Positions 1-64,000 of a stretch of DNA of 64,000 nt are shown here, in pieces. Position 1 is the stretch's first letter; each line of letters opens with the position of its first letter. This DNA comes from Hormiphora californensis. Lineage: Eukaryota > Animalia > Ctenophora. Where the stretch lies: NCBI GenBank assembly GCA_020137815.1, contig CM035351.1, positions 4,650,001 through 4,714,000 on the forward strand. The letters run 5' to 3'. Both the position numbers and the translations under genes were made by a program. The notes beneath the pieces were generated by a model. It did not search any database, was not told the DNA's origin, and saw nothing but the letters and a program-made list of their open reading frames with translations.

Positions 1-79
1 CTTTTCTCGTAGCTCCTGGTTCTTTTCTCTTTCTCAGCTTATCTCTCCTCCTAGCCATTGCTTTTCCTCCTTGCTCTCT

Positions 80-276
80 CTTTTCCTCGCCTCCGCCACA
101 GTCCACGGTGAAGGTTAGAGGAGGGGTGGGTGTTCGAGGCGTACCGATTAACAATTTTGCTCTCTTATTTCCTCGCAGCTGATCTCTCCTTCTGCTCTCT
201 TTTTTCCTCGCCTCCGCCACAGTCCACGGTGATGGTTAGAGGAGGGGTGGGTGTTTGAGGCGTACCGATTAACAAT
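80..276. repeat. Two direct copies of a ~75-bp unit, 119 bp apart
   Basis: ttttcctcgcctccgccacagtccacggtga..ggttagaggaggggtgggtgtt.gaggcgtaccgattaacaat occurs at ~80-156 and ~201-276. Confidence 0.85.
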
Positions 277-826
277 ACCCAACAAAGCAGTACGCTCTCC
301 TATAAATGATCTCTCGGATCCCTCTGATCTCTATATTTCCTGTTGCTCTGGTCTTTCTCTAATACAAGGCTGTTATCAGTGATATAGTGACAAGAACGAG
401 AGTGTTGTGACTTGTACTGTAAAGTTGCGAAAATATGGGCTTTTTTGAGACCTAAAAACTCGAATTTTAGGCCGTATTTTTTATTTTTTTCAAATTATTT
501 GATCTTGAGCTAATCTAATACCATCGGGCCATGCAAATGGATCAATTTGAGCACAATGGCTATCGACGAACAACATATTTTAACCATAATAGGGGGCTGC
601 AGTATGTCAAAAAGTGAGTTTTTGGGCGGCAGTGTGAGTTTTTGACAGAAAAATTTAAAAAAATTCATCGTTAAAAAGAGGCTCACGTGTTCAATTATGT
701 GTTATTCAACTTGCAATGGTATATGATGGGTCTCGATGAGGTTCAGCTGAAAGTTTTATTTTACAAAATATGAATTATCATTAAATTAGTTTTTAGGTGA
801 TTTTTCGAGTTGTAAAATTCTTAGTA

Positions 827-2594
827 CAGTCAGACCCCGATTTACCGGGCCCCGATTTACCGGGACGATCTCCTTCCCCCGATTCTTCGGGGGGTGAGGA
901 AGTATCAAAGTTTCAAAACAACTTTTTCTCTGAAAATTTACGGGGAGCATCGATCAAAGCATTGACAACGATTCTGTAAAATTTTGCCAAAAAAGTTATA
1001 AAATTGGTATAAGACGTATACCAGCCACTTTCGAATCGTTTTTCGAATCGGTGCATCTTATCACGTATCCTGCCGCTATAAGCCTGTCAAAACGTGTCGA
1101 TTTTTGGCCAAACCTTGAAGTCACGAGAGGCAAGCCAATTCCGGTTGTACATCCTAGGTATAGGTCTCCTAAACATAAAAAACCAAAATGTCAGTCTCAA
1201 TTATTTGGGGGAAGCTGTGAAATTAGCCCCTAATTGATTGGTAATTGAGCACAAGGGGGAAAAGCTGTATCTACCCTTAGGAAAGGAGTAGAGACAAAAT
1301 TAAGGGCACCAAAGTGTTCAGCGTCCTCGCATTAGTGGGGGTAGGTGCCGGAATGAAGTCTCTATCTCATCTGGTTAATTAGATAATTGGATAATTAGGT
1401 ATGCGCATAGCCGTTTGCTGACCATATGGCTATAGCCATGTTAGGAAAGGAGTAGAGACAAAACCGAGGGCACTAAAATGATCAGCGTCCTCGAATTAGT
1501 GGGGGTAGGTGCTAAAATTAAATCTCTATCTCATCCAGTTAATTAGATAATTGGATAATTAGTTTTGCGAATAACCGTTTTTAGGCTATATGGCTATAGC
1601 CACTTAGGAATGGTTCAGAGACTTTTCATTGGTGCCATTTTGTAGGCAATGGCCAAGTTATGGGGGGTCGACGTCGGACTTTTAAGCTCTATCTTCAACC
1701 GTTTAGCCGTTATTTGGCTTTTAAGGTGCTGAAAATGAGTAAAAATCGGGCTTTTTACCGTTTTTTGCTCATTTTGAGCACCTTTAAATCCAAATAACGG
1801 CTAAACGGTTGAAGATAGAGCTTAAAAGTCCGACGTTGACCCCCCATAACTTGGCCATTGCCTACAAAATGGCACCAATGAAAAGCCTCTAAACCATTCC
1901 TAAGTGGCTATAGCCATATAGCCTAAAAACGGTTATTCGCAAAACTAATTATCCAATTATCTAATTAACCGGATGAGATAGAGATTTAATTTCAGCACCT
2001 ACCCCCACTAATTCGAGGACGCTGATCATTTTAGTGCCCTCGGTTTTGTCTCTACTCCTTTCCTAACATGGCTATAGCCATATGGCCAGCAAACGGCTAT
2101 GCGCATACCTAATTATCCAATTATCTAATTAACCAGATGAGATAGAGACTCCATTCCAGCACCTACCCCCACTAATGCGAGGACGCTGAACACTTTGGTG
2201 CCCTTAATTTTGTCTCTACTTCTTTCCTAAGGGTAGATACAGCTTTTTTCCCCTTGTGCTCAATTACCAATCAATTAGGGGCTAATTACACACCTTCCCC
2301 CAAATAATTGAGACTGACATTTTGGTTTTTTATGTTTAGGAGACCTATACCTAGGATGTACAACCGGAATTGGCTTGCCTCTAGTGAGTTCTAGGTTGAA
2401 ACACGTTTTGACAGGCTTACTAATTAAACGGTTTGAAACGAACCGATACGTGATCCGGGATCACTGATCCCCATTAGACCTAGCAAATTGCAAATGTAAG
2501 TTTACCAACTGGCAAGACTTCGAAAATTTTCCAAAAAATCGGGGGAAAGAAATCGTCCCGGCAAATCGGGGCCCGGTAAATTGGGGTCTGGCTG
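827..2594. mobile_element. Non-autonomous Tc1/mariner-superfamily element containing a ~1.3-kb internal palindrome
   Basis: TA|CAGTCAGACCCCGATTTACCGGGCCCCG ... CGGGGCCCGGTAAATTGGGGTCTGGCTG|TA. Internal inverted arms ~1080-1745 and ~1760-2420, each holding a ~163-bp tandem duplication. No transposase ORF. Confidence 0.8.
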
Positions 2595-2727
2595 TACTAA
2601 AACACCTCTAAGTGTTAAATACAATGTCCATGTATTGATTATGATCATTTCTGATAAGAAAAAGAAAATAATTTTCAAAATTTTCAAAAAAAAGTTATAA
2701 AAATTTTAAGGTACTACATATATCAAC

Positions 2728-2940
2728 CACGTCCGAATCGTTTATCGCATGTCTTGCTGCTAATTAGACAGTTCGAAACGAACCGATACGTGATCCCCAT
2801 GGAGCCAGTTTAACATTAACAAGTGTCAAAATTGCGATTCGATGGGCCTCATGGGGATCACATATCTGTTCGCCTCGAACCGTCCAATTACCGGCAAGAC
2901 ATGCAACAAGATGCACCGATTCGAAACACGATTCGGACGT
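2728..2940. repeat. ~210-bp imperfect palindromic module (cgaatcg..tacgtgatcccc / ggggatcac..ccgattcgaaacacgattcg)
   Basis: Self-complementary ends acgtccgaatcgt / acgattcggacgt; the same module lies inside the hAT MITEs at 41.7-42.4 kb. Confidence 0.6.
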
Positions 2941-3135
2941 CCCACCTATGAAAACTTCATCGAAAACTTAAATTACGGGCTCTAATGGGCCGGATTTAAA
3001 CCCGTATAGATTACTAAAACTTTTCTTCTACCTTATTTTTTTCGATTTATCAGGAGTTTAAAGCATTTTTTCAGAAAGAAGACCCGCCCTAATTGATGCA
3101 CTTTAGATTGATTTAGAGGGATTTGTTACTATGTA

Positions 3136-4334
3136 CAGGGTGTCCCACTGTCTTTGCGTGACCTGTGATTTTGGGTGATGAGTGGGTTCCATTAAAATGC
3201 TCATAACTCATCGAAAAATTAGTCAAAACGGCTAAACCAAAAACAGTGTTTTAGAGAATTGTCAGGCGAACATTTGGGTACAAGATTGATGTTCCAAGTC
3301 TTACCAACCGTCAGATATATCGTCTTAAAGTCAAAAATACGTGTTCATGAAATCCGACCGGGGTTCACGTTTTGAAAAATTCACAAATGCAAAGTTGCTC
3401 GGATCACATTGCATCCCTCATAAGAGTTGTAGGAAATTGTCTGGCGATCATTTTGGTACCCGGTTTTTTGTCCTAGCTCAATGTTTAGAGTGTCTTATGA
3501 CTTTCTAAAGACGAAATTCAACCAACATTTTTGAGGGGATCACGTGTCATCAACAAATTGGTAAAATGGTTTGAAATTTATAAGAGCTTCATTGGAATCG
3601 TCTAAGGTTCATTTAGATACCATGATTTTTTCTATAGCTCTGCGTTTTAGTTGCGTTATAACTGTAGGAACATAGAGATTTTTCTACGCTGAGTCTTAGT
3701 TGGTATCGGCTCACAACGCCTAATTAGGTGGCTCGGTGTCGTGTGTAATCCCATGATAATCAGCACATATCGTCTCAATTTCATCTAGACACTTGACAGG
3801 GTTGTTATGACGATTTGGCAAGGCCCCTGTTAATGTGTAGGATACGCAAGTGGTCTATCTCAACCCTATCATGCACTAAGATGTTATTCAAGCAGTAATG
3901 AGCTTCATAACAGGGCAAAATGTAATGCGATACCTGAGACCACTTTTGTGAAAATTCCAGTTCTGACAGTCATAAGACACTCTAAACATTGAGCTAGGAC
4001 AAAAACTCGGGTACCAAAATGACCGCCAGACAATTTCCTACAACTCTTATGAGGGATGCAATGTGATCCGAGCAACTTTGCATTTGTGAATTTTTCAAAA
4101 CGTGAACCCCGGTCGGATTTCATGAACACGTATTTTTGACTTTAAGACGATATATCTGACGGTTGGTAAGACTTGGAACATCAATCTTGTACCCAAATGT
4201 TCGCCTGACAATTCTCTACAGCACTGTTTTTGGTTTAGCCGTTTTGACCAATTTTTCGATGAGTTATGAGCATTTGAATGGAACCCACTCATCACCCAAA
4301 ATCACAGGTCACGCAAAGACAGTGGGACACCCTG
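3136..4334. mobile_element. Mariner-like MITE family A, copy 1
   Basis: TA|CAGGGTGTCCCACTGTCTTTGC ... GCAAAGACAGTGGGACACCCTG|TA; ~370-bp TIRs and a ~460-bp spacer. Confidence 0.92.
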
Positions 4335-4458
4335 TACTATTATACGTCCAAAAACGTTGCACTTTTTGGCACAATTTCGAGACGTTTTACCCCATATATT
4401 TTAAAATATATCTTCTAGGCTGTGTGAATCACTAGTCGACTGATCATCACACAGTGTG

Positions 4459-7400
4459 ATGACTAGTCGACTTTGCCTTCTGTTTATTCTCGGAATGATA
4501 CTCACTGGAACAACAGCTGTTGAACAAATTGAAGTTGATAGCGCAACTGGTAGGACAGTCTACAAAAATAATAAAAAATATGGACCTGAAAAAGCTGTAG
4601 ACGGTAAAACAACAAGCTTTTACTCTTCCGCCGAAAGTCAGCCAGATCAGTGGCTAAAACTAACATTGAAGGAACCAGCTTCAGTTGGAAGTGTTGTCAT
4701 CATTAACAGGTAAAATTATTTGTTAAATTTTCCTATAATGTATTATGGAAATTAATGTATTATGGAAATTACTGTAGAATTGGCATTCTTTGTTTTATAA
4801 CTTTTCAACACTACTTTAAACAAATTAATTTGAGTGTTCCACTTATAATCGATTGATCCGTGTTAGAGGTTATTTTCCAATCTTCGATATCTTATAGTTA
4901 CGTGAATCTCTGTGGGCTTATTAAGAACGTACTGTGAGTGTTTTGAGTTGGGATTTATCTCTGTCCAGGAGTGTGAGCCAGGTGTTTTAGGATGAACAAT
5001 TTTCATGATATTACGAATAGAGAGGAGTTTGATAGAGCTCTTGAGAGTATGGTATTTAATTCTAAGTGTAAGGGTAGCTCTGTTCTGAATCGTCTGCTTG
5101 AGGGGGATATTACTCCTCCTCCTAACAGTCCAAGTGGCCCAACCAGAGAGCAGGTATGGGGTCTTCTAGTGTCAGCATATGCATTGATACCCAGCAGCTC
5201 CAGAACCCGGTTTGAAAGCGGCACTAGCTCAACGATGGATGCAGGTTCCCTGGAGGTATTGAAGGAAAGTTTTGAAAGCCTGAAGACTGATCTTCTAGCG
5301 ACCATTGAGAGGAGAGTTGATGATCAAGTATCGAAAATACTGGATAAGAAAGAGGATGGGAACAGTGGAATTGAGGATCAACCAGAACCGGTGTTACCGA
5401 TGAAGCATTATGTGGATATTAAGCTTGAAGTGGATGAAGATGATTCTGCGGCTCCGGTATGTCCGAAGAAGCAGTGGGCTGAGTTTGTGAAGCCAAAGGT
5501 GGAATCTGCGCTCAAGGGGGTCCCTGTACTCAATACATTTGTTAATAAAGGCTCTGTCCGACTTTCTTTCGAGACAGATGATCAACTCAAGGCAGCTGGT
5601 GCGGTTCTTTCACCGGCTTTGGGACAGGAGATCCAGACGGTTACAGAGAGGAAAGCGATGCTTGACCCAAGAATTGCGGTGAATGATTTGGATGCAGACT
5701 TACTTGATGAGGAGAAACTGATTTCGGAAATCCTGAGTGACAAGAATCAGGATATAAAGAAGGCCCATGGACAGGGTGGAAATATCAAGGTTATCCATAT
5801 CAACAGGAATGGTAGTTTTGCTGTAATCCAAGTCTCCCCAAGTATTCGGAGGATTATTTCATCTAATAAGGACAAGATTTTCCTGAAGCTGAGGCAACAT
5901 TCAGTTAGGGATCGGTTTCATGTGGTGCAGTGTTTCCATTGTCAAGAGTTTGGTCACGTGGCTGGTTCTATGAGGTGTTCCAAGAAGGACAGTCCGGCAG
6001 TTTGTGCGTTCTGTGCTGGTGAGCATGAGACGAGACAGTGTCAAGAAAAGAGGAAGAATGATGTAGCCAAACTGAGGTGTATCAATTGTCATGGCAGTGG
6101 AAGCAGAGAGGATAGGAGGCATTCAAAGACGCATCTTGCATCGAGTACCTTATGTCCTTTTTACATCAATGAACGAGGAAAGCTGATGGATAGGACTGCT
6201 GGCGTGAGTAAGGAGACAAAAAATGTCTACCGGACGAGGGCAATGGAAGAGCTGAGGATAAAACGACTTGGAGGATCGGGACGCTCAATGTCCATTCTAT
6301 AATGAACAAGACGGGAGGAATTCTGACTCATCTAGAGGATAAGGAATGTGACGTGTGCTTAGTACAGGAGACTTATCTAAAAGCTACGGATACAGCGAAG
6401 ATCAGGGAAATACAGGATAATGGATGGCAGGTATTCTCTAGTCCAAGGAGTGAGAGAGCTGGTGGTGGCATTGGCGTTTTCTATAGGGACGGAGTAGTGG
6501 TCAAACGAGCACCTGTTAAAGACAAGTTCAAGACCTTTCAGGTCCAGGAAGTCCTTATTGGAGGAGATGATGATCTTGTGAGGCTCTGTAATATATACAG
6601 ACCCCCCTACAATGGAAAGGCTCGGTATACAGAGGCAAATTTTCTGGAAGAGTTTAATGGATATATATCTAACCTTCTCATGAAAACAGGAAATCCGATG
6701 ATCATGGGAGACTTCAATTTCCAGGTTCAAGACTCAGGCAACTTTTATGCGAGGAAGCTTCTTCACCTTTTGGACTCATTTGACTTTGTGCAGAATGTAC
6801 CATCAGTTCCGACTCATGTGAGGGGAGGAACTCTGGATCTGATGATCTGTCAGCGTGATTTTCTTACTAAACTGGAAAACGTGCAAGTCTTTCCGGATGG
6901 GACGTTGTCAGACCATTTCTTGGCTACAGTGGACCTAAAGCTCTCTACCCCTGGAGATGATTATAGGACGTGGAGGAAGATGTACAGCTACAGAGATTTT
7001 AATTCGGTTGATCCAGAGGAATTCAGACGTGCTCTCCAGGAAGTTTGTCTTCGGGTTCCAGATGGGTGTACTGCAGAGGAGGCTTTGAGGATCTATGATA
7101 GTGCGTTAGAGGAGGTGGTGAGGAAACTGGTACCGATGAAGAGAAGGAAGGAAGTAAAGAGTGTTAAGTTGTGGAGGGAGAGACAAGATGTTCGGGAGGC
7201 ACTAAGGGAGAGGAGGAGAGCAGAAAGGGCTTGGGAATCTAACAAGACAGGACTCAACAAGATACAGTACAAGGAACTACAGAGGCGTTTTGAAAAGATT
7301 GATAAGCAGGCGAGGATGGAATTTTCCCGGAAGCAGCTTGAGGAGGTTAAAGATGATCCTGCAGCGCTGCAGAAGAGGCTAGGTCGTCTAATTGGAAAGT

Positions 7401-10071
7401 CTGAAACTGTTCTGCCAGGAGGAGTGTCAGACGGAAAGTTGGCAGAGGATTTTGCAGAGTTCTTCAGTGGGAAGATTGAGAAGATTCGGACAGCGGTTCG
7501 GGATGAGCAAGAGGAAGGTTCTGAGGAGCTCACTGTGGATTCTCTGCCTGCGCCTACCTGTACTCTAACCAAGTTTGAGGAAATCAGAGTTAATGAATTA
7601 GTTCGGGTTGTCAAGGAAATGTCATCGAAGTCTTGTGATCTGGACCCTATTCCGACCTGGTTGGTGAAAGACTGCCTTGAAGAACTAGCGCCGATCCTGA
7701 CGAACATTATCAACAAATCCCTTCTACGATCTACTGTTCCAGATATTATGCAGAAAGCATTGGTGATGCCAACGATAAAGAACCCCAATGGGGACACTGA
7801 TTTATTTTCGAACTACAGGCCGGTTTCTAACATATCGTTTGTATCGAAGGTACTGGAGAAAGTTGTGCTCAATCAGTTAAACTCATACCTATGGATGAAC
7901 GACCTACTCAATGCAGACCAATCTGGGTATAGGGCGGGGCATAGTTGTGAAACACTGCTTGCTGGAATGTTTGATGACCTGTTGAAGGATTTGGATTCTG
8001 GCAAAGTATCGGCCCTTCTGCTGCTTGACATGAGTGCGGCTTTCGATACTGTGGATCATTCGAAGCTGATTGGAATTTTGGAGGCAAGGTTTGGGGTAAG
8101 AGGATCTGCGCTTGAATGGTTTAGAAGCTACCTTAGCAAAAGGACTTTTAAAGTGAATGTTCGTGGGGAACTCTCGGCGGCGATTGCACTAATTTGTGGA
8201 GTCCCACAGGGGTCCCTTCTTGGACCTGTTTTATTCTTGCTGTACATTGAGGAACTTCAGGATATTGTTCGTCCCTATGGCCTAAAGATCAAACTGTATG
8301 CAGATGACTCTCAGATATACTTTGGACTGGTTCCGAGTGATGCAGAGGGGTGGAGTTCCAGTAAAAAGACCCTAGAGGATTGTCTCAAGAATGTCAAAAC
8401 ATGGATGGTTAGCCATGGACTTAAGTGTAATGAGGACAAGACGGAGTTTCTACTGTTGGGAAAGACAAGCTCCTTGGAAAAGATGGCATTTGATCCAGAG
8501 ATCCAGTTTGGAGGTTCGGTGGTCAGGCCTATGGAATGTAAGGGGACGACAGGAAAGACCCTCGGTGTTCTCATGGACCATCAGTTGACTCTTGAGAGAC
8601 AGATATTCAATGTTAAGAAACAGTGTGGCCTTATGCTCAAGAACTTGTGGCAGGTCAACAAGTGTCTTGACAAAGATACCAAGATTATGTTGGTCAAGCA
8701 ACTGGTCATTTCCCGGATTGATTACTGCAACATCCTTTACTATGGACTACCTAAGAGGATATTGAGGTATCTTCAGAAGACCCTGAATTCTTGTGTGCGT
8801 TTCATTTTCAATCTAAAGGGACATCAGGATGACTACACAGAATACTACAAGGAGGCACACATTCTACCTATTGAGCAGAGGCTGACTTTCAAGGCATGTC
8901 TTTTGGCGTACAAGATTGTACGAGGCACTGCACCCAAGTATCTGATGGACCTGGTCCCTCGTGATGACAATCCTGAACCTGTAAAACCTACCCGATCTAC
9001 CTCAGTTCCAGATTTCTTCAGGTTGAAATATCCAAAGCTCTCAAGTGTAAATGCGAATTCTAAGTTAAGAAGGAGGAGGATCTCTGTATTCCTGCCGGAA
9101 GTGTGGAACTCCCTGCCATTGGAGTTAAGGTCTGTTCACCCTGTTGAACTCTTCAAGACAAGGCTTAAGACCCGGCTATTTAAGGAAGCTTTCGTTGATC
9201 CAGAGAGCAGTAGCACCTGAGTCATCTCGTCTTTGGGTCACTGGTTCTGTTCTGGTCTGGGTTTAGTGTTCCCCTTAGGCAGACGTTTATTTAGACAGTG
9301 TTATTCCTCATTACATTTACCGGGCTTGCAGTAATAGCTGCTGACTTTTTAATAGCTTTGAGAGCTGCTGTCTTTGAGTAGCATGAGAGCTGCTGACTTT
9401 GTAATTTAGCTTATTCAGTGTGAGAGCATTTTTATGCCTATCTAAGTTGGTTTGTATTTTATGAGGCCCGTATTTTCATCAATAAAAGTCTATCTATGGT
9501 GTGTTTAAATCCAGATTTTAATAGTGTGTGTCATAAGTAAGGAAGGTGTTATAATTTAGGTATACCGCTCTGACGCTGAGCAGTGTCAGTCAAAATTCAG
9601 TTTGCTGGCCCTGTTTTGCCTGGGCGGTATACAAAAACTTATATTATTATTTATTATTATAATTTAGAGCTCAGAAGATCCACAGGTTAAATAAAGCCAT
9701 CTATAAGAATGTAATATGTAGTTTGATGTAATTTGATAATTTGTAATGTTGACTGTTGTTTCAGACTGCTTGATAACATGAAGGTCGTAACAGATCGTCT
9801 GCTGGGTACTAAAGTATCTCTAATTGGTGCTACAATTAACACCACCTGTAGCACTATCAACTCTGTCAACCCTAATGGAGCATCTCTTGAAGATCAGACC
9901 TACACGGTACCCTGTCCAGTTACCGCAGAGAAAACTCTGGCAGTCCTCCTCTATGATAATGTAATGGAGGAGTCTGAAGATAAGGGGAAAAACGAGATGT
10001 TCTTAAATGTAGCGGAGGTGATGGTTTATACACGGCTGATGGTTTATACTCGGCCTAAAGCAAGTGAGTAA
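4459..10071 (+). CDS. Secreted F5/8 type C / F-type lectin-like domain protein, unit 1 (exons 4459-4709 and 9765-~10063/10071); LINE in the intron
   Basis: Signal peptide MTSRLCLLFILGMILTGTTA; motifs PEKAVDG, QWLKLTL, VVIINR...RL; GT-AG intron in a compatible phase. Confidence 0.75.
4992..6302 (+). CDS. LINE ORF1, gag-like with three zinc knuckles
   Basis: CFHCQEFGHVAGSMRC, CAFCAGEHETRQC, CINCHG...HLASSTLC. Confidence 0.9.
   Translation: MNNFHDITNREEFDRALESMVFNSKCKGSSVLNRLLEGDITPPPNSPSGPTREQVWGLLVSAYALIPSSSRTRFESGTSSTMDAGSLEVLKESFESLKTDLLATIERRVDDQVSKILDKKEDGNSGIEDQPEPVLPMKHYVDIKLEVDEDDSAAPVCPKKQWAEFVKPKVESALKGVPVLNTFVNKGSVRLSFETDDQLKAAGAVLSPALGQEIQTVTERKAMLDPRIAVNDLDADLLDEEKLISEILSDKNQDIKKAHGQGGNIKVIHINRNGSFAVIQVSPSIRRIISSNKDKIFLKLRQHSVRDRFHVVQCFHCQEFGHVAGSMRCSKKDSPAVCAFCAGEHETRQCQEKRKNDVAKLRCINCHGSGSREDRRHSKTHLASSTLCPFYINERGKLMDRTAGVSKETKNVYRTRAMEELRIKRLGGSGRSMSIL
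6302..9220 (+). CDS. LINE ORF2, APE endonuclease plus reverse transcriptase (frame open from 6212)
   Basis: VQET, MGDFN, TLDL, SDH endonuclease motifs; YRPVS, LLDMSAAFDTVDH, GVPQGS, YADD RT motifs. Confidence 0.95.
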   Translation: MNKTGGILTHLEDKECDVCLVQETYLKATDTAKIREIQDNGWQVFSSPRSERAGGGIGVFYRDGVVVKRAPVKDKFKTFQVQEVLIGGDDDLVRLCNIYRPPYNGKARYTEANFLEEFNGYISNLLMKTGNPMIMGDFNFQVQDSGNFYARKLLHLLDSFDFVQNVPSVPTHVRGGTLDLMICQRDFLTKLENVQVFPDGTLSDHFLATVDLKLSTPGDDYRTWRKMYSYRDFNSVDPEEFRRALQEVCLRVPDGCTAEEALRIYDSALEEVVRKLVPMKRRKEVKSVKLWRERQDVREALRERRRAERAWESNKTGLNKIQYKELQRRFEKIDKQARMEFSRKQLEEVKDDPAALQKRLGRLIGKSETVLPGGVSDGKLAEDFAEFFSGKIEKIRTAVRDEQEEGSEELTVDSLPAPTCTLTKFEEIRVNELVRVVKEMSSKSCDLDPIPTWLVKDCLEELAPILTNIINKSLLRSTVPDIMQKALVMPTIKNPNGDTDLFSNYRPVSNISFVSKVLEKVVLNQLNSYLWMNDLLNADQSGYRAGHSCETLLAGMFDDLLKDLDSGKVSALLLLDMSAAFDTVDHSKLIGILEARFGVRGSALEWFRSYLSKRTFKVNVRGELSAAIALICGVPQGSLLGPVLFLLYIEELQDIVRPYGLKIKLYADDSQIYFGLVPSDAEGWSSSKKTLEDCLKNVKTWMVSHGLKCNEDKTEFLLLGKTSSLEKMAFDPEIQFGGSVVRPMECKGTTGKTLGVLMDHQLTLERQIFNVKKQCGLMLKNLWQVNKCLDKDTKIMLVKQLVISRIDYCNILYYGLPKRILRYLQKTLNSCVRFIFNLKGHQDDYTEYYKEAHILPIEQRLTFKACLLAYKIVRGTAPKYLMDLVPRDDNPEPVKPTRSTSVPDFFRLKYPKLSSVNANSKLRRRRISVFLPEVWNSLPLELRSVHPVELFKTRLKTRLFKEAFVDPESSST

Positions 10072-10412
10072 ACACTAAACATTTTGGTGGCGCCGTCACC
10101 GCTTGCGGGCTTCGTTTTGGTGCGCTGTGTCACCAAGTAACCATTATTGTCATAGGACAACGTGATGGCAAGAAGGCAGAATTACAAACCTAAGGATAGG
10201 AATGAAAATTGGTGTAGTTTGGTCCTTAAAGTGAGAGTGGACAGAACCAGAATTGGAAAAGTTTGTTGGAGGTTGTATACACTGTCCACTCTCACTTTAA
10301 CACATAAAATTACTGCCAACCAAATAAGTAGCTCCCAATAAACTGATAATACATAGTAACTCACAAACAAATTCCACCCATCTCTGTCATCATGACCTCA
10401 CCAAAATCATTC

Positions 10413-11078
10413 AACAAATAGAAGTTGATAGCGCTACTGGTAGGACAGTCCACGGCAATAATGAATATGGACCTGAAAAAGCTGTAGACGGCAAAACAAC
10501 AAGCTTTTACTCTTCTGGCGACGACGGGACAGATCAGTGGCTAAAACTTACATTGGAGGAACCAGCTTCAGTTGGAAGTGTGGTCATCATTAACAGGTAA
10601 AATTATTTGTTAGATTTGAATAATATAATGTATTATGGAAGTTAATGTATTATGGAAATAACTGTAGAATTGGCATTCTTTGTTTTATAATTTAGAGCTC
10701 AGAAGATCCACAGGTTAAATAAAGCCATCTATAAGAATGTAATATGTAGTTTGATGTAATTTGATAATTTGTAATGTTGACTGTTGTTTCAGACTGGGTG
10801 ATCAAAAGGTCGTAACAGATCGTCTACTGGGTACTAAAGTATCTCTAATTGGTGCTACAATTAACACCACCTGTAGCACTATCAACTCTGTCAACCCTAA
10901 TGGAACATCTCTTGAAGATCAGACCTACACGGTACCCTGTCCAGTTACCGCAGAGAAAACTCTGGCAGTCCTCCTCTATGATAATGTAATTGAGCAGTCT
11001 TATGATAAGGCGCACAACAGGATACTCGTAAATGTAGCGGAGGTCATGGTTTATATGCAGCTTGAACCAAGTAAGTAA
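10413..11078 (+). CDS. F5/8 / F-lectin-like unit 2 (exons ~10413/10422-10596 and 10793-11070/11078); no signal peptide or ATG of its own
   Basis: Close paralog of unit 1, including the intron sequence. Confidence 0.7.
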
Positions 11079-11251
11079 ATATTTGTAACTAACAAACAAA
11101 TTCCACCCATAATCCACCACATTCAAACAAATTCCACCCATATCTGCCCCCACAGCTATTATGACCGCACCAAAAATCATTCATAATATCAAAACCCCTC
11201 TCCCTAAGGTCCCATTTCAATCCTTAACACAGATATAATATTATGATTATA

Positions 11252-12445
11252 CAGGATGTCCCCACTGTCCTTGCATCACCCGCGATCCCAGGCCATGACC
11301 GGGCTCCACCAAACCAACCAAAACTGATCGAAAAATCGGTCAAAACGGTTCCAACAAAAACCAGTGCTCCAGAGAACTGTCCGGCGAACACCCTGGCCGC
11401 AAGATCGACTTTCATAGTCCCATCAATCGTCAGATACACCGTCGCAAAGTCAAAATCACGTATCCACGAAATCCGACCGGGGTCCACGCCTTGAAAAATT
11501 CACAAGTGCAAAGCCACCCGGACCACACTGCATCCCTCACAAGAGCCGTAGGAAACTATCCGGCGGCCATCCCGGCACCCGGGCTCTTATCCCAGCTCAA
11601 TGCTTAGAATGTCTTATGACTGTCAGAACTGGAATTTTCCCAAAAGTGGTTTCAGGTATCGCATTGCATTTTGCCCTGTTATGAAGCTCATAGCTGCTTG
11701 AATAACATCTTAGTGCATGATAGGGTTGAGATAGACCACTTGCGTATCCTACACATTAACAGGGGCCTTGCCAAATCGTCATAACAACCCTGTCAAGTGT
11801 CTAGATGAAATTGAGACGATATGTGCTGATTATCATGGGATTACACACGACACGGAGCCACCTAATTAGGGGTTGTGAGCCGATACCAACTAAGACTCAG
11901 CATAGAAAAATCTTAACATGTTCCTACAGTCATAACGCAACTTAAACGTAGAGCTATGGAAAAAACCATGGTATCAAGATGAACCTTAGACGATTCCAAT
12001 GATATGAAGCTCTTGTAAATTTCAAATCATTTTACCCATTTTTTGATGACACGTGATCCCCTCAAAAATGCTGGTTGAATTTCGTCTTTAGACAGTCATA
12101 AGACACTCTAAACATCGAGTTAGGACAAAACCCGGGCACCAAAATGACCGCCAGACGACCCCCCACAACTCCCACGAGGGACGCAATGCGATCCGAGCAA
12201 CTCCGCACCTGCGAACCCCGGTCGGACCTCATGAACACGCAATTGCGACTCCACGACGACACATCCGACGACCGGCAAAACTTGGAAAGTCAATCCTGCA
12301 ACCAAAACGTTCGCCAGACAACTCTCCAGAACACTGGCCCTTGCCAGAACCATTCCGACCAACCCCTCGACCAGCCCCGGCCAGTCCAATGGAGCCCGGT
12401 CATGACCCAAAATCGCAGGCGCCGCAAAGACAGTGGGACACCCTG
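11252..12445. mobile_element. Mariner-like MITE family A, copy 2 (inverted relative to copy 1) with hypermutated arms
   Basis: TA|CAGGATGTCCCC...GGGACACCCTG|TA; spacer close to the reverse complement of copy 1; arms carry dense T>C changes. Confidence 0.9.
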
Positions 12446-12689
12446 TATATTAAATATTTAGTTGGCAAACGTTGCTGCCTGCTGGCGCCACTCGCAGCGC
12501 TTTTCAATATGATTAGATGACTGCTTAAAATGGTCTGTTATTAGTTAGTGCACGTGGCCGAAGGCCAAGTTTTCTAAATACAACAATAATGAACCGAGAC
12601 CGATAGGTCGAGGTAGATTCTTTTACTTAGCTGCCGAGCCTGCGAGGCACGCTAAGTGTAACTAGCCTGCGAGCTCTGTAGTTGGACCC

Positions 12690-12960
12690 TGCTTGTGGGG
12701 GGTTTCACGCCCCCTGACCGAGGCTGCCGCCCCTGGCCCCGGACACCCAGGGACTTGCTGGGCCCTAAGAATTGTTAGCATTGAACTGTATGGCGGCGCC
12801 ATACCCCATTTGATTCTCAAATTGGCGCGACAGTGCGCTCAGATGGGTCGCGGCGCCAGACGGCCAGCGTTAAAATCTGGGTGTTTTGGGAGTGTTTTGG
12901 GAGTGCTGACAAACGGTTTTTTAGGGTTAGGGCTAAAGTAGGGTTAGGGTTGGGGTTAGG
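12690..12960. repeat. GC-rich dispersed repeat followed by degenerate TTAGGG-like units
   Basis: ggggggtttcacgccccctgaccgaggctgccgccc resembles the reverse complement of ~49270-49330; ttagggttagggctaaagtagggttagggttggggttagg at 12921-12960. Confidence 0.55.
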
Positions 12961-12994
12961 CCTTGACATTCCCCACCATATAAACTTTGAATCC

Positions 12995-13127
12995 CGTGTA
13001 CAGGTACACCCCTTACTCCCTCTCTCTCTGACCTGTACGGGTACACCCCCCGCCCCTTACTCCCCCTCTCTCTGACCTGTACGGGTACACCCCCTTACTC
13101 CCTCTCTCTAACCTGTACGGGTACCCC
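12995..13127. repeat. ~40-bp minisatellite duplicating the PITRM1 exon end and splice donor
   Basis: acctgtacgggtacacccc..cttactccc.tctctct repeated about 3 times. Confidence 0.8.
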
Positions 13128-15741
13128 GTGTATATTGGTCCTCTCCACCGGGTAGTGTGTTGGTTCACTTGACACATCACCCAGGGTTATACAAGGTAGA
13201 CAAGATAGGTCCTGGGTACTATTTTGGGCTGATGCCAACTTACTTGCTTCCTTCTTTATCCTGACCTCATCTAATGGGAGAGAGTGATGGTACCAAGGAG
13301 AGAGGCTGGTGTTTGAAGTTAGAACAACCCCCTACTTGCCAAAAATCACTATCAGAAATTCCAAATATACAGGAATTACAACTTATAACGTTAATCCTAA
13401 ATCCACTATAATATCCTGAAGTCTAGCCAATTATACCTTGCTCTGATAGGGTAGCAGTTCGTTCAGCTAACAGCTCCTCCTCCCTCTCCTGCAGTTTCTC
13501 CCCGTATGACCGATCAGGTACCATGATAGTAGTTAGTCTGTGTGTGTTGTCTCTAAACCAGGTCCGTGCCAACTCCCTCACATGACCGCCATCATCACCC
13601 TGCAGCTCTTTAAATCTGGGTGGAGGGAGAATGATAGATCGGTGACGAACAGTAAATTTCACATTAGCCTATCGGTTTGGGTACAGTGGATCCTCACGCA
13701 CCGGGAAGATACGTCGAACGCGATAGAAAGGGCGACCTCATACCCAAAATCAATGAAAATGTTTCGTATGAATTTATTTGTACCGTGCAGCATTCTGTAA
13801 GTGTTAACAGGGTGAGCAAGTGAGCATGATAGGGCGAATCATACCTAGCGATGTGGGAGTTTAGTTCCAGGTACTCGGATGGTTTACAACCATGTAACCA
13901 CGTTCCCAGGATACCCATACCGAGGTGCAGGCCAAACGAGGTACTCTGGTGTTTCTTGGAAATCTCTATCTGATGGAGTACAGCTGAGAGTTGTTCTTCA
14001 TCAACACCTTCCTCGCATACCTCTGCCCAGACACGCTCTATCGCTTCAAGGACCTGGTGGGAGAGAGAACGTAAGGTGGTTACCTATATTCGGCTCTCAG
14101 GTTAGTGGGAAGTGAACATAACAATTCGTGAGTATCTAGGATAACCACATGTAATGTGGTTACAGCCAAAGCCCAGATAAATCACGGTAGCTATACTGCT
14201 CCAAACCCTTTTTGGTGCTACGAAACATCGAAAAGTATTGATGTACTGATGTAGCTTGTTATTGAGTAACAAGATGTAGCATTATCTATGTAGCATACCT
14301 TGGGAACATTTTCTTTGGCAACACCCTTTAACCCGATGGTGAAATAGGAATCCTTGGTGTAGGAACAGAGACCGGTGCCAGGAGCAAAGTCAGCACCCAA
14401 CTCGGACTGAATTAGGGCTTCGTAAAACTTGCTCTGTGCTCCCTCTGTCAGTACCTCCGTGATGATACTGAGGGCAAGGTTGTGGTACCTGCAGAGGGGG
14501 GGGGTGATAATTCAGTAATGTGATTCACCGACGTGATGGTCCTTACTGCTCGTTAAAAAAGAGGGTCTGAGAGACAAGAGGTTGAAACTTGTCACAATTA
14601 TGTCTATATTATACGGTATAATTTATACCATGTGAGAGAAAACCATGATCTACAGAACCCTCACAGAGCGTGCTGTGAGTTTGGTGACGCGGTCCCCCCT
14701 ACACTAGGGCCGCGCGAAGCGCGGCAAACGAAGCCGGCGAAGCATAATAGGGGATGTCATCACCAAGCTGTGAGTCATACAAAGAGACCTTGCTTCTGGG
14801 TGTCTCTACCTGTCGTTCAGGGTGGGTAGTTTATAACTAACTGCCACCGTTAAACTGTCCCCATCCCCCAAGGAGGGATCATGGGGTCCACTTATCTCCA
14901 CAGTCCTTGGCTCCGACCACTGAGCCTCACTGGGTACCAGGGTGTTCGGGTCAATCCTCCCAAACCTATCCAAAACACCCGATAACTTCTCTAAGTGACC
15001 CTCAAGTGGAAGATCTCCGTAAGTGTAGAAGACTGCGTTACTCGGGTGATAGTGGGACCTGTGAAATGCCACCAGATCCTCGTGGCTAAGATCAGGGATT
15101 GAGAGTGGTACACCCCCACTGCAGTTCCCGTAGGTGTGGCTTGGTAGGATATTTTGGAGAACACCCTGTCCAAATATGTACCCTGAGTTGTTGTTATACC
15201 CCTTCATTTCGTTAAAAACAACCCCTTTAAACCCTATCTTCCCATCCCCTTTCTCTTCGTGTTCTAGTCTCCACCCCTCTTGTAGGAAATCCAGCCGATT
15301 TAGATTGGGGAAGAAAGCTGCATCACAATATATTGACAGGAGATTGTAAAAGTCCTGTTTGTTTTGAGTTGAAAAGGGGTACATAGTGAAATCGGGTGCT
15401 GTCATGGCGTTCATAAATGTAGAAAAGGACCGGGTTAGCATCTTGAAGAATGGATCCCGGACAGGGAACTGCTCCGAGCCACACAGGGCAGTATGCTCCA
15501 AGATATGTGCCACACCGGTATCGTCCATGGGGGTAGTTGCAAAGGCCACACAGAAATTATTATTTGAATCGTCCCGGTCTATGTGACAGTGCCTCGCCCC
15601 CGTTCCATCGTGTATTAGTTCAACAGCGGTACAGTTGAAATCTGGGATTGGGTCTACAGAGGTGACAGTGTAACCATGTATCTTCTGGCCGGTACTGTAG
15701 TGCCGGTGGAGCCTGGAGAACCGGCCAACATAACGGAGCAT
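13113..15741 (-). CDS. PITRM1: Mitochondrial presequence protease (M16C), N-terminal half; exons ~15741-14810, 14488-14299, ~14053-13845, ~13615-13437, ~13271-13113
   Basis: HILEH zinc motif, RDPFFKML, FMNAMT, QEGWRLEH, GVVFNEMKG; last visible exon QDLSCLP...GVPVQ; mitochondrial-type N-terminus. Confidence 0.92.
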
Positions 15742-16095
15742 GGCCTAGGAATCAGGGGAGTAGGGTGGTGTTAGGAGTGGGGAACAGGGGTCAAATTGGG
15801 ACAGTTTAGAGATTAAAACGAGGAGTTTTGAGTGGCAAATAAGTTAAGTTGATAAAAGATCTTCACAGATTACATATAAAAACCCCGTTCTCACTTCTCA
15901 CGTCACATGTTCGGGGTATGATGACAGTGAGACTTATGACATCACTGCTGCAGAAACTGACATACACTCACACACACTGACACACATAAACGCCGCGCAC
16001 TGTACCATCCACTTTGATCACAACTGAAACTTGGCGCGTTCCAGCAACGCGCCCCAAATAGCAAGATTGTCCATGCTGTCCCACCTTTCTCATCA

Positions 16096-16846
16096 TCACA
16101 GCTTGAATGTCCGCCCTCCAGCTCCAAGTTTGGCCCTTGCCTCTCGGGTCTCCTCCTCTTTATAAACCTCCTTCGTTGCCTTTTTAACCTGTCTCCTCAT
16201 TTTCTGGCTCTCCTTGACTGCTTTCTTCCTAGCTCGCTTCTCTTCAGCCGTTTCTGTTTTGGTTCTGAGATTAGAAATCTGGATCACATTCTCCTCGTCT
16301 TCCTCACTGCCCTCCTCCTCCTCCTCCACCACTCCCTCATCCTTATCCTCTCCTCCCTCCTGGATCACCATGCCTCGTTTATCAAGCTTGATCCTCCTGG
16401 GTACCTCAAGTACTTTAGGATGATTGTAAATGTTGGTGTAGGTTGACAGGATCGTCTCACAATCCCAAGCTATGGCTGCCCTATGTTCAATATCCTCCAC
16501 CACCGTCTCCTTCTTCTCAGAGCGCTCTTCTTGGCGAGATGCCAAAGCCAAGATACGGCGCTTATCGACCTGAACAGGGTGATGTTAACAATATACGTCA
16601 CACTTCTCAAATGTCAAAAAATCTGTCCCGGAAACCTAATTTCCCAGTCGATGTTTACCTACCCCTCCTAACCGCAACCTACCTGGTCGTCACCCTCTGT
16701 TATGCCGTGTTTATCAAAGTCTTCACACAGCTGTTCCAGAATTAGATTTGGTTCATCTTGGATCTCATCTTCATCGACTGGTCTGAGGTCTTCTTCCCCC
16801 GCACCCAGCTCATCGTACTCTTTAAACATCTGGTGGGTGTTGGGGT

Positions 16847-16890
<44 letters not shown>

Positions 16891-16910
16891 GAGAGAGAGA
16901 GAGAGAGTGA

Positions 16911-16947
<37 letters not shown>

Positions 16948-19269
16948 TACCAGTAACGGAATACAAGTAGAGCGTTTAATGAAGTTAAGTGCCTACCAAA
17001 CTGCCATGTACTGACACGTTCTCTAGACCATTCACAATTTGTCCATTTATGTCAACTCCACCCCTGCCTCATTTTGCCCCTGATACTATCATACTTTCCA
17101 CATCTCCCTCTCTATCCATGTCTATATTTCTCTGTCTCTCGCCCTTCCAGATAACTATAATTATATCTCTCTACGGCCGGCCCACCACCGTTTATCTCTT
17201 TCCTGTCTCGATACTATGTGACAGGTTTCTGTCACGGGAGATACACAGAGATATGAAAGTGTCTTAATTTCAAATCCTCATTATGACCTGTAGTAGTACA
17301 ACGTGTTGTACAGGATTCTAATAACTAGTGCTATTATCCTGTCTCACACTCTACTATTATACACTCTCATGTAGTATGACAATGTATGACAAACTTCTAC
17401 TACACACAGATTGTTTGTAAACCCTTAGGATCTATCTATCTATCTACAGAGTGCCCACATGGGACTTTCGCAAAGCGATATCGCCGGCACTAGAATAGCC
17501 CCTCTCCCCCACCATCAGGAACTACCACAGGCAGGTTCGCATTATAAATGGCGGGTTCGGGAGAGTAAACTCCTTCCAAAAAACCCTTAGGATGGTCCAC
17601 AATATAACCAGATTTTAGCACGGGAAACACAGAAAACAACAACTCATTACCAACATTGAGTCTCTTGACACTGTTTCCGTGCTTTAGAATAAAAATAAAG
17701 TATGAACAACCCATGACCAACAACTGAACCCACCTCTTCAAACTTGTTATCCAAATGAGTGAGATTTTCATTCCGGGGGAGGACAGAAGAGGAGACAGAG
17801 TATTCAGTAAACCGACACATTTCCTCATCTCCCTCGAGACCAGGGAGACTATCATTGTCATCATAGAAATCTGAATCAAGGTCCCTCTCCTCTCCCTCAT
17901 CGCTACAGATGGTATGATCATCATCATCACCATCAATAACACATTCTCCCTCGGCCTGGTTAAAATAGAGATCTGTTGAGTGTATAATAATGAATTTGTT
18001 TTCACTGTCGTCTTGGTTTAAAAAACGTTAAAGATTGAACAATATTATCATTGCGATTACCATAGTAATGAAGTCATCCTCCAGCTCCAGATCTGGGTTC
18101 TCCCAATCGAATTCATCGTCCAGAGCCGCCACAATATCAGGATCAAGAGATAGATCCAGACCCCGGGGTGCCCCATGGGCTAACATACCAATAGCCTCCT
18201 CCCGGGCAGAGGGCAGGACACATGATGGTAGCTGTACTTTTCCTGTAGTTGGATTTGGGTTGGTTTAATTTGATGACAACTCTCATGGAGGCAACTTTTG
18301 CAAACGAGGTAGATGGAAAAGTTGGTTGAGATGGGTTCGAGATCAAGTAATGTCGGAATTGTATCCTGAATTTACCTGGCTTGGTTGGGTTGCTAGCCTC
18401 CCATACAATGTCACTCTGACCCCGTTCTCGCAAGTGCTGCATGTAGTCATATTCATCATCGAAGAAAATTCCATGTTCTCGTTGACTGGCTAGCTGGGCA
18501 TCTCTGTTTTCAGGCTTATTTTCTGTCTTAATCTGGTCGTTGCCACCTAATAGAAGTAGTTATTTTAAGATTCTAGATTGAACTGAAACTTATCATTCTA
18601 TCAAGCCCCTCTTAAAGGTTGACAAGATACCTAAAACTTTTCGCATATCGTCTTATTTTGATTTATCATTAATTTTCAGCATTTTTTCAGAATTTTTTGT
18701 CGGCTAGAAAAAAATTCGAAATAGGGGGTCTACCGATATTGTCAGCACTGGTTTTACTGGGCACACTCACTGCGTCTCGCAAATTGAAATTCACGTTTCC
18801 GGTTCCTCAAAAGATAAAGACTTGATCTTGGTTGCGTTGGATTGGTCTCAATAAGACCTTTCCAACGCTACCGAAACGGTTTCTGTATCTCATCAGGATA
18901 TATCAGAGATATTACGTTATCAATTTAAAAAAAGGCACACTCATTTGTCAGTAGACCCCCTATTTTGCACATATTTCTAGCCGACAAAAAATTCTGAAAA
19001 AATGCTGAAAATTAATGATAAATCAAAATAAGACGATTATATACGAAAAGTTTTAGGTATCTTGTCAACCTTTAAGTAGCTATTAACTACCCCTACTGCA
19101 GATTGCTGTAGTACTGGTTACTGGAAATGTCACCCAAACCTTGGATTTCGGTGAAGACTCGTTGAGGAGCAGTTTCATCAGCAATTAGGGGATCCTTCTG
19201 GGATCTGTGGACCAGCCTGTAAACTGTAGCATTCTTCTTGTCTATAAAGGGCTTCTTCTTTCTACCCAT
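16096..19269 (-). CDS. LTV1: LTV1 ribosome biogenesis factor (multi-exon)
   Basis: MGRKKKPFIDKKNATVYRLVHRSQKDPL; IFFDDEYDYMQHLR; WDCETILSTYTNIYNHP; ETAEEKRARKKAVKE. Confidence 0.92.
16851..16944. repeat. (GA)n microsatellite
   Basis: Read directly. Confidence 0.95.
18616..19071. mobile_element. TTAA-target MITE (Kolobok/T2-like) family B in LTV1 intron 1
   Basis: TTAA|AGGTTGACAAGATACCTAAAAC...GTTTTAGGTATCTTGTCAACCT|TTAA. Confidence 0.85.
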
Positions 19270-19389
19270 AATTGTAGCCACTTGATAGAAACAGGGGTGA
19301 TCAGTTATGGTATTTTGTGGAGTTGTTATTGTAATCTTTATGTTAAAACAAGTTGATCGAATTATAAACCATTATAATTGGGTAATTAA

Positions 19390-20688
19390 GGGTACGCTAA
19401 CCAATATTTTTTTCGAGTGCAGGGAAATCTCTCACCGCAGGGTTGTAGGCCATGCCAAGGAGACCTCAAATATGCAATTTTAGCCCTCAAGTCGAATTCA
19501 TATTTTTGCTACAGCCGTTTTAAAATCGTCTTGAAAATTTCTGAAAAGACGTTTTTGACACCCTAAAAATACATTTTCAGGGCTAGAAGCTTAAAATTAT
19601 GGGGATTTGAAGGGGATAGGAAGGTTTATCGACACAAAAATTTTTATTAAAATCGGTGATGATTTTCGGTCGTGAGATTGATTTACTTTTTTCCCTCTTA
19701 AAGGCCCTATTTAGCAAAGTTCCGAAAGTTTGTGAAGGCTGTAAATTGGTGAAAAGTTGCGTCTAACGATTATCTAAGTGGCCACAAATTTTTGGCGTGT
19801 CCTTATTTGAGACAAGTTGTACGGAGCTTTTTTTGTGAAAGCCGTTTTTTTAAAAATAAAGAAATAGCCTGTATCTCAAAAACGACTGATTTTAGAGACC
19901 TGAGACCAAGCTTAAACGATTCAGAAGGTCCGATTTTGGGGGGTCTTCTGAGAGACATTTTTCTCCTACTTCAACGGTTTTTGCTGTAATTGCGAAAAAG
20001 GATTTAGCAAGAAGGTGGAAAAGCAGCACGAAGCAGGCTGTCGGAACTCCTCTTTTGCCCTCTTCAAAGGATTTGTTTTTCGCAATTACAGCGAAAACCG
20101 TTGAAGTAGGAGAAAAATGTCTCTCAGAAGACCCCCCCCCCAAATCGGACCTTCGGAATCGTTTAAGCTTGGTCTCAGGTCTCTAAAATTAATCGTTTTT
20201 GAGATACAGGCTATTTCTTTATTTCTAAAAAAACGGCTTTCACAAAAAAGCTCTGTACAACTTGTCTCAAATAAGGACACGCCAAAAATTTGTGGCCACT
20301 TAGATAATCGTTAGACGCAACTTTTCACCAATTTACAGCCTTCACAAACTTTCGGAACTTTGCTAAATAGGGCCTTTAAGAGGGAAAAAAGTAAATCAAT
20401 CTCACGACCGAAAATCATCACCGATTTCAATAAAAAATTTTGTGTCGATAAACCTACCTATCCCCTTCAAATCCCCAAAATTTTAAGCTTCTAGCCCTGA
20501 AAATGTATTTTTAGGGTATCAAAAACGTCTTTTCAGAAATTTTCAAGACGATTTTAAAACGGCTGTAGCAAAAATATGAATTCGACTTGAGGGCTAAAAT
20601 TGCATATTTGAGGTCTCCTTGGCATGGCCTACAACCCTGCGGTGAGAGATTTCCCTGCACTCGAAAAAAATTTTTGGTTAGCGTACCC
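19390..20688. mobile_element. Near-perfect palindromic TTAA-target MITE family C, copy 1
   Basis: TTAA|GGGTACGCTAACC...GGTTAGCGTACCC|TTAA; ~610-bp arms. Confidence 0.9.
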
Positions 20689-20930
20689 TTAAACAAGGTA
20701 CATGCGTTTCTTAACATAAACTAATCATTCCACACAAAAGAGCCAATATATATTTGTATCGAATATAACATTTCATATTTCCTCCAGTAATAATAACAAT
20801 CCATACTTTACAATATGTTTTTATTGCGCCATCAGCTAATTTCAAATTCCATTCATAATAATTTCTATGATTTATAATAATTTTATAACAAACACAAGCA
20901 TTATCCCACAATTCCTATCAAACCACTTTT

Positions 20931-20933
<3 letters not shown>

Positions 20934-20961
<28 letters not shown>

Positions 20962-21173
20962 CTGTTTTATGTCTTCTATTTTCTGTCTCTGTCTCTTCTA
21001 TTTTCTGTCTCTGTTTCTTCTATTTTCTGCCTCTGTCTCTTATATTTTCTGTCTCTGCCTCTTCTACTTTCTGTCTATTTTCTGTCTATTTCTCTTCTAT
21101 TTTCTGTCTCTGTCTCTGTCTGATGTCTCTGTCTCTGTCTCTGTCTCTGTCTCTGTCTCTGTCTCTGTCTCTG

Positions 21174-21237
<64 letters not shown>

Positions 21238-21260
21238 TCTATCATTTTCTGTTTCTCTCT
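20934..21260. repeat. Compound (CT)n / (GTCTCT)n microsatellite
   Basis: Read directly. Confidence 0.95.
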
Positions 21261-21419
21261 ATCATCTGTTTTACACGGATATACATTATATAGAAAACAA
21301 TTCTCCCAGTTCTTTATTGATTCTTGTGGCACACACACTTTAAGTATGACGGTTTAGGGGACGAGAAGGGTCGATCCAAGGCTGATAAGCAGTTGACTGA
21401 GTGAAAAACTAGACCGTAA

Positions 21420-22583
21420 CTACCTGGAATCATGGAAGAGGGTGTTGTTAATTAAACTGCAGTTATGTAAGTCTAGCAATGTTAGAGTCACTTGTATTGT
21501 ATGAACAACTACAAGTAAAGTGAACTCAGCTATTAATTTCTTTCCTCGATAATCATGTTTATCAGCTGTCTCCTGTCCTACAACCCCCCTCCCCCTTACC
21601 ATTATCAACAGCATGAAAGACATTATTCTCCTGATCGTCCACCAGGAGCACTTGGTCGGGTGTAAAGTGTTGTCCTCTACTAGCTAACTCCTCCAACACA
21701 GAATGGATGTGCGTCTGTTTACCGTCTCTTACCAACGCTGGGGTGATTGGTTTGTGGGTAATGAATTGAAGTTACACAACAAGCGAGTTAGGTTTTGACC
21801 GTAACAACTCAAGAAACGATTTAAATGTGGAATGGTGTGTTTTTCGTGGGACTTCTCCGTCACCAAAAAAAGGGTGGGTTAAAACATCTAGGGACTTCAT
21901 TTTACTCACATTTGTTGATTGTTTCACAGTGAAAATCTCCCCGGACGATGGTGTTTGGTGCAATTCTGCGGATTACATTTCCAATTAGGTCTGTTTGCCG
22001 GGAGAAGGTTGTAACTGCAATCTGGAGTTTAGGTGCCGCTGCTCTGATTAATTCCACCATTCCAGGCTGTAACAAACTAGGAGGGGAGGGAGGTTAGTTT
22101 TCAGGTTGTTACAGTGGTGCTCCGTCATATTGGCCAATGCGTTGGGGACGGCACATGGGGAGGGAGGGGGCACTGTGGTATATAAATAGCGAGGGAGATC
22201 AGAGTGATAAAAGAGGGGCCCCATCAGTGAAATGGGATAATTGCGATATGGCGACAATGGTGTGATCTGTACATCGTCTGTAGTACAGTACACCACTCAT
22301 CGCCACACACATCTAACTTAGTCTCCCCATCACCGGAGCAATATCAAATGGGAACTAACACCACACAACACAAACTGCGATATTACTCAAATCTGGTAGT
22401 AACTTGGACTTTTAGTCAGAGATGTACAAAAAGGGCAATATATTACCTGGTGAGATCATCCTCAGTGCCCATGAAGAGGCCCCGAGTGTGAATGGAACAG
22501 ATGGTCATATCAAAATCCAGGGCGAGAATCTTAATACCTCCATCAAGGAGGGTCTGGGCCCGCCGACTAGCAATATTGGTCAT
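21420..22583 (-). CDS. HAD-superfamily hydrolase, missed by the ORF track; exons ~22583-22447, ~22077-21930, ~21750-21600; 3' end uncertain
   Basis: Manual translation gives ILALDFDMT (motif I), IAVTTFS (II), GKQTH (III) and VLLVDD (IV). Confidence 0.75.
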
Positions 22584-23382
22584 ACCATCATCCCGCACAC
22601 AAACACACTAGTCACACAACAACCGGCTATAATCAAGGGGAGTAATTAATTGGGTGAGAGGGGTTACAATCGATTAATAGATTAGGGAAGAGGGGCTTTA
22701 ATTAACTGATTGGGAGAGGCTGCGGTGAGAGATTATTGATACATATAACAGTACCAATATGCAATAGAGTATGGGAACTGGGAAGTAATACTTCCAAATA
22801 CCAAACCACCACTAATCAAAAGTGTGGCTGATCAGCCCCACACGAGCTAGAAAATCAGATTACGATAGGCCAAATATATGGCTGGGGCCTGGGTCACAAG
22901 GGGGAAATGATACAATAAAGGACACGCAATAACACTCACACAAATTAGTTGTTAACGTATTATATTGGCACACACACCAGATATATATTACCAAATCAAA
23001 CACAAAACACAAAAATATAACACATTGAATCACCTTGTTTCACAAACACACAACAAGAATTGGTTAAATAAAATTTTACAAATCAAAAACACATGAAAAA
23101 TATAAGTGTGGAAGATAAATATTTTATACGTATTCAGTGGAAAAGATAGCAAGATATACAAAACAAAACATCTCTCTCCTGTGATATATTTATCTTGACA
23201 TAATGGGAAAATATATTTAACTTTGTGTAAGAGGAAAATATAGAAATATTGTACTGGCACAACCCCATTATGTTGGCATATATCAAATTATCCCTACCGT
23301 TAATGGTTATGGAAAAGTGTTAAACACGCTAACCCTTAACACACACTAACACAGTAAAGCTAACACACTCTAACACACTTAA

Positions 23383-24771
23383 GGGTACGCTAACCAAAAA
23401 TTTTTTTCGAGTGCAGGGAAATCTCTCACCGTAGGGTTGTAGGCCATGCCAAGGAGACCTCAAATATGCAATTTGAGCTCTCAAGTCGAATTCATATTTT
23501 TGCTACAGCTGCTTGAAAAATGAACTGAAAATAAGTTTTTGGCATCTTAAAAATACATTTGTAAAGATAGGATCATAAAAATTTGTGGATTTGACGAGGA
23601 CAAAGAGGTGAGTAGCCACAAAATTTTTTTTTGAAATCCGAGCTGATTTTCGGTCCTGAGATGGATTTCTTTTTTTTGACTTTAACGCCATATTTGGCCA
23701 AGTTCCGAAAATATGTGAAAGCTGTAAATTGGTGAAAAGTTGCGTCTAACGAGTATCTAAGTGGCCATAAATTTTGGGCGTGTCCTTATTTGAGATAAGC
23801 TGTACAGAGTTTTTTTGTGAAAGCCGTCATTTCAGAAATAAATAAATTCCCTGTATCTCAAAAACGGCTGATCGTAGAGACCTGAGACTATGCTTAAACG
23901 ATTCAGAAGGTCCGATTTTGGGGGGGTCTTCTGAGAGACATTTTGCTCCTACTTCAACCGTTCTTGCTGTAATTGCGAAAAACAAAAACCCATCTTCGCC
24001 ATCGTGGATTTTTTGAGATTTTGTTTTTGGTGATTATAGGGACCCATATGGACCAAATAGTGAAGGAATTAGCTTGTTACACATTTTTCCATAGTTTCGG
24101 TCCTTTCTTAGCTAAAATTCCCTAATTACAGGATATTGGAGTTTAGCTTTTGCCCTTTTCATAGAATTTGTTTTTCGCAATTACAGCAAAAACGGTTGAA
24201 GTAGGAGCAAAATGTCTCTCAGAAGACCCCCCCAAAATCGGACCTTCTGAATCGTTTAAGCATAGTCGCAGGTCTCTACGATCAGCCGTTTTTGAGATAC
24301 AGGGAATTTATTTATTTCTGAAATGACGGCTTTCACAAAAAAAACTCTGTACATCTTATCTCAAATAAGGACGCGCCCAAAATTTATGGCCATATAGAGA
24401 ATCGTTAGACGCAACTTTTGACCAATTTACAGCTTTCACATATTTTCGGAACTTGGCCAAATATGGCGTTAAAGTAAAAAAAAAGAAATCCATCTCAGGA
24501 CCGGAAATCAGCTCGGATTTCAAAAAAAAATTTTGTGGCTACTCACCTCTTTGTCTTCTTCAAATCCACAAATTTTTATGATCCTATCTTTACAAATGTA
24601 TTTTTAAGATGCCAAAAACTTATTTTCAGTTCATTTTTCAAGCAGCTGTAGCAAAAATATGAATTCGACTTGAGAGCTCAAATTGCATATTTGAGGTCTC
24701 CTTGGCATGGCCTACAACCCTACGGTGAGAGATTTCCCCGCACTCGAAAAAAAATTTTGGTTAGCGTACCC
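23383..24771. mobile_element. Palindromic TTAA-target MITE family C, copy 2 (different subfamily)
   Basis: Same termini and TTAA TSD as 19390-20688; diverged interior; arms nearly identical to each other. Confidence 0.9.
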
Positions 24772-24850
24772 TTAACACAATAAATGTTCCAGTTTCCCTA
24801 ATACAGGACAGATAAAAAGTGACACACACACACACACAACACCTAGTAAA

Positions 24851-26460
24851 CTAAATATCAACGGTAGCCCACCCTGTAATGGGTGCCAAACATCTAGGAC
24901 AATGTTCTGAACTGGTCACACACCCAGAGCACAGGGCAAAGTGTGAACAAGGCATGAGGCAGACTGCTGCCCTATCACACTCCATACACACTCCATGCCT
25001 GTTCATTCGGGTTAGGAGCACCTTGGGGGAGCGCAGGGAGAGTTTGGTTGTGGAATCGGGGAGGAGAGCCGATCTGAAATCACTGTCGTCCCACTGATGA
25101 AACATGTGGTGGATTAAAAGGGGATAATAGCCACGAGGGTGTGTGTGTAATAAAGGGAATAATTCGAGTTATCTATTGGAAAAGGGTTTTAGTAAATAGC
25201 TAACTTCAGTGGTGGATTTCCAATGGGGTTTGATCTATATTATATGTTACACAAGTACCTGTAAAGAGTCAGTATCATCAGCGTGTATCAGGCCAGCCAA
25301 CATTGATTTCCTATTCAGTGATCTAACATGTATTGGTATTCTATAGATATCTACCAGCCATCCAATCCCCAAAAACCTGGTAAACAAGATGTGTATGTTA
25401 GTTGTAGTTGTGTTAAATTAGATGTGTGTTAGCTTTTGTGTTAAATAAGATGTGTTAGTCGTTGTATGCCAAGAGGAAGCAAACATTTAAACTCAATTAC
25501 ATTTCCAGTAAACATACCCAAGTGTAAAGGCGTATGCAACTGCTCGACACCGTTGTTTCAGGTAGAGCCAGTGTGCTCCAAAGAGACCCAAGGGGAACCA
25601 AAGAATAAATGCGTCGCTTAGTAACCATGTGTCTCTTCTAACAACTAACTTGCGCATCCTGACCAGGTCAAACAACCAACCCACACCAAAGTTGCCCAGG
25701 GTGAGAAGGTAAAGAAGGCCCCATTTTGGCCGGGATAGGTAGAAATGGTGGAGTCCCAGGAACCCAAATGGGAAGCAGTAGATATATGCATCCGTGAGTG
25801 TGGTATGAAGGTCCGGTGGTGAGCTTTTGTTACGCTGTAGGGAGAGAATATGGGAGTTATATGCAAACACAATAGGTTCATTCGAAAATAGTTCAAGACA
25901 ATGAGATTACTAGCTCTTACCGTTAGAGACAGGTTGAAACTCTCAGTGAGGAATGGAATTCTGTAAATATCAACCAACCAGCCGACCCCTAATCCGCCCA
26001 GAGTTAGGAGATAATACACACCAGAGGTGTAGCGACGTAACAGGAAATGTTGTATCCCTGTAAATCCTAGGAACACGGTCAATAGCCTCATATCATCATG
26101 TCTATGGATGCCACCTCTGGAAAGAAGGGAGAGATCTTTAGATTGGTTTTGATCTGATTGGATTGTTCGTATACGGTATGGAACTAAACATACATACATA
26201 TCATGAATGGTTGGCAAACAAAATAATATTATTTGAATTGGAATGTGTCCAACTTACAGGCGAGCTAGGGAGTCCGACTGTAAGCTCGAGATTCGCGTGA
26301 GGTCATAAAGCCATCCGAAGCCAAGGAACCCAAAAGTAAAGAGGTACAACACACCAAATAGAGTTCGACCCAGATAAAAGTGGTGGGCACCGCACCAGCC
26401 AAGACTAGCACAAAGCCAGAATGTCGTGTTCAAGTCCTTCGCCCTAAATCCTCCGGGCAT
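24851..26460 (-). CDS. Membrane protein with four TM2 domains and a C-terminal RING finger (5 exons)
   Basis: Four G(A/I/L)(H/Q)(H/W)(F/L)(Y/L)L...TLG..G.GWL.D units; C-terminal VCMECDRAAVCLMPCSHFALCSGC...CPRC. Confidence 0.8.
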
Positions 26461-26690
26461 TTCATAGCTAGCAGAGGGGGTGTTGTGTATTAAATGGAAG
26501 TATGTTTCTGCAGATGAGTTAAACAAATCAGAGAGAGAAAGTAAACAAAAATATATACCTGGTGGATGAGACCTGAGCAAGCATGTAATGAATGAGTTAT
26601 TAGATCACGGATAGCATATTTGTATTTTACATGTCACAATAATACAGAAATCACACGGCTAGACAATAATAATATACAGCAATACGGTAG

Positions 26691-26972
26691 CTACAATGCT
26701 TTCGGTAGAACATTTAAAAACTTCCCCCGGCTCATCTCGTAACGTTCTTGAACCCCTAATTGGTAACTCATTTTTAACAACGTGTCTATTTTTTCTTTCA
26801 GTTGAGCTGATGTCAAACTTGACAGCTCCTGGAGCATTTCAACATTGTCTTTTTCTAGTTCGGCCTCCCAAGCACTGACAGTTGAGTTGTGAAGTGGTAA
26901 AGGAGGTCCCTTTTCGGGCCAGAGTTCGGGCGATGCCCTATCCAGAGATTCAGAGCTATGTAATTTTGACAT
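26691..26972 (-). CDS. LIN52: LIN52, DREAM/MuvB subunit (intronless)
   Basis: ESLDRASPELWPE; YQLGVQERYEMSRGKFLNVL. Confidence 0.9.
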   Translation of the reverse strand: MSKLHSSESLDRASPELWPEKGPPLPLHNSTVSAWEAELEKDNVEMLQELSSLTSAQLKEKIDTLLKMSYQLGVQERYEMSRGKFLNVLPKAL

Positions 26973-27004
26973 AACTAAAAAGCAAACATAATAAAGTCTT
27001 TGCC

Positions 27005-28600
27005 ATTATTATTATTATTATTAAATCTCGTATCAATATAAATTAATACATATCACTTCTTTTTGTAAGTTAATAGGATTAAGCCACTGCAGATACTATA
27101 TATAAAATATAGGCTGTAGATATACTGGGAGATAAACAGAGTATAAATAATGATTAATGATATTAAGTTAATAAGTTAGTTGATTATGATTAATGAATAA
27201 TAAGTTAAAAATAGCGGAATGCACATGCTCAGACACAAACCCACATCCTCCCTGCACACTAACAAACACCCTCAAAAATCACTGAAACACAGATGCCCAA
27301 AAACTTACACTAACATTCCCTCTTGCACTCTCACGCACACACAAACACACACATGCCCACACACACACACACACACGTACACACACAAACATACACAAAC
27401 ACACACACTCCTTGTCAAAAATACAATTACAGAAAGTTACAGATTAAAAGTAAAAAAGATAATTAAAAGTTACAACCCTATTACAAGCCTTCCTATTGGA
27501 TAAAAAGTATAGCTAAGTTAACAGATTGTCCTCTAACGTACAACTCTCTAGTACTTCACTGACCAAGGTTCTAAACTTACGCTTAATGTTAGGATCGATA
27601 GAGAAAATCAGAGGTAATCGGAAATTAAGCTCGTATATAGAAATCGGATTAAGGTCCTGTCTAAGCCTAGAGACTCCCCCTACTGAAATACACTCAAAGA
27701 CTTTGTGGTAAGGTGAGTCGGGCAACAACCCGCACTCCAAGCATGTGGGAACCGTTACCGAGGTGTCGTACTGCAGGTAACTGTATGCAAAATTCTGGAA
27801 TCTGAGGTTATGCCCGTGAATGAAATCGAGGAATGAAGTAGATTCCTCTCTGCTTAGAGACCGGTTCAGCAGGGGAGCAAGTGAAATTGCCTTTGTGTTA
27901 ACAATACACGCCAGTTCCTCATTTGTATGTAGGGGTTCGATAGTAAACTGGTCCACCTTCATCAAAGAACCCATCGAATTTATGACTACAGCATCCCATA
28001 GTTTAAACAAGTAATCATCAATTTCGCCCTTGGTGTAGATGAACTTTTCCGGATCTTTGGCTAATAGGCTGATTCTTCCAATGGAGGCGAGACACTGTGT
28101 TGAGACGCGCACCATTGCGACGCGCATTGCGACGCGCATTTTGGCTTTGCCAAAGCCAAAATGCGCGTCGCAATGCGCGTCGCAATGGTGCACGTCTCAA
28201 CACAGTGTCTCGCCTCCATAGAGTTCCGCCTCCTCGTTGATGTCTGGATAGATCTGAGTCCTGTAGCTGCTGCGTCTGAGTTTTCTTTATTCTCAGTCCA
28301 GTCAAGGAACCGTTTGGTCATGGAGAGGTGGTGTGCAAACTTGTGTAGCGGCTCTGCGTCAATTTGATAGAGTTTCGCACTCATACCGTCCATCGCCTAG
28401 AGTCCTTTTAGAACAAACTTTATTGTCAGAGTTTCTAGAACGACCTCTAGTGGTGGGATCGTCGTCAGCAGGTCTGCAAGTACTTTGGGTACGAAAAATT
28501 GACTCCCCAAGTCAGAGACACATGGTGTATTCTAAAGATGTATTTGTGATAATTTATATGATCCGAGAGCCCAAACTTCAAGCGAAACAAAAAAACGTAC
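27005..28600 (-). mobile_element. 5'-truncated, decayed LINE (3' end of ORF2, 3' UTR and (TAA)n tail)
   Basis: C-terminal CLECGLLPDSPYHKVFEC knuckle; in-frame stop near 28397; attattattatt tail at ~27005-27022. Confidence 0.6.
28081..28219. mobile_element. ~140-bp near-perfect palindromic mini-element inserted in the LINE relic
   Basis: atggaggcgagacactgtgttgagac...gtctcaacacagtgtctcgcctccat, centred on ttttggctttgccaaagccaaaa; no clear TSD. Confidence 0.75.
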
Positions 28601-29251
28601 CCCAACACCGATGACCGATTGGCATCACTTTTTTACAGCCTACTGGCTACTGCCGAGGCCCGAGGAGACACTGCCGAAGAAAGAAAGGGGGCAAACATCT
28701 GTAGAGTTAATCACAATGAGTCTCATACACAATGAGTCTCATACACATTGGGTTCGATCATTTGTGTCTTGTGATTTGCCCCGTCGTTGGGGTAAAATTT
28801 CAAAACGCCACACAAAAAATGAAAAAATGAAGTTTTTTTAAAAACAAAAACATCTGCCAAACGCGCGGCGGCCGCATTTTTCGCATTCTTCGCCGCATTC
28901 TCGCGCGCGCTCGAAAATTCACGATCTTTTTTACATTTCTAACTCTGTTTTTTTTCTCTAAAAACTTAACTTTTCTGTCGTTTTAGTCCTTTTTTTCGAA
29001 TTTTCGTTACGTTCAGAGCCTGTTTTAGGGTGTTTATGGTCTATTTAGGCGTTTGAAAACATATGATGATGTACTGAGGTATTGAGAATTTATAAATCCC
29101 CGAAACTTTGGCCCTGAAACCTCCGTTCTCTCCAATTCTATGATTGCGAATTGGTCAGTGCGCTTCGTTCGTTATTCTCACTGTTCATTATTAACACTAT
29201 TCGTTATTAAAACTGTTCCACTGACGATGTAAATTATTTTAAGCTTCTACG

Positions 29252-29986
29252 ATGTTCCAAAGCAGAGCCGAGTACGACCGAGGAGTCAACGTTTTCTCCC
29301 CAGAAGGTCGAATTTTCCAGGTTGAATATGCCATCGAGGCTATCAAGCTTGGCTCAACTGCCATTGGTGTTCAGACTAAGGAAGGAGTATGTCTGGCAGT
29401 GGAACGACGAATCACCAGCTCCCTTATGATCCCTTCCAGTATTGAGAAAATCGTAGAGGTTGATGAGCATATCGGGTGTGCCATGAGCGGCCTGATTGCA
29501 GATTCCAGGATTCTCATCGATCATGCTCGAGTTGAGGCCCAAAACCACTGGTTCACATTCAATGAGAAGATGTCCGTGGAAAGTGTAACCCAGTCCGTGT
29601 CTAACCTGGCTCTGTCATTCGGTGAGACTGATAGGAACAGCATGTCTCGGCCCTTCGGAGTTGCTATCCTGATGGCGGGTGTAGATGAGAATGGAGAGAG
29701 CGTGCTCCTTCACATGGATCCCAGTGGGACGTACCTCAAATACGGAGCTAAAGCCATCGGTGCTGGATCAGAGGGAGCCCAGGCAACTCTCGAGGAGCAA
29801 TATCACAAGAGCATGACCCTGGACGAGGGGATAAAACTGTGCCTGACAGTTTTGAAGCAGGTGATGGAGGAGAAGATGAGTTCTACTAATATTGAGGTTG
29901 GAGTTTGTAGGAAGAACCAGGAAGATGCGGGGAAATTCCATCTGATGAAGAAGGATCCCATTGATGAGCTAATTAAAACACTCTAA
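29252..29986 (+). CDS. PSMA5: Proteasome subunit alpha type-5 (intronless CDS)
   Basis: [35 protein letters not shown]; MSRPFGVA. Confidence 0.97.
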
Positions 29987-30430
29987 AAAGGTGAAAACAC
30001 AAATTAGACGGATTGTGACACTAATTTAGTTTGAATATTCTCTTGCTCTGCTGTTCACAAACACATCACTGGATAATGCTCTAACTCCTAACCTTGTTTT
30101 CAGAATTGGTTGTGTTGACGGTACAGACGCGTGTTTTTTTGTTGGAGGAGAAGGGGATGAAACCCGCTGGAACCGGGACCGTAGAGCGTGTATTTATATT
30201 TCCAAATTTCTTAACTTGTTCTAATTTGTGTTTGTACAAGTCAAGAATTGCTGCTAGTACGGCAGAATTAGAGAGAGAGAGAGAGAAAGAGAAACACACT
30301 CACTGTTTAAGTGAACGTTTATAACTTGTGAAAGATATAATATCGAATTATTGTGTCTAATTTCTAAACCCTGAGCTGTAATACACCAACCCCCATCTTA
30401 CCCACCACATCCCCTCTGTTATAGCCAGCC

Positions 30431-31162
30431 ATGTACGCCATAGCAGCTTCCCTTCTCATCACTATTGGTATCTACATATTTATCGGTATCTACTACCTGG
30501 GAACACACCGATGGCCCTCATCCTATTCCAACAAGAGAGTTTTGTTTATCACCGCCCACCCAGATGACGAGTCCATGTTTTTCGGTCCCACAATCCGCTA
30601 CTTTACCTCCGTAACAGAAGACATCAACAAAGTCTTCCTCTTGTGTCTCTCCAATGGTAACTATGATGGGTTGGGTGAGGCACGGGCAGCAGAACTCAAA
30701 GTGGCTGCCAGGAAACTTGGAATACCAACTGAGAATGTGAGGTGTGTGGACAGGGCAGATCTCCAGGATGGGTCACAGTGGTCTCCCGGAGCAGTGGCTG
30801 AGGAGGTGGAGAAACACGTGAAGGAGGTGAACCCGGAACTGATCATCACGTTTGATGAGGAGGGTGTCAGTGGACATCATAACCATATCTCGGTTAGTCA
30901 GGGGGTGAGGAAGGCTGTGGTTGGGGATCATGTTCTGGTCTACCAGTTGGAGAGTGTACCTCTGTTACGGAAATATTCCTCTTTCCTGGACTGTTTCTGG
31001 AGTAGCACTGGTACTGTGTACAGTATGTGTAGTATAAAGGACTTGATCACGGTTCAGGCAGCGATGAAATGTCACGGTACTCAGCTGACATGGTTTAGAA
31101 AGTTGTATACCATGTTTAGTCGGTATATGGTGGTGAACACACTGCACGGTGTGAGTGCGTGA
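30431..31162 (+). CDS. PIGL: GlcNAc-PI de-N-acetylase (intronless CDS)
   Basis: N-terminal TM; AHPDDESMFFGPTI; TFDEEGVSGHHNH; HGTQLTWFRKLY. Confidence 0.95.
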   Translation: MYAIAASLLITIGIYIFIGIYYLGTHRWPSSYSNKRVLFITAHPDDESMFFGPTIRYFTSVTEDINKVFLLCLSNGNYDGLGEARAAELKVAARKLGIPTENVRCVDRADLQDGSQWSPGAVAEEVEKHVKEVNPELIITFDEEGVSGHHNHISVSQGVRKAVVGDHVLVYQLESVPLLRKYSSFLDCFWSSTGTVYSMCSIKDLITVQAAMKCHGTQLTWFRKLYTMFSRYMVVNTLHGVSA

Positions 31163-31650
31163 TTTGTAATACGTAATAATACGTACATGTATTACGTATT
31201 GTATTGTATTTTTTCCTACTTTTAGACCACGCGGGAGAGTATGACCTAGTGATGTGGACAACTGTGCTCGTAATAAGGGAGGTAGTGAAGGGTGGATTAT
31301 GTTATGTATCTGACTGGTTTCTGTATTATATATGTGAGGTAATCGGCTGCACCCGTACAAAATATCACAACAGTGAGATACAGTGAGATACAGTAGTGAG
31401 ATATAGTGAGATACAGTAGTGAGATATACAGATTACAGCTGATACAATGTGTGGCTTGGCTTCCCTCCAGAATTGTATCTACTTGTGTCCTAATTTGTTG
31501 AGCTATGACGTCACCACGTGACGTCACCACGGTGGGCTTGTGTAGTATGAAGTGGTATATATGTTTGTGTAGGTCAGTGTTGTATAATACAGAGCTCCCT
31601 CCGGTAATCGGATCTAGCGACATTGCTAACCCTATTACACTCAAGCTGCC

Positions 31651-31654
<4 letters not shown>

Positions 31655-31737
<83 letters not shown>

Positions 31738-31745
31738 CTCTCTAT
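31655..31745. repeat. (CT)n microsatellite
   Basis: Read directly. Confidence 0.95.
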
Positions 31746-32703
31746 CTCCCTGCGTTGCGTGTGGGTTTATTGTGTATTTGAACTGTATGCTGGTAATATT
31801 TGAGTTTTGTTTTTTAGACCAACACAGCAGTAATATTGTGGTTGCCTTTTTGTGTGTGTGTGAAGCGTGCCTTTGCTACGCTTGTTGTGTTATTATGGAA
31901 TTGTATAAAAATGCGACATTTTTCCTAGCAATTTATCCTGTTTTTCTTCCGGTCCAACGGCAGTGTTAACGCCCTTCCTCTCTCTCCCCCAGACCACTTT
32001 TTGTCACAACCCCTCTCCTAACGCTACTATCTCTTTCTTGCTTTCCAAGCACTTTGTCTCTTGGAGTACAGGCAGTTCTTCTTAACTGTTCGGGTGTTTG
32101 GCCAAGTGATGACAGTTACTACAAATTCCTCTCCATCTTTAGCTCTCTCTCCCCAGTAGTCTCACCAGTAGTAGTTGATGGCGTTGTATCTTTGCCATGC
32201 GATGCATTCTCTCTCACCCTCCTAGTGTTTGACGTTTGTAGTATACTAGCTGTTGTCAGTTGGTCTTATTTATTGTTTACTATGGTAGTAGAGGACGTGT
32301 TGATCTGGGTTAAAATCCAAAATCAGAACTTTCCAATTTATTGGGGTTATTGCTATGGCCTTCACAAACAAACATCTTACTTCATAAATAAGGAAGAAAT
32401 ATTGTGAATAAAAGTACACAAATCACAATGAGTTCAGAGCTGTGGAACATGATATATTTGAGACAACACCTGGTACATTTTATCATTATCTACTGAGCTC
32501 TTTGGCCTATCTCAGTTCTCGCTATCCATCGGATTCCCTTTACGTTTTAGCCTCTTTTTAAATTGAGCTACATCTGGCTGTGGATAATAATATGAAATTT
32601 TAGACTGCTCTCGTACTCATCATCTCCCATGTCGTGCCTAAGTGTCACTTACTACTAAGAAGTAAGAGTACGCAATTTATACTACGACCTGTCTACCTCT
32701 ACT

Positions 32704-32705
<2 letters not shown>

Positions 32706-32784
<79 letters not shown>

Positions 32785-32788
32785 TCTG
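32706..32788. repeat. (CT)n microsatellite
   Basis: Read directly. Confidence 0.95.
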
Positions 32789-33342
32789 GTGTAGAGCTAC
32801 TAAATATATAATTTGGAAATTAACGCTTTGAACGTGACTTTATTTTCTGCGTTGCCTTCACTGTGTGCGTGTCCCTTTGTATCTCAGCATGTTCCATTTC
32901 GGGATACCGTGAGCACTAAAATAGTTGGGGACAGTTTAATTCCGCATAATTTAGATTTTAACTCTTTGTCCGACATTGAATGTGGAACACAGTTCTCTAT
33001 AGCACATTCCTCTATAAATCTGTGACAATTCTTGTATTCGACTGGGTTTATTGTGTGCAGATCTTGGCAATGTACTAATCGGTACTTCCGGGGTTCTTGA
33101 TGTATTAGTTAGAGGTATTTCTCTACTCTTGGGTACTTGGAACATTAGAAGGAAGTTTACCCAGTTTTGCTCTCGTCTAATTCTTGCTCCAGGTTCTTGT
33201 ATTCAGTTATTCTTGCTAAGTCAGTTTACCGTAAGGAGCCCTGTCCTCTGCTCCTTTTTCTCAACCCCCCCCCCTCGCCCGAGTAATCTCCCCGAATTAA
33301 GACTTGCCTTGTTCACATACTTTCTCTCTCCTTTTGTAGGGG

Positions 33343-36246
33343 ATGGATTATTTTCAGAATGACGATATTTTCTCGGGTCTCTCGAAAGAAGAAATCGAAC
33401 AATTAAACTCAGAATTATGTGTAAGTTGAACTCCGTTCCTAAATAGTGATCTGGAAAACAAGTAAACAACCAATCAGAACACGTTATTTAGGTCACGTGA
33501 CTGGTTATCAGCCAATCAGGGACCAGTATTTCCTGATTCGGTCGGTTCCTGCTAGATAGTGATTTGGAATCCTCCCTCTCACTTCCAGGAATTCATACAA
33601 AAACGATTCTTTCTCTCTCAAGTCTCAAGTCCCTGCTATATTATCAATATTGTACAATCTACCCAGGACGATTTGTTACCCGCCGCTGACCGAGTGAAAT
33701 ATCACATCGACAAGAAAGGACAGAATACTATTGATAAAGCAGCCCTGTCTAAATGGATGGAAGAGGCTGCTATTGCATCTCAAATCGGCCAGGATTATGT
33801 GCCGTATGTCAAGGAAACGAGAGGTAAACTACAGTATTTGTTGGGATGCAACCACAGAGTCTATCCTGTTCTCCGAAAATAATTTATGAGGTAGCCTAGG
33901 CCCCCCCCCTACTTAGAGATTCAGTCGCACCCCCCCCCCCTTCTCAAATCTCAAATCTCATATTCTAGGATCTAAGTTCGTGAAGGCTGACGAGAAGAAA
34001 GAGAAGACGATCTATGATGATGAATTTGAGAAGCTTCTAATGGAGGCAGAGAAACAGGGTGGTGCCTCTGTCGATGATGAGGATATTGATGCTCTGGCTG
34101 AGATTCTGGGAGCTAGCAGTCTACTCGGTTCAGTCGATATTTCATCTTGTTCCCGACCTGGAAAGGAAACCGGTCTGAAGAGTCCCATTGCTGATGCACG
34201 AGGTTTGTGTTTCTTTTCTTTTGACCTTTTCGTGTCAACTATTTCTCTCACTCTCTCTGTGCTCCCGTAGTCTTGTGATGGGCTTGCTCAGATCTATCTC
34301 TTTTCTCTCTCTCTGGTTTGTGTTGTGTGAGTGATGGGGTGTTGTACCTCGAAAAACAAGATACCTCCTGCTAATGATGAGGGAGATGAACACCCTGCAC
34401 CCTCTCGTGACCCCTCGTTTCGTGGAGCGGTGGTTAGGGCAGAGTCACTGAAAAGGACTACACCAAAGGAACCTCGGGAAAAGGATAAAACTATCAGGGA
34501 TCAACCCCGCCGTAAAGGGAAATCTCGAACCAAAAAGACCCCAACTCAGACTTTTGTAACAAGGACTCCTGTTCCTAGGAATACTCCATCACCTCCTAAA
34601 ATTTGTACAAAAAGGACCTCATCACCTGCAAAAAGAACCCCATCACCCCCTCTAAGAGAGTCATCTCTAAAAAGGGTGTCGTCTCTAAAAAGGGTCTCAT
34701 CATTGAGGGACGCCCAGGCGATCACGACACAGAGAGGATTGTTTACAAATGCCCGGGAAGGGAGTCCTGTGGTAAATGAGTTAGAGGACAGGCCTCATGA
34801 GATTATCAAGGGTAAGGGAGAGAGTGAGAGAGAGGGAGATAGAGATGTCTGTAGAGAGAGGGAGGGGAGATAGCTAGAGATAGAGAGGGAGTAAAAAGAG
34901 GGAGATAGCTAGAGAGAGGGAGAGATATAAAAGGGATGGTGAGAGATATTAAAGGGAGAGAGGGAGGAAGGAAGAGATTAGAGAAACAGTTAGGGAGAGA
35001 GATAGAGAAGACATAGTTGGGAGGGAGATAAAGAGAGTCCCAGCTGGCGTGAGGGCTTCATTTCTTTGTTAGCATGGCATCCAACGTTGTTTATGGTCAG
35101 TATGAGAGTGTGTCCGTTCGTTTTTAATAACAGCTCTCTGCCCTGCCCCTTTTATAAGTAGAAGAAGTGCAAGCTGTAGTTGTAGCTTTATTTTATCTCT
35201 CACTTATTTCACTGTCGAGTCTCGTCTGTGTAATTCTTTGTTCTCTCTCGACTCTCGCTAACCCTCATCCCCCATTTTTCAGCCGAGAAGGTCCAAGCAG
35301 AGGTCGATATGACTGAGACTAATGATATTGAGATAGAAGAGGCCCTGGGACAGATCAAGAATAACGATTCATCCCTGGCAACATGCTGTTTCAATAATGT
35401 CGTAAGTTTTGGCAATCAAATATCAACCAATTTTGGAGGGTTAACTTCATACTTTTCGATATTAGGGACTAACAGAAATATGATCTGTTTTGACCACCAA
35501 ATCCTTCTTTTCCAGCAAATGGACGCTGAGACGGTGGACAGCGTTACAAGTGCGATGGTTCGAAACACATCAGTTACAAAACTAGAGATGTGCAACTGTG
35601 GTGTCACAGACTCTGCCATTGATGTAGGTAGAGGGAAGGCGCGGGGCTACAATCCCACAAAAAGTGCGCGCAGTTCGGCAAACCTTTACAGTCACCCACT
35701 TCAATTCTGTCCTACACACAGGGGTGCGAATACAATATTGTACATGCATCTGTACATTAAATACATTTCCCGACAGGGTTTTATTACTCTCCTCCAATCG
35801 AATACGACACTCCAAAGTTTGTCCTTGGAGACCAACAAGATTGCTGGGAAATTCCTGGTTAAACTGATCCAATCCCTGGATACAAACGAAACTCTGAAGG
35901 AACTCAGGATAGCTAACCAGGTTTGCGGGAATTTTGATTTTATTGTTTTCCCCTCCCCATCCTAAAACCCGTCGCTCTATGTGGGAGGTTATGTGTGCGT
36001 GTGATGTTGTGTGAGAGAAGTATGCTGCCCGAAAATATATCCCCTAACCCCAATGACCAGAAATGTCTTCAGTATTATTCTACTGGTGTGGGGGATGAGA
36101 TGGCGATTGCTAAGGCCCTGGAAAAGAATACATCACTGTGCAAGTTCAGTCTTAACTGGAAGAATGGGGGATCTCGGAACACGGCTGATAGGTTTATCAT
36201 GAGGAATAATGATATTGCGAGGAAGAAGCGACAAGGCCTCGCCTGA
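33343..36246 (+). CDS. TMOD: Tropomodulin; exons ~33343-33420, 33667-33823, 33969-34202, 35283-35402, 35516-35625, 35776-35920, 36072-36246
   Basis: MDYFQNDDIFSGLSKEEIEQL; LLPAADR; DYVPY; LAEILG; LRR cap LSLETNKI, LKELRIANQ, EMAIAKALEKN, IMRNNDIARKKR. Confidence 0.88.
33452..33551. mobile_element. Short hAT MITE family E copy with a degenerate left end
   Basis: aagtaaacaaccaatcagaac.cgttatttaggtcacgtgactgg...gattcggtcggttcctg, as at 63124-63232. Confidence 0.85.
34334..34811 (+). CDS. Putative alternative first exon of tropomodulin beginning MGCCTSK
   Basis: Myristoylation/palmitoylation-type start; donor AAG G|GTAAG at 34811/34812 is in phase with the exon at 35283. Confidence 0.6.
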
Positions 36247-36553
36247 GGAGAGACAAAGGACAGGAGAGAGAATGTGTTATGACGATTAGTAATGAAAGAC
36301 AGTTTTACGGAAAATCATTTATCTTGAGTTTGTATAAAATGTGTAAAATAATATTCTAAATTTTAATTCTGGTTTGACAACGATTTATACACGGTTTATT
36401 TATATCGCATTCACCCCGTACTTATACGCCAAAATCAGCTGTTTAAATTGACTCCACAACTCCATCGACTACCCAACACCCTACCCCTCCCTCACATCTC
36501 CAATATACCCTACCCCTCTCTCACATCCCCAGTATTCCCCTCAGTTTGTAGAC

Positions 36554-38128
36554 ATGATACTTCTGCTACTGGGAGCGCTTCTGGTCGTCTTCCTAGTGGC
36601 CCCTACCCTCGCTCTCTTCCTCCTATTCATCTCTCTCACCTTCATCTGTCTTCACATGCGGATGAAGTGCCTGGGAGAGCGGATAAATAAACCAACCCTG
36701 GCATTCTTCCATCCTTATTGCAACGCAGGCGGGGGAGGTGAGCGGGTTCTATGGCAGAGTGTCCTGGCTCTAGTGGAACACTTCCCTCGAGCCACCCTGT
36801 ACGTGTATACTGGGGACACTGACACAACTCCCGACGGGATTATTTCCAACGCGGAGGAGTGTTTTGGGCTCCAGCTGCCCCGGGATAAGATAAAGTTTGT
36901 GTTCCTGAAAACTCGTTTCCTGACTGAGGCCCGGTGTTATCCAGTGTTCACCCTGTTGGGCCAAAGTGTGGGCAGTATGGTGATGGGATTTGAGGCTCTG
37001 TGGAGGTTCCAGCCTGCATACTTTGTGGATAGTATGGGGTATGCGTTCACCTATCTGCTGGCTGAATGGTGTGGGTGTGATGTAATATCGTATGTTCACT
37101 ATCCCACAATTAGTACTGACATGCTTGGTGAGTGAATGGGGAGACTGCTGTCTTTCTAACTGCAATCTACCGTCTGACGAGTTACGACTGTCAAAACATT
37201 TTATTCTCAACTCATTGATCTCCAATTGTTTCTAACCCCCACTTCCCTTCTTTCAGCAAAAGTAGCCAGTGGAGAGGCAACCTACAACAACAGAGGAATT
37301 GTTGCCCGTAATCCCATTCTCAGCCGGTTCAAGTTGATCTACTACCGGGCCTTTGCTGCCCTCTACTCCTGGATGGGTCGCCGTTCCAGGCTCGTCTTTG
37401 TGAATTCCTCCTGGACAATGGGTCACATCAAGGAACTGTGGTCCATTCCTGAGCGGACATTCCTCCTCTATCCACCCTGCAATACCACCTCATTCCTCAA
37501 GATAGATAACCCCAAACGGAGCAACAGAATTGTGTCGGTGTCCCAGTTCCGTCCTGAGAAAAACCAGCCGCTCCAGTTGGATGCATTCAAGTGTTTTATA
37601 AACCGGACCGGGAGGCGGGATGTGAAGTTGACCATGGTCGGGGGAGTTAGAAACGAAGGAGACAAACAGAGGGTAGAGGACCTGAAAACCAAATCTAAGC
37701 AGTTGGGTATTTCTGATATGGTGGAATTTAAACTTGGCATCCCCTTCACTGAGCTCCATTCCATTCTCGCGGACAGCCTTATTGGTCTTCACACCATGTG
37801 GAACGAACACTTTGGAATCGGGGTCGTGGAATTCATGGCAGGCGGGCTGGTAACCCTAGCACACAAAAGTGGAGGCCCCAAAAAGGACATTGTGATTGAG
37901 GGGACTGGGTTCCTGGCTGAGACTGCCGAGGAGTACAGCGAACAGATGGAAAGGATCTTTAGTATGGGAGAGAGTGAGGTGACGGAGATGAGGGAGAAAG
38001 GAAGGAAACACGTGCGGAGAGAGTTCTCAGATGAGGCCTTCAGGGACTCATTTGTAGCACACTGTAAGGAGCACATAGACTTGGATTTGAGGGAGATTGA
38101 GTACATTTCCGAAATGGAAGATGAATAA
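36554..38128 (+). CDS. ALG11: GDP-Man alpha-1,2-mannosyltransferase (2 exons, intron ~37128-37257)
   Basis: AFFHPYCNAGGGGERVLW; YVHYPTISTDML; QFRPEKN; MWNEHFGIGVVE. Confidence 0.96.
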
Positions 38129-38359
38129 GAAATATTTCGATTGTTTTATTGTCAGAGTGTTTTAAATTTTAGTTTTGTGCATGCATTTGAGATGACGTGT
38201 TTTACGAATTCTTTAGGAGTTAGAACCGGAAAAGGCATAATTTTATGAAAGGAATGGCTGTACACTGTACATCAGTTTTTCTCATAATGTCTCTCTCAAA
38301 TGTCTTTCTTTCTCTCGAACTGTCTCTCTCCCGAACTGTGTCTCTCTCGAACTGTCCGT

Positions 38360-40961
38360 CTAACCGGCTGTCTGAAGCTCCTCCTTATTTCCCTTGACCA
38401 CATTCATAATGCTGTGCTCGCTCTGCTGGGATATCTCTGTGAGACGAAGGTCGAAGGTCTCCAGGACCTTGTTTTCCTCGAGTCCCTCCTGGAGAACTCG
38501 TCCCCCGGCCACCCCCAATTTGTTACACGAGATGGTAATGTGTCTGAGGGACGTGTTCCTGCTGAGCACCTCAGCCAGGGCTGCTGCCATCTGCTCCCCT
38601 AGGCCATTACTGGACAAATCCACCGAGAGGAGAGTGGTGTTCTTCAGTAGAGCGTGGCAAATGTTCTTCCCTCCCTCGTCGGAGATGCGGTTTAGTTTCA
38701 GGTTTAGTACTTTTAGGGTGTTGTTTTTCTTGAGGGCAAAGGCGATGGCTGAAGCTCCCTCGGCCTTGATTTGGTTATCAGAGAGGTGTAGTTCTTCTAG
38801 GGACTTGTTGACCGAGAGAAGTTTACCCGCCGCTCGGCCTGTTCTGTCACCTACTTTGTTGTGTGACAAATCCAGGATTTTTAGGCCGGTGTGTTGGAGT
38901 AGGTTGCTGATAATTAATCGGGCCTTTTCGTCCTCAATCTGACACCTCTGTAGACGAAGAATCTGGAGATGGGCACACGATTTAATCGCCTTGGCCAGCA
39001 GGAAGCAGTCCTTTTGGGTGAACTCGAAAAGTGACCATTCGAAGTTCATGCCACAGTTTCGGACACCATACGTAACTGAGAGTTCTTCCAAGTTGTCAAG
39101 CTTATGAATTATGACACCAAAATCAAAGTGGTCAAGTGTATCATCCGTGCCTGTGTCTGATCCCTGGTCGGATACTTCTTCTTCAGGAGTAAGAGCCACC
39201 GTGACGTCCTTTATTTGGGGAAGAAGTTGTCTGATTCGTAGACGCTTGATAAAATCTTTAGATAGTTCGAGAGTTTCTGCTATCTGAAAAGGGGTAGGGG
39301 TAAAAAGAGTGCAAATGAGTAATAACAAAAGCGCTTGTCAGCGCTAAATTAGTGATAAAATTTCCCACGATAGCTGGGTTGCGCGCGCGACCTATCCATA
39401 GCAACAAACAGATCTCGCGCCAAGTCTTCAACAAGTCTTGCATCGCGTGTGCCACAAATCACTGTTGGGTCTGTGTACGACTGCTCTGGCAAAACAGCAA
39501 TTTTGTGTTTCAGCTCGGTAAATTACTCGGTAAAGCGCTCATAAGCTGCCTGGTCTCTGTTCTTACCTCAGTTATGTCTGTAGACTCCGGTACAAAATTC
39601 TCGATCAAATCTGAAATAGAAAAGTTTGATGAAGGAGTCGATGTTTTCGTTTACACATGTTCTGCTAATGTTGAGCTCATGTTCGTTGTTTTGCCGTGCA
39701 TTAGATTTTCAGTTTTCAACATGGCTAATTGCAGTGAATCCTAAAACCTTATCATATTCCTAGGCATCATAATGACATTTCTTGATTTGGAAAAGAACAG
39801 GATAAAACAGGCGTTGGCAAAGTTTACCATTTCCCCGCTTCTACTATCGATTCTGCTATCGCTTGTACTTTCTGGTCTTCTGGTAAATGATATTCAGTGC
39901 TACAAAAGCGCCAAGTGCCTTCCATCAAAAACTACGTACCAAGTTCAGTTTATTGTTCTTTTGAGCCATCTAACGTCTATCGGACTGGTTCTATTCGCCC
40001 TAATTCACGCCACGGAACTAAACTTAAAGGTCCAGATAACACTAGCAAAGATAGCTGGAGTGTACAACCTGATTTTGTTTGTTCTTAGAACATCTATTGA
40101 GTTGGTCTACATAAACTATCACCCAGAGGACTATGTAAAAGATTAAATTGATGTTTCTGTTTTTTACTTACTTTCCATATTTCTTTCAAAAAACATTCGT
40201 TTCCAACTGTCTCCATACTGATCCGTATCACAAACATTCCACCGAGATTTGCAGCACCTCTTCCAGTACCCCTCGTCAGAAACGAGCGGTGCGGTAATTC
40301 TGAAAGGGATTGGATTTGGTAATGAATAGAGGTACTACATACATGATAAACACGTAGAGAGAGTACGTTACAGGGAACCTTGGCGGACAATGAATTCAGA
40401 ACAATATATATCTTTGTTATAGTCCACTTCGCGGGAAGAATCTTCCCGCACCACAGCTCCTCCACCATTACTTTGTTATGTTCTAACCATCATTTACATT
40501 TGTAAAACAGGATCGAGCAAGACAACCATTACGTACTTTTGGTAACGCAATTACCCCTACATTGCGGGCACGCTAAAACGTGCCTTACTATTGCAATGCC
40601 CCATGCCTCTACAGAGGGGTAATTTCGTTACCAATACGTACTTTAGAGGGAGATCAGTAGCCAGGCTCTCCAGGACCTTTTCTTTGTGTTTTGGTTTCAG
40701 TTCATCAAGAAGGGGATTGTCAGCAAAGTTTCCAACAATGTGCTTTACACAAATGTCAATGAGACGGGGAACTGTTGCCAAACTCCACTCTGGATCCTCA
40801 GCAATTATTCGCCTCATTTTCCGCGGGTCGGCTGCTGGGTTGGCGAACTAAGGGGGAGGGGTGTTAGTATTGAATTGGAAGGTCTGTTTAAATGTGGACA
40901 CGTCACACTGATTATAACTTACCAGACTTTGCTCATTCTCGTCAAGAAGGGGTGGCTCCAT
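38360..40961 (-). CDS. TCTE1: Dynein regulatory complex subunit 5 (LRR); exons ~40961-40923, 40848-40642, 40299-40172, 39611-39567, 39283-38360
   Basis: MRRIIAEDPEWSLATVP; EGYWKRCC...SWKRMFFER; YGVRNCGMNFEWSLF; LRRs; DLRLTEI. Confidence 0.92.
39772..40146 (+). CDS. Unknown 124-aa three-TM protein nested antisense in a DRC5 intron
   Basis: ATG-to-stop ORF with three hydrophobic stretches, inside intron 39612-40171; acceptor cctag just upstream of the ATG. Confidence 0.6.
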   Translation: MTFLDLEKNRIKQALAKFTISPLLLSILLSLVLSGLLVNDIQCYKSAKCLPSKTTYQVQFIVLLSHLTSIGLVLFALIHATELNLKVQITLAKIAGVYNLILFVLRTSIELVYINYHPEDYVKD

Positions 40962-41185
40962 CCTATAAGAGTTTAAAATAGTGTAATTTGTACTGGTGAT
41001 ATCACATGCTTGTCAAAGAAGGGACAGAATTAGAAGGGGGATTTAGTATTCTCTAAACTATGAATGGATGGTTGGGCTTCATGTTTGTTCTGGGTGATTT
41101 GGTCAACAATTTTTGGTGATGCATTTGAATTTGTGTTCATATGAAGACAAGACACCTAAAACTTTTCGTTGATCGTATTTTTAAA

Positions 41186-43032
41186 AACAAGAATTATTTG
41201 CATTATTTAACCATAATGCTGAGTTTCCCTGCCCTAGTCAGCTCATCATTCCTGATCACTTAACTGATATGTTTGGCAAACGTTGCTGGCCCCCGATAGC
41301 GTGGGATAAGGCAGCGCTTTTCAAGTGATTTTTAAAAAAACAACAAAAAAAACGCAGAACAAATTTTCCAAATTTCAAGACGCGCGGCCGATATAAAATA
41401 AATTTTGCTGCACGTTACAGTTTATAGCCGCGCACGCCTCATAAATTTTCAATAGTTTGTGGCAGGAAACGACCGAACCGGGTTTTTTTCCACCGAACCG
41501 AACCGAACCGAATTTGAAAAACTTTTTTACCGAACCGAACCGAACCGAACCGAACCGAATTTCGGTAAACGAACCGAACCGAACCATACAAAACTTTTTC
41601 TGTATAAATGTTTCTCTAAAAAGTCATGGAGAGCACCGATCAAGGTATTGAGAATCATTCTCTGAAATTTTGTTAAAAAATGTTTGAAAAAATTTCAAAG
41701 TCAATTTTGTGAAAAAAATTTTCAAAGTCAATTTTATCGTAAATTTTCTATGTCAATTTTTGCGTACGAATCGTGTTTCGAATCGGCAATACTATACGGG
41801 AATGGTATTGCTAATTAGCAGGATTTAACGAATTACGAACCATGAATCGTGTCTCTCTAAATTTCCTAATTAGATTTGATGGGGGATCACGTATCAGCAC
41901 AATCCATCTCAGACCCACTAATTACCAACATCACTCCCGTTTAGCATTGTCGATTAGAAACACGATTCGTATACCATAATTTACTTAAAATATTTTTCAC
42001 AAAAAAATTTCACAAAATTTCAGGTAATGATTCTCAATACCTTGATCGATGCTCTCCATGAATTTTTAGAGAAACATTTAATTTTGTGAAAAAACTTTGT
42101 AAAATATTTCAAAGTCAATTTCGGGGAAAAAAAATTCTATGTCAATTTTGCCGTACGAATCGTGTTGCGAATCGGTGATGCTATGCGGCAGTGCTCTCGC
42201 TAATTAGCAGGATTTATTGAAACATTAATCGTTTCCCCTAAACTTCCTAATTAGATTTGATGGGGGATCACGTATCAGCATAATCCATCTCGGACCCACT
42301 AATTAAGCAACATCACTCCCGCTTAGCAATACCGATTCGAAACACGATTCGTACGCAAAAATTGACATAGAAAATTTTCCATAAAATTGACTTTGAAATA
42401 TTTTCCAAACTTTTTTAAAAAATTTCAGAGAATGATTCTTAACACCTTGATCGGTGCTCTCCATGAATTTTTTGAAAAAAAAGTTTCTGAATTTGTTGAC
42501 CCTCTCATGAGGACACGATTCGACGGGAAGTCAGGTATCAAATCAATCCATATCGAACCCGCTAACTAGCGAAATCATTTCCACATAGCACCACCGATTC
42601 GAAATAGGGTTAATACGGCGAAATTGACATTGAAATCCATACAATTTTCGTGAAATAATTGGAAAATTTTGCATGAAAAAGCCCGATTTCTGGGCATTTT
42701 TTGACCAAAAAATTCGGTGGTTCGGCCAAAATCTCCTACCGAACCGAACCGAACCGAACCGCCCAAAAAACACCGAATTTCCGAACCGAACCGAACCGAA
42801 CCGAATATTCGGTCGCTTCCTGGTTTGTGGGCGCGCATGTTACTCCGCAAACTTCAAATCGCGCGCGCCGCACGGTTGCCCCTCGCAACGAAAGTGTGAC
42901 CAAAAAATGTCCCTCTACCGATTAGTTAGTATACCAAAATGTCGTTTTCGAATTCTAACCCTGCTATGCCTTTTTACAAAGTAAAAAGGCATCCGGGTGG
43001 ATGCCTTCGGCATCCACCCGGGCAGGGAAAAA
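41186..43032. mobile_element. Helentron-associated (HINE/DINE-like) element copy 1, interrupted by a hAT MITE
   Basis: AACAAG start; small palindrome gcattat-ttaacc-ataatgc; subterminal IRs tttccctgccc / gggcagggaaa; hairpin ccgggtggatgccttcggcatccacccgg; A-run ends. Confidence 0.6.
41463..42822. mobile_element. hAT-type MITE family D, copy 1, with (CCGAA)n subterminal arrays
   Basis: CAGGAAACGACCGAA...TTCGGTCGCTTCCTG; exact 8-bp TSD GTTTGTGG (41455-41462 / 42823-42830). Confidence 0.92.
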
Positions 43033-44036
43033 ATTGGAAATTTCCACTAAGTTCCACATGCAATGGTAAAGCTAAGATTGTATACACATTTGAAGACTTT
43101 TTGGAACGCTCGTTTTTATCTATTAATATGCACTGAACGTGTTATAAATATAATAGGGTTTCAGCATGTTTAGTACAGGTTCACAACTCTAGAATTTGAT
43201 CATATAGATTCAACTTCTAAAACTGTTGAAAATGAGAGGCTATGAAGAGTTTTCCTACAGGTATTTTTAACAAACAAAACTGGGGGTCATGACGTGGCTA
43301 TATGCTGGACCCATGTCACGTTGAATTGTGACGACTGGCAAAATGTTACATATGGCAGGAAAGGGGGAGGGGAGGGAGGAGTGAAAGGGCGGAAGCCAGG
43401 ACCGCAGAGCTCCAGAACAGAGCGAGCCCCCCAGCAGTGCAAGGACAAGGGAGCGCAGCCGAGAAGGGCCCGGGTGAAGGCCAGACCCCTCGGCGCCAAG
43501 CCCAGACTCGACCAGGCGGCGAGCAGAGATTCGCCTCGAGCAAGCGCCGCTGCATAGCGCTCGTGAGAGTCGTGGCTCTTCTCTCGTCTCTTCTCTCTCT
43601 CTCTCTCTCTCGAATCTCTTCTTCTCGATGTATAGCTTCAGATCTTCAGGCTCTTCTCATCCCTGTCTCTTCATCTCGTTCTCTCTCCTCTCCTCTCTCT
43701 CGCTCTCTCTCTCTCTCTATTCGTCTCTCGTCCTCTTCTCTCTCTCTCTCATCACACAACCTCTCTATGCGGTATAATATTATAGGAATGCTTGCTTATG
43801 TCTCAGTTTCATCCCCGAACTTTGTCATGGCATTCGTGAACCTTCCTCCATTTGCATTACTGTTTTGTACTGCAATTATTGCAGCCGTTAGTGGTACGTT
43901 ATCTTGTGACAAACTTTCATCATAAAATATTTATTATACGGTATTATTTCTACTTGATCTTGTCATTTATCATGATACACCACGTATGATATATCACTGA
44001 TGCAGGTACATTAGATACCCAATATCTTTATAAGTC

Positions 44037-45396
44037 CAGGAAGCGACCGAATATTCGGTTCGGTTCGGTTCGGTTCGGAAATTCGGTGTTTTTTGGGCGG
44101 TTCGGTTCGGTTCGGTTCGGTAGGAGATTTTGGCCGAACCACCGAATTTTTTGGTCAAAAAATGCCCAGAAATCGGGCTTTTTCATGCAAAATTTTCCAA
44201 TTATTTCACGAAAATTGTATGGATTTCAATGTCAATTTCGCCGTATTAACCCTATTTCGAATCGGTGGTGCTATGTGGAAATGATTTCGCTAGTTAGCGG
44301 GTTCGATATGGATTGATTTGATACCTGACTTCCCGTCGAATCGTGTCCTCATGAGAGGGTCAACAAATTCAGAAACTTTTTTTTCAAAAAATTCATGGAG
44401 AGCACCGATCAAGGTGTTAAGAATCATTCTCTGAAATTTTTTAAAAAAGTTTGGAAAATATTTCAAAGTCAATTTTATGGAAAATTTTCTATGTCAATTT
44501 TTGCGTACGAATCGTGTTTCGAATCGGTATTGCTAAGCGGGAGTGATGTTGCTTAATTAGTGGGTCCGAGATGGATTATGCTGATACGTGATCCCCCATC
44601 AAATCTAATTAGGAAGTTTAGGGGAAACGATTAATGTTTCAATAAATCCTGCTAATTAGCGAGAGCACTGCCGCATAGCATCACCGATTCGCAACACGAT
44701 TCGTACGGCAAAATTGACATAGAATTTTTTTTCCCCGAAATTGACTTTGAAATATTTTACAAAGTTTTTTCACAAAATTAAATGTTTCTCTAAAAATTCA
44801 TGGAGAGCATCGATCAAGGTATTGAGAATCATTACCTGAAATTTTGTGAAATTTTTTTGTGAAAAATATTTTAAGTAAATTATGGTATACGAATCGTGTT
44901 TCTAATCGACAATGCTAAACGGGAGTGATGTTGGTAATTAGTGGGTCTGAGATGGATTGTGCTGATACGTGATCCCCCATCAAATCTAATTAGGAAATTT
45001 AGAGAGACACGATTCATGGTTCGTAATTCGTTAAATCCTGCTAATTAGCAATACCATTCCCGTATAGTATTGCCGATTCGAAACACGATTCGTACGCAAA
45101 AATTGACATAGAAAATTTACGATAAAATTGACTTTGAAAATTTTTTTCACAAAATTGACTTTGAAATTTTTTCAAACATTTTTTAACAAAATTTCAGAGA
45201 ATGATTCTCAATACCTTGATCGGTGCTCTCCATGACTTTTTAGAGAAACATTTATACAGAAAAAGTTTTGTATGGTTCGGTTCGGTTCGTTTACCGAAAT
45301 TCGGTTCGGTTCGGTTCGGTTCGGTTCGGTAAAAAAGTTTTTCAAATTCGGTTCGGTTCGGTTCGGTGGAAAAAAACCCGGTTCGGTCGTTTCCTG
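44037..45396. mobile_element. hAT-type MITE family D, copy 2, inverted
   Basis: Reverse complement of 41463-42822; flanks tttataa(gt)c / tttataac form an imperfect TSD. Confidence 0.9.
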
Positions 45397-45689
45397 TTTA
45401 TAACCATGTAACATGAATTCTCTGTCTAAGGTGCAAACGTCATCTGTACGGATTACGGGAAGGATATTGGAGGTGGAGGAGCAGATATATCGAAATATTA
45501 TCAACGTCCCATCCCCCAGGATTGTAGATCTGATGGCTGGCGGCCTAACTTCCGTATTTCAGAGTCAGCACCTTGCAAACCCGGGTGGAAGAGGTTTGAG
45601 GGGAAGTGCTATTCCCCATTTCGAGTAAGACCTGAATCACATAAAACCATCAACACAAGTTTATAAAATGATGCAGTTGTGTTCCTTAT

Positions 45690-46165
45690 AGGTTGACAAG
45701 ATACCTAAAACTTTTCGTATATATATACGATATAAGACGATATATCGTCTTATTTTCATTTATCATTAATTTTCAGCATTTTTTCAGAATTTTCTGTCGG
45801 CTAGAAGTATGTGCAAAATCGGGGGTCTACTGATAAACGAGAGGCGCAATTTAAAAATTGATACCGTAATATCTCCGGTTCCTGATGAGATACAGAAACC
45901 GTTTTGGTAGCGTTGGAAAGCTAAAGATCTTATTGAGACCAATCCAACGCAACCAAGATCAAGTAGCTATCTTTTGAGGGACCGGAAATGTGAATTTCAA
46001 TTTGCGAGACGCAGTGAGTGTTCCCAGTAAACCCAGTGCTGACAATATCGGTAGACCCCCTATTTCGAATTTTTTTCTAGGCGACAAAAAATTCTGAAAA
46101 AATGCTGAAAATTAATGATAAATCAAAACAAGGCGATATACGAAAAGTTTTAGGTACCTTGTCAA
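45690..46165. mobile_element. TTAA-type MITE family B, copy 2 (inverted, ends eroded)
   Basis: aggttgacaagatacctaaaac...gttttaggtaccttgtcaa; interior matches the reverse complement of 18616-19071. Confidence 0.85.
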
Positions 46166-46868
46166 GGGGCGGGGGACTGCATATTGGACTGCATATTGGA
46201 GTATGTACATACTACACATCCCATGAAATGTTCAATACAGTCATTCTACCATAATCCATTTGACAGCGTGGCAAGCCTAGACAGTCGGAGGAGCAGTGCA
46301 ATAGAGAATTTGGACATCTGTTTGTTCCATCAAGTATTAGGGAGATTAAATGGGTCAAAGAAAACACTAAAGTCAACGAATATCACTGGTAAGGTTCACT
46401 CACAAATATTAGCACGGGGTGCAATCTATTCCGGCTCTCCGTAATCCGCTGCCTTAGAGTTTTAATCAACCATCGAACAATTGTTTTCAGGATACATTTG
46501 GGATTTTTCTGTGTTGCGAGGGGTTATTTTAATGAAGAAAAAAACGGTAGGTATTAACCATATTTACAATAACTCCTAATTACGGTAATGCCACTACAAG
46601 CGGCAGCGTTACATAATGGAATTACAGTAATAAGACGCAGACTTCGCATAACGTGCGGCAAAAAGTGCATATTATATGCTAGTTATACGTGCTGACACGT
46701 ATAACTAGCGCACTGATTGGCCACGGTTGCGCATCTTCTTACCGTATCTCCGTTTTCCATTACCTTTTCCCACTACAGACCGGGTAACTATAACACACCA
46801 TAGCATAGGAAGTTGATGAAATTTGGTACTTTATTTGAGAGAGAGACAAATCTAGCTACCCACTGCAG

Positions 46869-47098
46869 GTAAACGGGTTCATATAAAGCACGCCTATGCT
46901 GTGACTGGAGAAGATACGCGGGAGTTTGAACCGAGGCTTAGGGAAATCCACTTCAACCAAGGTGGTGGTATTAGTAGAGGCAACCACAAGGACAAGTGCA
47001 CCCAATGGACTGCGAAAGGCGGTGAACTGGGAAGTAGGTGGTGGTACGGCAATTGTCACGAGGACCAGCCATACCTTTGTGAGGCGTTTGATGGTTAA
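46869..47098 (+). CDS. Possible terminal exon with a C-type-lectin-like C-terminus
   Basis: DKCTQW...WWYGNCHEDQPYLCE resembles the end of a CTLD; aataaa at ~47219; upstream exons not resolved. Confidence 0.35.
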
Positions 47099-47927
47099 AC
47101 AAAATGGATATAAACCGAAGCGGGTCGCCAGTCGGGCAGTATATGATGTAGCAATTCACCATATGATATACATACGTACATAAACACGGGTGATGTTTTC
47201 CATTTAAATTTCCTGTTGAAATAAAAGCATGCTGTTTTAATGAGTTGTGAAGTAATTGCAGCGAGAGTAGGGCAAGGAGTCGATACTAGGTTAGAGAGGA
47301 GCAGTATTATAAACCAGACAAGTAAGACTGGAGAGAGATACTCTAGAGTTTATTTTCTTCAACCTTCTTTGCGTCCAGCAGACTGGGGTTCCTGGTAAGT
47401 CATGTGTACTGGAAAAAGGGTATTTTAAAGGATAAGAAATGAGAGGTCAAGGCGGCCAAGCGAAGTAAAGGATGTGCCGTTGTACCAGACGCCGGACCAC
47501 ACTTTGTTTGCCTAAGTTGGGTAGTCACTTTGTTGGTCACGGCTGGATGCCAGAATCCAGGTGTGACCAGGATGACCAGTGCCGGGCCGAGAAGGCACTG
47601 GGAGCAAACAAGGGGCATTGGGAGTTTCGTAGTTTCACAACGGGCCCCAACATAGCCTTCGGTGACACTAAGGACGCGGAGAGGTCGCGAGAAAAAAAAG
47701 AAAAAAAGAACTGATTCGCTTAACCTGATATTGTGTCCGTCGTGTATGAACAATTCAAGAGAAGAACCTGTATGTCTGAAACAAGTTGTAACGAGCGAGT
47801 GTTATCTTTCAGATGTCTTAGTTAAGGCTGAAAACCCCGATCAACTATTAGTCTATGGTTTATAAAGACCAGTTTTCTCTATGCAAGAAAAGTTTAGTAG
47901 CACTATATTTTACACCGAATTTCATGA

Positions 47928-48487
47928 AACAAGAATTATTGCATTATGTATTCATAATGCTGTGCTTCCCTGCCCTACCGTTTCACATGTCAGTGACATT
48001 GTCACTGCCAACAGGATCAAGGCTTGGTCATAATGTAATGTAAGATGCATACGATATAGCTGTCAGTATACTTCTCACATAGCTTAGAGTTAGCTAACTC
48101 CCAATCACATGACACTTGCTAACCAGCTTTTGACATTCCAACTTAACTACTTATCTAACATCTCACACTCGACTCGCAAGATGAAAATGTGTATGTAACA
48201 CGCGGCAGAGCATTTCATGTTTTGTTGAGTGGCGCGCGCACGCCGCACACACGTCCATCAAACTGTGTCAATGAGGTGTTTGATGAAGGAGTAGCTCGTC
48301 ACTGTGCGCGCGGCTCCAGTTGCTACACCGTTGCCCTCGCAACGAAAGTGTGACCAAAAAATGTCCCTCTACCGATTAGTTAGTATACCAAAATGTCGTT
48401 TTCGAATTCTAACCCTGCTATGCCTTTTTACAAAGTAAAAAGGCATCCGGGTGAATGCCTTCGGCATTCACCCGGGCAGGGAAAAAA
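47928..48487. mobile_element. HINE-like element copy 2
   Basis: Same AACAAGAATTATT start and ~160-bp end as 41186-43032. Confidence 0.6.
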
Positions 48488-49150
48488 TACGATTAACGAA
48501 AAGTAATAGGTAACTTGTCAACCTTTAAGAGAGCTTAGCAGCGGGTCCAATTTTTCCCTGTGACAGAATACAGATCATATGTTGAAAAACCATTCTTATA
48601 TAGCCATGATAACCATGATAACAGTGTAGAGAGATCTCTACACAAGAAGCTTTTATCACACTGTTCCTGATATAGGACAAGGTTAACAAACATTTTAGGC
48701 CAAAACTTGCGGCAAGTTACTTGCCCCCAAATTCAAAACTGTAGACGAACAAGAATAATTGCGATATGGTGCCACATCACCTGAGTTCCCCGCCTCATAG
48801 TAATGGCATGTGATCTGGCATGAACCAGTTGCCATGCCTCGGCCAGCTTCTAATTGGGTACTGATATGTGAAAGATGCAGCTGATGGTTAGATTCCTTTG
48901 CCTTGTTCGACCAAAATAAAGATTCCATTTGTAGTGCTATGTGATATCCAAGTAGCACTTACAGGCACATTTCAGATCACAACTCTTTTACAAATGCAGT
49001 ACCCTGTTATACCATTATCCACTACCAGTGACCAATGACGTTTTGGCTTTTTTGAGAACACAGTGGAGACTGGAGGAAGAAGTTTCAAGGGACACAGGAG
49101 GAGCAAAACTATGTCCTTTCTACTATCATGTTCATTAACACCATTTGGGA

Positions 49151-49226
49151 TCAATCGTCATATTGAAAATCAATCGTCATATTGAAAATCAATCGTCATA
49201 TTGAAAATCAATCGTCATATTGAAAA
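49151..49226. repeat. Four perfect 19-bp tandem units tcaatcgtcatattgaaaa
   Basis: Read directly; no spacers between units. Confidence 0.9.
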
Positions 49227-50019
49227 GGGACGTCGCTGGGGCCTGGGCCTTCGGCCCAGTGCGTACCTGTGCGTGCAGGGGCCTTGGGCGGCAGCCCGGG
49301 TCAGGGGGAGTGGGCTGTGAAAACCCCCCGGCAGAGCCCCCGCAAGCAGGGTCCAGGGGCTGCAAGCCCCGGTGGGGCCTGGGGGCCGAGGGGGCGATTT
49401 TTGAATTTTCAAACAAAAAAGTTCAAATTTCAAAAGTTTGAAAAAAAGTTGGCTCCATTGCAACCTATTCTCGCTCCGCGAAGAATAGGCTCCCGGCCTG
49501 TGGACAGCAAGAACTCACGTGTGCGCGATGTAAAGCACGTTTTCAGCAGTGGGACTATCAAATCGCGCGCGATATACTGTTTTAGCAGGCATTTTTAGCC
49601 GACATAGCACTACCAAAACCCCAATTATCGCCTCAATTGGCACTTTGATGTATCGGCGGGTATTTTCCCATACTCACAAGGCCATGACGATTCACCCAGT
49701 ACCCGCAGATTGTCCCAGGACCGAGTAGGAGCTTGCAGCCAGGTCTTTAAAGAATTGCTCATGTTTAGCGTCAATTTTGACCCACTATTCCTCAAATGCT
49801 GATATTCGCGGGTATTTTCCGTAAAACTAGAGACAATTATCTGCCAGGAGCAACAAACGAGATGCAAATCGGTTCAGTAGTTCCTTGCAGCCAGGTCTTT
49901 GAAAAAGTTTGCTCTAAAATCAATAACGCGCCGGAGGCCTAGATGTGAGATCGATCTCGGTCGCTGCGCGACCTCGATCTCACTCAGGCATCAATGCAAA
50001 TGTGGCCAAGAAAAAAAGG

Positions 50020-50358
50020 TTGGCAAACGTTGCTGCGCCACGCGCAGCGCGGGATAAGGCAGCGCTTTTCAAAAAAAAAGGCGGCCACAAAAAACTGCAA
50101 ATGCAAAATAAGTGTAACGCGCGGGCAGCGCGGCGTTAAATGCACCGCAGCGTTTAATTCATTTCGCGCCATCCATACAATGCGTCGATACGACTCGGAT
50201 CGGGATCTCGATCGGGCTTGCATGGCAAGCGCTTGATGAAATTTTCGGAATTTCAAAAAATCTTTAAAATTTTTCTCTTTGAAAATGCCAAACTTGAAAA
50301 GCGCTGCCTTATCCCGCGCTGCGCGTGGCGCAGAACAGGGGCCAGCAACGTTTGCCAA
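50020..50358. repeat. Inverted-repeat module ttggcaaacgttgctg...gggataaggcagcgcttttcaa
   Basis: Forward at 50020, reverse at ~50293-50358; related single copies at 12462 and 41273. Confidence 0.75.
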
Positions 50359-50532
50359 ATGCCAAACGGAACCCTTTACCCTTGCACTCGTCACATGTGA
50401 CCCATATGCCGCGTCGCCATTTGTCATACTATTGTTCTCTTTGCCTCTGATTAGTGATCTCTTGGTGCGGAAAACAAAACACGTGTCATTTGAGCTGGGC
50501 TCCATTCCCCTCAGTTCCTCTAAAACACTGTA

Positions 50533-51719
50533 CAGGGTGTCCCACTGTCTTTGCATCACCTGTGATTTTGGGTGATGAGTGGCTTCCATTCAAATGCTCA
50601 TAACTCATCGAAAAATAAGTCAAAACGGCTCAACCAAAAACAGTGTTGTAGAGAATTGTCAGGCGAACATTTGAGTACAAGATTGATATTCCAAGTCTTA
50701 CCAACCGTCAGATATATCGTCTTAAAGTCAAAAGTATGTGTTCATGAAATCCGACCGGGGTTCACGTTTTGAAAAATTCACAAATGCAAAGTTGCTCGGA
50801 TCACATTGCATCCCTCATAAGAGTTGTAGGAAATTGTCTGGCGGTCATTTTGGTACCCAGGTTTTTGTCCTAGCTCAATATTTAGAGTGTCTTATGACTG
50901 TCTAAAGACGAAATTCAACCAACATTTTTGAGGGGATCACGTGTCATCAACAAATGGGTAAAATGGTTTGAAATTTATAAGAGCTTCATTGGAATCGTCT
51001 AAGGTTCATTTTGATACCATGATTTTTTCCATAGCTCTACGTTTTAGTTGCGTTATGACTGTAGGAACATAAAGATTTTTCTACGCTGAGTCTTGGTTGG
51101 TATCGGCTCACAACGCCTAATTAGGTGGCTCGGTGTCGTGTGTAATCCCATGATAATCAGCACATATCGTCTCAATTTCATCTAGACACTTGACAGGGTT
51201 GTTATGACGATTTGGCAAGGCCCCTGTTAATGTGTAGGATACGCATGTGGTCTATCTCAACCCTATCATGCACTAAGATGTTATTCAAGCAGCAATGAGC
51301 TTCATAACAGGGCAAAATGTAATGAGATACCTGAGACCACTTTTGTGAAAATTCGAGTTCTGACAGTCATAAGACACTCTAAACATTGAGCTAGGACAAA
51401 AACCCGGGTACCAAAATGACCGCCAGACAATTTCCTACAACTCTTATGAGGGATGCAATGTGATCCGAGCAACTTTGCATTTGTGAATTTTTCAAAACGT
51501 GAACCCCGGTCGGATTTCATGAACACATACTTTTGATTTTAAGACGAAATATCTGACGGTTGGTAAGACTTGTAACATCAATCTTGTACTCAAATGTTCG
51601 CCTGACAATTCTCTACAACACTGTTTTTGGTTGAGCCGTTTTGACCTATTTTTCGATGAGTTATGAGCATTTGAATGGAAGCCACTCATCACCCAAAATC
51701 ACAGGTGATGCAAAGACAG
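50533..51719. mobile_element. Mariner-like MITE family A, copy 3 (right tip truncated)
   Basis: TA|CAGGGTGTCCCACTG; highly similar to 3136-4334. Confidence 0.9.
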
Positions 51720-52261
51720 ATGGTACCTTCACAGTGATCTTATTCGATCGATGTTACCTGTTGCATTTCCTAACAGATTCCGGACATAGGTACAGACTAC
51801 AGGCAGATTTGCTGTTTGCTTAACATCTTCCCAGTCTGTCGGGCCCTTAGAATCTAAGGCTTAGATACGTTCAAGATTCTGCTGGGCCGTTGGCTAGACC
51901 ACTTCCCTGACAATCCAATTCTATCATGGGCTGGGTTTTGACTTTTGGGGATGCTGAAAAGACTGACACCAGACACGATACTGTAATAAAGTATACTTAT
52001 CAAGTTTTTATCAAGGCTCTCACGCCGAGCCTGACAGACTGCGTAGCATGGCAACTGTTCGCATTTAATACATCTTAAAATATTCATTTTTCAATGTTGA
52101 TTTCGAATATTTAATTCACATCATTTCGAAGAATAATCAACGACTAATTGTTCTTCGAAATATCATGTTGAGTAGTCTTGAAGTATTTGTCACAACTAGA
52201 ACTGCTGATTATTTCCTGTCTGACAAATTCCCAGTGTATTATTATAGGCTGTAGGTTCGAT

Positions 52262-55253
52262 ATGTCAACCAACTGGGCAACATCACCCGGATCGGTCATT
52301 GACTCCAATTCGTACATGGGTAACGACAGTAAGATTTTAAGAGAACGGAAATTTGAGCAACAACGAATGTTGCAACAACAGCGCCAGCAGCAAAAAAGAC
52401 AGGTATGTGTCCTGTGATGAGAGCTTGTTTGGTTATTTCTTGTATTGCGTTGAACATCACCTGTTATTTGTTGTTTTGCAACCAAATTAACACGTGTTTT
52501 GTCCGTTACAGGCTACTGGTATGGTGATACCAAACACGTTAGCAATTAACGAATCCCTCGCCCGTCCCTCCTCCGGGGGAGGTATGCGAGATGAGTTCGC
52601 TCATGTCACATCCGAGCCCCAGAAGAAGTCAACAGAGACTGCACCGCAAAGCGTGGCGGAAAAACTAGCCGCCATGGGGATATCATCTAACGTCGACTTC
52701 TCCAGCAAACCCAAGTCAGCAGAGGTGAAGGAGCAAGAGAGTTCCAAGCCGGGTACCCCTAATGTTCCCTACACAGAGGAAGATTTTCAACCGGTTGCCC
52801 CAGCACCCGGGTTCACAGATGCCCGGCCAGCGACTGCCTCACGACCTTCGACAGCCAAATCATTGGGGCCTAACAACCCATATCCTGACTTCCCATCACT
52901 CAATGAAAAGGTCCGTTTGATACAGTCAACTACACCATAAATCACTTCATTTACTTCCTTATTTGTATAGGTATGAGTTCTTGAAAAGTTCGAATTTTTA
53001 ATTGTGCTTCCCATGTTGAACTCACTAAACCCCACCAGGAGGAGCTAGAGGAGTTCGCGTTGCGTCCCGCTCCCCAGAACAAAGACGTGAAATGTCGGAT
53101 AACCAGAGATAAACGAGGTTTAGATAGGGGCATGTACCCCACCTATTATCTTCACCTGGAGAGAGAGGACCACAAGAGGGTATTCCTATTGGCGGGTAGG
53201 CGGAGAAAGAAGTCGAGCACCAGTAACTATCTTATCAGGTTCGTGTTTATAATGATTGTGCTAGCTTTGACAACAACAGAGTGTCCTTCGTATGCTGTTT
53301 GGGGTATGTACTATTTTTAGAGGCTTATCTAGCGCCCTAGTATTATAGCGGTTTTATTCGCAATATCAGATAGTCAGATACAGGCATTGACTAACAATAG
53401 ATTTCAAAAAATATATCTATGTATTCGCGATATATAATGCTCCAATTAGATATCTCTGTGAGCTATTGCTGTTCCGAATTGTGGGGAGGGTCAAGCTCTG
53501 ATAACACCATCCCCCTTTAGCGCTGACCCTACTGATCTAGATAGGGCAGGGGAGAGAAGATAGGGGGGGACAACTAGGAAGAGACCAGCTTGGGCGCTGG
53601 TACCAAGTTCACCATATATGGTAGTGGGCTGAATCCAATAAAGCCACCAAAAGCTGGCCCCGATGGGACTGTGACATATCGAGAGGTGGGTGTAATTGCT
53701 ACACACCCTAGATCTACACCATTCCCTACTTAGTCAAATCAATATTTAAATATCAACAAATATATGAGTATATCAGAAATATATATATCATACATAGTAT
53801 CGTTATGGTATACGATACGATTCAACCTCTCATTATTTACTAACTCCCCCCCCCCCCCCTCGCCCAGGGGTACAGCAGTGGGACAGTCCAAAGTCCAGGA
53901 TTTAAGAGGGAGCCCCCGTAGGATTGACAGTCCTAATTCTGGAATGCGGGGTTGGACACGAGAGGGTGGAAAAAAAAAATGGAAGGAAAATGGGGAAAAG
54001 GGGGAAAAGGAGGGGGGGAAGAGGGGAAATCCATAAAGAGGGGGAAACCTATTAGGACCCTCTACTTTGTTCCTCGGGGGGCAATTTTTTTGGATTGCGG
54101 ACTTTTCAACCATTAATGAACCTGCCAGGACGGAAGGAAGGGGCCGGAGGTAAAGTTTAAGGGAATAAAATTCCCCCACCACGGATGATTTTTGGTTTAA
54201 ATTAATAACCTTCCGGGAAAAAAGCTATTTAAATTATCTCGAAAAAACCGTTAAGGGGGAAGGGGCCGACTGTTAACATAAAAAGAGAAAAGGAGAAGGA
54301 GGGAAAGGGAGCTTAAAATTTAAAGGTTTGTAAAAAATTTTAACTAAAATTTTTTTCCCCAAACCCCCTTTATCGTTTGGTTTGTTTTTTCCCCCCCGGG
54401 CGTTGGGGTTTCCCCCCCTTCTTTTCCGAGAATTTTTTTTAAAAAATTTAATGCTCTTCCCCTTGTTTAGGTTAATCGCCTTTTTGGGGGAAATTTTAAT
54501 TTCCTTTTGCCCCCTTTTTACCCTTTGGCAGGGTGGAGAATAAATCCCCCTCTTTTACTTTCCTATACCCCTTCTTCTTTCCCTCCATCTCTTCCAGTAA
54601 TCCAGAATCAACAAAATAGCCTTATTTTTTAAATTTTTGGGAATATGGCATTAAGGGGTAAAAAATCCTTATTATTTGTAACAGCCCAAACGGGGGGGGT
54701 TTTCCCCTTATTTTTAATAGAGTTAGTTTTAACAAACAATCCAAAGGGCCTTTAAACCACCAATGGAACTTAACTTTCGTCCTAGTAGTTTTTAAAGGAA
54801 AAAAGGGCCGAAAAAAAAACCCGGAAATTTGAAATTTTACCTTAAAAAAGTTTTCAAAATTTTTTTAAAGGGTTTATTTAAAATTAATGAAACGCTCAAT
54901 CTTCCTAGGAATGTAGTGACACTACAAATACCAACGGACTTAATCATCTCAAGACCGATGGAACCCTGGGTTGCTAGAAGGGTCACCAAACACTAAAGTG
55001 TTCCTGTATGGTTCTAGTGTAAGGCCTCACGAGGAGCAGGGAGAGAGAAATCTACGAATGGAGAAAAAGGACGGCAGACAGAAAACTAGGGCGGAGGGGA
55101 AAGCGGGGTAGAACGGAGAGTGAATGGAAGGACAGGTAAAAGAGAAGTAGAGCTCTAAGTAGAGGAGTCAAGATCGATAAACTACAAGAATGAGACGAAA
55201 GAGTTGGATCTATCATGATAGAAGTCGAGACGATAGATAGTCTGTCTCCCTAC

Positions 55254-55342
<89 letters not shown>

Positions 55343-56554
55343 TTCTCTCTCTCTCTTTCTTACTATCAAGTCTCCAGAGCTCTCTCAAACACACTCAAGC
55401 ACGTACAATTACACACTCATCAGCATGAATCACTGGATTATTCATTCATTTCATCAGCATAACCAATCCCTTATCTAGTCTGTAACACATTGAAACCAGG
55501 ACAGTGCTAATTTCAGACCTCTTCATTTATCTTAACTATTGATTAAGAAATTTGTAACGGGTAAAAATTGCTGAAACCTCTCAGATCAGCACCTACTCCC
55601 ACCAATGCGAGGACGCTAAACACTCATCGTGTCCTAAGATGATGTTGAGTTTTCGTCCCAGGCTAGAAATGCAGGCAAAAATAAACCCGGAAATGAACAT
55701 GTTTCACCTCATGCAAACAGTTCAACTACCATTCTTTTATTAGGTCTCAATAATGGTAATAAAGAATGGCCTGAATACACGTGGATTATAATAGGATATT
55801 TAGTTAACTAGCACTTATTAGTTTTAGAAACTCTAACCATTCACTCTCTGTCCCTCTCTTTTTTCCTCCCTCTCCTATCCCCTCCTCTTCTCTCTCCTCT
55901 CTCTCTCCTTGCTCGATTTCGCATCCTAGCTCACACAGTAGCCTGAGCACACATAATGAATAACACGCTTGGCATAATAGACTCTATCTGGTTACCATGG
56001 AAACATCCACACACGCAGCTGCTCAACTCTTCTCTCTTGCAAGTACTCCCTCTAACTTTCTCCCTCTCCTTCTCTTTACAACTTACTCCCTCTCTCTCCC
56101 CCTGTCTTTTATTATAATAACCTCTCTTATTTCTGAACATTAAATAATCTCGATTAAATTACTTCCTTCATTACCGTTTGCTTTTCGTATGTATACAGTC
56201 AGATCTATTCGGATTTACCGGAGCCTTGATTTGGATTATTCCATATGTCCGGACGGATATCAATGAGATTTCACCTCGATAAACCTTCTCCCATCCCCTC
56301 CTAGCACTCCCCTCCTCTCCTAGCACTTCCCTCCCCGGCCCCCAATATTACTGCCTCATCTAACTCTTCCTTCCCTCCAGGCATCAGTAAAGAATTTCCA
56401 GATAATCCACGACAACGATCCGGACTACATTGTGATGCAATTCGGGCGGGTCTCTGACGAAGTATTCACCATGGACTTTAGATACCCCCTGTGTGCTCTC
56501 CAGGCTTTTGCCATAGCTCTCTCATCCTTCGATGGGAAGATAGCTTGCGAGTGA
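52262..56554 (+). CDS. Tubby-like protein; middle exons garbled by sequence errors
   Basis: [33 protein letters not shown]...[18 protein letters not shown]; last exon ASVKNFQI...QFGRV...[29 protein letters not shown]. Confidence 0.92.
55259..55356. repeat. (CT)n microsatellite
   Basis: Read directly. Confidence 0.95.
55991..56004. promoter_or_regulatory. RFX X-box consensus match
   Basis: GTTACCATGGAAAC fits GTTNCCATGGNAAC. Confidence 0.4.
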
Positions 56555-57754
56555 GGGACGGACGGGGTGTTAGTACAGAGGGACATAGGAACTCTGGATC
56601 AAAATAGAGAGTGTGGGACAATAAGTCATCATTTGTGTAACTTATGTTTGTCTAAAGTGTTTGATTTATCATTGATTTTAGTTAAACCATCTAAAACTTA
56701 AGGGAAAAGAGTGAGATTAATGAGAGTAATTTTATTGATAGCAGGTTCTATCTTGAATATAATAAAGCACACTGTACCGGAGGAAGGATAATTTCAAAGC
56801 TCTTAATTTGAGTGGCGGAGAATCATTTGAGGGTGGTATGTGTGTGTACTGTGTGCGTTTCATTTTGTGTCCGTGTGTGTCTCTGAAAAGATAGGGATAG
56901 GTTTGATAGAGAGGGATCTTAGCTAATGGAAAAAGTCGTAAGTGGGAGATAATGCTGTTTCTAGAGAAAACATCTCTCCCTCAGACATTAATGGGTGGTG
57001 ATGTGATGTTTTTCAAATCCCCAGAGAAAATTGCTGTGTACATATATTCTTTTTGGATTCAAAACCATGATATTCTGCGTTATTCTGTCTTTCTGGAAGT
57101 CGTTAGTAAGTATGTGTAATCAGAAGGTGCTAATGCAAAATAATGATAATATATATTCTGCCGAAATGGAACCATCCCTCTAAAGTTCTTGAGTAATGGC
57201 GTTTCGAGTGCCATGGAGTGGCTTATATAACTGTGATGGAACGCGCGGAGAGTTCAACATGTCGAAAGTCGCCAGCGTGTATATTTTGTGTGACTGCCCC
57301 GAGGAAGCAATAAAATAGCGCGCAAAATGGGATAAGATTAAGCGCTGACAAGCGTCAGAAGACCGGGGGAACTTGGAATTTAGACCTGTTAGACACCCCC
57401 TGTTGTTCTGATTGTGTCCAAACTGACATTCCGATAACACCCGGTTAAATTCCTAACTGTTTGGCTGTAATTGTACCCAATATATCAGAGAACATGATTA
57501 GTTTGAGTTTCCCATACTCAAATTAAGTCACGTGACTAAAGTTGATTACAGAGACGTCTCTTATGGCAACGTGAGACTCATTAGACCCTACACCGTCACC
57601 TCCAGCCCAGTTAATATGCAGATTGGAGGCCAATTAGGGCCCCCAATTAACTGGGAACACACCTCTCAGGTTCTAATTGGAATTCCACCACTGGGCCTAT
57701 AAGGGGAGAAATCCCACTCAGTAGTTGAACACTTTGTACCTAACTATTTTTGTT

Positions 57755-58366
57755 ATGAGTCTGTCGAGTGCCTACTTTTACAGCCAACTAGAGGAGCTAG
57801 CAGCAAAGCAGGACCACCGATTGAAGCACGCAGCATCACTTGAAACCCCGTCCCCGGGCGAGAGAGACAGTGAGAGTTCAGAAGAGGTGGCATCCGTTCC
57901 GGACCAGGATTGCAGAGAGGAGATACAATCAGACCACCCCTTCCTGAAGTATGCCGTGAAACTTGGATACGAGGAGGCCCTTGCCCAGGATGCCCTGTCT
58001 CGGTTAGGAGTATCAGCAACCACGGATTCCCTTCTCAAAGCGGTGTTATACAGTTACGCGGCCCTAAACCCTAGTAGACGAAGCAGACAACAGCGGAGGT
58101 TTGGGGGAAGGGGTTACCATAGCAACGGTTACCACCAACATCAGAGAAGAAATGGTCATGGTTACCCTTCCTATATGACTATACAGGACAGCTATCAGAG
58201 GCTGAATGGGCATCATCCAGATGTTAGCGCACTGAAGGCAGCACTACAGAATGGCCGGACAAGGGATGATAACTTGAATGTTAATGCTCCCATCTTTCAA
58301 CCATCCCATCCCTTTTCAGGACAGTTCTCTTCACCAGAGGACCTCTACCTGTCAGGGTCAAATTAG
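57755..58366 (+). CDS. Intronless ~203-aa protein with a Regnase-type UBA-like domain and no RNase domain
   Basis: LKYAVKLGYEEALAQDALSRLGVSATTDSLLKAVL resembles the ZC3H12 N-terminal UBA; TATA-like cctataagggg at ~57697. Confidence 0.6.
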   Translation: MSLSSAYFYSQLEELAAKQDHRLKHAASLETPSPGERDSESSEEVASVPDQDCREEIQSDHPFLKYAVKLGYEEALAQDALSRLGVSATTDSLLKAVLYSYAALNPSRRSRQQRRFGGRGYHSNGYHQHQRRNGHGYPSYMTIQDSYQRLNGHHPDVSALKAALQNGRTRDDNLNVNAPIFQPSHPFSGQFSSPEDLYLSGSN

Positions 58367-58968
58367 AGACAATCAGAGTGTGTTATCAGAGAGAGAGAGA
58401 TAGACAATCAGAGAGAGAATGAAGTCAGAGACAGTTGTATTTAACTTATTCGAAATGACAGTCACATAATTCCTCAGAGGCAAAATGACAGACATATGTT
58501 ACCATGGTTACCATGCGAGGTTGTATATGAACCGTTTTTATTACCCCAGTTTAACTCTTTTAGATAGAGAGAGAAAGAGCGTATCATATTATTCATGTAT
58601 ATTGAGCTCATTTTACCACGTTTTTATGTGCAATGAAAAGGGATACTGTACACAACTTAAATAACAAAACAAAAACATGTCTATATCTTTGTTCCTTTCG
58701 CAGTACTAAATAAACTCGCAAGAAAAATAAACAGAGGCACCCCCTCTCCACACACCATGTCTCCCTAACTGATTGAACTGTTCGTACTGCCTTCACACTT
58801 GACATTTCCATTAACTGAGGACTCAATGAGAATCAATACTCTCCACTCTCCAGTACTCATGACCTGCCAGGTACTCTGTAATATCATTTGATCAAAAATA
58901 TCTCGCTCTCCCTCTCTCCTTCTCCCTCTCTCTTTATCTTTCTCTCTCTGGAAACAAGGTGGCCCATT

Positions 58969-61900
58969 TTACATGGAGGCGTTGTATTTGTAGGCGTAGT
59001 CTGCCTTGTTGTGCATCACAAGCTGATCATCCACAAAGTAGAAACTGTCCGATTTTGTCGAGAAAGGGTTATCCACCATGTCCTTCACTGTAAGAGGGGG
59101 AGAGAGGAACTGGGTTAGTGGTTACGATCAGTTAGAGGAGAGAGTCACTGGGTTACAATCGGTTAGAAGTGGGAAGTGGGATGATGGGGAGAGAGGAACT
59201 GGGTTACAATCGGTTAGAAGTGGGAAGTGGGAAGATAGGGAGAGAGTCACTGGGTTACGATCGGTTAGAAGTGGGATGATGGGGAGAGAGTCACTGGGTT
59301 ACGATCGGTTAGAAGTGGGAAGGGAGATTGGTTGGTATCGAAGACACCTCACACCCTGTTTAGGTCGCCGGGCGACCTTCGCGTGCGCTGGCAAGGGGTA
59401 ACTTCGTAACCAAGGAGATTGGGGAGAAAAAGTTGAACAACTGAATTCCTTCAACCCCCCCCCCCCCTAGAACTACCAGTTTGGTTTGGTCATCTAGGAC
59501 TGTGAACAAAGTGAAAGTCTCTCCGACCGGGCGGGACATCATCCTTTCGGAATAACCAGATCATATTCTAACATAATAACCTTGCTCTATATATAGTGCT
59601 CACGAGACAGCATAGTGCCGGGTCATCATCCTTTTGAAATCACCACCAGCTCGTATTTTAACATTTCAGCTCGAAATTACTAATGACTTTGTTTAGCTAT
59701 TTCTATACTGTTTTTGTGAGTTAAAAGTGTAACCATAAGGTGCACCTCTTTCTTAGAAATCCCGTCGATTATCTATCAGAGCATTGGCCTGACCCTATTT
59801 TCTCCTACTAATATGCCTCATAAACGCCATTCTCTCTACCATCCTTACTCGTTTGGATTTTTCTAAAAAATGAAATTATCGGCGATTTTTGCTGCTTGCT
59901 TGTAAGTATTGCATGAAATTAAATTTTAAACATTTTATGCGCTCGATTTTTTCGGGATTACTAAAACTAAATACCCTTTTGATTCAGGTTACTGCTCGCA
60001 TCTCCGGTGTGGTGCGATGGGTCTAACGACTCGCTTGATCCATACTTCATGAACTTTGTCGAAGCCTACCTTTGTTCGGGTAACTCGCTTTGGGTAAATG
60101 ACCTGGAAGGAAAGCTGGCCATCTATAGACCCATCCTGAAACTATTTCGAATAGTGGCCTGCGAAAAAAGACGCTCCACATTTGAGGAGGAATCGGAATT
60201 TTTGGAGGACCTGCATCAACAACTTTTGGGCATCAAAGATGTGAAAGTGTGTCTTTTCAATGCTGTACAGGATTGGATAAAGAACGTGATGTGTGATGTA
60301 CCCACTCAACGGTATGAAATAAGAAATGGCAAAGAGAGATGCGTTACGAATTCATGTACAACGTCTCTGGTCTGGGACAAACTAGCAAAACGTGGAGAGG
60401 ACGTCGCAGGAGGAAGTTTCTGTGTTCAAGAAAAACACAGGAAAAAACGACAATTTGACACATTTTCTTTTTTAGATATGATTAAATCAGCCACTTGTAA
60501 ACGGAATGTAGCAATCTTACTTGATACCGAGTTCAAAAAGATTGTGGAAGAAGGGATTTACGGCAGTTTCAGTTTCAAAAGCGGGATTGACTTCATATGC
60601 TGTATCAGTTCATAACGTGCCACTTTACACTTATCAGTGGTATTGCATGTTATAAGTATTATACTACTAGTTGGTGAAATTTTGAAACTCCGAACTCATC
60701 TAGCAGTAGTGTCGTAGTAGTTCCAAGGGGAAATTAACTAAAAATCTCCCCTTGGAACCAGAGGTTACTGATGCATATGTGTTGAGATTAAGAGAACGAA
60801 TATTATAGATATTAAATCTGATATTCTCTTCGAGAGAAATTTCTTGAACGAAAAGCTTGTGATATCACTGAATCACTGTGAATACAACATGCAAGATGTG
60901 TTAAGTTTGTTCGTTGCAAGCTTGGGAAAGAACGCGCGTGTCGCGCACAAAACCCTACATTCAAACTCAAAATCGGTAGACCCCCTCAACTAAACTCGTT
61001 CCCTTTCCCTCACTTTCGGAACGCCCTGAATCATCAGGTGACGCCCACCCCTACACGATCTCCCTATTGGTTTTCCCTATAATACTTACTGAGCTCGGCT
61101 GAGAGGCCAGGTAGATCGTAGATATGTTCGCATGTGTTCACACTACTGGGCATACAAAACCCAAAATCAAAGTCGAAACTTTTAATGATTTGGTCCTTAA
61201 AATAATGCCGTTCAATCATCCGGAAGTTGTTGATTGGCTTCTCACCAATCGTGAACTCAACACTGAAAAAGAAGGAATATATCAGTTTCAAAAAGTTTCA
61301 ATGAGAAAGAAATGAAAAATGTGAAACTATGGATCTCACTCCAAAATCAGGGACTGTGTTTGGTAATGAAATTCCCCCTCTGCGCAATAATAGGGGTGAC
61401 TTCGTAACCAAGGACTGTGTCTACTCACGTTGCGCCGATTTGCTTGAGTTTCAGAAACTCGGGAGGAAACTCGTATCTGACATATCGTCCAGCGTTGGGG
61501 TCAGACGACAAGATCTCTGTAGCACCCTGGGGTTTGGCAATCTCAAATAGCACCACTCCAGACTCGATATCTCGTATCTTGAACTTTGTAAAGTCAATCT
61601 TGTGTGTGTTGGCCGTGATAGGACATAAGTAATCTGGGGAGAAGGATATTTGGGTTTAGTTACAAAAGTCATGAGATTAAAAGTAGATTATACAAACCAA
61701 CCAGCTACTAAACCAGAGATTTGGGGAAGATTTTTAACCGCCTGACGCTTCCTTCTCAATTATTTCAAAACCATCTTCATTCTAACAACTTGATTGATGA
61801 TTCTAATTTATCATCGATCCCTTCTCCCAACCCCTCCCCGAACCCAACCCCCCTAGTTGTGTACCTGATGTGATTCGGTTGAGTTTCAGGACATCCTCTA

Positions 61901-62492
61901 CATTCACGCACTCTTTACTCCTCAACTTGGCCTCATAATCTGCACCGTGCTCCTCTGCCTTCTTTGCCTTCCTTGCTAGGAACCCACCCCTCTTCTTTTC
62001 TAGGGAGAGAGAAGGGAGATGTTAGTATTGGAACCCGCCCCTCTTCTTTTCTAGGGAAAGAAGGGAGATGTTAGAATCATAGTAATGAAACTCGCCCTTT
62101 TTATTTTCTGAGAGAGGGAAAGAGAGAGATGTTTAGTATTAGGTAACGTATGGGAAACCTGCCCTTTATTTTTGTGGGAGATGTTAAGAGATGGGATAGC
62201 AAGAATCTAGTAAACAGCTGCTCGATAATCGACTAACGACCTATATGTTAGGGAGAGGGAAAGAGACCCCAGAAGTATGTGTGTTAGGAGGAGGGGGAAA
62301 GAGACCCCAGAAAAAGTAAATAAAGATGCAGCCACCTGCAGTAAAGTTAATAAAACAGTACATAAGCTATCAGAATAGTGCAAACATAAAAACGTTCACG
62401 AAAAGTATTTAAGTTTGAAAATTACAATCTTGAGAATAAAATAACATGACCTAGAAAAGTTGCTAAACTACAGTCTTCTTACCTGTGCTCAT
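58969..62492 (-). CDS. UNC119: UNC119 lipid-binding chaperone (multi-exon)
   Basis: [10 protein letters not shown]; [32 protein letters not shown]; [21 protein letters not shown]. Confidence 0.95.
59098..59325. repeat. ~41-bp minisatellite near the 3' end of a UNC119 intron
   Basis: gagagag(gaa/tca)ctgggttac.atcggttagaagtggga repeated about 5-6 times. Confidence 0.85.
59870..60615 (+). CDS. Unknown secreted protein nested antisense in a UNC119 intron (exons 59870-59901 and 59988-60615)
   Basis: Splicing TT|gtaagt...ttcag|G gives the signal peptide [20 protein letters not shown] in frame with the 60007 ORF. Confidence 0.75.
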
Positions 62493-63123
62493 GATGTGTG
62501 TGTTGTGTGGGGTAAACGGTAGAATTAGGGAGGAGGAGCCTTTCCGATGCTAAAAACAGAGGTAAGCATAGTGAATTAATCATTTATATATTTGTCACAA
62601 AGATGGTATTGACAGGTGATGCAGTGCAGTAGACTGCTAAGTAATATACCAGAATAACTGGTAGATCTAGAGAGAGAGAGAGCGGGGAAGGGCAGACTGT
62701 TATTAAAATAAAACATGGTAAAATGATAGAGAAAGAGTCGAAACGATATATAGCAAATACACAAAAACACACACAAACGTAACATACTCCTCCCCTTCCA
62801 ACTCAATTAAGCAACTACTGGGCTACACAGCACACCCACCCTACTACATGGGTCACACACACACACACACACACACAGCACACGCACCCTACTACCTGGG
62901 TCACATACACACACCCGTGACCCGGCCAACGTCGGTAATGATGTTATATCATGGGCCTGGGGCCATGGATCTCACCACATTCCCACCTCCTTAGTCCCGA
63001 TATAACCAGGGTGTGACGTGCTGTAGTTGCACCCAACTAAAAGCTGTGTATACCAAAACATAGTAGAAACCCGAGTTAATTTTAAAAACACTTTTTTAGC
63101 TCCCTAGGAGCATTTCCACATAA

Positions 63124-63232
63124 CAGGAACCGACCGAATCAAGTAAACAACCAATCAGAACTCGTTATTTAGGTCACGTGACTGGTTATCAGCCAATCAG
63201 GGACCAGTATTTCCTGATTCGGTCGGTTCCTG
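63124..63232. mobile_element. 109-bp hAT MITE family E
   Basis: TIR CAGGAACCGACCGAATCA / TGATTCGGTCGGTTCCTG; exact 8-bp TSD CCACATAA; partial copy at ~63645-63732. Confidence 0.92.
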
Positions 63233-63301
63233 CCACATAATAATAATTTTACTCGAATAACACTTCACAATAAAAAGGGGTCACGGGGGTTGTAAAACCA
63301 A

Positions 63302-64000
63302 TTACTTGTTTTCATCAAACAGTGCTCGTCCAATGACAATCTTCCTGACCTCGGTGGTCCCTGCTCCGATCTCATACAACTTGGCATCCCGGAGCAACCG
63401 TCCTGCAGCATAGTCATTGATGTACCCATTTCCCCCTAGGATCTGGATGGTGTGCAGGGCACACTTGGTTGCCATCTCAGCTGTGAAGTAGATCACTGCA
63501 GCACAATCTTTGTTGGCAAAGTGCCCGTTATCAGCAGCCCTAGCAGCAGCGTACAGGTAGTTTCGAGATACCCCTGTTAGGGTGTAAATCTGGGCCACCA
63601 TATCCTGGGGAGAGATGAGAATTGAGATGTTAGTACCAATCATAATTCGTTATTTAGGTCACGTGAGTCGTGACTGGTTATCAGCCAATCAGCCGATCAG
63701 GGACCAGTATTTCCTGATTCAGTCGGTTCCTGCTGTAATAAGTAGTTTGCAACTTAGAACCCTGTGCAGCAAAGAAAAAAAGCAAAGAAAGTCGACTAGA
63801 AAGTCGCACGCGACTCGGATGAAACAAGTTGCTATTTCCTAGTCTCGTTGGTAACAGCTGACAGGTGAATAATGCTACTTTCTGATGCCTGATACCACCA
63901 GTAGTAATGGGGTTATATTGTAAAAACCAACCTGAACAAGCTGATAGTTGATGATAGATTTGCCCCATGTTTTCCTCTCGATACTGTACGGTACTGACAC
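63302..64000 (-). CDS. IVD: Isovaleryl-CoA dehydrogenase, last two exons (64000-63932 partial; 63605-63302)
   Basis: [33 protein letters not shown]; [20 protein letters not shown]. Confidence 0.92.

What the first reader, a model, noticed from the sequence alone, without database searches (positions are those of the whole stretch)
11252..12445. One-strand hairpin: MITE arms, but not the loop, converted by strand-specific A>G and C>T changes that preserve G-U pairing
Seen: compared with sister copies (3136-4334, 50533-51719), both arms of this copy carry dense T>C changes on the + strand. Examples: gattttggg>gatcccagg, gttgctcggatcacattgc>gccacccggaccacactgc, aatttcctacaactcttatg>gaccccccacaactcccacg, aatttttcg>aacccctcg. 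There is also a smaller set of G>A changes. The non-palindromic spacer (~11620-12090) remains close to the sister copies with no such bias. Ordinary mutation or arm-to-arm conversion would be symmetric. On the minus strand these changes are A>G and C>T, the two substitutions that turn Watson-Crick pairs into G-U/G-T wobbles. The minus-strand hairpin therefore still pairs, while the plus-strand hairpin is filled with A-C mismatches. Established: clustered A>G confined to duplex regions is the ADAR hyper-editing signature, but ADAR does not explain C>T. Inference: (a) a structure- and strand-targeted deamination process that writes into the genome and disarms palindromic transposons; (b) selection that keeps an RNA stem in the minus-strand PITRM1 intron, or breaks it in the plus-strand lectin transcript; or (c) edited RNA reads leaking into the assembly. 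By eye, the 1080-2420 palindrome shows a weak bias in the same direction (about 7 mismatches versus 2-3).
Basis: partly seen in the sequence, partly recalled or inferred. Interest (0 to 1): 0.92.

Follow-up and report, generated by a model that had tools for sequence, protein, structure and literature searches.

The report
RNA edits inherited in comb-jelly transposon
In a comb jelly, about half of the A letters on one strand of a hairpin-shaped cut-and-paste transposon read G in the inherited DNA, in the pattern of the RNA-editing enzyme ADAR, which likely means an edited RNA was copied back into the genome although this kind of element has no RNA stage.

Summary
The main observation is real. 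The 1.2-kb TA-flanked inverted-repeat element (MITE) at 11252-12445, in a ctenophore, has A>G on the minus strand at 109 of 207 arm adenosines. The loop is spared (3 of 128). The 5' neighbour order U>A>C>G matches ADAR. Contigs of 4 of 4 laid runs (kind guessed as DNA; two samples, two studies) carry the same edits, with later polymorphisms, so this is inherited DNA, not RNA leakage. The claimed second process (C>T) is not significant (p=0.07), and 6 of its 12 sites have ordinary explanations. None of 9 other palindromes is biased. Best reading: ADAR hyper-edited the fold-back in a minus-strand RNA, probably a PITRM1 intron, and the RNA was reverse-transcribed into the germline. The write-back route is inferred. 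In-place cDNA-templated repair is slightly favoured (TA ends, no tail, carrier or long target-site duplication) over retroposition followed by cut-and-paste. The published precedent is hyper-edited avian retroviruses; my searches found no DNA-transposon case in print. This scan noted the same phenomenon earlier in at least 5 other genomes (unchecked notes). It is one locus, with uncalibrated copy number.

The parts
11252..11625 (-). Left arm of the MITE (3' arm of the minus-strand hairpin), hyper-converted A>G on the minus strand
   Evidence: 49 of 107 adenosines converted, sister-free count; in contigs of X1, X2, X3, X6 (records 3, 13, 19, 26)
11626..12089 (.). Non-palindromic spacer (loop), not converted
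   Evidence: T>C 3 of 128; 15 differences from the sisters in 446 columns
12090..12445 (-). Right arm (5' arm of the minus-strand hairpin), hyper-converted; lacks 16 nt near 12211, a deletion that is polymorphic among edited haplotypes
   Evidence: 60 of 100 adenosines converted; records 7, 15, 22, 27, 28
11250..11251 (.). TA at the left end (target-site duplication of Tc1/mariner type)
   Evidence: ends printed
12446..12447 (.). TA at the right end
   Evidence: ends printed
3136..4334 (.). Unedited sister copy, TA at both ends, opposite orientation
   Evidence: A.C 2 vs G.T 2
50533..51719 (.). Unedited sister copy, right end short by about 13 nt
   Evidence: A.C 4 vs G.T 1
13110..15744 (-). 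Five PITRM1 (presequence protease) exons coding aa 1 to about 567 of about 995; the last is followed by a GT donor. Candidate source of the minus-strand RNA
   Evidence: donor read; the remaining aa are not found in the window at E<=10
4860..9660 (+). Open LINE (frames of 441 and 1002 aa, endonuclease + reverse transcriptase, TTA-type tail) inside a lectin-gene intron. Shows that the genome encodes a reverse transcriptase; no link to the edited copy is shown
   Evidence: ends approximate
10360..11190 (+). F5/8 type C lectin-like gene copy and a decayed start of a further copy, forming the left flank
   Evidence: joined to the edited arm in one contig (X3 record 19)

Best explanation
This is a TA-flanked inverted-repeat DNA transposon whose arms carry about 109 one-strand A-to-G changes in inherited DNA, likely made by ADAR on the element's fold-back in a minus-strand RNA and likely copied back into the germline by reverse transcription. 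Step 1 (inferred): a minus-strand transcript ran through the element, probably PITRM1 pre-mRNA with a long intron, and the ~360-bp arms paired. Step 2 (signature shown, enzyme inferred): ADAR converted about half of the stem adenosines on one molecule and spared the loop and the innermost stem. Step 3 (inferred): that molecule was reverse-transcribed with inosine read as G. I favour in-place replacement, where the cDNA or RNA templated repair of a break at this palindrome, for example after transposase excision (about 0.45 overall). Step 4 (shown): the allele was inherited and gathered further polymorphisms; its arms now match at about 68% of aligned pairs on the + strand. The confidence given is for the core (ADAR on RNA, then write-back), not for the route.
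For: One change type, one strand, both arms, loop spared. 53% conversion (109/207), like the nearly 50% reported for hyper-edited avian retroviruses (PMC12925331, passage). 5' neighbour U .76, A .64, C .49, G .20 (chi2 p=5.6e-7) with no 3' preference (p=0.21); this matches the pan-metazoan ADAR pattern, and a ctenophore has ADAR1 and ADAR2 that edit mainly repeats (PMC9989829, passages). The host is a ctenophore. 0 of 8 adenosines converted at the inner stem end. Same pattern in 4 of 4 runs from 2 samples and 2 studies, differing from the window by 0-7 letters per contig. For the in-place route: TA at both ends; no A or T run of 7 or more in 9001-13035 and no direct repeat longer than 10 nt across the element within the stretches compared; no Rfam family at gathering score in the window, so no hammerhead carrier; strand agrees with PITRM1; edited-arm depth is similar to left-flank depth (X2 726 vs 591, X6 623 vs 648, X3 47.9 vs 42.5, X1 628-791 vs 948).
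Against: No cDNA intermediate, tail or carrier is seen, so the write-back is inferred from the signature alone. No RNA run was shown to cover or edit the locus (the one same-species RNA-type run listed holds next to none of the words). That PITRM1 continues past the element is not shown, and the strand match has a 1-in-2 chance. The sister at 3136 and the 1080 palindrome would lie in the same intron and are unedited. 10 of 12 G>A sites face a C, more than a 50% edit rate predicts, and 6 are unexplained. Depth is uncalibrated: unequal left-flank variants (about 3:1 in X2 and X6) allow 2 to about 4 copies per genome. The run kind 'DNA' is the tool's guess, and one sample may be the source of the assembly.
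Confidence: 0.85

Rival explanations
1. Same ADAR editing, different route: the element was edited while inside a retroelement or read-through transcript, was retroposed elsewhere, and the edited copy was then cut and pasted into this TA site (or arrived inside a longer retrocopy). This shares the core of the best explanation.
For: The outermost 22 nt of the right end equal the sister's end, so the copy could still have been moved. An open LINE reverse transcriptase lies in the window. Retroposition is a commoner route than templated repair over 1.2 kb (own knowledge). Earlier scan notes report this route in other genomes (unchecked). Depth in X2 and X6 allows more than one locus.
Against: No carrier, tail, long duplication or ribozyme near the copy. 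Edited-arm depth tracks left-flank depth, so no independent multiplication is seen.
Confidence: 0.38
2. The DNA was deaminated directly, by ADAR on an RNA:DNA hybrid limited to the arms or by an unknown adenine deaminase on a single-strand DNA hairpin, with no reverse transcription.
For: Explains the lack of retroposition marks. ADARs can edit the DNA strand of long hybrids (PMC5389660, abstract and passages). One strand of a cruciform would also give a one-strand pattern.
Against: A co-transcriptional hybrid would not spare the loop. Double- and single-stranded DNA did not compete for ADAR in early work cited in PMC5389660. About 100 deoxyinosines in 730 nt would have to escape repair (inference).
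Confidence: 0.08
3. Ordinary mutations were filtered by selection to keep the minus-strand stem or to break the plus-strand stem.
For: The minus strand still pairs end to end.
Against: The starting stem was already near perfect and has been weakened. A>G far exceeds C>T although both keep wobble pairs (100 vs 12). The neighbour bias is unexplained. The loop differs from the sisters by only 15 of 446 columns, too little time for about 100 fixations.
Confidence: 0.02
4. Edited RNA reads or polishing errors entered the assembly.
For: No contig spans the whole element; run kinds are guessed.
Against: Both edited arms are in 4 of 4 runs from 2 studies; one contig joins 70 nt of flank to the edited arm; per-molecule RNA editing would not give one shared pattern at flank-like depth.
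Confidence: 0.01

Closest known systems
[quoted passage not shown]
   Same: Nearly 50% of adenosines changed to G in an inverted-repeat region of an element that is reverse-transcribed
   Different: There the substrate is a retrovirus with its own reverse transcription. Here it is a non-coding cut-and-paste element with no RNA stage, inherited in the germline of a ctenophore and shared by two samples
ADAR hyper-editing of repeat-derived dsRNA across Metazoa, including Mnemiopsis (PMC9989829, passages)
   Same: Repeat substrate, duplex-limited A>G, 5' U/A favoured and G disfavoured, weak 3' preference
   Different: Those are RNA-only changes; here they are fixed in DNA
APOBEC 'DNA-edited' LTR retroelements (PMC4866542, passages; PMC2873906, passages)
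   Same: A burst of one-type, one-strand deaminase changes in a transposon copy, inherited in the genome
   Different: G>A on cDNA and not structure-limited; invertebrates and DNA transposons served as negative controls in PMC4866542, where the term ADAR has 0 occurrences in the main text
Tc1/mariner-type MITEs with long terminal inverted repeats (label from own knowledge, no call names the family)
   Same: TA at both ends, CAG start, long arms, no coding frame, many copies
   Different: No transposase was linked; this copy's arms are no longer near-perfect complements

Membership tests
ADAR hyper-edited duplex | Changes are A>G on one strand only | tested here: met
   100/204 vs 8/204; A.C 109 vs G.T 3
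ADAR hyper-edited duplex | Confined to the duplex, both arms | tested here: met
   49/107 and 60/100 in the arms; loop 3/128
ADAR hyper-edited duplex | 5' neighbour U/A > C > G, weak 3' preference | tested here: met
   reference pattern in PMC9989829
ADAR hyper-edited duplex | The edited strand is transcribed and edited by ADAR in this species | not tested
   No RNA run laid; PITRM1 lies upstream on the same strand; ADARs reported for Mnemiopsis only
Retrocopy or retroelement-borne copy | Poly(A) tail, long target-site duplication or flanking retroelement sequence | tested here: not met
   only the stretches near the element were compared
Retrocopy or retroelement-borne copy | Unedited source locus with the same flanks | tested here: inconclusive
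   Flank depth about equals edited-arm depth, uncalibrated; no genome held
Tc1/mariner-type MITE | TA target-site duplication and terminal inverted repeats | tested here: met
Tc1/mariner-type MITE | Non-coding and high copy number | tested here: met
   No frame over 91 codons overlaps the sister (not scanned against Pfam); loop depth in X3 6,600-20,000 against about 45 for the edited arm
Tc1/mariner-type MITE | Autonomous partner with a DDE/DDD transposase and the same ends | not testable with these tools
   No genome held; collection scans gave 0, 0 and 1 match, the last sharing only the terminal bases by eye
APOBEC DNA-edited element | G>A clusters on the sense strand | tested here: not met
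   G>A 12/142 vs C>T 4/137, p=0.069

The most novel reading that the evidence does not exclude
Edited pre-mRNA serves as the template that repairs breaks at palindromic DNA transposons in the germline, so ADAR edits overwrite the element in place and destroy its palindrome. This would be an RNA-to-DNA inheritance route that needs no retroelement carrier and already works in ctenophores, among the earliest-branching animals.
Probability: 0.3. Interest if true: 0.9.

Novelty: new variant of a known kind. Interest (0 to 1): 0.72.

Why it matters
ADAR editing is regarded as RNA-only and not heritable, and DNA transposons and invertebrates have been used as negative controls for editing scars in genomes (PMC4866542). 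An inherited, ADAR-patterned DNA transposon copy implies that RNA sequence reached the germline at an element with no RNA stage. Because each edited molecule has its own pattern of about 100 changes, such copies act as barcodes. A genome-wide survey could test directly how often RNA-templated repair or retroposition rewrites germline DNA, and whether edited strands follow host-gene orientation. The case also bears on practice: such copies look like old diverged repeats and can give false RNA-editing calls when reads cross-map.

Tried and rejected
Whole-genome family survey: no genome is held. Family copies from public collections: a loop pattern gave 0 in viral contigs and 0 in metagenome contigs; a terminal pattern gave 1 locus that by eye shares only the terminal bases and was not used. 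Same bias in other repeats: 0 of 9 other palindromes; among all self-alignments of 50 nt or more, only those involving this copy are biased. Hammerhead or other RNA carrier: 0 Rfam matches at gathering score, 2 chance-level matches at E 1.6 and 4.6. Tail or long target-site duplication: none. T>C bias in the lectin duplicates: none. Naming the family by its terminal motif in the literature: 154 papers hold the 10-mer, none of the 15 listed is relevant by title. CpG decay at edit-created CpGs fits 11290 and 11516 but not 11462, 11558 or 11589 (read). An empty-site joint is not among the 15 of 18 joints shown; contigs show presence only. Single-copy depth calibration and an RNA junction after PITRM1 exon 5 were not obtained. 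Earlier scan notes by sequence and by place: nothing; first word search: nothing.

Full report
WHAT IS THERE. Window 11252-12445 is a 1,194-nt non-coding element with arms of about 360-370 nt, a spacer of about 465 nt, and TA at both ends. Two sisters lie at 3136-4334 and 50533-51719, 96.6% alike to each other and in the opposite orientation. The host is a ctenophore: the neighbouring PITRM1 exon is 73% identical to Bolinopsis microptera and 65% to Mnemiopsis leidyi, and at most 62% to the other listed hits with a named species. I did not determine the species. Summed contig depth suggests hundreds of family copies (a rough measure).

THE CHANGES. Where both sisters agree, the arms have T>C at 100 of 204 T and A>G at 8 of 204 A; the loop has T>C at 3 of 128. 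Arm against arm, the + strand has 109 A.C and 3 G.T mismatches. Counted without the sisters, 109 of 207 minus-strand adenosines are G: 49 of 107 in one arm and 60 of 100 in the other. Conversion is spread along the stem (8/17 to 16/23 per 40 columns) and is 0 of 8 at the inner end. By 5' neighbour on the minus strand the rates are U 29/38, A 45/70, C 24/49 and G 9/45 (p=5.6e-7); the 3' neighbour has no effect (p=0.21). The sister-based count gives the same order. This is the pattern reported for ADAR in all metazoans examined, in a study that also found ADAR1 and ADAR2 in a ctenophore and repeats as the main targets (PMC9989829, passages). The minus strand folds at -680 kcal/mol and the plus strand at -412; the sisters fold at -768 to -788 on either strand.

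NO SECOND PROCESS IS NEEDED. G>A is 12 of 142 against C>T 4 of 137 (p=0.069). The copy belongs to another subfamily than the sisters: both its arms agree against them at 18 columns. An A:T pair private to that subfamily, once its T is converted, looks like G>A facing C. The same effect shows at 5 of 7 transversion-type subfamily sites. Of the 12 sites, 2 are symmetric, 3 read G in other edited haplotypes, and 1 has T at the partner position in an unedited relative. Six remain unexplained, and 10 of 12 facing C is somewhat more than a 50% rate predicts, so a minor extra bias is not excluded. The 1080-2420 palindrome is not biased (9 vs 4, p=0.27), and 0 of 9 other palindromes are.

IT IS IN INHERITED DNA. 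Six of 22 listed runs hold half or more of the words of 10700-13400; I laid 4 of these 6, from two samples and two studies. All 4 have contigs on both edited arms with 0-7 other letters (records 3, 7, 13, 15, 19, 22, 26, 27, 28). X3 record 19 joins 70 nt of left flank to the whole left arm. The right junction contigs reach only about 20 nt into the element, so that side is not bridged by the tool's 31-letter rule. Edited haplotypes differ by later changes (11290, 11414-11415, 11423, 11516, 11558), and the 16-nt deletion near 12211 is seen both present and absent in each sample. Hyper-editing differs from molecule to molecule in RNA (established knowledge), so one shared pattern at flank-like depth cannot be RNA. 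Caveats: run kinds are guessed, one sample may be the assembly's source, and tables 3-8 were cut to the best-supported rows. Edited-arm depth is close to left-flank depth in each run (726/591, 623/648, 47.9/42.5, 628-791/948). Unequal flank variants (about 3:1 in X2 and X6) allow 2 to about 4 copies per genome, travelling with the flank. Depth was not calibrated.

CONTEXT. PITRM1 lies on the minus strand; five exons give aa 1 to about 567 of about 995, and the rest is not in the window. The last exon is followed by a GT donor. The element therefore lies downstream on the edited strand, in an intron of more than 13 kb with nested lectin genes and a LINE, or behind a truncated gene. Nested intronic genes are common in a ctenophore genome (1,654 host genes; PMC8527503, passages), which makes the intron reading plausible, not shown. 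An open LINE with endonuclease and reverse transcriptase lies at about 4860-9660. No tail, long duplication or Rfam RNA flanks the edited copy.

MECHANISM. Shown: one-strand, duplex-limited, ADAR-patterned A>G in inherited DNA. Inferred: ADAR acted on an RNA fold-back and the molecule was reverse-transcribed (0.85). Two routes remain. In-place repair of a break at the palindrome from the edited transcript fits the plain TA ends, the missing retroposition marks, the strand and the depth parity (about 0.45). Retroposition inside a carrier followed by cut-and-paste fits the intact right end and the commonness of retroposition (about 0.38). Direct DNA deamination (0.08) would need a hybrid limited to the arms; ADAR edits DNA in hybrids, while DNA alone did not compete for it in early work (PMC5389660, abstract and passages). 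Selection (0.02) and artefact (0.01) are rejected. Papers on RNA-mediated break repair were seen only as a search listing.

WHAT IS KNOWN. [quoted passage not shown] APOBEC scars in LTR elements are the inherited analogue, with DNA transposons and invertebrates as negative controls (PMC4866542; PMC2873906; passages). Five full-text searches (listings and abstract starts, 105 rows in all) showed no report of an ADAR-hyper-edited DNA transposon fixed in a germline. The library lacks most subscription papers and I read no supplements, so this is not proof of absence. Earlier notes of this scan describe the same phenomenon in at least 5 other genomes, some in DNA transposons. They are unchecked, none holds the word ctenophore, and my ADAR reading was recorded before I saw them. 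They led me to the carrier checks and to two papers.

VERDICT. A real, inherited record of ADAR hyper-editing in a cut-and-paste element of a ctenophore. It works like the hyper-edited retroviral inverted repeats but is not a retroelement by the features tested: a new variant of a known kind. It is one locus and its route is unresolved. Interest 0.72.

Noticed in passing
window 13110-15744 (-) and 1-13110: PITRM1 stops at about aa 567 with a GT donor; the remaining ~430 aa are not in the window. Either an intron over 13 kb with nested lectin genes, a LINE and MITEs, or a truncated gene.
   Followed up: partly
window 12997-13120: The end of PITRM1 exon 5 with its donor is repeated in tandem about three times, giving spare donor-like sites.
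   Followed up: no
window 4860-9660 (+): Apparently intact LINE (frames of 441 and 1002 aa, TTA-type tail) inserted in the intron of a duplicated F5/8 type C lectin gene (4520-4803 plus 9646-10070; second copy 10360-11075).
   Followed up: partly
window 41463-45396: Arms of 1,361 nt that are 100% complementary around a 1,212-nt spacer; the arms hold older nested palindromic repeats 65-76% alike. A very young or recently homogenised fold-back element.
   Followed up: no
window 12461-13000: Right flank: a remnant like the ends of an element at 50019-50358, then two very high-copy repeats, one with small hairpins and one with TTAGGG-like runs; no Rfam match.
   Followed up: partly
window 1079-2419, 18611-19076, 19386-20692, 23379-24775, 45685-46165: Several other long-arm palindromic elements, some with TTAA at their ends (piggyBac-like, label recalled); none shows one-strand bias.
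   Followed up: yes
X2 record 12 (on 11271-11388) and X1 loose end at 12388: Contigs of relatives closer to this copy's subfamily than the window's sisters; the loose end is unedited. Candidates for the progenitor subfamily.
   Followed up: partly
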